IMG/VR virus record: IMGVR_UViG_3300043672_000020
Location: 1 to 40,810 of that record
DNA from: a virus
Taxonomy: Duplodnaviria > Caudoviricetes
Direction: 5' to 3' (one strand)
DNA: 40,810 nucleotides
Shown here: positions 1 to 40,810 of the stretch, one piece after another
Position numbering within the stretch: the stretch's first letter is position 1
Layout of the letters: each line of letters starts with the position of its first letter
Notes under the pieces: generated by a model
What the model saw: the letters and a program-made list of their open reading frames with translations, nothing else
Databases searched by the model: none
Told to the model about the DNA's origin: nothing
Program-made: the position numbers and the translations under genes

Positions 1-64
1 GGTCCACTTTGCCAGAATCGCGTTCTAAGCAATGATGAGGTTGAAAACTGGTACACTCAGTAGC

Positions 65-760
65 ATGAATCCCAACATCTGCACATGTGGCAAGCCAGCC
101 CGCGAAAAAATCTCGAAACGCGGGCCTCATCCGCTCTATTGCTCAAGTGCATGCAAGAGTCGGGCAAGTTACGAGAGCGCAGTTCTGATGGGGACAAGAA
201 AGCCCTACGCTCCGGCCACCACAGAGACGAGTACGGCAAAAACGAAGTTCTCCCGATGCCAATGGGAGGAATGCTGCAATCTGCTTGCACCGAAGCCGCC
301 GCTGAAGCGCGGAGTCGATCAACAGTTCTGCGATGTCGATTGGCACCGGGGATGCTCTGTCCCGGGATGCCGACGGAGACATCGTGCGAAGGGACTCTGC
401 GTTTATCACTGGAATAAGCAGAACCGCGAGACCAGCGGCCGGAACGAGCCCTGGAACGACGCCGCTCGCTCCCGCTACCACAAGCGCCTTGCACTGAAGC
501 AGGAAGCCTCGACCGGCGTGCCGGTGCGGAAGGAGGAGATCGCCGTTCGCGACAATTACATCTGCGGTCTCTGCCACGAAGCGGTGGACATGGACTTGCC
601 GTATCCGAAGTGGGGGAGTGCCACCACCGACCATGCGACGCCGCTGTCCAGAGGTGGAATGCATGATCCGAACAACGTTCTGCTGGCCCATTTGGGCTGC
701 AACCTGGAGAAGAAGCAGATGACGTTGGAGGAGTGGTTTGCCTTCAGATCCGTGGCTTGA
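65..760 (+). CDS. HNH endonuclease with N-terminal Cys-rich zinc-binding motifs
   Basis: C-terminal CGLC...TTDHATPLSRGG..DPNNVLLAHLGCN HNH signature and several CxxxC/CxC motifs upstream. Start moved from 32 to ATG 65, which lies 7 nt after TACACT (52-57), a leaderless arrangement. Confidence 0.85.
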   Translation: MNPNICTCGKPAREKISKRGPHPLYCSSACKSRASYESAVLMGTRKPYAPATTETSTAKTKFSRCQWEECCNLLAPKPPLKRGVDQQFCDVDWHRGCSVPGCRRRHRAKGLCVYHWNKQNRETSGRNEPWNDAARSRYHKRLALKQEASTGVPVRKEEIAVRDNYICGLCHEAVDMDLPYPKWGSATTDHATPLSRGGMHDPNNVLLAHLGCNLEKKQMTLEEWFAFRSVA

Positions 761-786
761 CAACCGCCTGTCATGTGCGCAAGACT
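757..786 (+). promoter_or_regulatory. putative promoter overlapped by an 18-bp imperfect palindrome
   Basis: TTGACA (757-762)-N18-AAGACT (weak -10). 757-774 reads TTGACAACCGCCTGTCAT, similar to sites at 2163, 29456 and 40058. Confidence 0.45.
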
Positions 787-1085
787 GTGTCCTGCAACGG
801 AAACGAGTGGCCGGTAATTCGCCCAGCGTGCAATGTCGGCGCTGCCAATCGGGGTCGCGTACGATCTGTTGAAGTGAGCGAACTGCCAGGCCGTCCAGAT
901 GTGCGTCCGACTTCGGCCGGAAACGTGCTGGGTAGCGGTTGAGGTGGGAGTCCCTGCTGGCTGCTGAAGAACCGACGGGTTCTTGTCAGCCCAGTTCGCT
1001 TCGCACCAGGGTGCACGGGACCTCCGGGTCGACCCTCCGGCTTCGGGCCGGTGCGCGTTAAGGCGAGCAGTGAAACCGTGAGCAC

Positions 1086-1158
1086 AGCGGGATGGCGCAG
1101 GTGGTAGCGCGGCGGACCCATAATCCGCAGGCCGGTGGTTCGATTCCACCTCCCGCTA
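1086..1158 (+). tRNA. tRNA with CAT anticodon (Met class), atypical
   Basis: Full cloverleaf: acceptor AGCGGGA/TCCCGCT, D stem GCGC/GCGC, anticodon stem GCGGA/TCCGC with loop CCCATAA, T stem GGTGG/CCACC with TTCGATT loop, discriminator A, no encoded CCA. Confidence 0.9.
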
Positions 1159-1376
1159 CGCGGCACGATACGTCGGCGAGCAATCGCACACCGACCTCTG
1201 CACGCCTTGTCAGGGCCAGCCCTGCGCAAAACTGGTGGCCGACGCAGCACAGTCGGGCAGAAAGCCCTCGACACCATGCACGTCCTACCGGCTTCGGCCT
1301 CAGATGGACGGAGCGGCCGTCGGGGGCTTTCGCCGTTCCTGGCCGGGCTTGTCGGGTTTCCGGGTAGCCTCGCGTC

Positions 1377-2165
1377 ATGATGAAGAAACTAGCCATGATC
1401 GTCGGCGCGCTCGCGCTGGCCTGCATTGTCCCGGCCGGGCCTGCGAACGCTGCGCCCTTGCCGGTCTGCACGGTGGATTACAACCTGTCCTCTCCGGCTG
1501 GCTACGCCGATACCAGCGGCCACACGTTCGTCGGCGGCCTGTCCGTGGTCAATCGCCAGGTGGCGCTGGTGCGTTCCGATTGCGCGACCCTGCCGGTGGG
1601 TTCTACCTGGACGGTCAGCGGCCCCGGTTTCGTTGCCAGCGGCACCGAATCCAACCTGGTGGATGAGACAGTCGCGGTGACGCCGCCGACGTTCAACCGG
1701 GCGGCCGGTCTGCGCGTGAACCGTGTCCAGATCCGCATCGTCACCCCGCCGGTCCTGGACGACCCGGCCACCCTCCTCGTGAATGAAACCGCTGCGGCAA
1801 CGGATACGACCTTCTTCCGCGACATCCGGCTGAAGCGCCGGGTGACCGCTACGAAAGCGGATGGCACGCCGGAGCCGATCCGGGTCGGCAGGGTGCTGAC
1901 GGTGAAGAGTCGCTTCAGCGTGGCCGACTGGTCCGATCAGGATTATGTGGCGCTGACCGGGCGGACGGCCCGGCTTCAGTCCCGTAACCAGCCGGGTCTG
2001 TATGACGACAACCTGGTGGTCGACACGGATGTCACCGATGCACGCGGCGTGGCCACCCTGGCGTTCGTCGACACCACCACGCAGGTCTGGCGGTTCGACT
2101 TCAGGGGCAGCGCCACGCTCGGTCATGTCGACTCGGTGGGTGACCTGGTCCGGGTCCGCCCGTAG
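1377..2165 (+). CDS. secreted beta-rich protein resembling actinomycete surface/secreted proteins
   Basis: Sec signal peptide (MMKKLAMIVGALALACIVPAGPANA). The C-terminal PEPIRVGRVLTV...W...WRFDFRG...GDLVRV pattern recalls Streptomyces-type secreted Ig-like proteins. TAGCCT lies 6 nt before the ATG. Confidence 0.7.
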   Translation: MMKKLAMIVGALALACIVPAGPANAAPLPVCTVDYNLSSPAGYADTSGHTFVGGLSVVNRQVALVRSDCATLPVGSTWTVSGPGFVASGTESNLVDETVAVTPPTFNRAAGLRVNRVQIRIVTPPVLDDPATLLVNETAAATDTTFFRDIRLKRRVTATKADGTPEPIRVGRVLTVKSRFSVADWSDQDYVALTGRTARLQSRNQPGLYDDNLVVDTDVTDARGVATLAFVDTTTQVWRFDFRGSATLGHVDSVGDLVRVRP

Positions 2166-2192
2166 ACAACCAGTTGTCAACTGCTATATGAT
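2163..2192 (+). promoter_or_regulatory. putative promoter/operator upstream of packaging genes
   Basis: TAGACA (2163-2168)-N18-TATGAT (2187-2192). 2163-2180 is the palindrome TAGACAACCAGTTGTCAA. Confidence 0.55.
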
Positions 2193-2328
2193 CATCCTGT
2201 TGGTGCAGCGAAATACCCGGTCGTCGTCGTCATGCCTCAGCCGGGGGCACGCCGCCAGCCTGAACAGGCCCGAGCCGGGCGTCAACCGGTTCGGGCCTGT
2301 TCTACGTGCCTGCTCTATGCTGATCGCC

Positions 2329-2928
2329 ATGGGTGGACCTGGAAGTGGTGGAGCGCGGTCGTACAGTGGGCCGCCGCCGGACCCGAACGCGCTCAAGCGC
2401 CAGCGGGACGGCAAGGAATGGACGAAACTGCCCGCCGTCGGCCGGGTCGGGCCTACGCCCGAATGGCCTGCCGCCATCGCGATGCCGGATCAGGATGAAC
2501 TGCTGAAGTGGCGCGAGGTGTGGACACTTCCGCAGGCGCTCATCTGGGAAGCCGACCACGCCTACGACCTGGTCGCGTTCTACGTGCGGACCTACCTGGA
2601 GGCGATGAAGCCCCGGGCCGGTGCGCAGGCCCGGATGTTCGTCCGCCAGTTGTCCAACGACCTGTACCTGGCACCGTCCGCGTTGATGGCCGGGAGGTAT
2701 GTCATCGACGGCACGGACGAGGCGCGGGCGATCGATGCCGCCGTCGCCGACCATGCCGCCGCCGCCGTGAACCCCCGCCGCCGTGGCCCCGGCAAGCCGA
2801 AGTCCGCGCGCGAGCGGTTCCAGGTGGTCACCGACACCGGCCCCGCCGACGACGACGAACCTCAGCCGGAAACCGACATCGCGACCGGTGAGGCCACGGC
2901 GATCGACGACGGGGAACCTCCGTTCTGA
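2329..2928 (+). CDS. terS: terminase small subunit
   Basis: N-terminus GGARSYSGPPPDPNALKRQRD..W..LP and W..VWTLPQA..W typical of actinophage small terminases; lies upstream of terL. Start moved to ATG 2329, 7 nt after TATGCT. Confidence 0.75.
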   Translation: MGGPGSGGARSYSGPPPDPNALKRQRDGKEWTKLPAVGRVGPTPEWPAAIAMPDQDELLKWREVWTLPQALIWEADHAYDLVAFYVRTYLEAMKPRAGAQARMFVRQLSNDLYLAPSALMAGRYVIDGTDEARAIDAAVADHAAAAVNPRRRGPGKPKSARERFQVVTDTGPADDDEPQPETDIATGEATAIDDGEPPF

Positions 2929-3254
2929 TGGACGAGGTCAGGGAGTGGGAGAACCTGTTCGAGACGGAGGCGAACCAGAATTCTGTTGGTGTGCTGAACC
3001 TGGTTACCGCCGGGGTCGGACCGCCGGATCCGAGCCCCTGGGCCAGAATGGACCGGCTGATGGCCGAATTCGACGAGCCGGACCGCTGGCGCCGTTTCTA
3101 TCTGAATGAATGGACCCGGCCTGATGAAATGCGTGAAGATCGACGTGGAAAGCGCCATCCCCGAAGGGGAACTCCTGGACGGGCTTTTCAGCACCCAGAT
3201 GAAGAACGACCTGGCGAAGAAGATCATCGACCAGCATCGCCACCGTGCCGATGA
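2928..3254 (+). CDS. hypothetical protein (C-terminal part overlaps next gene)
   Basis: TGATG coupling to terS. The first ~65 aa look protein-like; the tail overlaps the next ORF by ~130 nt and looks off-frame. Confidence 0.35.
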   Translation: MDEVREWENLFETEANQNSVGVLNLVTAGVGPPDPSPWARMDRLMAEFDEPDRWRRFYLNEWTRPDEMREDRRGKRHPRRGTPGRAFQHPDEERPGEEDHRPASPPCR

Positions 3255-3426
3255 GGTTGCCTCATCTGCCGGGGGCAGTCTCCGTACTGACCGGGTGCCG
3301 GAGTTCTACATCCGGCGCGGCTCCGACTTGATCGCGGGCGGCGACTTCCTCCTGACCGCCAGCCGCTGGGACGTGTGGGTGCCGGACAACTTCGACCCGG
3401 AGCGCGTGGACAGTGCGAGCCGATAG
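3124..3426 (+). CDS. hypothetical protein
   Basis: Typical high-GC codon usage; its stop TAG overlaps the GTG start of terL. Start uncertain (3106/3124/3133). Confidence 0.6.
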   Translation: MKCVKIDVESAIPEGELLDGLFSTQMKNDLAKKIIDQHRHRADEVASSAGGSLRTDRVPEFYIRRGSDLIAGGDFLLTASRWDVWVPDNFDPERVDSASR

Positions 3427-5105
3427 TGCCGCCGCCGCCTCCACAGAATGAGTACCTGGTCGACTTCCCGACCCTCTGGGTGGCGATCGACTGGGTCGAG
3501 CATCATTGCGTCATCCCGGACGGTTTCGCCGCCGGACAGCGGTACGAACTCGCGGACTGGCAGACCTGGTTCTACGTCAACCATTACCGGGTCAAGCCGA
3601 CCGCGCGACTCGACGGCCGACCAGCGGTGGGCGCTCCCGCGTTCTATTACCGGCGCTCGCAGGTCGTCATGCCACAGAAGGCCGGAAAAGGACCGCTGAC
3701 CGCGAGTCAATGCTGCTTGGAAGGCGTAGGCCCGGCCTTGTTCGCCGGGTGGGCAGTCGAGGGCGACGTCTACCGCTGCCGAGACCATGGCTGCCCCTGC
3801 GGGTGGGAGTACTGGTATTCGGATGGCGAGCCGATGGGGATCCCGTGGCCGACGCCGCTGATCCAGATCACTGCCTTCTCGGAGGAGCAAACAGGAAACG
3901 TTTATGATGCGTTGCGGCCGATGATCGAGAAGGGTCCGCTGGCCAACATCGTCCCCCGGACCGGTGAGGAGTTCATCCGCCTGCCGAACGGCGGCCGGAT
4001 CGACACGGTCACCAGCAACAACCAGTCCCGGCTCGGTCAGCGGGTGACGTTCGTGCCGCAGGACGAAGTCGGGCTGTGGCTGCCGATGTCCAAGGACGGC
4101 AAGGGCGGCAACATGGTGAAGGTCGCCAACACCCAGCGCCGGGGTGCGTCCGGTATGTCCGGCCGGGTGGTGGAAACCACGAACGGCTGGGATCCCAGTG
4201 AGAATTCCGTTGCACAGCAGACGGCTCTGAGCGCACTTACCAAGCATGACATCTTTCGTCTTCACCGACTGGCCCCCTCCACCTGGTCGTTCACCGACAA
4301 GCGCGAACGCCGCAAGATCCTCAAGTACGTCTACAGGGGGTCCTGGTGGGTGGACCTGGACTCGATCGAGGCGGAAGCCTCCGAGATCCTCCTGGTCGAC
4401 CCCGGCCAGGCGGAACGCTTCTACGGCAACCGCATCGTGGCCGGGCTCGGGCAGTGGATGGACGACACGCTCTGGGAGGCGCACGAGGAGGAACGGCTGG
4501 TCCCGGAAGGGTCAGCGGTCGCGGGCGGGTTCGACGGGTCGGAGAACGACGACTGGACGGCGATCCGGCTGGAAACCCAGGACGGGTACCGGTTCACCCC
4601 GCGCTACGGACCGGACCGGCGCCCGGCGTTCTGGAACCCGGCGGAGTGGGGCGGCTCGATCCCGCGTGGTGAGGTCAATGCGTGCGTCGACGAGATCTCC
4701 CGCCGGTACCGGTTGCGGCGCTTCTACTGCGACCCCCGTGACTGGCGCAGCGAGATCGGGGAGTGGGCGCTGAAGATCGGGGAGGAGGAGGTGTTCGAAT
4801 GGAGCACCTACCGCATCGACGCCATGTTCCTGGCGTTGAAGCGTTCTTACAACGACCTGAAGTCTGGCCGGACGAAACACGACAAGGACCCGGTCGCGGC
4901 CCAGCACATCAGCAACGCCAGGAAGGTCGCCAAGCCGGGCGACAAGTACATCCTCGGCAAGCCGGATGCACACCGGAAGATCGATATCGCGATGGCGGAT
5001 ACCCTGGCCCACGAGGCTGCGGCTGATCTTCATGCCATCGGTCCGGATGCGTGGAAGCCGAAACGCCGACTCACCAGGGTTTCCGGCCGGACCCGTTCGT
5101 ACTAG
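3426..5105 (+). CDS. terL: terminase large subunit
   Basis: Walker A-like VMPQKAGKGP, Walker B FVPQDEVG, nuclease motifs GGFDGSENDD and KIDIAMA; directly upstream of portal. Start set at the coupled GTG 3426. Confidence 0.92.
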   Translation: MPPPPPQNEYLVDFPTLWVAIDWVEHHCVIPDGFAAGQRYELADWQTWFYVNHYRVKPTARLDGRPAVGAPAFYYRRSQVVMPQKAGKGPLTASQCCLEGVGPALFAGWAVEGDVYRCRDHGCPCGWEYWYSDGEPMGIPWPTPLIQITAFSEEQTGNVYDALRPMIEKGPLANIVPRTGEEFIRLPNGGRIDTVTSNNQSRLGQRVTFVPQDEVGLWLPMSKDGKGGNMVKVANTQRRGASGMSGRVVETTNGWDPSENSVAQQTALSALTKHDIFRLHRLAPSTWSFTDKRERRKILKYVYRGSWWVDLDSIEAEASEILLVDPGQAERFYGNRIVAGLGQWMDDTLWEAHEEERLVPEGSAVAGGFDGSENDDWTAIRLETQDGYRFTPRYGPDRRPAFWNPAEWGGSIPRGEVNACVDEISRRYRLRRFYCDPRDWRSEIGEWALKIGEEEVFEWSTYRIDAMFLALKRSYNDLKSGRTKHDKDPVAAQHISNARKVAKPGDKYILGKPDAHRKIDIAMADTLAHEAAADLHAIGPDAWKPKRRLTRVSGRTRSY

Positions 5106-5114
5106 GAGAGACAG

Positions 5115-6818
5115 ATGGCACTTGGACTGGCCAGCATCGACACCATGCCATCGGTCGGCAGCCCACTCTGGTGGGTGAACCGGCTCTACATCGTGCTCCA
5201 GGACCGGCGTCCCGAGATCAACAAATTCGATGACTACTACCGGGGCAATTTTCCGCTGCCGTGGCTGGCCCCACAGGCACAGGACGATTTCCGCCGGGTC
5301 CTGAAGATGAGCCGGGCCAACTACACCGGGCTCGTCATTGACGCCCAGTGCGAGCGGATGGCCGTCGAGGGGTTCTTCGTCACCGAGGACACCGACGGTG
5401 ACCCGGCCATCGACACCAAGAACGATGACCCGCTCGGCACGGACGCGGCCATGCAGCGGATCTGGCAGGCCAACAATCTGGACACCTTCTTCGACCAGGG
5501 ACTGCTGGAGGCGGCGATCACCGGCCAGTCGTACCTGATGATCGAGCGGAACCTGAAGGACCCCAAGACCCCACGCATCTACGTCGAGCATTCGTCGCAG
5601 GTGGTGATCGCGTTCAAGCCGGGCAGCAACCGGCGGGAGGCGCTGGCGGCGCTGAAGGTCTGGACCGACGAATGGACCGGGCAGATCTTCGCGACCCTGT
5701 TCCTGGAGAAGTCGATCCACAAGTACCAGACGAACCAGAACGATGGCGCGGCGTTCCGGTCCCAGGACCCGTCCGGGATCTTCGACAACCGGCTGATGCC
5801 GATCTGGGACCTGCGGCAGGTGCAGAACCAATCGTCGGAGGGACCCAACCTTCTCGGGTTCGTCCCGATCTTCGAGTTGCCGAACAACCCCCGGCTGCTG
5901 ACCGGCGGGCAGTCGGAGATCTACGACCTGACCGACACCCAGGACCGGATCGTCAAGACCATCGTCGACCGGATGATGACCCAGGACTATGGGGCGTTCC
6001 CGCAGAAGTGGGCCAGCGGATGGCCGGAGGAGGACGGGAACGGCAACCCGACCGCGCCGATCGAGGTGGGCCGCGATCGGATCATCACCACGGAGGTCCA
6101 GGAGACCCGGTTCGGCCAGTTCACGGCGGCTGACATCGCCGGATACATCGCTGCCAAGCAGGATGATGTGGTGGACATGGCCAGCCGGTCCCGGACCCCG
6201 GCCCAGTACCTGCTCGGCAGCATGAACAACGTGAACGGCGACACCCTGAAGGCGTCCGAGTCCGGCCTGGTCGCGAAGGTCCGGCAGCGGATGCGTGGCC
6301 ACAACGACCCGCTGGAGAACGCGATGATGCGGGTGCGTGAACTGGCCGGGCTCCCGATCGGTCCCGGCGTCAACATCGAGGTCGTCTGGCGTAACCCGGA
6401 GTTCCGCACCGAAGGCGAACTGGTGGACGCCCTGCTGAAGATGGCCGACCTGGGGGTGCCGGAGGAGGCGCTGTGGGGCCGCTGGGGTGCCACCCCGGAA
6501 GAGGTGCGCCGCTGGAAGGCCATGCTGGAGGACAAGATGAAGCGGGCCGCCGCCGGGGACGCCACCGTCATCCTCGCCGAGCGCTACCGGGCCGCCGCCG
6601 CCGCACCCGCCGAAGCCGAAGCCGCCGCCGCAGCAGCGGAGAAGGTCGCCAGGGCGAAAGCCAATGGTGGCGGTACGAACGACAAGGGCACACAGCCCGG
6701 CCAGCCCAGGGGCACGCGAGGCCCGGGGAACGCCCGGACCGGCGGTCAATCCGGCGGCAACGCCCGTTCCTCGTCGTCCAAGCGCCGCGCTGACGCACCG
6801 AAGCCGAGTACCACGTGA
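5115..6818 (+). CDS. portal protein (SPP1 gp6-like)
   Basis: RANYTGLVIDAQCERM, IWQANNLD, NPLG-like NLLGFVPIFELPN, FPQKW, LKASESGLVAKV motifs; position after terL; AGGAG RBS. Confidence 0.92.
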   Translation: MALGLASIDTMPSVGSPLWWVNRLYIVLQDRRPEINKFDDYYRGNFPLPWLAPQAQDDFRRVLKMSRANYTGLVIDAQCERMAVEGFFVTEDTDGDPAIDTKNDDPLGTDAAMQRIWQANNLDTFFDQGLLEAAITGQSYLMIERNLKDPKTPRIYVEHSSQVVIAFKPGSNRREALAALKVWTDEWTGQIFATLFLEKSIHKYQTNQNDGAAFRSQDPSGIFDNRLMPIWDLRQVQNQSSEGPNLLGFVPIFELPNNPRLLTGGQSEIYDLTDTQDRIVKTIVDRMMTQDYGAFPQKWASGWPEEDGNGNPTAPIEVGRDRIITTEVQETRFGQFTAADIAGYIAAKQDDVVDMASRSRTPAQYLLGSMNNVNGDTLKASESGLVAKVRQRMRGHNDPLENAMMRVRELAGLPIGPGVNIEVVWRNPEFRTEGELVDALLKMADLGVPEEALWGRWGATPEEVRRWKAMLEDKMKRAAAGDATVILAERYRAAAAAPAEAEAAAAAAEKVARAKANGGGTNDKGTQPGQPRGTRGPGNARTGGQSGGNARSSSSKRRADAPKPSTT

Positions 6819-8797
6819 CCACTGAGACCGGCGCACCGGCCAGTACCCGGCAGGCGCAGGTCCTGCTGGCGGCGGCGGCCGAGTATCAGGCCGGGCAGGA
6901 AGCGGAGCGCCGGAAGATGATCGCCGCCGTGATGGCGGTCTGGGCGGTGCTGGACATGAAACAGGTGTGGCCGTCGTGGACGATCGGTGGGCTGGGGTCC
7001 AGGATTTACCTGCTGCTGTCGGCGCTGATGGAACTGGTCGCCGCCGACGCGAACGGCTACGTGCGCAAGACGCTCGCCGATCAGGGTCTGCTGTATCTGG
7101 GGCCGGACATCAACCCGCTGAATTTCGCGGGGGTCGCCTCTGATGGCCGGGATCTGGAGACGCTACTGCGGGGCGCGATCATCAAAGTCCGGGAGGCTCA
7201 GCGGAAAGGCATGTCGGACGAGGCGGCCCGTGAGCGGGGTCGCCAGTTCCTGGAACTGGTGCTGAAGACCCAGATCGCTGACGCGGCGCGGGCGGCTGAG
7301 TCGGTCAGCATCACCGTGGCGGACCCGGAGACACCGGCCGGGAAGAAGGTGATGGTCGGGTTCGTGCGGATGCTGACGCCCCCGTCGTGCGGGCGCTGTG
7401 CCGTCCTGGCCGGGAAGTTCTACCGCTGGAACTCCGGCTTCCTTCGACACCCCCAGTGCTTCCCGGCGGGGACGGTCGTCTCAGGACCGAAGATCGAGGC
7501 GGCCACGCGGCGGTGGTTTGAGGGAGAACTCGTAACGATCCACACGGCCAGCGGCCAGGAGTTCTCCGTCACCGGAAATCACCCGATACTCACGGACGGC
7601 GGCTGGGTTCCGGCTCGCCTCCTGGTGGAAGGCGGCAACGTAGTCCGCAGCCTTGGCGTTCGCTCGGCGTTCGGACATGTCCCAGACGATCACCAGGTGC
7701 CAGCCCGCGTCGAGGATGTCTTTCGTGCGCTGAACGTGACGTCCAGCGTTAGTCGTATGCCAGTTGCCGCCGAAGATTTCCACGGCGACGGGTTCGGCAG
7801 CGAGGTCGACGTTGTATCGGCCGACGGCCTTCTGGGGGACGGTAGTCAACCCCCGCTTCTGAAGACGATCGAAGAACCGTCGTTCCCCCTGGGAGCCGAA
7901 GGATCCAACTCGTTCACGATTGAGCGCGGCGCGGAAAAGCGACTCATCGCTGTGGGTGGATCCGCGAGCAGCGTCATGAGCGGCAGCGGCTTGGGCCAGT
8001 CGCTGGTCAGCAGTCATTTTGGCAGCGCGCACGAGGCCAGCATCCGAGTGGCTGCGGATCTGCACACCGTGCTCCAGGAGGCGCGTGCGCAGGGTGCCAC
8101 GGCTGACCTGGTACTCGCGGCCGAGTGCATACTCACTCTCGCCAGCCGCATACTTCGCCGCGATCTCAGCGACCGGAAGTTCGATGGAGCGAGGCCGGGA
8201 AGCCATTTCTCCACGTCGCGGTGGGATGCTCCGGCTGGCGCGTTTACGATGGAAAGCGCGAACGGTTACGCCGAGTCGGGACGCGATCTGTTCCACCGGC
8301 TCACCGGCCAGGTAGCGTTTGATCGCATCGTCGTAAAGAGGAGTCGGGACTGGAGCGGTCATGTTTACAACCTGACATCGTCGGAGGGGTGGTTCACTGC
8401 CGAGTCCATTATAGTCTCAAACTGCGATTGCCACCACGTGCCTGTCACCCTGGCCGGGTCGAACGAGATCCTTACCAACCCGGACGTTTACTTCCAGTCC
8501 CTGACCGAACAGGAGCAGAACGACCTGTTCGGGAAGGCGCAGGCACAGGCGATCCGCGACGGCGGCGACATCAGCCAGGTCGTGAACAGCGCGCGGACGG
8601 CCGGGTCGATGTTCACCGCCGATAACGGGAAGCGCTACACGAACGAGGGGACGACGAAACGGGGCTTCGCTCGCGGTGTTGCTGGCCGGGTTCTTCGCCC
8701 TACCGTCTGGCAGATCTACAAGGACGCCGACGGCGATAAAGAGGCGGCGATCGAAGCGTTGCGGAAATTCGGTTTCATCATGCCGGACACTCGTTGA
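6815..8797 (+). CDS. MuF-like minor head / head morphogenesis protein, intein-interrupted
   Basis: Follows portal with GTGA overlap. VRMLTPPSCGRCAVLAG...GFLRHPQ and CDCHHVP are the two halves of the conserved HPxCDC motif, split by a 322-aa insertion. Confidence 0.88.
   Translation: MTTETGAPASTRQAQVLLAAAAEYQAGQEAERRKMIAAVMAVWAVLDMKQVWPSWTIGGLGSRIYLLLSALMELVAADANGYVRKTLADQGLLYLGPDINPLNFAGVASDGRDLETLLRGAIIKVREAQRKGMSDEAARERGRQFLELVLKTQIADAARAAESVSITVADPETPAGKKVMVGFVRMLTPPSCGRCAVLAGKFYRWNSGFLRHPQCFPAGTVVSGPKIEAATRRWFEGELVTIHTASGQEFSVTGNHPILTDGGWVPARLLVEGGNVVRSLGVRSAFGHVPDDHQVPARVEDVFRALNVTSSVSRMPVAAEDFHGDGFGSEVDVVSADGLLGDGSQPPLLKTIEEPSFPLGAEGSNSFTIERGAEKRLIAVGGSASSVMSGSGLGQSLVSSHFGSAHEASIRVAADLHTVLQEARAQGATADLVLAAECILTLASRILRRDLSDRKFDGARPGSHFSTSRWDAPAGAFTMESANGYAESGRDLFHRLTGQVAFDRIVVKRSRDWSGHVYNLTSSEGWFTAESIIVSNCDCHHVPVTLAGSNEILTNPDVYFQSLTEQEQNDLFGKAQAQAIRDGGDISQVVNSARTAGSMFTADNGKRYTNEGTTKRGFARGVAGRVLRPTVWQIYKDADGDKEAAIEALRKFGFIMPDTR
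7481..8362 (-). CDS. HTH-repeat + Vsr/DUF559-like PD-(D/E)xK endonuclease encoded antisense within the intein
   Basis: Two HTH-like units (YLAGEPVEQIASRLGV; YAAGESEYALGREYQVSRGTLRTRL) followed by S..E..F...L...G....Q..VGRYNVDLA..PVAVEIFGGNWH...R...ILDAGWHLVIVW. Confidence 0.82.
   Translation of the reverse strand: MTAPVPTPLYDDAIKRYLAGEPVEQIASRLGVTVRAFHRKRASRSIPPRRGEMASRPRSIELPVAEIAAKYAAGESEYALGREYQVSRGTLRTRLLEHGVQIRSHSDAGLVRAAKMTADQRLAQAAAAHDAARGSTHSDESLFRAALNRERVGSFGSQGERRFFDRLQKRGLTTVPQKAVGRYNVDLAAEPVAVEIFGGNWHTTNAGRHVQRTKDILDAGWHLVIVWDMSERRANAKAADYVAAFHQEASRNPAAVREYRVISGDGELLAAGRVDRYEFSLKPPPRGRLDLRS
8408..8413 (-). promoter_or_regulatory. candidate -10 element for the antisense endonuclease gene
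   Basis: Perfect TATAAT on the minus strand (plus strand ATTATA, formed by Ile codons ATT ATA that are rare in this GC-rich DNA), ~45 nt upstream of ATG 8362. No clear -35. Confidence 0.4.
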
Positions 8798-8932
8798 CGC
8801 CTGGTGATCGCGGATCAGATATGCTGCGTCCAGAAGTGATCACGGGCGCGATACCCAGACCACTCCCACACTTCGCCAGCGCGATGCTGGTGCGAACGGA
8901 CGGCGCGAGGCCGTCAGACCCAAGGAGAACGC

Positions 8933-9601
8933 ATGATGCTGTCCCCGTTCGATCCGCTCGGTTTCCGTCTGGATGGTCGCCCGTTCTGGGGCTTCTCCGG
9001 CGCCGAAGGTGAAGAGGGCGGTGACGGTGGTGATCCGGACGGCGACGGGGACCCCGTTGTCGAGAAGGATCCCGTCAAGGTTCTGGAATCGACACTGGCC
9101 AAGGTGCGCCTGGAGCGCAAGGCGGCTCAGGATGAATTCCGGCCCTACAAGGCGACATTGCGTGAACTTGGGATCGACTCCCCGGACAAGTTGAAGGACC
9201 TGCTCGGTAAGGGAGCCGCTGGCGCCTCGGGCACCGGCACGCAGAACCAGGTGGACCTCGACAAGGTGCGGGCGGATGCCCGAGCCGAAGTCCAACTGGA
9301 AGCCAACCGTGATCTCGCACTGGCCAAGGTGGAAGCCGCAGCCAAGGGACGGTTCGCTGACCCGGATGACGCGGTCGACTACTTCCGCAAGGACGTGGAT
9401 GACCTGCTCGGCCGGGATGGCAAGCCGGACAAGAACGCGATCACACGTGGGCTGGATGACCTGCTGGCCGCGAAACCGCACTGGGGTGCCAAGAAGCAGG
9501 AAGACATGTCCTTCGACGGTGGCGCCCGACAGCCCGCCGGAACGAAGCAGGACATGAATTCCTTCTTGCGCAACGCGTCCGCGCGAAAGCGCGGTCACTA
9601 G
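8933..9601 (+). CDS. capsid scaffolding protein
   Basis: Acidic/Gly-rich N-terminus, coiled-coil, FADPDDA and LLAAKPHW motifs, C-terminal DMNSFLR; directly upstream of major capsid; AAGGAG RBS. Confidence 0.85.
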   Translation: MMLSPFDPLGFRLDGRPFWGFSGAEGEEGGDGGDPDGDGDPVVEKDPVKVLESTLAKVRLERKAAQDEFRPYKATLRELGIDSPDKLKDLLGKGAAGASGTGTQNQVDLDKVRADARAEVQLEANRDLALAKVEAAAKGRFADPDDAVDYFRKDVDDLLGRDGKPDKNAITRGLDDLLAAKPHWGAKKQEDMSFDGGARQPAGTKQDMNSFLRNASARKRGH

Positions 9602-9643
9602 CGGCCCCCGGCCAGGGGGTCGCACGACCCCCAGGAGACGCAC

Positions 9644-10678
9644 GTGAAGAACCACCTACGGGAGCCCATCGGCTTCCGCTCCGACGGGCGGCCGATCTTC
9701 GGCTTCTCCGGCGGGGCCTACGACAGCCTGACGAACCGCTCGGACGTCGCACCACTGATCCCCGAGCAGGTCAGCAACGACATGCTGGGGAAGGCCACCG
9801 AAGGGTCGGCCGTCCTGGCGATGTTCCGCCGGATCCCCGTACAGGGCACCTCGCTTCGGTTCCCCATCCTGACCGCCCTCCCCATCGCCTACTGGGTCGC
9901 CGGTGACACCGGCCTCAAGCAGACGACCGAGATGGGCTGGAGCAACAAGTACCTCACGATCGAAGAGATCGCGACGATCATGCCCGTCCCGGACAACGTC
10001 ATGGAAGACGTGTCCGTGAACATCTGGGACGAGGCGCAGCCTCTCATCGTGGAGGCGATCGCCCGGGTCCTGGACGCGGCGGTCTTCTTCGGTGCGAACG
10101 CCCCGGCGTCCTTCCCGACGAACATCATCGCGGCTGCGGCTGCGGCCACCAACTTCGTGGCCACCCCCACCGCCACCGCTGCTCAGGGTGGGTTCATGGG
10201 CGACCTGGACTCCCTGATCGGCATCGTGGAGGAGGACGGGTACGACATCACCGGCTACCTCTCCCCGATCACCACCCGTTCGCGGTTCCGTAAGGTCCGT
10301 GACACCACCGGCCAGAAGGCCGATCCCGGCCGTGTCGGTGGCGACCTGCGGTCTGTCGACGGCGTTCCGATCATGTACCCGATGCGTGGGATGTTCCCGG
10401 TGGCCGGTGGCCCCGGCGTGAACGGTGTCGCTCTCATCGGCGGCGCGTGGGACCAGTTCGTGGTCGGCGTGAAGTCGGGGATCGAGTACAAGTTGATCAC
10501 CGAGGGCGTCATCACTGACGACCAGGGCAACATCGTGTACAACCTGCCGCAACAGGACATGCAGGCGCTGCGGCTCAAGTTCCGGATCGGCTGGCAGGTC
10601 GCCAACACGATCAACAACGACAACCCGACCGAGAACACGCGTTACCCGGTCGGCTACCTCCGGACGGTGGGCGCATAA
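9644..10678 (+). CDS. major capsid protein (HK97 fold)
   Basis: LIPEQVS, AYWVAGDTGLKQTT, EEIATIMPVP, NLPQQDMQALR motifs; size and position. Confidence 0.92.
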   Translation: MKNHLREPIGFRSDGRPIFGFSGGAYDSLTNRSDVAPLIPEQVSNDMLGKATEGSAVLAMFRRIPVQGTSLRFPILTALPIAYWVAGDTGLKQTTEMGWSNKYLTIEEIATIMPVPDNVMEDVSVNIWDEAQPLIVEAIARVLDAAVFFGANAPASFPTNIIAAAAAATNFVATPTATAAQGGFMGDLDSLIGIVEEDGYDITGYLSPITTRSRFRKVRDTTGQKADPGRVGGDLRSVDGVPIMYPMRGMFPVAGGPGVNGVALIGGAWDQFVVGVKSGIEYKLITEGVITDDQGNIVYNLPQQDMQALRLKFRIGWQVANTINNDNPTENTRYPVGYLRTVGA

Positions 10679-11076
10679 TGCCAATGCGGACTGTGGTTTC
10701 AGTCGAAAGGGAGCCGGTCACCATCCTGGCGACCGGTGCGGACGCGATCGAGGCCCCGTTCACGGGCAAGGTCGTCGGCGCCACCTACACGGCGATCGCT
10801 GCCGTGACCGGTGCCGCGAGCCCGGCCAGCAGGACCTTGAGCGTCATCAACCACGGGCAGGCCGGTGCCGGTACGACCGTGGTCGCCAGCCTCGCCCTTC
10901 TGTCCGGGGTCAACCTCGTCGCCTTCGACGAGAAGGACCTGACCCTGTCCGTCACGGCGGCCGACCTTGTGGTCACCGCTGGGGACATCCTGGAGTTCCG
11001 GTCCGCGCCCGTCGGCGGTACCGGGCTCGTCGATCCCGGCGGCACAGTGTCCGTCACGTTCGAGAGGAACGACTAA
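10678..11076 (+). CDS. putative capsid decoration protein
   Basis: Small, beta-rich Ala/Val/Thr/Gly protein coupled (TAATG) to the major capsid gene. Confidence 0.6.
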   Translation: MPMRTVVSVEREPVTILATGADAIEAPFTGKVVGATYTAIAAVTGAASPASRTLSVINHGQAGAGTTVVASLALLSGVNLVAFDEKDLTLSVTAADLVVTAGDILEFRSAPVGGTGLVDPGGTVSVTFERND

Positions 11077-11411
11077 TGGCCGAGGCCAAGAGCACCACCG
11101 CGAAGACGGCTGCTCCGTCTGTCGCGCCGATCAGCCCTGGTGGGCTTCAGGTTGGTGAGGCCCCCACGGCCCCGCTGACCACCAACCCGCCCCGGGGTGT
11201 GGATGAGCCGCCCAGCAACCAGATCGCTGACGAGCCGGGCGCGGCTGCATTGCAGAAGCATGTGCAGGGTGTGATCGACAAGGAGACCGCTCAGGGGTAC
11301 CGGGGCGATCCGAACAAGAACCGGACGCCGAACGAGGCTTATACCCTGAGGGGTGTCGGTCGCGGGGACGCGAACCCGGAGACCACGGTCCACACGCCGT
11401 CCAGCAAGTAG
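11076..11411 (+). CDS. hypothetical virion-module protein
   Basis: TAATG coupling; Pro-rich N-terminus, ETAQGYRG..TPNEAYTL C-terminal block. Confidence 0.7.
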   Translation: MAEAKSTTAKTAAPSVAPISPGGLQVGEAPTAPLTTNPPRGVDEPPSNQIADEPGAAALQKHVQGVIDKETAQGYRGDPNKNRTPNEAYTLRGVGRGDANPETTVHTPSSK

Positions 11412-11427
11412 TCGAGAAGGACGCGCC

Positions 11428-11898
11428 ATGCCTTTCAGTGTCAGCACCGCCGACATCGAATCGCGGTGGCGCGTCCTTTCCGATGACGAGGCCGATGTAG
11501 GCCTTCAGCGTTTGACCGACGTGGAGCGGCAACTGCGGATCCGGCGGCCGACGCTGCTGGCGTTCTACACCGCGCTCGTGGCCGACGTACCGCCGATCAC
11601 GGTGAAAGCCGACCTGCTGGAGACGATCCGGGCCGTCCTGGCCGGGGTGGTCATCCGCTACCTGCGTAACCCTGACGTGACGTCCCGGCAGGACATCGGC
11701 TCGGACGGATCGATCGGCATCGGCTTCGACACCAGGACCGAAGGCGGCACCTACCTCACCGATGAGGACCTGTCCGAGATCGACGCCGCCGTCGCGGTAG
11801 CGTCCGGCTATCCCTACGCCCGGGTACGATCCCGAGCGCTGGTGTCGACATTCCCGTACCGGACCGTTGGCGATGTCACGATCCTTCCCACCCCGTGA
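11428..11898 (+). CDS. head-to-tail adaptor
   Basis: ADIESRWRVLS..E, V.RYLRNPD, YLTDEDL pattern of actinophage adaptors; start moved to ATG 11428 behind GAAGGA. Confidence 0.8.
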   Translation: MPFSVSTADIESRWRVLSDDEADVGLQRLTDVERQLRIRRPTLLAFYTALVADVPPITVKADLLETIRAVLAGVVIRYLRNPDVTSRQDIGSDGSIGIGFDTRTEGGTYLTDEDLSEIDAAVAVASGYPYARVRSRALVSTFPYRTVGDVTILPTP

Positions 11899-11910
11899 GA
11901 GGCACCATCC

Positions 11911-12648
11911 ATGACTGAGACCCGCCCCTCCGGCGCCCTTCTCACCCGTGTCATTCCCGCGCCACCGAAGCGCCCGCTTGTGCGAACCCCCGAGGATGCC
12001 CTGCGGTACGGCGGCGGCCTGAAGGGCCGTCCTTACCCGGGCACACGGTTCGGCCGTTTCGATCGGACGCACGACCTGAAGGGCCTGGTCGCCTGGCAGG
12101 AGGCGAACGCGGAGAACTTCGAGCGCTCGCTGGCCGCTCAGGCCGCCGCCATGGACGCCGCACGCGGTGGGGCGATGTCGGCCGTCGGCCACCTCTGGCT
12201 GGCGAAGGTCGACCTGAAAGGCCAGCAGCACGACCTGGGGCTGGCATCCTGCCGGGTCATCACCACCACCGGTGTCAACTTCATTGTGGACGCGTTCCAG
12301 GGCCTGGTGGAGCCGGAGGTGATGAAGTTCCACGGCATCGGTACGGGAGGCTCGGCTGAGGCGGTCGGAAACACCGCGCTCACCACCGAACTCACCACCC
12401 AGTATTCCGTGTCGAACACCCGACCGACCGGTTCGCTCGGTGAGCAGGCCGGTAACGCGAACGTGTACGAGACCATCGCCACCATCACCGTCTCCGCGAC
12501 CGTGGCCGCCACCGAGCATGGGATCTTCAGCCAGGCCGCGACCGGCGGCGGGGTCATGCTGGACCGGACCCTGTTCTCCGTCGTCAACCTGGCCTCCAGC
12601 GAGTCATTGCAGGCCACCTATCAATTGTCAATGTTCGCTGGGTTCTAG
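11911..12648 (+). CDS. putative virion structural protein
   Basis: VITTTGVNFI...HGIGTG..AEAVGNTAL...TEHGIFSQAATGGGVMLDR pattern seen in phage fibre/anchor proteins; GAGG RBS. Confidence 0.7.
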   Translation: MTETRPSGALLTRVIPAPPKRPLVRTPEDALRYGGGLKGRPYPGTRFGRFDRTHDLKGLVAWQEANAENFERSLAAQAAAMDAARGGAMSAVGHLWLAKVDLKGQQHDLGLASCRVITTTGVNFIVDAFQGLVEPEVMKFHGIGTGGSAEAVGNTALTTELTTQYSVSNTRPTGSLGEQAGNANVYETIATITVSATVAATEHGIFSQAATGGGVMLDRTLFSVVNLASSESLQATYQLSMFAGF

Positions 12649-12691
12649 CCTATATGTCCCATTTGTTCCTGGTTGATGGAAGGGTGACGGC

Positions 12692-13741
12692 GTGACCAGT
12701 CTGATGCCTTCGGGCGCGCCGGAAACCTTCACCGGATCGAACGGTTCCGCCCCGAACGCCACCAACGTGGCGGTCACCTTGGCGGACGGGACCGGCGCGA
12801 TCACCGTGCAGTCCAACTCCTGCCGGATGCGCACCGGCACGACCGCTTTCCAGCGGCTGTCGATGCGGCTGACCGGCGTCTCGGTCGCGGACTGCGAAGT
12901 CGTGTTCACCTGGACGGTGATGACGGCGGCCACCGCCTTCCCTTACGTCATGTTGCGGGCCGCCTCCAACATCGACAGCGGCAACGGTTACCTGTTCAGC
13001 CTTGAGGTCAGCGACATGACCCTGACCCGGCACGTGTCGTATGCCGGGCCGGACCTGGCCACCGCCACCCATGGTTTCACCGCCGGTCAGGTCGTCCGGA
13101 CCCGGGTGGCGATCTTCGGGCAGGTCATCCGCGCCCGGACGTGGCTGGCCTCCAATTCCGAGCCGACCTCCTCCTGGCAGATCACGTACACCGACCTGGT
13201 CGGCTCGGGCGGCATCTCGGCGGCCGGGATGATCGGCTGGACGGTCGCATCCGGATCGGCCGGGGCGAAAGACTTCTTCCTGGACGACGTCGACGCGAAG
13301 GACACCCTGACGCCGACGCTGGCGACCCTGCTGGCGACCGCGTCCATCAGCCCGTCCGCCGTGCTGATCAAGAACGTCCCGAAGGTGTTCACCGCTGGGA
13401 TCACCCCGACCGGTGCGCTCACGAAAATGCGGGTCGTGGTGCGGCTGTTCACCGCTGGGATCACGCCGACCGGGACGTTCACGAAGATCATCCCGAAGAT
13501 CTTCACCGCTGGGATCACGCCGAGTGCGGCATTGATCAAGAAGGACATCAAGGTGTTCGCCAGCCTGATCATCCCGGTGGCGGTGCTGAAGAAGTCGGCC
13601 GTGCGGAAGTTCACCGGCGCGATCTCCCCGTCCGGTGGTGCGGTCGCGGTGTTCGTGGGCCGGATCTTCGGCCGCCCTGGCATCGTGGTGATGTCGTTGG
13701 TCCGGCGGGCTGAGATCCGCATCAGGCACAGGAGGGGATGA
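12692..13741 (+). CDS. putative virion fibre/appendage protein with C-terminal 18-20 aa repeats
   Basis: N-terminal beta-sandwich-like region and C-terminal FTAGITP repeats; located in the structural operon. Confidence 0.65.
   Translation: MTSLMPSGAPETFTGSNGSAPNATNVAVTLADGTGAITVQSNSCRMRTGTTAFQRLSMRLTGVSVADCEVVFTWTVMTAATAFPYVMLRAASNIDSGNGYLFSLEVSDMTLTRHVSYAGPDLATATHGFTAGQVVRTRVAIFGQVIRARTWLASNSEPTSSWQITYTDLVGSGGISAAGMIGWTVASGSAGAKDFFLDDVDAKDTLTPTLATLLATASISPSAVLIKNVPKVFTAGITPTGALTKMRVVVRLFTAGITPTGTFTKIIPKIFTAGITPSAALIKKDIKVFASLIIPVAVLKKSAVRKFTGAISPSGGAVAVFVGRIFGRPGIVVMSLVRRAEIRIRHRRG
13388..13518 (+). repeat. three copies of TTCACCGCTGGGATCAC (coding repeat)
   Basis: Exact 17-mers at 13388, 13448 and 13502 (spacing 60 and 54 nt, in frame), encoding FTAGIT. 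Confidence 0.85.
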
Positions 13742-13742
13742 C

Positions 13743-14045
13743 GTGGCCGGGACACCGCAGCCCGTGTTCGTGGGGCAGAGAATTCTCGTGGAGGTCGAGT
13801 ACCGGCTGAACGGCGTGCCGACCGACCCGACCATCGTGCAGTACACCTACCGTTCGCCACTCGGCACCGTCGCGACCGTCACCTACCCGGACGAGGCGTT
13901 CATCCGCCGCTCCGAGGGACTGTACGAAGCGTCGATCCTCGTGGACGAGTCGGGCACCTGGACGGTGCGCGGCGAAGGCGCCGGAGTGGTCGATGCGGTC
14001 AATGAGTTCACCCAGGAAGTTCTCGCGAGCGGTCTTAGCGGATAA
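13743..14045 (+). CDS. small Ig-like structural protein
   Basis: GGAGG RBS; beta-strand pattern PTDPT.V...SP.G...GLYEASILVDESGTWTVR. Confidence 0.7.
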   Translation: MAGTPQPVFVGQRILVEVEYRLNGVPTDPTIVQYTYRSPLGTVATVTYPDEAFIRRSEGLYEASILVDESGTWTVRGEGAGVVDAVNEFTQEVLASGLSG

Positions 14046-14254
14046 TGATCGAAAACCAGGAGGAAAAGATGGCCCGCACCGGAACACCAGTACCCGCCGA
14101 GAAGTCTCCCGCCGGGGAGCCGATCGTCGATTTCATGGCCGAAGCCCCGCCCGAGCGCCCCTACGGTGATGCGATCACCGAGGAGCACCGGACGCTGCTC
14201 GCCGCGCACGGCGTTGACGTCCCGGCTGCGTCAGGGGCCGACACGAGCGCATGA
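14045..14254 (+). CDS. hypothetical protein
   Basis: Coupled on both sides; alternative start ~14069 behind AGGAGG. Confidence 0.6.
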   Translation: MIENQEEKMARTGTPVPAEKSPAGEPIVDFMAEAPPERPYGDAITEEHRTLLAAHGVDVPAASGADTSA

Positions 14255-14616
14255 GCATCGAATCGATCATCGGCAACGGGCGGCGGCTCATCGCCACCAC
14301 GCTGCTTGATCGCGCCCGGATCCAGGACCGTTCGATGGTCCGGGACACGTCCGGCGGTCAGAAGGAGACGTTCACCGAGCGTGGCGTCACCATCGCCTGC
14401 CGGTTCGTCACCCCCAAGGACGATGACCCAGTTCTCAAACTGGACAGCGTCTTCGGCCCGGCCACGATGGTTCTGCTGATGCCGCTCGGCACGCTGTTCG
14501 AGGAAGGCGATCGGGTCCGGAACTTGCTCGATAGCGGCCTGTTCCAGATCACCAAGGACATCACCGTGCCCTCCAATCTTGGTGTGATCATGCGTGCTGG
14601 AATCCGGGAGGTGTGA
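14251..14616 (+). CDS. head closure / head-tail stopper protein
   Basis: DRARIQ...D..GG...F, LLMPLGT.FEEGDRV pattern; size and position. Confidence 0.7.
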   Translation: MSIESIIGNGRRLIATTLLDRARIQDRSMVRDTSGGQKETFTERGVTIACRFVTPKDDDPVLKLDSVFGPATMVLLMPLGTLFEEGDRVRNLLDSGLFQITKDITVPSNLGVIMRAGIREV

Positions 14617-14978
14617 TCGTGGGCTGGAATGTGAAATTCAACCGGTGCGGAGCGGTCGCCAAGGCGATGCCCCGCGAACTGGGTGACGGTGTGGACGAGG
14701 CCGCAGAGGCGATGGTCCGGGAACTGAAGACCACGCTGTGGGTGGATACCGGGATGGTCCGGCGGGTCACCACAGAACGCGGTCAGGCCAAGATGCACGC
14801 CGAGGTCGACGTCGGCTGGTATCTGGGCCACGGTTTCTACTCCGGCTTCCAGGAGTTCGGTGTCGCCAGCCGGGGGATCCCGGCCCGGCCGATCGTTGCG
14901 CCGACCGCACACGTCTATGAGCCGAAGTTCGCGCTGGAGATGGCGGAAAAGGTCAAGGACGCCTGTGATGCGACGTGA
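14613..14978 (+). CDS. HK97 gp10-like neck/tail component
   Basis: VDTGMVRR, YSGFQEFG....PARP motifs; GTGA overlap. Confidence 0.78.
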   Translation: MIVGWNVKFNRCGAVAKAMPRELGDGVDEAAEAMVRELKTTLWVDTGMVRRVTTERGQAKMHAEVDVGWYLGHGFYSGFQEFGVASRGIPARPIVAPTAHVYEPKFALEMAEKVKDACDAT

Positions 14979-15400
14979 TCGAGACCGTAGAGATCGCCGA
15001 GGCGTGGCTGTACGCCACCCTGAGCGCCGACAGCACCCTGGCCGGGCTTGTCGGCGACCGGATCTCCGGCACGCTGTCCCCGGAATTCCTGGTCACTCCG
15101 TACGTGACGTTCCTGATGCAGTCCAGCCGGGACGTGTCCGCCGTCGGCGGGATCCGGATCAGTACCGATAACCTGTACATGGTCAAGGCGGTCGGCCAGA
15201 CCAGCACGTGGGATGACCTGAAACCGATCGCCAGCCGCATCGACTACCTGATCCACCGCCCCGGATCGACCATGATCCAGGGCAGTGGGTCGCTGACGTG
15301 CATCCGAGAGAGGGTGCATCAATTGGCGGAGGTCGATGAGGGATTGCAGTACCGCCATCTCGGGGGCGTCTACCGGATCCGCGCGAGCGCGGACAACTGA
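14975..15400 (+). CDS. tail terminator / tail completion protein
   Basis: LYATLSADSTLAGLVGDRI...PYVTF pattern; position before major tail. Confidence 0.78.
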   Translation: MIETVEIAEAWLYATLSADSTLAGLVGDRISGTLSPEFLVTPYVTFLMQSSRDVSAVGGIRISTDNLYMVKAVGQTSTWDDLKPIASRIDYLIHRPGSTMIQGSGSLTCIRERVHQLAEVDEGLQYRHLGGVYRIRASADN

Positions 15401-15401
15401 A

Positions 15402-16916
15402 ATGAGCAGAACCATGCGCAAGATCAATCCGTGGTCGGCTGTGCTCGCCGGAGGCGCGGGACTTGTCCTGGCCGGGACCGTCGCGTTCGCCGCACCGAGT
15501 GCCCCGCTGGCTGCCGTGCCCGCGAACCCGACCCAGCAGGAAGCCCTGGACGGTCTGGAGACGGCCCGGCTGTACATCCAGCAACATCCGGACACCCCGA
15601 TCCCCACAACCCCGCCAGCGACCACCACAGCCGCTCCGACGACGGTTCCGCCGAGCACTGACCCCGCAAATTTTCAGGCAACGGCCGGTGACCAGAAAAT
15701 CGTCCTGACGTGGGCGAAGCCGCTCGGCGGCACACCGACCGGATACATCTACGGGCGTAACGGTGTCGACAACACCGGCGGCGGGCCCTGGACGTCACCG
15801 GCCCAGCCCGCCACCACGTTCACGGTCACGCTGGACAAGTTGATCAACGGCACCGCGTACCAGGTGTTCGTGGAAGCGGTCTACGCCAGCGGCAACAAGC
15901 GAGTCACCCTGACCCGGACGCCAGGCCCGGCCAGCACAACCCCACCCGCTACCACGCCTCCGGCTACCATCACCGTGTCACCGACCGTCCCGGCCGGTTC
16001 CCGGGCGTCCGGGCTGCCCTGGTCGTCCGGCGCCTGGACCAACCACGATCTCGCCCAGTCGAACCAGTTCACCAGCATCGTGCGCGGTGGGCGGGCCTTC
16101 GACAACTTCGCCTTCCACACCTGGCGTGACACCCAGGCGTCGCAGAACCTGCCGAACGAATGGCGGACCATCCTGCCCGCCACCTTCGACCAGACCAAGC
16201 AGAACCTGGTGCTGGCGCTGACGTCGTGGACCGCTGACGGTGCCTTCATGACCTCCGGCCAGGCCGCCGCCATCGGAACGTCGCTGTGCTCCATCGACAC
16301 CACCGGGATCGTCCGGCTGGACTGGGAAATGAACCTCCAGGACGGCGCCGGGGCCAACGGCGCGGTCCTTACGGCCAGCAATTACACCGCCTGGGTGGCC
16401 CGGTTCCGGACCGTCGCGACCGGCATCAAATCCACGTGCCCCGGCGCGCGGATCGACTTCAACCCCAACCATGGTGCCGATCAGACCACCGGCTGCAACA
16501 GCGGCACGTACGCCGCGCCGAACAACTGCTCACGCCGCGCCTTCCAGGCGGTCAAGGACGTCGTCGACATCTTCGGCATCGACCGGTACGACGCCTACCC
16601 GGTGGTCGGCCCGAGCAACGCCGGATGGTCCGGGCACCTGAACGGGTACAACGAACTGGATGAGTCCCGCACGTACGCGCTCGCGAACGGCAAGAAATGG
16701 TCCGTCCCGGAATGGGGGCTGTGGACCGGCGGTGCGGGTGGGAACGACGACCCGACCTACATCACTGACTACATCGGCTACTTCGCGGCGCACGCGGGTG
16801 ACGTCGCCTACGAGGATTACTTCAACGAGCCGAACCCGTACATCATCAGCGACCTGATCACTCACAACCCCAACGGCCGGGCCGCCTATCGCGCGAGTCT
16901 GCTGGCTCTCCCGTAG
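15402..16916 (+). CDS. secreted FN3 + glycoside hydrolase family 26-like protein
   Basis: Signal peptide, Pro/Thr linkers, FN3 (PANFQATAGDQKIVLTW...LINGTAYQVFVEAV), clan GH-A motifs IVRLDWEMN, DIFGIDRYD, GKKWSVPEWG. Confidence 0.8.
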   Translation: MSRTMRKINPWSAVLAGGAGLVLAGTVAFAAPSAPLAAVPANPTQQEALDGLETARLYIQQHPDTPIPTTPPATTTAAPTTVPPSTDPANFQATAGDQKIVLTWAKPLGGTPTGYIYGRNGVDNTGGGPWTSPAQPATTFTVTLDKLINGTAYQVFVEAVYASGNKRVTLTRTPGPASTTPPATTPPATITVSPTVPAGSRASGLPWSSGAWTNHDLAQSNQFTSIVRGGRAFDNFAFHTWRDTQASQNLPNEWRTILPATFDQTKQNLVLALTSWTADGAFMTSGQAAAIGTSLCSIDTTGIVRLDWEMNLQDGAGANGAVLTASNYTAWVARFRTVATGIKSTCPGARIDFNPNHGADQTTGCNSGTYAAPNNCSRRAFQAVKDVVDIFGIDRYDAYPVVGPSNAGWSGHLNGYNELDESRTYALANGKKWSVPEWGLWTGGAGGNDDPTYITDYIGYFAAHAGDVAYEDYFNEPNPYIISDLITHNPNGRAAYRASLLALP

Positions 16917-16985
16917 TCCCTCTGCTCTGGCACACTAGGCCGGAGCAGCACAGATGACGCCCCCGAGCGTCTATAGCAGAAGTAG

Positions 16986-18002
16986 GTGGACGTCATCGCA
17001 GAACGTAGTTCGATCACTCAGGCAGTCCAACTTGGCGTTGAAACCGTTCCCGGCACCGCCGTCGCGGCGGGCAAGCGGCTCGGCTCGATGGGATTCAAGA
17101 TCGGTGCGAATGTCGATCCGAAAACCCTGAAGCCCACCGGGACCAAGTACCCGAGCCTGGTCATTCCCGGTAAGGAATGGACCGAGGCCGACATCTCCGG
17201 GATGGCGGTCTACACCGAACTGCCGTACGCGTTCGCGTCCGTCATCTCCGCGCCGGTCGTCACGGCCATCATGGACAGCGCCACCCCGACGCTGGCCACC
17301 CGGTGGGTGTTCAACTCGAACACCTTCGGGGATGATGCCCCGAAGACTTTCACGGTCGAGCAGGGTTCGTCGTTCCGGGCGCACCGATTCTCGAACGCGC
17401 TGTTCAAGGAGTACACCTGGGGCTGGTCCCGCGAGGAGATCGAACTGGGGGGCACCCTGCTCGGCCGGGCGATCGAGGACGGCATCACCCTGACCGCGAC
17501 CCCGACGCTTCTCCCGCAGATCCCGGTCCGGCCAGCCGAACTGTCGGTCTACATCGACTCGACCGCCGTCGGCCTGGGCACGACGAAGCAGTTGCGCACC
17601 CTCAAGGGCGAATGCAAGATCTCCGATCGTTACGACCCGCTCTGGGTGGTGGATGCCGCTCAGGTGTCGTTCGCGAACACCATCGAGATCGAGCCGACCG
17701 TCGAATTCAAGATCACGCAGATGGCGGACACCCAGTCGGCCGCGAACCTCGTGGCGATGCGCAACGGCACCACGAAGTTCCTCCGGCTGGAGGCGGTCGG
17801 CCCGGTCATCTACACCAGCGCCACACCGCTCACGGTCACCCACAAGTGCACGTGGGACGTGGCCGGTCAGGTGTCGGACGTGAAGCCGTTCGACGACGAG
17901 GACGGGGTTTTCGCCATCGAATACACCTTCACCGCCATCCACGACCCGACGTGGGCCAAGGCGTTCTCGGTCGAGGTCATCACCACCACCACGGCGCTGT
18001 AA
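16986..18002 (+). CDS. major tail tube protein
   Basis: VQLGVETVPGTAV N-terminus, D.PKTFTVEQG, DEDGVFAIEYTF; upstream of chaperones and tape measure. Confidence 0.82.
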   Translation: MDVIAERSSITQAVQLGVETVPGTAVAAGKRLGSMGFKIGANVDPKTLKPTGTKYPSLVIPGKEWTEADISGMAVYTELPYAFASVISAPVVTAIMDSATPTLATRWVFNSNTFGDDAPKTFTVEQGSSFRAHRFSNALFKEYTWGWSREEIELGGTLLGRAIEDGITLTATPTLLPQIPVRPAELSVYIDSTAVGLGTTKQLRTLKGECKISDRYDPLWVVDAAQVSFANTIEIEPTVEFKITQMADTQSAANLVAMRNGTTKFLRLEAVGPVIYTSATPLTVTHKCTWDVAGQVSDVKPFDDEDGVFAIEYTFTAIHDPTWAKAFSVEVITTTTAL

Positions 18003-18316
18003 TGAGCGGGGTCACGGACGACCGGTCGGATCCGGCGCTCACGCGGGGGCCGGACACCGAGCCGGTCCCGCAGGCCGCCAAGTATCTGGTGCTGAGTGAC
18101 GCGGAGCGCCTGGCCGGGTTCGTGCGCCCGGTCCGCCGGACGTACACCCACGTTCCGTGTGGTGCCGCCACGACGATGGGCCAGGCCATCGCCGAAACCT
18201 ACGCCCGGCAGCCGGATTTCTACGGCAGCACGTATTGCGTGAACTGCTCCATGCACAGGCCGGTCGGTGCTGACGGCGAATTCATCTGGGACGACGGAAG
18301 CAAGGTTGGCACATGA
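18002..18316 (+). CDS. hypothetical protein with HxxC...CxxC metal-binding motifs
   Basis: TAATG coupling to major tail; YTHVPCG and YCVNC; 3' part of track ORF 17612..18316. Confidence 0.75.
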   Translation: MSGVTDDRSDPALTRGPDTEPVPQAAKYLVLSDAERLAGFVRPVRRTYTHVPCGAATTMGQAIAETYARQPDFYGSTYCVNCSMHRPVGADGEFIWDDGSKVGT

Positions 18317-18666
18317 GGATTGATGAAGCGCTCGCCGGTTCCAAGCCGCTCGCGGTGAAGTTCCAGGCGGCGGTGCTGAACATCGAGTACCGGCCCCCGG
18401 CGTACACGATCGAGCAGATGGTCGAAGCGGAGTCGGACAAGGACAATCCGGAGCGCCTGGTGAAGATGATCCAGGACATCGTCATCGGCTGGGATCTGAC
18501 CCGGATCGAGAAGTACTTCAGCGGCGAGATCGGCTCCGAACCTCTGGAGCGCGAGGTTCCGGTGGATGTGACGAACGCGGACGACGTGCGCAAGTACGTG
18601 CCGTCTCCGATCATCATGGGAATCATCAAGGCGATCCGTGAGGACAACGACGTCTCGGGGGAATGA
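18313..18666 (+). CDS. tail assembly chaperone (gpG-like)
   Basis: IVIGWDL motif; between major tail and tape measure; ends in GGGGGAA. Confidence 0.78.
   Translation: MRIDEALAGSKPLAVKFQAAVLNIEYRPPAYTIEQMVEAESDKDNPERLVKMIQDIVIGWDLTRIEKYFSGEIGSEPLEREVPVDVTNADDVRKYVPSPIIMGIIKAIREDNDVSGE
18657..18663 (+). other. putative -1 programmed frameshift site G GGG GAA
   Basis: Immediately before the chaperone stop codon; the downstream ORF is in the -1 frame. Confidence 0.65.
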
Positions 18667-18857
18667 AGGCCCTCCGTCGCTACCTCACGACGGACGGGAC
18701 GATGGGCGAGGTGCCGATGTGGTATTCGCTCGTCACGGCGTCACGCTACCTCGGTGTGGCGCCCTGGGAACTGGCGAAAATGCCCGCATGGTGGATGAAT
18801 GTCGCGCTCGCGGCCCAGTCGGCGGAAAACGCCGCTAGCAGGAAGAAGGCAGCCTGA
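18663..18857 (+). CDS. tail assembly chaperone, downstream part (gpT-like)
   Basis: ASRYLGVAPWEL motif; -1 frame relative to the upstream chaperone; TGATG coupling to tape measure. Confidence 0.7.
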   Translation: MKALRRYLTTDGTMGEVPMWYSLVTASRYLGVAPWELAKMPAWWMNVALAAQSAENAASRKKAA

Positions 18858-21800
18858 TGCCGACGGTGGCCGAACTTCAGGTCGACATCAACGCCAAGGA
18901 CGACGCTTCCGCCACGATCATGGCCCTGGACGCGCTGATCAAGGAACTGGACAGCGGTGACGTCGATATCGACATCAACGCCAACACCGGTGACGCGCAG
19001 GCCAGGCTCCAGGAACTACTGGCCCGGCTGCGCGAACTGGACAGGTCCGACCCGGACATCGACATCGACGTCAATACGGGTGGTGCGACCGCCGAACTGG
19101 CCCGGCTGCGCGCCGAACTGGATGCGATGCGGGACGAGACGATCCGTGTTCGAGTCAACTCCGATGAGGTCCGGCGGGCCACCGGCAACATGGGGGACTT
19201 CCGCACGTCCGCGATGAACGCCAGCCGGTCCATGCGACCCCTGACCGCCGCCGTCCTCGCGCTGGGCACCGCGCTGATCCCGCTGGGAGCCGTCGCGGTC
19301 GGCGGGATCATGGCGCTGGCGACCGCTTTCGCCGCTGCCGGTATCGGTGCTGGCCTGTTCGCCGCTGTCGCCATCACCGCGTTCGGACCAGTGAAGGAAG
19401 CGCTGAAGCAACTCGCGTCGGCACAGGAGGAGTACAACAAGGCCACCACCGACAAGGAACGGGACGCGGCACTGGCGAAGACGAAAGCCATCATGGACGG
19501 CCTGAGCCCGTCCGTCCGCACGATGGTCCAGTCGGTCCTTGACTTCAAGACCGCCTGGCGGGCTTTCGCCGACCAGTTCCAGCCGGAGATCTTCCAGATC
19601 GCGCAGGAAGGCCTGGCCGGGCTCGCGGGTCTGCTGCCGTCGCTGGCTCCGATGGTGCAGGGTGCGGCGGATGCCTTCCTCTCTCTGGAGCGATCGGTGA
19701 TCGCCTCCCTGGGAAGCCCGTGGTGGCAGTCCTGGATGGGCGAGATCGGTTCGGTGATGCAGCCGCTGCTGGAGGGGCTGGGCCGGAGTATCGGTAACAT
19801 CATCACCGCTTTCGCCGGGCTGATGCTGGCTTTCATGCCACTCACCCTTGATTTCGTCGGTGGCATGGAACGCATGACCGGTGCTTTCGCGAACTGGGCG
19901 CAGGGCCTGGAGGACAGCAAGGGGTTCCAGAATTTCATCGCTTACGTCCGCGAGAACACCCCGCTGGTGCTCGGCCTCATCGCGTCCCTGGCCGGAGCCT
20001 TCGTTGCCCTGGTGAAAGCCGGTGCCCCGCTGGGTGAAGCGTTGGTGATCATGGCCACGAACTTGTTCAACGCGATGATCGCGTTCCAGCAGGCGCACCC
20101 GCAGGCGGCCACGTTCGGTCTGGCACTGCTCGCGGTCCTGGCGGTGGCCATCAAGTTGACCGGCCCGCTGCTGTCCATCGGCAGCCTGGTCATGACCATC
20201 GCCTCCGCCCTGCTGTCGCTGGCCAGTCCCCTGATGGCGATAGCCGGGTTCTTCGTGGCCAGTTCGACGGCAGCGGCTCTGCTGGTGATCGCTTTCATCG
20301 CCATCGTGGCCGCTCTCATCTACGCCTACACGCATTTCGAGGCGTTCAGGAATCTCGTCAATACCGTTGCCGGGGCCATCGCTGATTTCGCGGTCATGGT
20401 GTACGACGCGATCGTGGCCGGTCTGGGCGCGGCGGCCAGTTGGCTGTCGTCGACGTTCGGCCCGGCGGTCCAGGCCGTCGTGGATTTCGTGGTCGAGCAG
20501 TTCAACAAGATCAAGGACTGGGCCACCGAGAACAGCGCCACATTCCAGGCCGCCTGGACGACCATCGTCGAGTTCATCAAGTTCGTGATGGTACTGATCG
20601 GAGCGGTGATCGGCGCTGGGCTGGTGGCCATCTCCGCCGTCTGGAATGCCGTCTGGCCGACACTGTCCGAAATCATCCGGGGTGTCTGGGAAGCCATCAA
20701 GGGGATCATCTCCGGGGCCCTCGACATCATCCTGGGAATGATTCTCTTCTGGGCCGGGGTTCTGGCCGGTGACTGGAGCGCCATGGGCGACGGCATCGTG
20801 CAGATCGCCCGGGGCATGTGGGAAGCCGTCGCCGGAGTCTTCACCGGTGCCTTCATCATCCTCCAGGCCATCGCGACCGCCGCCGGGAATATCCTGATGG
20901 CCATCCTGGGCGCCATCTGGGCCGGGATCTGGAGTGCGGCCACGACCGCCTGGAGCCTGATCGTCACCGCCGTGTCGGCCGCGTGGACGGCCATCACCGC
21001 CGTGGTGTCGGCGGCGGTTCCCATCATCCAGAACATCATCAATGCCTTCTGGAACGCCGTGTTCGCCATCTTCCAGGCCGCCTGGAACCTGATTGTCGCT
21101 GGCATGAGCGCCTTCTGGGCCACCCTGACCGGCCTGGTGTCCGCCGCGTGGAACGGGATCGTGGCATTGTTCCAGGCCGCATGGGCGGGCATTGTCGCTG
21201 GCATGAGCGCCTTCTGGGCCACGCTGACCGGCCTGGTATCGGCTGCGTGGAACGCCATCACGGCGCTGTTCACCGGTGCCATGAACGGGATCCAGAACGC
21301 GGTGAACGCCTTCTGGGCAGCGGTCATCGCCGTTTTCCAGGCCGCGTGGGCACTACTGGTGGCCGGGCTGTCCTCCTTCTGGGCCACACTGACATCGCTG
21401 ACGTCCGCCGCGATGAACGCGATCCAGGCCCTGATCACCGCTGCCTGGAACGCCATCACCAACGCCATCCAGGCCGCCCTGGCGGCAATTCAGGCTGCGG
21501 TCGCTGCCGCCTGGAACGCCATCACCAGCCTCATCACCACGGCCATGTCCGCGATACTGAATGCCATCGTGGCCGGGTGGAACACCATCACCAATGCCAT
21601 CCAGTCGGCGATGACCACCATTCTGAACACTATCCAGTCCGGGTGGAACGCCATCGTCCGGGCCGTGCAGAACGCTATCCAGAACGTGGTGTCCGCCATC
21701 CAGAACGGCATGTCCAACGCCACGCAGGCCGTGCAGAGCGGCATCGCCGCAATGGTCGGCATCGTGACCGGCGCGGCCGGGGCGTTCTTTTCCGCTGGGG

Positions 21801-22261
21801 CCAGCCTGATCAGCAACCTGATCAGCGGTGTTCAGTCCATGCTCGGCGGCTTGACCAGTGTGATCGGAACGGTCGTCGGCATCCTGACCGGCCCCCTTCC
21901 CGGTTCACCAGCCGAATATGGTCCCCTCTCCGGCCAGGGGTGGACGAAGATCCGGGGTCAGCATTACGTGCAGGACATCGCCTCCGGCATCACCGGGGAA
22001 TCGGGGCTGGTGGCGAGCGCCGCCCGCGACATTGCTGACCTGATGACACTTGACCTGAATTCCGGGGCGGCCTTCAGCGCCATCGCCAACGGGACGTCCA
22101 CCGGAGGCGGGGACGGTGGAGGCATTACGATCAGCGTGGCGCCGGGTGCCATCGTCCTGTCGATCGGCGACGGCGTCACCGCTGGTGACGCCCGGCAGGC
22201 GTTCGACGGTGCGGCGTCGTCGCTGGCGGACGAACTACTGACCGCCATCCGGAGGAGGTAA
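18857..22261 (+). CDS. tape measure protein
   Basis: 1134 aa, Ala-rich and helical, 11-residue W/F periodicity, C-terminal PGSPAEYGPLSGQGW. A 99-nt internal duplication starts at 21092 and 21191. Confidence 0.93.
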   Translation: MPTVAELQVDINAKDDASATIMALDALIKELDSGDVDIDINANTGDAQARLQELLARLRELDRSDPDIDIDVNTGGATAELARLRAELDAMRDETIRVRVNSDEVRRATGNMGDFRTSAMNASRSMRPLTAAVLALGTALIPLGAVAVGGIMALATAFAAAGIGAGLFAAVAITAFGPVKEALKQLASAQEEYNKATTDKERDAALAKTKAIMDGLSPSVRTMVQSVLDFKTAWRAFADQFQPEIFQIAQEGLAGLAGLLPSLAPMVQGAADAFLSLERSVIASLGSPWWQSWMGEIGSVMQPLLEGLGRSIGNIITAFAGLMLAFMPLTLDFVGGMERMTGAFANWAQGLEDSKGFQNFIAYVRENTPLVLGLIASLAGAFVALVKAGAPLGEALVIMATNLFNAMIAFQQAHPQAATFGLALLAVLAVAIKLTGPLLSIGSLVMTIASALLSLASPLMAIAGFFVASSTAAALLVIAFIAIVAALIYAYTHFEAFRNLVNTVAGAIADFAVMVYDAIVAGLGAAASWLSSTFGPAVQAVVDFVVEQFNKIKDWATENSATFQAAWTTIVEFIKFVMVLIGAVIGAGLVAISAVWNAVWPTLSEIIRGVWEAIKGIISGALDIILGMILFWAGVLAGDWSAMGDGIVQIARGMWEAVAGVFTGAFIILQAIATAAGNILMAILGAIWAGIWSAATTAWSLIVTAVSAAWTAITAVVSAAVPIIQNIINAFWNAVFAIFQAAWNLIVAGMSAFWATLTGLVSAAWNGIVALFQAAWAGIVAGMSAFWATLTGLVSAAWNAITALFTGAMNGIQNAVNAFWAAVIAVFQAAWALLVAGLSSFWATLTSLTSAAMNAIQALITAAWNAITNAIQAALAAIQAAVAAAWNAITSLITTAMSAILNAIVAGWNTITNAIQSAMTTILNTIQSGWNAIVRAVQNAIQNVVSAIQNGMSNATQAVQSGIAAMVGIVTGAAGAFFSAGASLISNLISGVQSMLGGLTSVIGTVVGILTGPLPGSPAEYGPLSGQGWTKIRGQHYVQDIASGITGESGLVASAARDIADLMTLDLNSGAAFSAIANGTSTGGGDGGGITISVAPGAIVLSIGDGVTAGDARQAFDGAASSLADELLTAIRRR

Positions 22262-22264
22262 GCA

Positions 22265-25200
22265 GTGGCCACCACGATCACCAGCGGCAACCACGGTGAC
22301 AGCCTTCAGGGCAGCCCGGACAAGCGGCTGGACCTGGCACCGGACGGCACCTTGTGGGCGCTGATCGTCGCGGCCGGAAACCCTGGCACCGCCAAGTTCT
22401 TCCGCAGCAACAACGGTGGCGCGACCTGGACGTACGCCAGTGGTAGCGACATCCCGCTCGGCCAGAACAGCGCCGTCCCCTCGTTTTTCATCGACGCGGA
22501 TGGTTACGCGCACGTCTCGTGGATCAGATGGAACTCCGACCCGCAGACGGTCATCTACGCCCGGGGCAAGCCGACCGGCACCGCCACCACCGATCGGGGC
22601 TGGTCCTGGTCCACTCTGACAATCAGCCCGGCCAGTGGGCGTACCGGTGTCGATTCGGATCTGGTGGCGTTCCGGTCCGGCACCGGCTGGGTCGCGTTCG
22701 TGGCGTACGGACTCGGGTCCGGCAACGGCACCCAGGTGGCTCAGGTGGCCATCACCGCCAGCGGCGCGCTGTCCGTCACCGCCACCACCATGGGACCGAG
22801 TACGGGCCTGGCGCAATGGCAGTTCGGTTCGATCGAGTTCAACCACACAGGCGACGGGAAGACGGCTGCCGCCCTGCCTCACCTCTACCTCTGCACGGCC
22901 ATCCAGGGCACCAGCGCCGCCGTGCGGGTCCAGCGGGCGCTCTACTCCGGTGGTACCTGGACCTGGCAGTCTCCGGTCACGGCGGCCACCGGGGACGTCG
23001 TCCAGACCACCATGTGCACGGTGTGGGACGGCGCGCTGCTGATGACGGCGGTCGCCCTGACCAGCGCCACCATTCTCGTGTCGGAATGGGACGGCGCGGC
23101 CGGATCGGTCACCGCCCGCAACCCACCGGCCGCACCCGGCGGCACCGGCACCGTACTGGGCCTGAGCCTGGCCGTGGACCCGGCCACCGACGACGTCTAC
23201 CTGGCCTACTACGACGCGACCGACGGCGACATCCGCTGGTCCAAGTTCACCCGCGCCTCCACCACCTGGTCAGCCTGGGCGGTAGCCGTCACCCAGACCC
23301 CGCCCGGCGGTGACGGCAAGGTGTCACTGGTGCGGCATCCCAGCCGCGACAGCGTGGACATGATCTTCGCGCAGGGATCCGGCTCCACCTGGACGATCTT
23401 CTCGCAGCAGTTGGTGGCGCTGGTCCGTACGCCGACCGCACCGACCCTCATCAGCCCGGCCAACGGGGCGGCACTGGACCTGGCGGCCGGAGCGACGTTC
23501 ACGTGGACCTACAACCCGGTCAGCCCGGGAGACACCCAGCAGGCGTGGGCTTTTCAGCGCGTCCAGGGCGTCACCACTGAATACTGGAACGCCAGCAGCC
23601 AATCCTGGTCGGCCACGATCATCTGGAACACCACGATCGGGGCCACACCGACCAGCGCGGTGTTCGCGGCGGGGAAGTGGACGACGGCCCTCACGTACAC
23701 GTGGACGGTCCGCACCCGCTCCAGCACCGGCGCCGATTCAGCGTTCGCCACGGCCCGGACCGTGGTCGCCACCACGGCGCCGGTCGCTGTCGTGACCGCA
23801 CCGAGCGGTCTGACGTTCGCCGATTCCAGCCCGAACGTGGTCTGGACGTACACCTGCCTGGACGCGCAGCGGGATTACCGGATCCGGATCATCGCCGAGC
23901 AGGCCGGGATCGACCCGGACGTGACCACACCCGTCTGGGACTCCGGCGTGGTGTCCTCCTCGATCGGCCGGTTCGCCCGGGTCGGCATCAGCCTCACCAA
24001 CGGGGCGGCCTACCGGGCGTATGTGAAAGTCACCAGCAGCGCCGCCGTTTCGTCGGCGTGGGTCTACAGCCAGTTCATCATCAGCATCGTTCCCCCGAAC
24101 GGTCCCCTGGTGGAGGCGATCGACCAGATCCACTACGGCACGGACGTTCCCCGGGTCCGGCTGGACCTGCTGGCCCGCTCGTCACTGCTGACCGCCGCTC
24201 AGGACGTCGGTTCCGGTGGCTGGGAGAATGACACGAACACCACGATCCTCCAGCAACTGGCGGACACCACCAACCAGTTACTGGCCGGGCTGAAACTGAC
24301 CAGCGTGGCGGGCGGGCTGATGGGAGTGCGGACGGTGGTCGGTGATCCCCCGCTCGCGCCGTACGGCCAGCCGCAGCCTCCCGGCCCACTGTCCTTCCCC
24401 GTCGTGGCCGGGATCGTCTATACCCTGGTGGGAAGTTTCAAGGCGGCAGCCACCAGCCGGACCGCTCGCGCCCGGCTGCGCTGGTACGACGAGGATGACG
24501 GCACGGGTGTGCTGATCTCGGAGTCCGTCGGCGATGCGGTGATCATCACCTCTGGTGCTTACGCGCAGGCCACGCTGACCGCGACGGCGCCCGTGGGTGC
24601 CGTCCTGGCGCGCGTGGTGTTCGAGGTGCTCGGGCCGACGGCGGCCAGTGAGATCTTCTACCTGGCGCAGATGTCGTTCGCCCCCGGCCGGTCCACCGCC
24701 TACCAGCCGGGTGGGTACTCGGCGACCCAGACGCTGCGGGTGGAACGCTCGGACGATGACGGGCTGACCTGGACGGAGGTGCTCAGCCGGATCCGGCCGT
24801 CCCTCGCGCAGCAGGCCATCGCCACCGACCGGTCCATGCCGTTCGGCACGGACGTGCAGTACCGTGCGTACACGGACGTCGACCCCGGCCTTGGTGCGGT
24901 GTTCACCTCGGGGATCAGCCCGATCGCCACCATCAACCTGGACGCGGAACGGTGGGCCATCCGTGACCTGACCGAGGATGACGCGGAAATCTACGCCTAC
25001 GTGGTCGGGCATCGCCGCTCCGATGACGAATCGTCCAGCGTGCACCGCCCTGCTGGCCGGGAGTTTCCGATCGTGGACACGGAAGGGCAGCAGGCCGCTG
25101 TCGGGATGCTGTCCATTTTCGTTCCGGTCGCTGACATCGACAGCGCTCTGCTGATCCTGCGCCGGAGCGCGCCGATGATCGTCCAGGGCCCGACCGGCAT

Positions 25201-25300
25201 GCTGTTCCTGGCTCGCCTGCTGCGCCGGGACTACAAGGTCGAAGCGTCCCGGCATCGGATCATCGACGTCGATTATGTTGATGTTATGGAGGCGCAGTAA
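22265..25300 (+). CDS. large minor tail protein
   Basis: Follows tape measure; propeller-like N-terminal region with an Asp-box-like SNNGGATW, FN3-like PTAPTLISP...FTW, a CBM-like segment and a distal-tail-like C-terminus. Confidence 0.8.
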   Translation: MATTITSGNHGDSLQGSPDKRLDLAPDGTLWALIVAAGNPGTAKFFRSNNGGATWTYASGSDIPLGQNSAVPSFFIDADGYAHVSWIRWNSDPQTVIYARGKPTGTATTDRGWSWSTLTISPASGRTGVDSDLVAFRSGTGWVAFVAYGLGSGNGTQVAQVAITASGALSVTATTMGPSTGLAQWQFGSIEFNHTGDGKTAAALPHLYLCTAIQGTSAAVRVQRALYSGGTWTWQSPVTAATGDVVQTTMCTVWDGALLMTAVALTSATILVSEWDGAAGSVTARNPPAAPGGTGTVLGLSLAVDPATDDVYLAYYDATDGDIRWSKFTRASTTWSAWAVAVTQTPPGGDGKVSLVRHPSRDSVDMIFAQGSGSTWTIFSQQLVALVRTPTAPTLISPANGAALDLAAGATFTWTYNPVSPGDTQQAWAFQRVQGVTTEYWNASSQSWSATIIWNTTIGATPTSAVFAAGKWTTALTYTWTVRTRSSTGADSAFATARTVVATTAPVAVVTAPSGLTFADSSPNVVWTYTCLDAQRDYRIRIIAEQAGIDPDVTTPVWDSGVVSSSIGRFARVGISLTNGAAYRAYVKVTSSAAVSSAWVYSQFIISIVPPNGPLVEAIDQIHYGTDVPRVRLDLLARSSLLTAAQDVGSGGWENDTNTTILQQLADTTNQLLAGLKLTSVAGGLMGVRTVVGDPPLAPYGQPQPPGPLSFPVVAGIVYTLVGSFKAAATSRTARARLRWYDEDDGTGVLISESVGDAVIITSGAYAQATLTATAPVGAVLARVVFEVLGPTAASEIFYLAQMSFAPGRSTAYQPGGYSATQTLRVERSDDDGLTWTEVLSRIRPSLAQQAIATDRSMPFGTDVQYRAYTDVDPGLGAVFTSGISPIATINLDAERWAIRDLTEDDAEIYAYVVGHRRSDDESSSVHRPAGREFPIVDTEGQQAAVGMLSIFVPVADIDSALLILRRSAPMIVQGPTGMLFLARLLRRDYKVEASRHRIIDVDYVDVMEAQ

Positions 25301-25302
25301 CC

Positions 25303-26397
25303 GTGTGGGCAACGACACCGGCCTTCTCGGCCGCCCTCCTGGAATCGTCGCGCCAGTGGGCGACCCGGATGGAGGTCCTGTACTCCAACGAGATCGTCAT
25401 GTCGCTGAATACGATGGTCTCTGGATATGTCGGGATCGACGATGTCGCTGTCCGCCGTGAATTGCACGCCTCGTTCGTTGACGCGGATGGCGTGCTGACC
25501 CCGGTCCAGGCTACCGATCTGCTGACTCCGAAAGGTACGGAAGTACGTGTCTACCGGGGGCTTTGGGTAGGAACGGATTACGAATGGGTTCCGATGGGGG
25601 TTTTCGGCGTGGTGGAGCCTGAAGTGCGGGCACACAGCGACGGCACGATCGTGGAATTGAAGGGTTTCGACCGGGTAGACAAGTTGCGGGCACTGGAATT
25701 CACCGACCCGTGGGTCGTTCCTGACGGCACGAACTTCGCCACGGCGATCGGCGACATCGTTACGTCCCGGATGGCCGGTGTCCCCGTACGGCTCACGCCG
25801 ACGGCGTACACGACCCCGGCCATTACGTTCGACCGGTTGACGTCACCATGGGAAGCGATCAAAAGCCTGGTCGCATCCTCTGGACTCATCGCCTATTTCG
25901 ATCAACTGGGCACCTTCGTGGTTGAACCGGCGGCTGGCGTGCAGACCGGCGTCACCTACGGCGTCGGCGAACGCTCGCTGCTGATGACCAGCAGGCGGCA
26001 GTTTCTGCCTACCGACAAGGTGTATTCGGGGGTCATCGTCCGTGGCGAGCACCCGGACAAGACGCCGGTCCGAGTGGAGAAGTGGGACGTCGATCCGCGC
26101 TCTCCCACGTACTCCGACGGGCCTTTCGGGCGGCGTCCGTACGGAATCTACAGCCAGGTCGTCATCACCACACCTCAGGCTCAGGCGCTCGCCGATGAAG
26201 CGTTCCTCCGGGTGACGAAAATGAAGCAGGAGTGCGAGATCACCACTCGTGGACATCCCGGCCATGACGTCGGCGACATCATCACCGTGGTCGACCCGCG
26301 CTCGCGCACCAACGGGGACTATCAGGTCCGGACGGCGACCATCCCGTTGAAGAACGAGCAGGGTGCCCACACTCGCTTGCGCTGCAAGGAGGTTTAG
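25303..26397 (+). CDS. minor tail / baseplate hub protein
   Basis: LLTPKGTEVRVYRG...EWVPMGVF, D.DPRSPTY..GPFGRRP motifs of actinophage minor tail proteins. Confidence 0.82.
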   Translation: MWATTPAFSAALLESSRQWATRMEVLYSNEIVMSLNTMVSGYVGIDDVAVRRELHASFVDADGVLTPVQATDLLTPKGTEVRVYRGLWVGTDYEWVPMGVFGVVEPEVRAHSDGTIVELKGFDRVDKLRALEFTDPWVVPDGTNFATAIGDIVTSRMAGVPVRLTPTAYTTPAITFDRLTSPWEAIKSLVASSGLIAYFDQLGTFVVEPAAGVQTGVTYGVGERSLLMTSRRQFLPTDKVYSGVIVRGEHPDKTPVRVEKWDVDPRSPTYSDGPFGRRPYGIYSQVVITTPQAQALADEAFLRVTKMKQECEITTRGHPGHDVGDIITVVDPRSRTNGDYQVRTATIPLKNEQGAHTRLRCKEV

Positions 26398-26500
26398 CCT
26401 TCACCGGACTCGGTAGGCCCTCCTTACGTAGCACTGCAAGCAGGGGGTCCACCGCAACGCTAACGTAGTGTCGAGGGCATCACTAACGTAGGGAAACAGC

Positions 26501-27235
26501 GTGGAACGTGTAACGGACATCGCCAACCTCGCCGATCAGATGACGAGCGGCGGCCCCGTCGCCACGCTACGCATCGCCATCATCACCGCAGTGCAGGCGA
26601 GCGTGGGACGCAGAGTGCAGACCAACGCTACGGACACTGCGTGGATCCCCCGCTCCGAGGACACAACGTTAGCGGTCGGCGATCGAGTGTGGCTGCTCCA
26701 ACAGGGCGCCACGTTCGTTGTGGGCGGCCGACTCTCGGGTGAGCCGGGGGCCGTACCGCTGGGTGCGGTGATGCCGTTCGCGGGAGCCACGGCACCGGAC
26801 GGCTGGCTGGCGTGCGACGGGGCGGCAGTGTCCAGGACCACGTACGCCGGTCTGTTCGCGGTGATGGGCACCGGTTACGGTGTCGGCGACGGGAGCACCA
26901 CGTTCAACCTCCCGGACCTGCGGGAGCGGGTGCCGGTCGGCACGGGACCTGGCCGGGCCCGTGCCGCCACCGGCGGGGCTGCCACGGTAACGCTGTCCAC
27001 GGCGAATCTTCCGGCTCACGATCACAGTTCGGCCGGTAACCACGCTCACGGCCTGAGTAACATCGGTGGGGTGTTCGTGACCGCTGGCGGTGCGGTGGCG
27101 GCCCTGGCCAGCACGGCGGCCACCTGGGTCACCGATGCCGGTGGCACGCACACCCACTCCTCGGTGGGATCCGGTACGGCACATGAGAATATGATGCCCT
27201 TCCAGGTTTTGCTTTACTGCGTGCGCGCACTGTGA
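26501..27235 (+). CDS. tail fibre protein with phage tail collar domain
   Basis: PLGAVMPFAGATAPDGWLACDGAAVSRTTYAGLF...GDGSTTFNLPDLR, HxH motifs and HENMMPF ending. Confidence 0.9.
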   Translation: MERVTDIANLADQMTSGGPVATLRIAIITAVQASVGRRVQTNATDTAWIPRSEDTTLAVGDRVWLLQQGATFVVGGRLSGEPGAVPLGAVMPFAGATAPDGWLACDGAAVSRTTYAGLFAVMGTGYGVGDGSTTFNLPDLRERVPVGTGPGRARAATGGAATVTLSTANLPAHDHSSAGNHAHGLSNIGGVFVTAGGAVAALASTAATWVTDAGGTHTHSSVGSGTAHENMMPFQVLLYCVRAL

Positions 27236-27657
27236 CGAAGTTCCGGCGGCGGCTGCCGTCCATGGTCGGGCAGAACCCTCTGGAGATCGGTCTGGCCGTA
27301 TGGTCTGTCGCGGCGATCATCAACGCGATAACAGGTTCGGCACCGTCCGGCGCCCTGCGAGCGCTCCCCGATATGCTGGAGACCGTCTGGGTGATCCTGA
27401 TGGGGATCGCCGCCATCACCGTAGCCATCGGCCTGGTCGTCAACAGATTCGCCGTCATCGCCAGTGGAATGTATTTGTTCGCAACGATCCTCGTGGCTTA
27501 CTCCATTGCTATTGTGAGTGCCAGTGGCTGGCAGCGCGGGGGCGCTATCGCCGGGTTCCTCGGCATCATCGGCATCGTCTGCTTCCTTCGTGGATGGTGG
27601 CTCAAGGAGCAGGAAGCCGCGCTGATCAAGGAGATCGAGCGCAAGGATGCCCCATGA
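27232..27657 (+). CDS. membrane protein (about 4 TM), lysis-cassette associated
   Basis: Four hydrophobic stretches; coupled to neighbours upstream of the endolysin. Confidence 0.75.
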   Translation: MTKFRRRLPSMVGQNPLEIGLAVWSVAAIINAITGSAPSGALRALPDMLETVWVILMGIAAITVAIGLVVNRFAVIASGMYLFATILVAYSIAIVSASGWQRGGAIAGFLGIIGIVCFLRGWWLKEQEAALIKEIERKDAP

Positions 27658-28085
27658 GCCCCACCTCAGATCCTGTGATCGTCGGAATCTTGGCCCTCCT
27701 GTCATCAGGTGGGGCCAAGATTCTTTATGACGCCGGTAAGCAGTGGCGTGCCGCTCCACCTCGTGCGGTCCGCTCGCAGGCGGTCGTGGATGCGAATATC
27801 GCCACGGTCGCGCGAGCCCGGGACGAGTTGGAGGAGGATAACGTCCGGCTTCGTGCGATGCTGGTGGAGGCGAATGCCCAGCGAGCGGAGGCGGAACGGT
27901 TGCATACCGAGGAGCGCACCCGCTGGCTGTTCGACCAGGCCAGGCTGCGCAGCGACGTGGAACGGCTGGAGTCGCGGCTGCGCACGGAGCAGGCCGAGGC
28001 CGCCGCCCGTTATGATGCGCTCCTGGAGCAGGTGCACCAGTTGCGCCTGCGAGCCAACACCCAAGGGAATCCTGATGGTCACTAA
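27654..28085 (+). CDS. membrane-anchored coiled-coil protein, lysis-cassette associated
   Basis: ATGA overlap; N-terminal hydrophobic segment (VIVGILALLSSGG) then heptad-rich helix; 3' part of track ORF 27300..28085. Confidence 0.72.
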   Translation: MSPTSDPVIVGILALLSSGGAKILYDAGKQWRAAPPRAVRSQAVVDANIATVARARDELEEDNVRLRAMLVEANAQRAEAERLHTEERTRWLFDQARLRSDVERLESRLRTEQAEAAARYDALLEQVHQLRLRANTQGNPDGH

Positions 28086-29016
28086 GTACCCAGCCGCCCA
28101 CTGGCGCCCGCTGGCTCCGACGCAGGGCCAGGGCAGGATGGCGTCCCACGACCTGATCATTCTGCACACGGCAGTGGGCTACCTCTCCAGTACTGATGTG
28201 ATGTTCAAGCGGAACGGCTGGACCGGAACCGAATCCCATTTCGGCGTCGGCGGCATCTGGGGCGGCGACAGGGCGGCCGGGCTGGATGGTGTGGTCTACC
28301 AGTGGCAGGACACCGAATTCCGCGCGGACGCCAACCTGGACGCCAACCCACGGGCCCTGTCGATCGAGACCGCCGACAACGCTCCGCAGGCGGCGCGGGA
28401 CATCGCGGCCTGGACACCGAAACAGGTCGACGCCATCGTGAAACTGGTGGCCTGGTGCTGCCAGACCTACGGCATTCCACCGATCCTGATCCCGGATTCG
28501 AAGCCGGGCCGACGTGGAATCGGTTACCACCGGCAGGGAATCAGCCCCTGGAAGGTTTCCGGCGGCGAAACCTGGTCCACGTCACCGGGTAAGGAATGCC
28601 CCGGCGACCGGCGGATCGAGCAGATCAAAACCCTTGTGGTGCCCCGTGTCCAGGCACTGCTGAACCCGAAACCTGTCCCAGTGGAGGACATTGTGGCAAC
28701 GAAAGCCGAACTGGAAGCGCTGTTCGTCAACCTGTTCAAGAAGACCCCACTCGTGCCGAACAAGGTCCTGGATGCCGGGGCCGTGCAGGGCGCGGACTGG
28801 ACCCTGGCCGGGGTGCTCGCTGCCGCCGACCAGAAACTGGACCTGACCCGGCGCGAGCAGATGGCGCAGTCCCAGGTCCAGCAGGGGCAGTCGGAAGCCC
28901 TGTCGACCCTGATCGCGTCCCTGTCCGGCAAGGCGTCCGCCGCCGACGTCCGGCGATTGGAACTGAAGGTCGACACCCTGATCGCCCTGCTGACGCCGAA
29001 ACCACCGGCCACCTGA
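28075..29016 (+). CDS. endolysin, N-acetylmuramoyl-L-alanine amidase (Amidase_2 type)
   Basis: IILHTAVG, SHFGV, SIETAD, GIGYHR, KECPG zinc-amidase motifs; start moved to ATG 28075. Confidence 0.9.
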   Translation: MVTKYPAAHWRPLAPTQGQGRMASHDLIILHTAVGYLSSTDVMFKRNGWTGTESHFGVGGIWGGDRAAGLDGVVYQWQDTEFRADANLDANPRALSIETADNAPQAARDIAAWTPKQVDAIVKLVAWCCQTYGIPPILIPDSKPGRRGIGYHRQGISPWKVSGGETWSTSPGKECPGDRRIEQIKTLVVPRVQALLNPKPVPVEDIVATKAELEALFVNLFKKTPLVPNKVLDAGAVQGADWTLAGVLAAADQKLDLTRREQMAQSQVQQGQSEALSTLIASLSGKASAADVRRLELKVDTLIALLTPKPPAT

Positions 29017-29072
29017 ACCCCCGCTCGGGGCGCCCCGGGCGGGTCCGCATAACCCTAAGGAGAAGCATCCTC

Positions 29073-29402
29073 ATGAGGATCTTCGGACGCGAACCAACGG
29101 TAGTCATCCAGACACTGGCAACGCTGCTGTCGTTGCTGGTCGCCTTCGGCTTCGACGGCCTGTCCGCCGAGCAGGCGGCGCTGATCATCGCCGCCATCTA
29201 CGCTGGGCTGGGTGCTCTCAACGCGCTCGCGGTCCGGCCGATCGCCCCGGCGGCGTTCATCGGTGCCGTCGGTGCCGTGGCGGCGCTCGCGGCCTCGTAC
29301 GGGCTGGACTTCACTCAGGAGCAGGTCGGGTCCGTTTCCGCCGCCCTCGTCTCCGTCATCGTGCTGCTGACCAGGTCGCAGGTCACCCCGACCAAAGCCT
29401 AG
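29073..29402 (+). CDS. holin
   Basis: MRIFGREP...RSQVTP internally duplicated hydrophobic protein typical of actinophage holins; AAGGAG RBS; follows endolysin. Confidence 0.8.
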   Translation: MRIFGREPTVVIQTLATLLSLLVAFGFDGLSAEQAALIIAAIYAGLGALNALAVRPIAPAAFIGAVGAVAALAASYGLDFTQEQVGSVSAALVSVIVLLTRSQVTPTKA

Positions 29403-29418
29403 TCACCCACCACGCCAG

Positions 29419-29449
29419 AGCCCGGCCAGGTCTTCGGACCGGCCGGGCT
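29419..29449 (+). terminator. hairpin ending the late operon
   Basis: AGCCCGGCC-A-GGTC [TTCG] GACC-GGCCGGGCT: 13 bp with one bulge and a cUUCGg loop; weak U tract. Confidence 0.7.
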
Positions 29450-29455
29450 GCTGCG

Positions 29456-29485
29456 TTGTCAAGTACTTGTCATCTCTGTTATGCT
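29456..29485 (+). promoter_or_regulatory. promoter of the conjugation-like operon with palindromic operator variant
   Basis: TTGTCA (29456-61)-N18-TATGCT (29480-85) with TGn extension; 29456-29473 TTGTCAAGTACTTGTCAT; GGGAGG RBS before ATG 29515. Confidence 0.7.
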
Positions 29486-29514
29486 GTTAACAGACTAACA
29501 ACGGGAGGAAAATC

Positions 29515-29790
29515 ATGAAGTTGCTCATCGCCGCACAGCCCACCATCGACCTGGAGTCGGGGGTGACCTGGATCAAGGGATTCCTGCTGCTCCTGGTCAT
29601 GTGCGCCCTGGTCTACCTGGCCCTGAAGGGCCTGCTCCGGCACGGCCAGAACGGTGACTACTCCAGTGCGATCTCCATGGTCGGCGCCAGCATGATCTGC
29701 CTGGTCCTGGTGGCCATGGCGGGCGGGGTGGCCGTCTTCACCGGCTACGGCAGCGCGGTCCTCGGGGCGATCACCAAGATCCTGTCGTGA
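29515..29790 (+). CDS. small 2-TM protein, pilin/VirB2-like (TcpD-like) by size and position
   Basis: 91 aa, two long hydrophobic helices; first gene of the operon containing the VirB4-like ATPase. Confidence 0.55.
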   Translation: MKLLIAAQPTIDLESGVTWIKGFLLLLVMCALVYLALKGLLRHGQNGDYSSAISMVGASMICLVLVAMAGGVAVFTGYGSAVLGAITKILS

Positions 29791-30479
29791 AGCAGATCGC
29801 CGACGACCCTGGACGGCAGATCCGCAGCCCATACCTCGGGCCGGTGAACATGCGCTTCCCCTTCGACTGGACCCTGTCCGAGATGGGACTGGCGTTCATC
29901 GTGCTGCTGTTCGGCACGGGCCTGCTGGTGTTCGTCATCCCCGCCGGGCTCGCCATCGGACTGGTGGCGCATCGCACCGCCCAGGCCGTCAGCCGGGCGA
30001 TCAACCGGGACCAGCCCCGGACCAACTACCGGATCTTCGTGGGGGCCGTGGCCGTCCTGTGTCTGCTGATCTCGTTCAACCCGATGACCTGGATCAGCCC
30101 CCTGCCCTTCCCGTTCGCCGTCCTGGCCGGGCTCGCACTGCCGATCTACGTGGTCCGCCGCAAGGGCAACTACCTGGACTGGAACCGGCCGTTCGGTTAC
30201 TGGCTGCGCCTGCCGCGTCTGGTGGCCCGTGGGCCGCGCGAACAGGCGGAGGAGGAGATGAACACCGGCCCGCTGATGCTGGGCATGGACCTGGCCGCTG
30301 CTGACCGCTCACGGGGCCTGGAGCCCGTGCTGGTCATCACTTCGGCACCCAAGGGCGGTAAGAGCCCGGTCAAACGGGCGACGCCGGTCCGGCATCAGGC
30401 CCGGCACAAGTTGATCGAGCGCACCGAGAAGGGCTTCCGCGTCGGAGCCACCGAATACCGAGTGGAGTGGACGTTCTGA
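29787..30479 (+). CDS. membrane protein, VirB3/TcpE-like by position
   Basis: YLGP...RFPF N-terminus then multiple TM segments; directly upstream of and coupled to the ATPase. Confidence 0.55.
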   Translation: MKQIADDPGRQIRSPYLGPVNMRFPFDWTLSEMGLAFIVLLFGTGLLVFVIPAGLAIGLVAHRTAQAVSRAINRDQPRTNYRIFVGAVAVLCLLISFNPMTWISPLPFPFAVLAGLALPIYVVRRKGNYLDWNRPFGYWLRLPRLVARGPREQAEEEMNTGPLMLGMDLAAADRSRGLEPVLVITSAPKGGKSPVKRATPVRHQARHKLIERTEKGFRVGATEYRVEWTF

Positions 30480-33145
30480 TGACCAGGAAAAACACCGTGC
30501 GCCCACTGGCTCCCGCAGCGAAATCCATCGTGCGCAATTTTCTCCCGCTGAAGGACGGCACCATCTGGGTCGGCTACCGGCTCGGTCCGGCCCGCTGGGA
30601 CTTCACCGGAGCGGACCCGAAGACGTCCCGGATGAGCCAGGACGCGGACGTTTTCAGCCACCTGACCGGCCGGTTCTACCATGAGCGCGTCTCCACCCGG
30701 CCGCACCCGGTGCAGGCATGGGCGCGGCAACTGGACGCCCGCACACCGCACCCGACACCCGACTTGCACACCTGTGACCTGCTGATGAGCAAGGGTGATC
30801 TACTGCGCGGCCGGTGCGGTTGCGAGACCTGGAACAGTCACCTGGTCCGCCAGCAAGTGGCCATCGCCCATTCCGGGATGGACGACAAGGTCATCTTCCG
30901 GTACTTCACCCTGAACGCCAGCGTGCCCGGCCGGTTCGACCTGCGCAGGCACCTGCTCGCTTACCTGGCCGGGGAGAAGCCGCACTCCACATTGCTTCCC
31001 GTTCTGGAGGAGGAGAAACGGGTCAATGACATCGTCAAGGGGTGGCCGGGCACGCAGCGGATGAACGAATTCGAGCAGGGCTGGCTGCGGGTGCGCTCGC
31101 TGGCGCCCGGAACGCAGCCGGGTGGCATCCAGGTCACCGGCCGGGACGGCTGGGACGAACTGGCCATCCCCGCACTGGAGAACGACACCCGCTGGGTGGA
31201 GACACCGTTCGGCCGGACCGTCACCGTCCGGACGTGGGCGGACGGAAAGCAGGCCACGACTGCCGCCCGGGTGCTGACCGTGGCCCGGCTGGGCGACCTG
31301 CACTACCCGGAGAACGGACTGCCACCGTGGCAGGTGCACGCCGAGTCGGCGGTCGACGCGAGCGGGCACCCGTTCCCGGTGGAATGGAGCATCGTCGGGC
31401 GGCTGCGCTCCGGCGGGGAAATGACCAGTGAAGTGGAACTGGACCTGCGGAAGGCGCAGTACATCGACCGCGACTACCGCAAGCACAGGGAGACGCCGCC
31501 GTCGGCCATCGCGCACGGCATCGCGGTCGCACTGCACACCCGTGACCAGGTCACCACCGGCCAGGCTACTTATGCGGCGCGGTTCCAGGGCCAGGTCAAC
31601 GTGATCATCACCGGCCGGGATCGCTACAACAGCGACGGGATCATGGTCCTGTCGGCGGCCGACGTCGTGGAGGAGCGTTGCGCCTCGTTCGCCCGGATGT
31701 ACTCCGCCGGTGGCCTGCGGATGGACTTCACCGGGGCGGACTGCCAGTCCTACATGCTCCAGTCCACCATCCCCGGTGAACCTTTCGACCGGGTCGGCTA
31801 CCAGCGGCGGCTGTCCCTGCCGTACCTGACGTCCGGGATGCCGAACGTCACCGCGAGCGTCGGCGACGGGCGCGGCCCCTACCTCGGGCATACCCGTGGC
31901 GCCAGCCGCCGCCCGGTCATGCACGACCCTCACTACGCCACGGAAGGGCTGAAGACCGGCCGGGCGCAGAACATGCACGTGATTATCTCCACACTCGGCG
32001 GTGGTAAGTCCGTGCTCATCGGCTCCATCGCCTACGGCCTGGTCCGCCGGGGCGTCACCACGATCATCAACGACCCGTCCGGTCCACTGGCCGGGCTCTG
32101 CCGCATGCCCGAAATCGCTGCCGTGTCACAGGAAGTGAACCTGCTCAACGGTCGCAAGGGCATCCTGTCCCCGCCCGGTCTGATCGCCAACCCGCACAAG
32201 GACGATTACCCGGAACCGGGTGACTGGTCCGACGCGATCGAGCAGGCCCGCTCGGAACGACGTGACCTGGTGGTGGACATGGCCCTGCAATGCCTACCGG
32301 AAGATCTGGTGGCCGAGCACGGCCCGAACGCCGAGCAGACCCGCCGGGTCCTGCGGCAGGCCGCCCGCCGATACAGCGAGCGCTCCCGCTGGGAGATGTC
32401 CTCCAGCCTGTGGGATCTGGTGGAGAGTCTGCTCAGCCTGGACAGCGAGCACGCGGACGCGGTCGCGGGCGCTCTGGTGGATGCCAGCACCGCCCCGTTG
32501 CTGCGGCTGCTGTTCCCCCCGCGCGGGGCCACGGTAGAGCCCGGCCAGTACAGCAAGACCCTCACGGTCATCACCACGCCGGGCATCGTCCGGGCCGTGG
32601 ACGGCACGCCCCGCCGTGACTGGAACCCGATGGAGATCGGCGCGGACGCCGTGCTGCGGCTGACGACGCTCTACACGAACCGGCTGATCTACAGCAAGCC
32701 ACGCGAGCAGCGGGCGGCGGTGTTCTTCGACGAAGCGGAGTCCATGACGGACTTCGGTCCAGGCCGGTCCATGCTGTCCCGGCTCGGCCGTGACCACTCC
32801 AAGTGGAACCTGGCCGTTTATCTGGCCGTGAAAAGCATCAACCCGCAGATGCTTTCGGGTGAACTGAAGAACTTCATCGCTTCCGTGTTCGTGGGCCGGA
32901 TGGCTTCGCGGGAACCGGCGCTGGAGGCTCTGCACATGCTCGGCCTGACTGATGAGCGGTACATCGACGTGCTGCTGAATCTGTCCACCCACGTGCCCGG
33001 CGAATGGGTCCACCGTGACGTGGACGGCAACGTCGGCGGCATGCGTGTGGACGTCGACTACCACCCGGTCCTGAAGGCCGCGCTGCTGACCGACCCGACA
33101 CCCGAAGGTTCATCCGACTGGGCCCTGAACGAGGAGATGCTGTGA
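30479..33145 (+). CDS. virB4: VirB4/TcpF/ConE-family conjugative ATPase
   Basis: ~888 aa; C-terminal P-loop ISTLGGGKS, INDPSG, Walker B AVFFDEAE, GRDHSKWN, FVGRM, and terminal GEWVHRDVDGNVGGMRVD. Confidence 0.82.
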   Translation: MTRKNTVRPLAPAAKSIVRNFLPLKDGTIWVGYRLGPARWDFTGADPKTSRMSQDADVFSHLTGRFYHERVSTRPHPVQAWARQLDARTPHPTPDLHTCDLLMSKGDLLRGRCGCETWNSHLVRQQVAIAHSGMDDKVIFRYFTLNASVPGRFDLRRHLLAYLAGEKPHSTLLPVLEEEKRVNDIVKGWPGTQRMNEFEQGWLRVRSLAPGTQPGGIQVTGRDGWDELAIPALENDTRWVETPFGRTVTVRTWADGKQATTAARVLTVARLGDLHYPENGLPPWQVHAESAVDASGHPFPVEWSIVGRLRSGGEMTSEVELDLRKAQYIDRDYRKHRETPPSAIAHGIAVALHTRDQVTTGQATYAARFQGQVNVIITGRDRYNSDGIMVLSAADVVEERCASFARMYSAGGLRMDFTGADCQSYMLQSTIPGEPFDRVGYQRRLSLPYLTSGMPNVTASVGDGRGPYLGHTRGASRRPVMHDPHYATEGLKTGRAQNMHVIISTLGGGKSVLIGSIAYGLVRRGVTTIINDPSGPLAGLCRMPEIAAVSQEVNLLNGRKGILSPPGLIANPHKDDYPEPGDWSDAIEQARSERRDLVVDMALQCLPEDLVAEHGPNAEQTRRVLRQAARRYSERSRWEMSSSLWDLVESLLSLDSEHADAVAGALVDASTAPLLRLLFPPRGATVEPGQYSKTLTVITTPGIVRAVDGTPRRDWNPMEIGADAVLRLTTLYTNRLIYSKPREQRAAVFFDEAESMTDFGPGRSMLSRLGRDHSKWNLAVYLAVKSINPQMLSGELKNFIASVFVGRMASREPALEALHMLGLTDERYIDVLLNLSTHVPGEWVHRDVDGNVGGMRVDVDYHPVLKAALLTDPTPEGSSDWALNEEML

Positions 33146-34965
33146 GTAAACCCGAGTTCGGCAGGATCAAACACCCGGTGTTCGCCCGTCACGAGAGCAC
33201 GAAAAGCCGGTCGCGGCGCAGGAATTCGATACTGCGGTGGACGTTCGTCTTCTGGCTGGCGGTTCTGGTGGTGTGGCTGTGCGTGGCCAGCGCCCCGAAC
33301 GCGCACGCCGCTGACGCCGGGATCGACCTGCCGGGGATCGAGGTCTGCCCGAAGGAGGCACCGTTCGCGGCCACGCCGGAGACGGGCCTGGCCGGGCTCC
33401 TGGGTGAGCGGCCGATCAGGATCACGACGGACAACTCACCCGAGCACATCTGGTCCACGGGTGGTTTCGCTGGGCTGCGCTCGCACACCTACGACCTGGG
33501 ATGCGCCATCGACCCCACGTCATGGATGCGGATCACGAACGCGTCAGCCGACTCGAAGATCGTCAATGGGATCACGGCGTTCGGTGACGGCCTGGTGTCG
33601 CTCACCGATTCGGTGGACCGGCGGGCCTGGCAGGCGGGATGGATCACCTCGTTCCTGGAGGATTTCGCCCGCCGGGCCACGGGCATCATCAACACCACCA
33701 TCGTCATCCCGTTCGTGGGCCTGGGCCTGATCATTGCCTGCATCATCCTGCTGTACCGGGCGCACGACGGTGACATCCATTCCGCCGCGACGAATGTCGG
33801 GTGGGTGTTCGTGGTGGCCACGGTCACCGGGTTCCTGCTGCTGTCACCGCTGTTCGCGTCCAAGGTCGGGCAGGTGGCCGGTGGCACACTGGTGGCGGCG
33901 CTGAACAACGGGGCCAACCCTTCCGACGCCGCGACCAACCAGGTCGTGAAAAACGTTCAGTACCAGGGGTGGCTGCGACGCAACTTCGGCAGCATCAACT
34001 CACCGGCCGGGGTGAAGTACGGACCGGATCTGCTGGCCAGCACCCGCGTCTCCTGGGCCGAACTGGATGCGATCACCGCACTCGCACCCAAGGACCAGGC
34101 GAAAGCACGCAAGGAACTGACCGAGAAGAAAGCCAGGCAGTTCAAGGACATCGCCGCGAAGGTGAAGGACGATGACCCGACGGCCTACCGGTACCTGACG
34201 GGGGAGGAACTCAGTTCCACGGAAACCCTGGTGGAGGTGGCTTTTGATTTCGCGGCCTGCTTCTTCCGGCTGGCCGTGGCCATCCTGATGATCACCTGCC
34301 GGATCACCCTGGTCCTGCTGGCGATCTTCTGGCTGGTGCTGACCCCGCTGATCATCCTGCCGCGCGTCGGGCGTCACTCCGGCCAGGAGATGGGGGTCGG
34401 CCTGTTCAACAACGCTGTCCAGGCGACCGGCTACGTGCTGGCCGCCGCCGTCGGATCCTGGCTGTTCGGGATCTACCTCCAGGCGTGCATGGCCCCGGGC
34501 ATGAGCCTGTGGTGGTCGCTGCTGCTGCTGGTCCTCGGGTCCGGCATCGCCTGGACCGTGATCCGCCCGGACCGGAAGTTCCTGTCCATCGTCAGCCTGG
34601 GCCGGATCAACGGGTACGGCTACATCGGGAGGCTCCTGAAGGGCCTGGCCCTGTCCTACATCGGTGGCCGGGTGGCCGGTGCCGCCGTCGCGAACGCTGT
34701 GGACGACCGGGAGCAGGAAACACCGGAGCGGATGTCCGAGAACGTTCCACCGGAACCGGAAGTCATCTACGCCAACATCTTCAACCCGGAAGATCCGTTC
34801 ATTGTGGACGCGGAAGCCCTGCCATCAGGGATGCCTGCCTACGAGCGCCCCACCGGCCAGCCGGACCCACCACCGGACCGGGCCGAAAGCCCGTACGAGA
34901 ACTGGTGGGAACGAGGCTGGGAACCGTACGAGCCGTCCGACGACACCGAAGGAGCACGCACATGA
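33142..34965 (+). CDS. VirB6/TcpH-like polytopic membrane protein
   Basis: Signal-like N-terminus (AHA), two TM clusters separated by an extracytoplasmic loop (YQGWLRRNFGS), acidic Pro-rich tail; follows VirB4. Confidence 0.7.
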   Translation: MSKPEFGRIKHPVFARHESTKSRSRRRNSILRWTFVFWLAVLVVWLCVASAPNAHAADAGIDLPGIEVCPKEAPFAATPETGLAGLLGERPIRITTDNSPEHIWSTGGFAGLRSHTYDLGCAIDPTSWMRITNASADSKIVNGITAFGDGLVSLTDSVDRRAWQAGWITSFLEDFARRATGIINTTIVIPFVGLGLIIACIILLYRAHDGDIHSAATNVGWVFVVATVTGFLLLSPLFASKVGQVAGGTLVAALNNGANPSDAATNQVVKNVQYQGWLRRNFGSINSPAGVKYGPDLLASTRVSWAELDAITALAPKDQAKARKELTEKKARQFKDIAAKVKDDDPTAYRYLTGEELSSTETLVEVAFDFAACFFRLAVAILMITCRITLVLLAIFWLVLTPLIILPRVGRHSGQEMGVGLFNNAVQATGYVLAAAVGSWLFGIYLQACMAPGMSLWWSLLLLVLGSGIAWTVIRPDRKFLSIVSLGRINGYGYIGRLLKGLALSYIGGRVAGAAVANAVDDREQETPERMSENVPPEPEVIYANIFNPEDPFIVDAEALPSGMPAYERPTGQPDPPPDRAESPYENWWERGWEPYEPSDDTEGART

Positions 34966-35123
34966 TGACCGAGAAGGAAGCCCACGAGGAAGTCCCCTGC
35001 CCTGGGCCGGGATGCACCAGCCGGACCGGAAGCGCCCGTCGGGGCTGCACCATCTGTGCCGGTGACGGCACCATCGAACGCTGGGTGTGGGCCAGCCTGA
35101 TCGCCGGGGAGGTGCTGCTGTGA
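34962..35123 (+). CDS. small zinc-finger protein
   Basis: ATGA overlap and AAGGAG RBS; CPGPGC...CTICAGDG. Confidence 0.65.
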   Translation: MMTEKEAHEEVPCPGPGCTSRTGSARRGCTICAGDGTIERWVWASLIAGEVLL

Positions 35124-35611
35124 TCGCGTGGCTGTTCGACAGCCCACAGCGGCTGAAGACGGTCGCGGCCGGTACCGGCGTGCTGATCGTGATCATGTTC
35201 ATCGCGTTCACCTTCAGCCGGATGCAGCACCTGCCGACCGTCCAGGCGGGTCCGGCGCCGACAGCGGAATCCACCGCCACCGGCCTCCTGCCGCCGTCTC
35301 CCGCCCCGGAGGAGGGCTCACCCCTGCCGGAGTACGGCCCGAGCGCCCCGATCGCCCTGGAGGCCGTCCAGGCATTCCTCCAGGGTGACCACGCCAAGTT
35401 CGCCCGGCTCGGCCAGCCGGAAGCCGTGGAGTCCGTGAACGAGGCGCCACAGCCACCGCCCGGCCAGCAGATCACTGGCGACGTGGAGACTCTGCTGGAC
35501 GGCCCGACCCGGCAGAAGGTGTCCGTGCCGACCACCGACGGGAACCTGGTGCTGGACATGGTCGTCGTGGACGGGGCCTGGAAAGTCATGAGCATCGAGT
35601 ACGACCGGTGA
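35120..35611 (+). CDS. bitopic membrane protein, VirB8/TcpC-like
   Basis: Single TM, Pro-rich linker, compact alpha/beta domain ending MVVVDGAWKVMSI (NTF2-like ending); GTGA overlap. Confidence 0.55.
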   Translation: MIAWLFDSPQRLKTVAAGTGVLIVIMFIAFTFSRMQHLPTVQAGPAPTAESTATGLLPPSPAPEEGSPLPEYGPSAPIALEAVQAFLQGDHAKFARLGQPEAVESVNEAPQPPPGQQITGDVETLLDGPTRQKVSVPTTDGNLVLDMVVVDGAWKVMSIEYDR

Positions 35612-35709
35612 CCCGTCGCGAGCGACGGATCCTGATCGCCCTGGCCATCGTCTACGGATCCGTGGCAGGTTTCCTGCTCGCCGCCCTGGCCTGGACGGTG
35701 ACGCGGTGA
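35608..35709 (+). CDS. 33-aa single-TM peptide (below ORF-track cutoff)
   Basis: MTRRERRILIALAIVYGSVAGFLLAALAWTVTR; GTGA overlaps at both ends. Confidence 0.6.
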   Translation: MTRRERRILIALAIVYGSVAGFLLAALAWTVTR

Positions 35710-35873
35710 AGGATCCGAACTGGAGGTGCTGGATCTGCATGAGGCCCTTGCGCTGGTGGCAGTTTCGTTTGGATCTGTGCCGTGAATGCGCCCAGCACCG
35801 TAACGATCGCAACTGGCGGCTGCATCACTACACGTCCGGAATCGACCAGCCCGCAGACACCTGGAGAGGCTAG
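35706..35873 (+). CDS. 55-aa CxxC...CxxC protein (below ORF-track cutoff)
   Basis: MKDPNWRCWICMRPLRWWQFRLDLCRECAQ...; coupled to both neighbours (GTGA, TAGTG). Confidence 0.55.
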   Translation: MKDPNWRCWICMRPLRWWQFRLDLCRECAQHRNDRNWRLHHYTSGIDQPADTWRG

Positions 35874-36808
35874 TGAAGAAGACCCTGCTGGTGCTTGCCC
35901 CCCTGGCCGGGCTTTTGACCGTTCCGGTGCTGATGCTGACGTTCCTGTCCGGCCCGCCGAAGATCCCGGGTGCCAGTCTGACCGGTGGGGAGACTGCGAA
36001 CTGCTCCGTTCCCGCGCCGACCGGTGACCTGGGGGCGTCGGCGGTCGCGGCGCACGCCTACCGGGCCGGATTCCGAGGGCAGGACGTCAACATCGCTGTG
36101 GCGGTCGCGCGAGCGGAGTCCGGCTGGGACGCCAAGGCCACTAACCGGAACGGCAACGGCTCGGTGGATTACGGGCTGATCCAGATCAACTCGGTCCATG
36201 AGGCGATCCTGGCGACCGGCAACTGGGCCGATCCCGGAGACAATATGGCCATGGCCTTCACTGTCTGGTCGGACGCCGGGAAGTCGTGGGGTCCGTGGGT
36301 GACCTACTGGTCCGGATCCTACCGACAGTACTTGACGAATGTTGACGTCCATCCGACGTGTGTGCAGCCGGTCGTCGGCACGTGTGCGGCCCCGAAAGAC
36401 CTGAGCCAGTACCAGAACGGGCTGATCCCGGCCAGTGCACTCTGCACCCTCTGGGCCGACCGTAGGCACCGTCTACGCTCGGACGCGGCCACCTCGTTCG
36501 ATGCGCTCGCGCGGGCCTACCAGCAGCACTTCGGTTCCAAGCCGTGCATCACCGACTCCTACCGGTCGCTGGCCGCACAGATCGACGTGGCCCGGCGCAA
36601 GCCCGGACTGGCCGCCCGGCCCGGCACCTCCAACCACGGCTGGGGCCTGGCACTCGACCTGGGCTGCGGGTTGCAGACAGCAGGCAGTGATCAGGATGTG
36701 TGGATGCACCAGAACGCGGAGCGGTTCGGCTGGCATCACCCCGGATGGGCTGAACCATCCGGATCGAAACCTGAAAGTTGGCACTGGGAGATGGTGGGAG
36801 CACGATGA
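35873..36808 (+). CDS. bifunctional cell-wall hydrolase: lytic transglycosylase + M15 (VanY-like) peptidase
   Basis: N-terminal signal/anchor; AVARAESG, DYGLIQIN, WGPW (lysozyme-like); DSYRS...PGTSNHGWGLALD...ESWHWE (M15 zinc peptidase). Confidence 0.88.
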   Translation: MKKTLLVLAPLAGLLTVPVLMLTFLSGPPKIPGASLTGGETANCSVPAPTGDLGASAVAAHAYRAGFRGQDVNIAVAVARAESGWDAKATNRNGNGSVDYGLIQINSVHEAILATGNWADPGDNMAMAFTVWSDAGKSWGPWVTYWSGSYRQYLTNVDVHPTCVQPVVGTCAAPKDLSQYQNGLIPASALCTLWADRRHRLRSDAATSFDALARAYQQHFGSKPCITDSYRSLAAQIDVARRKPGLAARPGTSNHGWGLALDLGCGLQTAGSDQDVWMHQNAERFGWHHPGWAEPSGSKPESWHWEMVGAR

Positions 36809-37074
36809 GCGCGATTGATGACGTCGCCAACGCGGCGGGCAGGAAACTACGGGCACAGGCAGCGCTTGATGCCGCGAACGATGAACTGACGGACGCGCTG
36901 ATAAATCTGCATCGAGAGTGGAAGGGGACGACCCCGAAGTACCGGATCGGCTGGATCGTCCGGGACTTCCTGTCCCGCCACGGGTTCACCCCGTACATGA
37001 TCCGGCGGCTGGCCATCTCTGATGGCAGCGTACGGAACATGCTGGACAAGGGAAAGCCCCCTCACGAATCGTGA
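36805..37074 (+). CDS. small helical protein, possible C-terminal HTH
   Basis: ATGA overlap, GGGAG RBS; last gene of the operon; LAISDGSVRNML resembles a recognition helix. Confidence 0.6.
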   Translation: MSAIDDVANAAGRKLRAQAALDAANDELTDALINLHREWKGTTPKYRIGWIVRDFLSRHGFTPYMIRRLAISDGSVRNMLDKGKPPHES

Positions 37075-37079
37075 GGGGG
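37057..37079. terminator. hairpin at the convergence of + and - operons
   Basis: CCCCCTCACG-AAT-CGTGAGGGGG, perfect 10-bp stem. Confidence 0.6.
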
Positions 37080-37085
37080 ATCCTC

Positions 37086-37292
37086 CTACCAGTCGTACGT
37101 CGGTGCTTCCTTGTATTCCTGGCTGGTGAGGTGCCAGCCGTTGCACATGCCGCACTCGTAGTACCGGATCGGGATGGTGTGACGGATGATTCCTTTACTC
37201 TCCTTGATCCTGGTCAGCGCCTTTTTCGCCTCCGAGACGTCCCGGTACCTGACCTTCCTGGTCACACATCCCGCGCGGCGGGAACGTCTCAC
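37086..37292 (-). CDS. small zinc-ribbon-like phage protein
   Basis: C..KVRY....A..AL...RYYECGMCNGWHLTS pattern common in phages; coupled to the upstream gene. Confidence 0.75.
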   Translation of the reverse strand: MRRSRRAGCVTRKVRYRDVSEAKKALTRIKESKGIIRHTIPIRYYECGMCNGWHLTSQEYKEAPTYDW

Positions 37293-37756
37293 AGTGCCTC
37301 ATAGTCCGGGTCATGGACGTGCGGCTCGTACAGGTCGGACACCCGATGTTCCGGTCGGTGCAGGCCCGCATGTTCCCGCTCCAGCCCGGCCAGGGACGGC
37401 TCGTCCGACATCTGAGCGTGAAAGATCCTCAGGTGCGCCAGCATTGACCCCGGCTCCAGGAATTTGACCGGTGTGGCGTACGGCTTCGTCTTGTCCTTGC
37501 CCCGCTTGCCGATCTCGATGCCACCGAACTTCGTGGCCACCAGCCCCTTCGCGGTCGCCTCGGCCACCCGGGGATCCTCCTGCGGAGCGGGCTGGCTGAC
37601 GACTTTCACGTCTCCGGTCCGCTCGCCGGACCAGGTCTTCTTCCCCGGCGAGGAGATCGTGAAGACCTGACCGGGCTTGCGCTCGATGACGGTCCAGTGG
37701 CAACCGGTCTTGTCCTCGACCACCCACCCCTTGTGCACGTCCTTCCAGTCGGTCAT
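37289..37756 (-). CDS. hypothetical protein, His-rich C-terminus
   Basis: Typical codon usage; ATG 37756 overlaps the stop of the upstream small ORF. Confidence 0.72.
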   Translation of the reverse strand: MTDWKDVHKGWVVEDKTGCHWTVIERKPGQVFTISSPGKKTWSGERTGDVKVVSQPAPQEDPRVAEATAKGLVATKFGGIEIGKRGKDKTKPYATPVKFLEPGSMLAHLRIFHAQMSDEPSLAGLEREHAGLHRPEHRVSDLYEPHVHDPDYEAL

Positions 37757-37875
37757 TTCAGCCACCCCTTGATACCTATTCGACAGTTATGGCACTTGAA
37801 CTTCAGACCCGACCATTCGCGGGTGAGCGGAGTCATCCGGCCGACTCGATGGCCGCGCAGCAGATGCCAGATCAT
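37753..37875 (-). CDS. 40-aa hypothetical protein (below ORF-track cutoff)
   Basis: MIWHLLRGHRVGRMTPLTREWSGLKFKCHNCRIGIKGWLK; ATGA overlaps at both ends fill the gap exactly. Confidence 0.55.
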   Translation of the reverse strand: MIWHLLRGHRVGRMTPLTREWSGLKFKCHNCRIGIKGWLK

Positions 37876-38195
37876 GATTTCGCCCTCTCCAGCATCAAGC
37901 GAATCAGGGTTGCCCCGAGAGTTTCACCAGTGTCACCTTCGCAAGCCAGCCAGCAAGTACTGTCCCAACACATGGTGTAGCTGCCGCCCTTCCATCCCTC
38001 GTAAGTCGCTCCGAGCGCAGACCGTGCCGCTGCCAGCATGTCGGCCACCCTGACGTTCTTGGCTGGCTCGAACGCGACATCCTCGTAGAAGCCACGGTAG
38101 GAGTGTGGATCGCTGAAACCATCCGGGCAGATGGCGTTCTGGTCGGCGGAGGCCAACGCATTGATCAGGTCGCCGAGGCGCATGTTCCCGATCAT
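37872..38195 (-). CDS. hypothetical phage protein
   Basis: PHSYRGFYEDVAFEP...GATYEGWKGG block; ATGA coupling. Confidence 0.75.
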   Translation of the reverse strand: MIGNMRLGDLINALASADQNAICPDGFSDPHSYRGFYEDVAFEPAKNVRVADMLAAARSALGATYEGWKGGSYTMCWDSTCWLACEGDTGETLGATLIRLMLERAKS

Positions 38196-38419
38196 GATGC
38201 CGCCTTCTGCTCACACTGCTTGCAGAGCGGACGTCGTGCGGCTTCGCCGTTTTCAGAATGAGAGGCGAAAGGAGCACCAGGGCCGCGCCAGCCGATGGGG
38301 TCGAACCAGGGAGGTATCCGACCGCACAATGCCGAACCGTGTTGTGACAGATTGCTTTTCAACCGCAGATGAGCCGACTTCCCCTGATTGGTGTAGACGC
38401 GGACCAGTTCATCACTCAT
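38192..38419 (-). CDS. small H/C metal-binding hypothetical protein
   Basis: AHL...ALCG...CKQC; coupled. Confidence 0.68.
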   Translation of the reverse strand: MSDELVRVYTNQGKSAHLRLKSNLSQHGSALCGRIPPWFDPIGWRGPGAPFASHSENGEAARRPLCKQCEQKAAS

Positions 38420-38600
38420 CGGGCACCTTGTAGCCTTCCCGTTCGGCGCATTCGACGTGCCACGGCTCGCGGTTGATGAAGACGATCTCCTCGCCCCGGT
38501 CGACGAAGTCGCCGTCCGGGCCGTAGCAGTTGCCGTCGAAGAACGCCTTGAACTTCGCCGTCGTCCGGCCGGTGTACTTCCGTAGTTTTTCCATGATCAT
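38412..38600 (-). CDS. small hypothetical protein
   Basis: AKF...F.G.C...GEEI...WHVECA; start moved to the coupled ATG 38600. Confidence 0.62.
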   Translation of the reverse strand: MIMEKLRKYTGRTTAKFKAFFDGNCYGPDGDFVDRGEEIVFINREPWHVECAEREGYKVPDE

Positions 38601-38854
38601 CTCTTTCGGTTGATGGGTGTAACGCTGATGACAGTGTGTGCTGGACCGTCCCTGTAGGCGATGATGTTCGGTCCGATGGCGTCCCGGTAACCATTGGCGT
38701 GCTGGCCGCACACTTCCAGGGCGAACGCGTCGCCGCCGCTAATCAGGAGCGCCCGGAAGGAGCGCTGGTCGTTGCAGGACGGCACCTCACAGCGCCGATG
38801 AGCAGGCAGCAGGGACAGGCCACGCGCCGTCCGGGACGGCCCACCTTTACTCAT
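38597..38854 (-). CDS. small hypothetical protein (CxxxxC...CxxH)
   Basis: Start moved to ATG 38854 overlapping the upstream gene end. Confidence 0.58.
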   Translation of the reverse strand: MSKGGPSRTARGLSLLPAHRRCEVPSCNDQRSFRALLISGGDAFALEVCGQHANGYRDAIGPNIIAYRDGPAHTVISVTPINRKR

Positions 38855-39341
38855 CGTCGCGCGCCAGCCGAAGGCCGTAGTTCTGGCCCCGTTTCGCGAC
38901 CATCCACCGGCCGGACATGACGCCGCCGACGGCGATGCCCTGAGTGATGGCCGTCCCCACCAGGTCGGCCACGAACATCGGGAAGGTCCGGGTATCAAGG
39001 GGGTCATTGACCGCCGTCAGCATCACGTACTTCGCGGACCGTCCGGAGCGGACATGATCCAGTTGGAATGCGGCCGAGAACGGCACGTTGTCCCGCCATT
39101 CCGGCTCCAGGTACACCAGTCGCCAGGTGTTGTCCCTGCGGATCGGGCGTTCCATCCGGGTAAAGTGCACGCGCGGCTCCCGCTCCGGGACCGGGATACT
39201 TTCCCAGATTTGGCTGCGTTCCAGCCGTTCACCGGTCACCGTGTCCTCGTAATGGCTGAGCGGGTGGTAGTCACCGGGATAGTGCAGCAGGGAGCCGTCC
39301 GGGTGGTACGGGGCCGTCAGGACTTTCGTCTTCCGGGCCAT
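38847..39341 (-). CDS. hypothetical phage protein
   Basis: EWRDNVPF...GRSAKY...FPMFVADL...KRGQNYGLR; start moved to the coupled ATG 39341. Confidence 0.72.
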   Translation of the reverse strand: MARKTKVLTAPYHPDGSLLHYPGDYHPLSHYEDTVTGERLERSQIWESIPVPEREPRVHFTRMERPIRRDNTWRLVYLEPEWRDNVPFSAAFQLDHVRSGRSAKYVMLTAVNDPLDTRTFPMFVADLVGTAITQGIAVGGVMSGRWMVAKRGQNYGLRLARDDE

Positions 39342-39523
39342 CAGATGTAACCCTTCTCTTTCAGCGCCGCTTCCAGTCCATTCGCGATGGCCTGGAGGGC
39401 GGGGGCAGCATGACGGCCGGACAGGACGGCGCGGGACAGATAGGTGTACGCCTGGCTCGGGCCGCCACGGTCGATGGTGTACTGGTACGCCTCGTTGTAG
39501 AGGCGTTTCTGGTTCTCGTTCAT
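39341..39523 (-). CDS. hypothetical protein
   Basis: TGATG coupling at both ends. Confidence 0.65.
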   Translation of the reverse strand: MNENQKRLYNEAYQYTIDRGGPSQAYTYLSRAVLSGRHAAPALQAIANGLEAALKEKGYI

Positions 39524-39723
39524 CAGCGCGGCACCCCCTTGTAGATCGATTGGACCTGCCGGGTGACGAGCACCTGATGTCCGGTGTCGGCACAGTGCAG
39601 CCTCACGTCATCCAGTGTCGAGGAGGATTCGTGTCTGGTGAAAGAGCAACCACCCTCCTGGCATTCGGCAGAGGGATACGGGTCCGTGTGGGCCACCCGC
39701 ATCGCCTTCATCCGCCCGGCCAT
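39523..39723 (-). CDS. small CxxxxC...HxxxxxH zinc-finger-like protein
   Basis: CQEGGC...HCADTGH; TGATG coupling. Confidence 0.65.
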   Translation of the reverse strand: MAGRMKAMRVAHTDPYPSAECQEGGCSFTRHESSSTLDDVRLHCADTGHQVLVTRQVQSIYKGVPR

Positions 39724-40019
39724 CAGTTCGGTTGTGGACTGTAGAGGGTGTCGAGGATGCGCAGGTGGTGCTTCGCGGCCTCGTAGTCGGCCCTCTCCGG
39801 CGCAGGGATGCTGTCCAGGATGACGCTCAGCGCCCGACGTTCGCCGATCTTGATCAGCGCTTCATACGTCTTGATCGTCAACCGCAGCGCCTGGATGGCC
39901 GCTTCGCCGTCAGCCCGGCCCGCGTTGGGGTCGAGCACCGCACGCTTGCCGAGGCTGTGAGCCACCCCGATCATCATCCGGGCCATCTTCGGGACGTCGT
40001 CTATCTGCGTGAATGCCAT
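39723..40019 (-). CDS. hypothetical protein, first gene of the leftward operon
   Basis: AGGAGG RBS 4 nt before ATG 40019. Confidence 0.72.
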   Translation of the reverse strand: MAFTQIDDVPKMARMMIGVAHSLGKRAVLDPNAGRADGEAAIQALRLTIKTYEALIKIGERRALSVILDSIPAPERADYEAAKHHLRILDTLYSPQPN

Positions 40020-40050
40020 GATGCCTCCTGGTGTGTTGTCGTCGAGTTGC

Positions 40051-40087
40051 AGTGTACTTGACAACCCCTTGTCAACGCAAGTACAGT
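40051..40087. promoter_or_regulatory. overlapping divergent promoters with perfect palindromic operator
   Basis: Rightward TTGACA (40058)-N18-TACAGT (40082); leftward TTGCGT-N18-TACACT (40080 to 40051); TTGACAA-CCCC-TTGTCAA at 40058-40075; outer inverted repeat TGTACTTG/CAAGTACA. Confidence 0.72.
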
Positions 40088-40128
40088 CGGCGGTGTCACG
40101 TACGACTTAATCCCGCACTGGAGGACGA

Positions 40129-40383
40129 ATGGCCAAGGCCAGGAAGTACACGGAACAGTTCTCTTTCGTGGGAACGTCAACGGCCTACGATCTGATGGTG
40201 GCGGTCGCCGAGCGGATCGAGATCGACAAGGCGCCGATCGTCCGGACCGCCGTCGATCAGATGTTCGGTCTGGTGGACGGTGAACTGCGCCCGGGAGACA
40301 CCTTCGAGTCGGCCATCCAGCGGATCACCAACCTGCTGGATCCGGTGATCACGGCAACCGAGCCCGAGCAGATCGCCGTCTAA
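40129..40383 (+). CDS. ribbon-helix-helix (CopG/Arc-like) DNA-binding protein
   Basis: Basic N-terminus, alternating strand EQFSFVG, helix YDLMVAVAERIE, helix KAPIVRTAVDQM; GGAGG RBS. Confidence 0.62.
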   Translation: MAKARKYTEQFSFVGTSTAYDLMVAVAERIEIDKAPIVRTAVDQMFGLVDGELRPGDTFESAIQRITNLLDPVITATEPEQIAV

Positions 40384-40420
40384 GGAGCCCCCTGGATCAA
40401 CCCCCGATCCAGGGGGCTCC
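40384..40420 (+). terminator. 15-bp perfect hairpin after the RHH gene
   Basis: GGAGCCCCCTGGATC-AACCCCC-GATCCAGGGGGCTCC directly after the stop codon. Confidence 0.75.
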
Positions 40421-40609
40421 GGCGTATTGTCGAAGCCCCGCCAGACACACGAACAGCCCCTCGTCGCGCTGCTGGCCAGCGATGCGACGGGGGCTGTCGG
40501 CGTTAGGAGACTTCCGCGTGACGAAGACTATCAGCGACCCCACATCTTGTGGTCGGTCTTCCCGTGCACCACAACGCCGCGACCGTCTTCGGCAGGGCCC
40601 AGCCAGTGG

Positions 40610-40652
40610 AACGTCCCCCACCCCTCGCGATGAAGGGTTGGGGGACGTTTTT
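40610..40652 (+). terminator. intrinsic terminator-like hairpin with U tract
   Basis: AACGTCCCCCA...TGGGGGACGTT followed by TTT; no credible CDS immediately upstream. Confidence 0.55.
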
Positions 40653-40810
40653 CGCCCTCGAACGACGTCCATGACGCAGCGCTATCGATCGACTACCCAT
40701 AGTACTCACTTTGCTGTACACGCAGTCATAAAGCATCTACAGAGAGTAGGAGTGTAGGGTTGTGTATGGGTTTACGGTTTACCCACGGACAAACACCAAA
40801 ACAAAGAAAA

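Follow-up and report, generated by a model that had tools for sequence, protein, structure and literature searches.

Full inteins with anti-sense VSR-like endonucleases have been described in actinobacteriophages by Gosselin, Arsenault, and Gogarten (bioRxiv 10.1101/2025.01.02.630785), and minor capsid inteins are reported there to carry only non-canonical endonucleases. Dassa et al. 2009 (PMC2677866) described fractured genes in which a split intein is accompanied by a Vsr-like nuclease as a separate gene, and Arsenault et al. (PMC11855218) a hidden HNH on the same strand. The tested enzyme closest to the nuclease of the present study is I-Bth0305I, which cuts the intron-free allele next to the insertion site (Taylor et al. 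2011, PMC3239194). In addition, E. coli phage Snoke and Salmonella phage LSPA1 have been reported to contain an intein in their capsid morphogenesis gene, the intein alone being named (PMC6776784).

Here, we analyze a stretch of 40,810 nucleotides (positions 1 to 40,810 of IMG/VR virus record IMGVR_UViG_3300043672_000020; the window), in which a MuF-like head gene carries an intein and the strand opposite that intein encodes a conserved, separate Vsr-like nuclease. We consider this nuclease likely to be the homing endonuclease of the intein and assign the reading as a whole a probability of roughly 0.85.

The window intein has much in common with those of Gosselin et al.: both are contiguous, lack an in-frame nuclease, and face an opposite-strand Vsr-like ORF with a long helical N-terminal part. 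Against 1CW0, the Vsr-like core reported in that preprint scores Z 10.6 over residues 144-267, and ours scores Z 10.5 over 155-272 (chain residues 20-156). The first-pass annotation of the window had pointed to out-of-frame intein nucleases in actinophages and cautioned on novelty, rightly as it turns out. The layout is already described in the preprint, and the copy in the window thus adds an example. However, the preprint covers actinobacteriophages only, among which Gordonia phages have MuF genes containing relatives of the window intein, and its second ORFs typically lie outside the splicing domain, whereas in the window and its relatives the nuclease fold extends over splicing block B. 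Its main text, supplements apart, holds nothing on a promoter, ribosome site, start codon, or synonymous-site tests, and the wide host range, block B overlap, embedded signals, and fixed motif reported below are absent from it. A literature search, outside which fell most subscription journals and preprint supplements, likewise returned nothing on an embedded promoter or fixed motif. In the genes of Dassa et al., as in the window, the nuclease is separate, there overlapping the flanking coding region by 6-69 bp; but intein and host gene are broken in two in that system, whereas in the window they form a single 660-aa frame rather than two ORFs, with the nuclease nested opposite. The Snoke/LSPA1 intein belongs to the same family as ours; it is inserted at the same site, between HPN and CRS, and its antisense nuclease is intact, although the antisense gene is not annotated in the Snoke record.

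An intein in a MuF-like head gene

The features of the sense strand are as follows.

6815..8797, plus strand: gene for a MuF-like minor head (head morphogenesis) protein, which has 660 aa with the intein and 338 aa without
7457..8422, plus strand: intein of 322 aa inserted between HPQ and CDC, identified by the intein-free allele L256, Pfam Intein_splicing, and a predicted Hint fold
7571..7582, plus strand: splicing block B, T-G-N-H (T39, H42), whose bases also encode part of the C-terminal beta-hairpin of the nuclease
7691..7741, plus strand: intein residues 79-95, which form a strand and helix in the confidently modeled part of the splicing domain and lie opposite nuclease residues 208-224
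8357..8425, plus strand: splicing blocks F and G (GHVYNL ... SIIVSN) and the +1 Cys

The window derives from a GC-rich (65%) tailed-phage genome with the usual order of terminase, portal, MuF-like gene, scaffold, and major capsid, the MuF-like gene being flanked by the portal gene (5115-6818) and by scaffold/major capsid. The product of this gene matches PHROGs 1522 and 15127, labeled head maturation protease, and the names given to its homologues are capsid maturation protease or MuF-like minor capsid protein. These names, like the synteny and the motif, fit a minor capsid protein (IPR006528), while the exteins have no match in Pfam or NCBIfam. Elsewhere in the window, a free-standing HNH endonuclease gene (32-760) lies upstream of the packaging genes, and past the lysis genes a block (29787-36808) resembles a conjugation module. 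It encodes a TcpF/VirB4-like ATPase (AAA_10, E 3e-17) and a protein with SLT and M15 peptidase domains, together with a protein of 607 aa that belongs to no clear family. The contig may be a prophage adjoining, or fused to, a conjugative element.

The first-pass annotation proposed that the head gene is split at HPQ-CDC by a 322-aa insert with intein blocks and a terminal SN/C, and sequence comparison establishes this insert. L256, an intein-free allele of 338 aa, aligns at 90% over residues 1-215 and at 84% over 536-660; HPQ-CDC is unbroken in it, so that the insert is exactly 322 aa long. The site was empty in all 55 loci found with the N-extein, four of which are 87-88% identical to the window in DNA. 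Of the 79 loci parsed in this analysis, 17 gave partial parses and 2 none, all of them with opposite frames of at least 415 aa.

The window intein has Cys1, T39-x-x-H42, G-H-V-Y-N-L, the terminal S-N, and the +1 Cys, and C1, T39, H42, and N322 are invariant across 61 aligned inteins. A penultimate His is common, not universal, in class 1 inteins; here it is replaced by Ser321, and H-N and S-N ends are both frequent in the family. Block F has Asn where Asp is usual. Pfam recognizes Intein_splicing alone (E 3e-4), intein HMM scores lying below curated cut-offs. The model of the sense protein, built from a 61-sequence alignment, is confident at residues 1-65, about 80-95, and 285-322, with a pLDDT of 94 at residues 81-90 and a helix at 85-95. 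Comparison of this model with Hint domains gave Z values of 12.7-12.0, with an rmsd of 1.4-3.0 over 106-111 residues, the best match being hedgehog, tied with inteins.

The central part of the sense frame had been taken for shadow sequence without an endonuclease of its own. For the most part this stands: residues 124-266 have a pLDDT mostly below 50, with no confident fold and no nuclease match, and neither Pfam nor fold comparison recognizes an in-frame nuclease within the intein. It does not stand at residues 79-95, which are confidently modeled, nor at residues 106-112, which are constrained.

A predicted Vsr-like nuclease on the opposite strand

The opposite strand contains the following.

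7481..8362, minus strand: gene of the 293-aa nuclease, its codons exactly in register with those of the intein
8072..8344, minus strand: two helix-turn-helix units (residues 7-97), the predicted DNA-binding part (Pfam HTH_23, HTH_7, HTH_58)
7544..7900, minus strand: Vsr/DUF559-like nuclease domain (residues 155-273) with conserved E160, D186, E195, H202, and R212

The earlier claim that this strand encodes two helix-turn-helix units and a Vsr-like nuclease is well supported. Apart from the Pfam matches, the helix-turn-helix helices have pLDDT values of 94-97 and a profile match to 2lvs (E 1e-5); PF18741 matches the antisense protein at E 1.7e-6, below the curated cut-off. The antisense model (113-sequence alignment; mean pLDDT, 91.8) predicts two three-helix units, three linker helices, and then an alpha/beta domain that ends with helix 236-251 and strands 258-263 and 268-273. 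Among 48,161 chains, its top three matches were Vsr (1cw0), I-Bth0305I (3r3p), and 3hrl (Z 9.5). Foldseek against the PDB gave nothing at an E of 0.001 or below for either the antisense or the sense model, the top rows being Vsr/I-Bth0305I and inteins, respectively. A nuclease dimer prediction scored 0.03 and gave no usable model.

I-Bth0305I and the window nuclease share N-terminal repeated DNA-binding units and a C-terminal Vsr-like domain, the former enzyme residing in a group I intron and the latter in an intein (PMC3239194). The match to our model has Z 9.9 and an rmsd of 2.5 over 92 residues, at 14-18% identity. Residues E160, D186, E195, H202, and R212 are 92-100% conserved in 72 inteins and intact in the window. 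The spacing of E160, D186, and H202 corresponds to the EDxHD motif, a mapping that we infer from sequence spacing; no conserved Asp occurs 7-13 residues past H202, where the last D would fall, in the 72 inteins. The active site of I-Bth0305I includes D196, H213, and D222 (PMC3239194); in the window nuclease, Glu195 is invariant, and no residue clearly corresponds to D222. As a class, EDxHD homing endonucleases form homodimers and cleave empty alleles at the site of insertion.

It had also been pointed out that both frames stay open for 882 nt. The ORFs of both strands are indeed as described, but the openness of the minus strand by itself is at chance level in this 65% GC genome: across ten ordinary genes of the window, the same antisense register was open in 113 of 335 windows of 294 codons, and we rejected it as evidence. 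Because open antisense frames are so common by chance, the case for the nuclease rests on homology, fold, and selection.

Selection on two frames that share codons

Strand conservation was assessed in 72 non-redundant inteins, the window included and nine near-duplicates dropped. Whichever frame was aligned, conservation was higher in the sense frame at both ends of the intein (residues 1-60 and 301-322) and higher in the antisense frame in between (61-300). Mean identities (sense/antisense) were 0.50/0.30 at residues 41-60, 0.18/0.37 at 161-180, and 0.46/0.26 at 301-320. In relatives, then, the antisense frame is intact and, over the center, the better conserved one, the opposite of the disruption that the first-pass annotation had named as a refutation.

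Stop codons point the same way. In 127 non-redundant inteins, with expectations taken from the exteins of each gene, 2 antisense stops were seen over the nuclease region against 739 expected. None of the 800 Leu/Ser codons at intein residues 30-66 creates an antisense stop (102 expected), and there was a single one at 67-100 (81 expected) and another in the center (556 expected). Toward the intein start, counts were 36 against 39 expected at residues 11-29 and 106 against 34 at residues 1-10. It follows that the nuclease is kept open through block B and ends near the intein start. In four relatives (L018, L025, L027, and L038), the nuclease frame passes the first codon of the intein and stops 0-7 codons into the N-extein.

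These comparisons demonstrate selection on each strand, although the relatives share ancestry and counts across inteins are not independent events. They also agree with the proposal that the C terminus of the nuclease overlaps the N-terminal splicing region. In the models, the last helix and hairpin of the nuclease sit over block B, and as the intein model is confident to about residue 95, the two predicted folds share some 66 codons, intein residues 30-95 corresponding to nuclease residues 273-208. By these models, the locus offers an uncomplicated natural example of antiparallel codons shared between two folded enzymes.

Predicted nuclease expression signals within the splicing blocks

Separate expression of the nuclease was assessed from two features within blocks F and G.

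8360..8373, minus strand: nuclease ATG, which lies opposite the His codon CAT of block F, with a weak ribosome-binding site AGGT (8373-8370)
8408..8413, minus strand: TATAAT, a predicted -10 box of the nuclease gene, made by the block G Ile codons ATT ATA

Codon choice in the same set of 127 inteins is biased accordingly. The block F His is CAT in 74 of 92 inteins, a codon choice seen for 39% of His in exteins and in 32 of 127 inteins at block B, and the Leu of VY(N/D)L is CTC (antisense GAG) in 93 of 114, compared with 24% in exteins. GGAG, GAGG, or AGGA lies upstream of 69 of 99 nuclease starts; most of the family has GAGG or GGAGG, and the AGGT of the window is weaker. A -10-like hexamer occurs within the last eight intein codons in 83 of 127 inteins, whereas synonymous recoding gave a mean of 27 and a maximum of 37; the figures are 52 of 74 against 11 for high-GC genes, and 7 against 26 for block B as a control. 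In the window, ATA accounts for none of the 14 Ile codons in the extein sample. A sigma-70 scan of positions 7300-9700 reported neither promoter nor terminator, and no -35 box is found in the window at 16-18 nt from the -10 box; a GTGGCA hexamer lies 15 nt before it, outside the spacing of the scan. The family has no convincing -35 consensus, and we do not claim a -35 box. Taken together, the -10 box, ribosome site, and ATG lend sequence support to the earlier proposal that the nuclease can be expressed independently of the late head operon.

A fixed sense motif over the nuclease core

One short stretch is constrained beyond the needs of the nuclease.

7772..7792, plus strand: sense-frame motif E-D-F-H-G-D-G, over the central strand of the nuclease

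Nuclease codons 191-194 read H-G-D-G in the sense frame, and their four-fold wobble bases are fixed in 100, 98, 97, and 98% of 68, 42, 68, and 61 informative inteins, respectively. Control wobble positions at codons 198, 199, and 203-206 reach 33-49%, over a range of 39-67% GC. RNA structure was rejected as the cause: the mean folding z was -0.04 for both strands in 40 of the 72 inteins, like that of three control windows. A motif of the sense protein fits the pattern, in which third positions are free; a DNA site may also be responsible.

Distribution and mobility of the family

By estimate, some 680 to 1,100 stretches in IMG/VR match, mostly unannotated. We fetched 84 loci with the nuclease as a query (69 from IMG/VR, 12 GenBank phages chosen from 124 records, and 3 genomes), of which 83 faced an opposite-strand frame that was long, open, and in matching codon register; the exception was Acinetobacter phage IME285 (see below). 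Of the 83, 80 parse as complete inteins before C-x-x (nearly always C-x-C) at a MuF-type site; of the other three, two run off their contigs and one (L020) has no recognizable intein start. Conversely, all 80 loci fetched with a sense alignment had a nuclease-core match on the opposite strand, in a search biased on nuclease-less inteins because one of its two patterns is the shadow of the nuclease core; re-parsing of these loci left 55 non-redundant complete inteins. The family is found in phages of Gordonia, Salmonella, E. coli, Klebsiella, Pseudomonas, Cronobacter, Vibrio, Aggregatibacter, and Idiomarina. Stops occur inside the nuclease match of L017 and L026, which together with L020 (near 897-915) possibly represent decay.

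Among close phages, the spread of the intein is patchy and incongruent, as sequence comparison shows for Snoke. In the Guernseyvirinae, 70 of 497 records match more than 80% of the Snoke gene, and most others listed match the exteins only. The inteins of Snoke and vB_StyS-sam are 95.7% identical and the exteins 67.6% and 79.6%; among the eight alleles compared, two Salmonella phages have inteins that match that of Snoke at 95.7-95.8% identity, with exteins at 68-81%, whereas the Snoke exteins are 91-92% identical to the empty allele of E. coli phage fFiEco03. Snoke and sidste are 93% identical over the last 60 nt of the N-extein and 72% further out. For the intein of the window itself no close copy was found, the nearest being about 47-50% identical in the sense and 54-57% in the antisense frame, and recent movement is thus shown for relatives rather than for the window copy. 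In the empty alleles L253-L255, the first 30 nt past the site are 50-60% identical to the window, compared with 80-100% further on, which reflects either target-site escape or co-conversion in the window.

A free-standing relative of the nuclease occurs in Acinetobacter phage IME285 (L077, 455-1348 on the plus and 1342-2118 on the minus strand), convergent with an intein-free MuF gene and with its end about 50 nt from the MuF C-K-C codons; the records of BUCT629 and P1068 hold an identical protein. There are no splicing blocks antisense to it. In a quick unrooted tree of 73 nuclease rows, the IME285 protein groups, on a long branch, with the intein copies of Aaphi23 and Klebsiella (SH-aLRT 96), a lead suggesting that it may have arisen by intein loss. 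It is possible that it represents a precursor or an escapee of the intein form.

Alternative explanations and a proposed mechanism

Conceivably, the nuclease is active but mainly damages or excludes competing phages, the copying of the intein being a side effect. That the nuclease can persist without an intein, as in IME285, is what this explanation would predict. Yet intein sequences resemble one another much more closely than the surrounding exteins do, and a tract suggestive of co-conversion is present, which is a mark of copying; moreover, the element is confined to one site across very different phages, which makes competitor exclusion as the main effect improbable. Even less credible is an inactive relic in the window, open only through GC content and the intein frame: the frequency of open antisense frames and the lack of a close intein copy speak for it, but the catalytic candidates E160 to R212 are all in place, and the window retains both the TATAAT with its rare codon and the CAT start. 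In addition, empty extein alleles at 87-88% identity imply that the insert arrived, or was lost, after the split, which counts against a relic. That the insert is not protein-spliced, being a cleaving Hint domain or handled at the RNA level, finds some room in the low intein HMM scores, the tied hedgehog match, and the missing penultimate His but is very unlikely, given that Cys1, TxxH, the terminal Asn, and the +1 Cys are invariant or nearly so, that removal restores a conserved motif exactly, and that both ends are under protein-level selection.

For an intein with an opposite-strand homing nuclease, we propose the following sequence of events. The late head transcript would yield a precursor of 660 aa. 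Its Hint domain, made up of residues 1-95 and about 286-322, would splice itself out via Cys1, His42, Asn322, and the +1 Cys, so that the CxxC...HPQ-CDC protein is restored, while the middle, some 170 residues, loops out as a passenger. On the other strand, the block G -10 box would serve host RNA polymerase for transcription of the nuclease gene, and translation would begin at the block F ATG. When another phage co-infects the cell, the two helix-turn-helix units and the nuclease domain might then cleave its H-P-x-C-x-C coding DNA where this is uninterrupted, and the element would be copied in as the break is repaired from the intein allele, by analogy with I-Bth0305I (PMC3239194). As its signals lie in blocks F and G and the C-terminal part of its fold lies over block B, the nuclease gene would not easily be separated from the intein, and this would explain why relatives keep both almost universally.

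More tentatively, and at somewhat below even odds in our estimate, the locus may be viewed as an interlocked two-enzyme gene in which block B codons are shared, nuclease signals are lodged in blocks G and F, and E-D-F-H-G-D-G serves a third function, either as a splicing-control site, for example, through metal binding, or as an operator by which the nuclease regulates itself. The fixed motif is explained by neither known function of the two enzymes. Since both filled and empty alleles occur in E. coli phages that can be cultured, homing by an antisense nuclease is directly testable.

Follow-up and report, generated by a model that had tools for sequence, protein, structure and literature searches.

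The tailed-phage record IMGVR_UViG_3300043672_000020 carries, directly after its holin gene, an operon-like cassette that encodes a full-length VirB4-family ATPase together with membrane and wall-opening proteins resembling those of a conjugation channel. Near-complete relatives additionally encode a DNA pump that matches the channel and is joined to a predicted nuclease; the lineage thus likely spreads its genome directly between cells in addition to using particles. On balance, we consider it probable that phage dsDNA is transferred between cells by an FtsK-driven, relaxase-free route via the inherited VirB4 cassette. The window analysed here is the whole 40.8-kb record (40,810 nt), a single unclosed metagenomic record.

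Virion genes and cassette content

Virion and lysis genes (2338..29402, + strand; PHROGs and Pfam) precede the cassette. According to PHROGs, they encode a large terminase (3423-5105), portal, major capsid protein (9644-10678), tail proteins, tape measure (18857-22261), amidase endolysin and holin (29073-29402), all on the + strand, so the virion gene set proposed from the letters alone is present and the record belongs with the Caudoviricetes. Among named genomes, the capsid is closest to Streptomyces contigs (63-65%), and Streptomyces phages account for 18 of 20 endolysin matches. The putative hosts of this uncultured phage are soil actinobacteria.

The cassette comprises ten open frames, T1 to T10 (29515-37074), with zero internal stops; as previously described, neighbouring frames overlap, by 1 or 4 nt at each of the nine junctions. 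Its GC content is 0.668 (virion genes 0.659). A hairpin after the holin forms the left edge (29418..29450, + strand; read from the sequence, and not listed by the terminator scan), and the inverted block of one relative (L008) begins at 29436. The right edge, between the cassette and converging phage genes, is a hairpin at 37057..37079 identified in the terminator scan. Upstream of T1, a sigma-70-type promoter (TTGTCA-18-TATGCT; 29456..29485, + strand) starts exactly at 29456, where a promoter had been expected. It is of a repeated double-TTG[A/T]CA type that recurs at 40058, and up to 17 other phage sites carry this type. In relatives G006, G003 and G002, it lies before both T1 and the HNH-FtsK operon (discussed below), and the motif is absent in G004 and G007. 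The weight of the T1 promoter rests on this conservation, since the promoter scan found three promoter-like sites against 1.9 in shuffled sequences. A conserved ribbon-helix-helix (RHH)-like protein is encoded behind the second cassette-type promoter (40129..40383, + strand; Atlas lead and alignment), and in most relatives its gene lies before that of a primase-polymerase/helicase (synteny).

As a module, the proposed ten-gene operon holds for six genes only. T1, T2, T3, T4, T6 and T9 are conserved in 11 relatives, whereas T10 (36805..37074, + strand; 89 aa, no family, a regulator only as a guess) occurs in 5/11, the Cys-rich 53-aa T5 (34962..35123, + strand) in 1/11, the 55-aa T8 in 1/11 and the 33-aa, single-TM T7 in 0/11 (T7 and T8 at 35608..35873, + strand).

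The central protein, T3 (30479..33145, + strand; 888 aa, ATG at 30479), has intact Walker A (residue 504) and Walker B (residue 747) motifs, in agreement with the earlier description, and matches Pfam AAA_10 (E 2.8e-17). Its AF2 model (pLDDT 87.8) folds as a full-length VirB4 with a C-terminal RecA-like ATPase. The best Foldseek match of the model was R388 TrwK/VirB4 (E 1e-22, TM 0.54, over approximately 900 columns), well ahead of HerA (E 4.5e-9, TM 0.24), and a HerA assignment, which had been named as a potential objection, was rejected on these values. A match to TcpF (NCBIfam NF052333; E 1.3e-11) scored 43 bits against a cut-off of 1100, and when the VirB4 profile was run against PDB sequences, nothing beyond weak TrwB Walker-A matches was returned.

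The remaining core proteins are consistent with a channel to varying degrees. T1 (29515..29790, + strand; 91 aa) has the two predicted TM helices noted earlier (TM scan, 12-row alignment), but it could not be tied to the pilins suggested for it. A profile comparison with its plasmid counterpart gave no match, and only by size and position might it be pilin- or VirB2-like. T2 (29787..30479, + strand), a 230-aa membrane protein, is likely TcpE/PrgI (VirB3-like), as suggested by an Atlas lead of 0.85 to a TcpE cluster and a weak N-terminal match to its plasmid counterpart (probability 32%, profile comparison). T4 (33142..34965, + strand; 607 aa, 7 TM) is polytopic by TM scan, and hhalign related it at 99.9% to the gene following VirB4 on a Streptomyces linear plasmid. 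T4 itself had no Pfam match, and its Nonomuraea plasmid counterpart weakly matched TrbL/VirB6 (E 0.01); by position and topology, T4 may be VirB6-like. T6 (35120..35611, + strand; 163 aa) was correctly read as a bitopic NTF2-like protein, with an NTF2 fold predicted by AF2 that may be of the VirB8 type. Its best VIA rows were DotI, TraM and IcmL-like proteins with Z scores of 10.1-10.6, on a par with generic NTF2 proteins at 9.6; hhalign gave 95% to the plasmid counterpart, and Foldseek returned no match below E 0.001. Finally, T9 (35873..36808, + strand; 311 aa) combines the anticipated lytic transglycosylase and M15 peptidase, both above Pfam cut-offs (SLT_3, 1e-15; VanY, 2e-10), as a VirB1-like wall hydrolase.

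Assembly, synteny and distribution of the cassette

The window being one unclosed metagenomic record, the cassette might be an assembly chimera, an inserted ICE or a decaying relic, and the sequence-only reading had itself pointed to a false join or an att-bounded independent ICE as grounds for dismissal. Neither was found. A contig from run X1 (depth 13) spans 24000-40759 with two differing letters and shows no joint at 29400-29520 or 37070. Run X1 may be the source sample of the record itself, and it is therefore synteny that argues independently against a chimera: the six core genes adjoin tail or lysis genes in 11/11 related loci, one of which is a complete genome with terminal repeats. 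The search for att-like repeats yielded none, and neither tyrosine nor serine recombinases were detected in relatives (0/5 records of at least 60 kb, with working controls). Moreover, dN/dS values of 0.15-0.38 for T3, T4, T6 and T9 indicate purifying selection, and 56 phage-type rows stood apart from 4 plasmid rows in a VirB4 tree (FastTree, 60 rows, with long-branch warnings). Alignment A1 comprised 43 of 44 close homologues, P0005 being omitted. Given the 11/11 synteny, the phage's own repeated promoter and purifying selection, the cassette is neither a chimera nor an inserted ICE; the former was rejected on the continuous X1 contig and the related loci, and the latter on the lack of an integrase or att-like repeat. 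This set of explanations is largely refuted, and we assign it a very small probability.

Lineage relatives have genomes of 70-81 kb and retain the channel genes. Beyond them, none of 50,697 GenBank phages matched VirB4, and no homologue was found in GTDB genomes (a pattern-based search, by which distant copies are missed) or among NCBI-sourced proteins. It was likewise not found in 35 capsid relatives (0/35, mostly fragments), and the three complete capsid relatives without VirB4 are phages of approximately 44 kb with 58-59% capsid identity. Another genome (G022; capsid 67%, 68% complete) shows no cassette over the 17 kb that follow its tail hub and is likely a sister lacking it. Literature searches found no paper describing this VirB4-carrying phage family.

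An FtsK-type translocase in relatives and known transfer systems

Full-length HNH-FtsK occurs in five IMG/VR records, which are exactly the five VirB4 records of at least 60 kb. The HNH domain was present in 6/6 phage-type FtsKs scanned versus 0/3 plasmid FtsKs, and, as a domain pairing, its fusion to FtsK was new to these searches and came from metagenome sources only. The best plasmid matches of the phage protein include FtsKs located 4-6 kb from the matched VirB4 genes (for example, NZ_AP018367, NZ_CP029542, CP003952 and NZ_CP050694). For the phage studied here, the gene likely lies on an unassembled arm of the genome. The candidate arm is an X1 contig of 28,762 nt (28.8 kb, depth 11.2), collinear with a relative's HNH-FtsK gene and sharing 51 nt with the window end.

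The absence of a relaxase, coupling protein and integrase from the 40.8-kb window, as first reported, was confirmed. Six-frame searches of the five records of at least 60 kb, in which positive controls were detected, also found no TrwC, Relaxase or Rep_trans relaxases (0/5), and other MOB families were lacking among the 109 proteins of three records. VirD4-type coupling proteins (PF02534) were missing as well (0/5), with an FtsK/SpoIIIE ATPase there instead. Hence, the idea of a hybrid with parts outside the window stands for a translocase gene, found elsewhere in relatives, but not for a relaxase.

Several properties of HNH-FtsK count against a role in DNA transfer. Its gene is far from the cassette, the protein ends shortly past the ATPase domain without a TraB-like winged helix (alignment and Pfam), its membrane segments were weak in 3/4 scanned, and 220 records, for the most part Bacillus and Mycobacterium phages, have FtsK-like genes but no VirB4 match. 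TraB translocases are defined by a C-terminal winged helix together with a clt repeat array, and no clt-like array was among the largest repeats near three genes. VirB4 distances were no more than weakly correlated with those of HNH-FtsK (rho 0.43, p 0.13, 5 taxa) and of the tail hub (0.34, p 0.15). The channel could instead have been repurposed for protein export or envelope remodelling, for example to kill or prime neighbours or exclude other elements, with HNH-FtsK serving phage DNA metabolism. The unlinked FtsK and its counterparts in phages without VirB4, the lack of detectable relaxase and VirD4, and a self-contained cassette that is inverted in place in two relatives would all suit such a role. 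However, the phage FtsK is closest to FtsKs flanking plasmid modules and co-occurs with VirB4 in 5/5 records, and the cassette holds no conserved effector or immunity gene, its small inserts being variable. We regard repurposing as unlikely, though the most credible of the alternatives.

The order of the cassette genes had been likened to Tcp and ICEBs1 modules, but the closest system proved to be the FtsK(TraB) and VirB4 module of actinomycete plasmids, often linear (approximately 27% identity), with examples in Streptomyces sp. 891-h NZ_CP050694, Nonomuraea NZ_CP107854, Rhodococcus pNSL1 and R. equi pVAPN. Both share the order small TM, TcpE-like, VirB4, polytopic, NTF2 and wall hydrolase, with VirB4, polytopic and NTF2 proteins homologous and in the same order; T3, T4, T6 and FtsK are homologous, and a relaxase is often missing in both. 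In contrast, the phage cassette resides in a tailed-phage genome, the FtsK of the relatives is unlinked and HNH-fused, the hydrolase is SLT plus M15 rather than C40 or M23, and ParA adjoins the module on the plasmids and not in the phage. Similarities to Tcp (pCW3) and ICEBs1 comprise a VirB4 of the AAA_10/TcpF neighbourhood, an NTF2 protein that may be VirB8-like, a wall hydrolase and an FtsK-like motor, whereas the phage TcpF score is far below cut-off and the phage lacks a MOBT relaxase and integrase.

Plasmids typed as non-mobilizable, with no relaxase detected, made up 11/11 of those with a T4 match and 61/97 of those with a VirB4 match, although MOB-suite assigns a MOBF relaxase to pVAPN1571, which counts against a relaxase-free reading. 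Most of the 97 plasmids with a VirB4 match were from Rhodococcus (62/97), and six were from Streptomyces. Rhodococcus hosts form no true mycelium, and the commonness of the module there counts against the suggestion that the machinery moves phage DNA only across hyphal cross-walls within one mycelium, in the manner of plasmid spread. The Streptomyces affinities of the capsid and endolysin would fit such a role, as would a protein of 3-4 TM segments encoded before HNH-FtsK, one member of which weakly matches DUF2637 (E 0.017). A DUF2637/Spd identity could nonetheless not be shown for this family, whose profile did not match the plasmid DUF2637 protein, and an exported wall hydrolase and pilin-sized protein are better suited to outside contact. 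Spread confined to the mycelium thus appears improbable.

The module-bearing plasmids pVAPN and pNSL1 are reported to be self-transmissible via a TraB translocase (PMC6852188 and PMC5434932, in excerpt), and the former calls this transfer relaxase- and T4SS-independent; on that account, the consulted passages establish no part for the VirB4 cassette in moving DNA, even on these plasmids. Relaxase-free, FtsK-driven transfer with an accessory ATPase, membrane proteins and a hydrolase is described for Streptomyces SLP2 and enterococcal pELF, with an end-first transfer model (PMC13492992, in excerpt; for SLP2, also its annotation). These are plasmids without virion genes, and SLP2 is not among the six Streptomyces VirB4 matches. 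In phage-ICE tandems, which are two separate integrated elements, phage DNA is moved by conjugation machinery (PMC13651849, in excerpt), unlike the single integrase-less genome with a cassette under its own promoter seen here.

The closest published precedent is the Streptomyces plasmid-phage ZL12 (pZL12), a single replicon that encodes both its virion and an FtsK-type transfer protein and moves by conjugation (PMC3583192, in excerpt). ParA/ParB and an integrase are present in ZL12, which gave no VirB4 match, whereas the phage family has the VirB4 cassette, with those maintenance genes undetected. Its members might still be ordinary conjugative phage-plasmids of the ZL12 kind, each with a stable plasmid prophage, partition and immunity genes too diverged to detect, and transfer from lysogens only, and the conserved RHH gene before the primase-polymerase/helicase is indeed reminiscent of plasmid replicons. 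The primase-polymerase/D5 helicase of near-complete relatives does not discriminate a phage-plasmid from other elements. Yet ParA and ParB, like the recombinases, were absent from all five records of at least 60 kb (0/5, working controls), PHROGs assigned none of 57 G006 proteins to a repressor family, no VirB4 homologue was detected in GTDB genomes (pattern-based search) or NCBI-sourced proteins, and the cassette promoter is shared with other phage sites. We consider this reading quite improbable. The failure to find a maintenance system giving a long-lived donor also counts against DNA transfer as such.

A possible transfer route and its implications

In the FtsK-driven transfer that we favor, the genome would replicate extrachromosomally, with the cassette and HNH-FtsK expressed meanwhile from the phage's standard promoter. 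T9 would open the wall, T1, T2, T4 and T6, powered by VirB4, would build a contact pore, and FtsK would pump dsDNA as TraB does. The HNH domain, absent from plasmid FtsKs, may act on phage DNA that is circular or concatemeric, cutting it to yield a free end, such as linear plasmids already possess, and the recipient cell would then begin a new infection. More tentatively, and at somewhat less than even confidence, we propose a lineage of tailed phages without a lysogeny module that both form virions and inject their genomes into neighbouring cells through a T4SS-like pore. HNH-FtsK would then serve as another terminase-like cutter-motor, one that loads DNA into the next cell rather than into a capsid.

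Movement in virions and movement by conjugation are regarded as alternatives (PMC7969092 and PMC12282955, in excerpt), and a diverse phage lineage with a full virion set, a VirB4 channel and a motor would break this split. With the six-gene core and FtsK isolated, the role of the VirB4 cassette on actinomycete linear plasmids becomes directly testable. A dual-route lineage could explain how phages spread despite the poor diffusion of particles in soil, and, if true, the combination of virions and pore-mediated injection would be a bacterial-virus counterpart of the cell-to-cell movement of plant viruses, bypassing receptors and dry soil.

The cassette in the phage genome and its relatives

The window (40,810 nt, a whole virus record with 66% GC) carries a tailed-phage virion and lysis gene set at positions 2338-29402, downstream of which ten overlapping ORFs (T1 to T10) occupy positions 29515-37074, with a promoter at 29456 upstream and a closing hairpin at 37057-37079. 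The sequence-only reading had described a virion set joined to a conjugation-like operon, and this arrangement is both present in the window and kept across 11 related loci. The proposed assembly check at the cassette borders also held, as a single contig (depth 13) from sequencing run X1, possibly the source sample, is continuous over both with no joint.

Of the 11 loci with a full VirB4 gene, seven are IMG/VR records and four come from other metagenome data, after exclusion of three duplicates and two short fragments. Tail or lysis genes adjoin the cassette in every one. Using tblastn, the membrane proteins T2 and T4 and the VirB4-family ATPase T3 were found in 11/11, the wall hydrolase T9 in 10/11 and the NTF2-fold protein T6 in 9/11, where one locus stops inside T4 and one T6 was recognised by position only. 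T1, a 91-aa two-TM protein, is alignable in all 11, and the small ORFs T5, T7 and T8 are variable inserts. VirB4 homologues (44 near-full-length, 40-79% identity) came from metagenome sources only, seven of them on 74-83 kb contigs. A terminase was found in all five relatives searched for one, of which four reach 96-100% completeness; terminal repeats occur in G006.

Compared with two close relatives, T3, T4, T6 and T9 had dN/dS of 0.15-0.38, T1 and T2 had 0.47-0.58, and two tail genes had 0.11-0.17, at similar dS. In a VirB4 tree (FastTree, with a long-branch warning), one branch separated 56 phage-type rows from four plasmid rows. Congruence of VirB4 with other phage genes was partial (terminase, rho 0.70, P = 0.05; primase, rho 0.49, P = 0.003; tail hub, rho 0.34, P = 0.15; HNH-FtsK, rho 0.43, P = 0.13). 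No cultured phage matched VirB4 in a search of 50,697 GenBank phages, and the cassette was absent from capsid relatives outside the clade (0/35 with VirB4, mostly fragments; G022, 68% complete). The cassette is real and conserved, the trait of a lineage rather than an accident.

The promoter before T1 is of the phage's own type, which occurs twice in the window, 18 times in G006 and 12 times in G003 (approximately none in shuffles); its motif is absent from G004 and G007. In G003 and in locus L008 (L008:8779-16126), the entire cassette keeps its place but runs in the opposite orientation to the window and the related locus L001, the inversion extending from hairpin to hairpin; the flanks are collinear, and no recombinase was found. 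In G004, a primase gene (L027:10900-13311) separates the holin gene from T1, and three genes of tail type (L027:19100 to L028:1492) are inserted between T6 and T9.

Elsewhere in the window, an HNH endonuclease gene (32-760) and a tRNA-Met(CAT) (1086-1159) lie upstream of the terminase. The head-maturation/MuF-like gene (6815-8797, 660 aa) exceeds its counterparts in G003, G005 and G006 by ~300 aa, with a weak, below-cut-off intein match at residues 225-536 (E = 0.002). The tail gene block includes a 526-aa protein (15336-16916) that combines a signal-like N-terminus with an Fn3 domain and is shared by some relatives. Within 40022-40383, a divergent promoter region with inverted repeats precedes a conserved RHH-like gene and is a candidate control switch adjoining the replication gene. 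Two different X1 contigs attach at the AT-rich end (40730-40810), where the assembly may have been interrupted by a repeated or origin-like element.

Cassette proteins

T3 scored above the Pfam cut-off for AAA_10 and weakly for TcpF. Its AlphaFold model (pLDDT 87.8) matched R388 TrwK/VirB4 over ~900 columns (E = 1e-22, TM 0.54), with HerA far behind (E = 4.5e-9, TM 0.24), which answers the earlier question of ATPase type in favour of VirB4 over HerA. The suggestion of a full mating-pair set, from VirB3/pilin to VirB1, fared less evenly. It stands for T3 and for T9, which has transglycosylase and M15 domains. T6 has an NTF2 fold whose best three structural matches are VirB8-type (Z 10.1-10.6, rmsd 2.3-2.5, 92-93 residues), although generic NTF2 proteins tie with them at Z 9.6. 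T2 yielded a TcpE lead only, and T1 resembles a pilin in size but in nothing else detected. Both T4 and T6 have homologues on a Streptomyces linear plasmid, T4 in the gene after VirB4 (hhalign, 99.9%) and T6 in one downstream of it (hhalign, 95%).

HNH-FtsK and mobility genes

The same reading had offered, as one of two options, a hybrid with missing parts outside the window or borrowed. Pfam scans of the five related records of at least 60 kb (G002, G003, G004, G006 and G007; the five records below) identified one such part, an HNH nuclease domain fused to an FtsK/SpoIIIE translocase; relaxases (TrwC, Relaxase, Rep_trans) and VirD4-type coupling proteins were found in 0/5, as were tyrosine and serine recombinases, ParA and ParB, with positive controls throughout. 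HNH and Walker residues are (nearly) invariant across the alignment. In IMG/VR, full-length HNH-FtsK was found only in the five records, and 22 homologues came from metagenome sources only. Among the best plasmid matches are FtsKs encoded beside the same VirB4 modules. Alignments listed for plasmid FtsKs begin at residue 177 at the earliest, beyond the HNH part. The window's phage likely also carries HNH-FtsK, because a 28,762-nt X1 contig is collinear with the G002 gene and has a 51-nt internal match to the window end.

Upstream of HNH-FtsK, four relatives encode a protein of 3-4 TM segments whose C-terminal part is soluble (L017:561-1292, L036:692-1534, L029:611-1246, L127:4320-5216). Plasmids have DUF2637/Spd genes at this position; a profile comparison gave no match to the plasmid DUF2637 protein, and one member hit DUF2637 weakly (E = 0.017). 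LAGLIDADG-type domains, probably inteins, occur in P0045, P0046 and P0054, of which two are distant homologues of VirB4 and the third is an HNH-FtsK. Accessory genes seen across the family (G002, G003, G004 and G006) include a JAB protease beside YdjM, a VWA protein, DUF7178 and a helicase (e.g., L017:7926-9244, L018:518-1561, L020:12668-13531). In G006 these are joined by an ArdC-like anti-restriction gene, of a kind typical of conjugative elements.

Known systems and a possible transfer route

The window's system is neither an ICE nor a canonical conjugative element, and at most a putative phage-plasmid. The published precedent for a phage capable of conjugation is ZL12 (its annotation; PMC3583192, PMC4487206), which encodes ParAB and an integrase but gave no VirB4 match, whereas the lineage here has the VirB4 cassette. 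Phage-ICE tandems, as presented in PMC13651849, are separate elements, whereas here the cassette lies within the phage genome itself. Searches of the open-access literature yielded no account of phages with such a cassette.

The host is predicted to be an actinomycete; among named genomes, the closest capsid relatives lie on Streptomyces contigs (63-65%). Plasmids holding the same module are actinomycete replicons, with no relaxase detected in 61/97. Three with topology taken from well-typed records are linear, and pVAPN is circular per PLSDB but described as linear in the literature. PMC6852188 and PMC5434932 describe pVAPN and pNSL1 transfer via a TraB dsDNA translocase, and according to PMC13492992 linear plasmids are thought to transfer end first.

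In the phage, the cassette would build a contact pore and FtsK would pump phage dsDNA, with the added HNH domain creating a free DNA end. Expression would presumably take place while the genome replicates extrachromosomally rather than from a classical lysogen, because the promoter is shared and no maintenance genes were found. Against this reading, the FtsK gene is unlinked from the cassette, HNH-FtsK lacks a TraB-type C-terminal domain, FtsK also occurs in other phages without VirB4, and pVAPN transfer is termed T4SS-independent in PMC6852188. By analogy, the phage system likely works like the actinomycete FtsK and VirB4 module.
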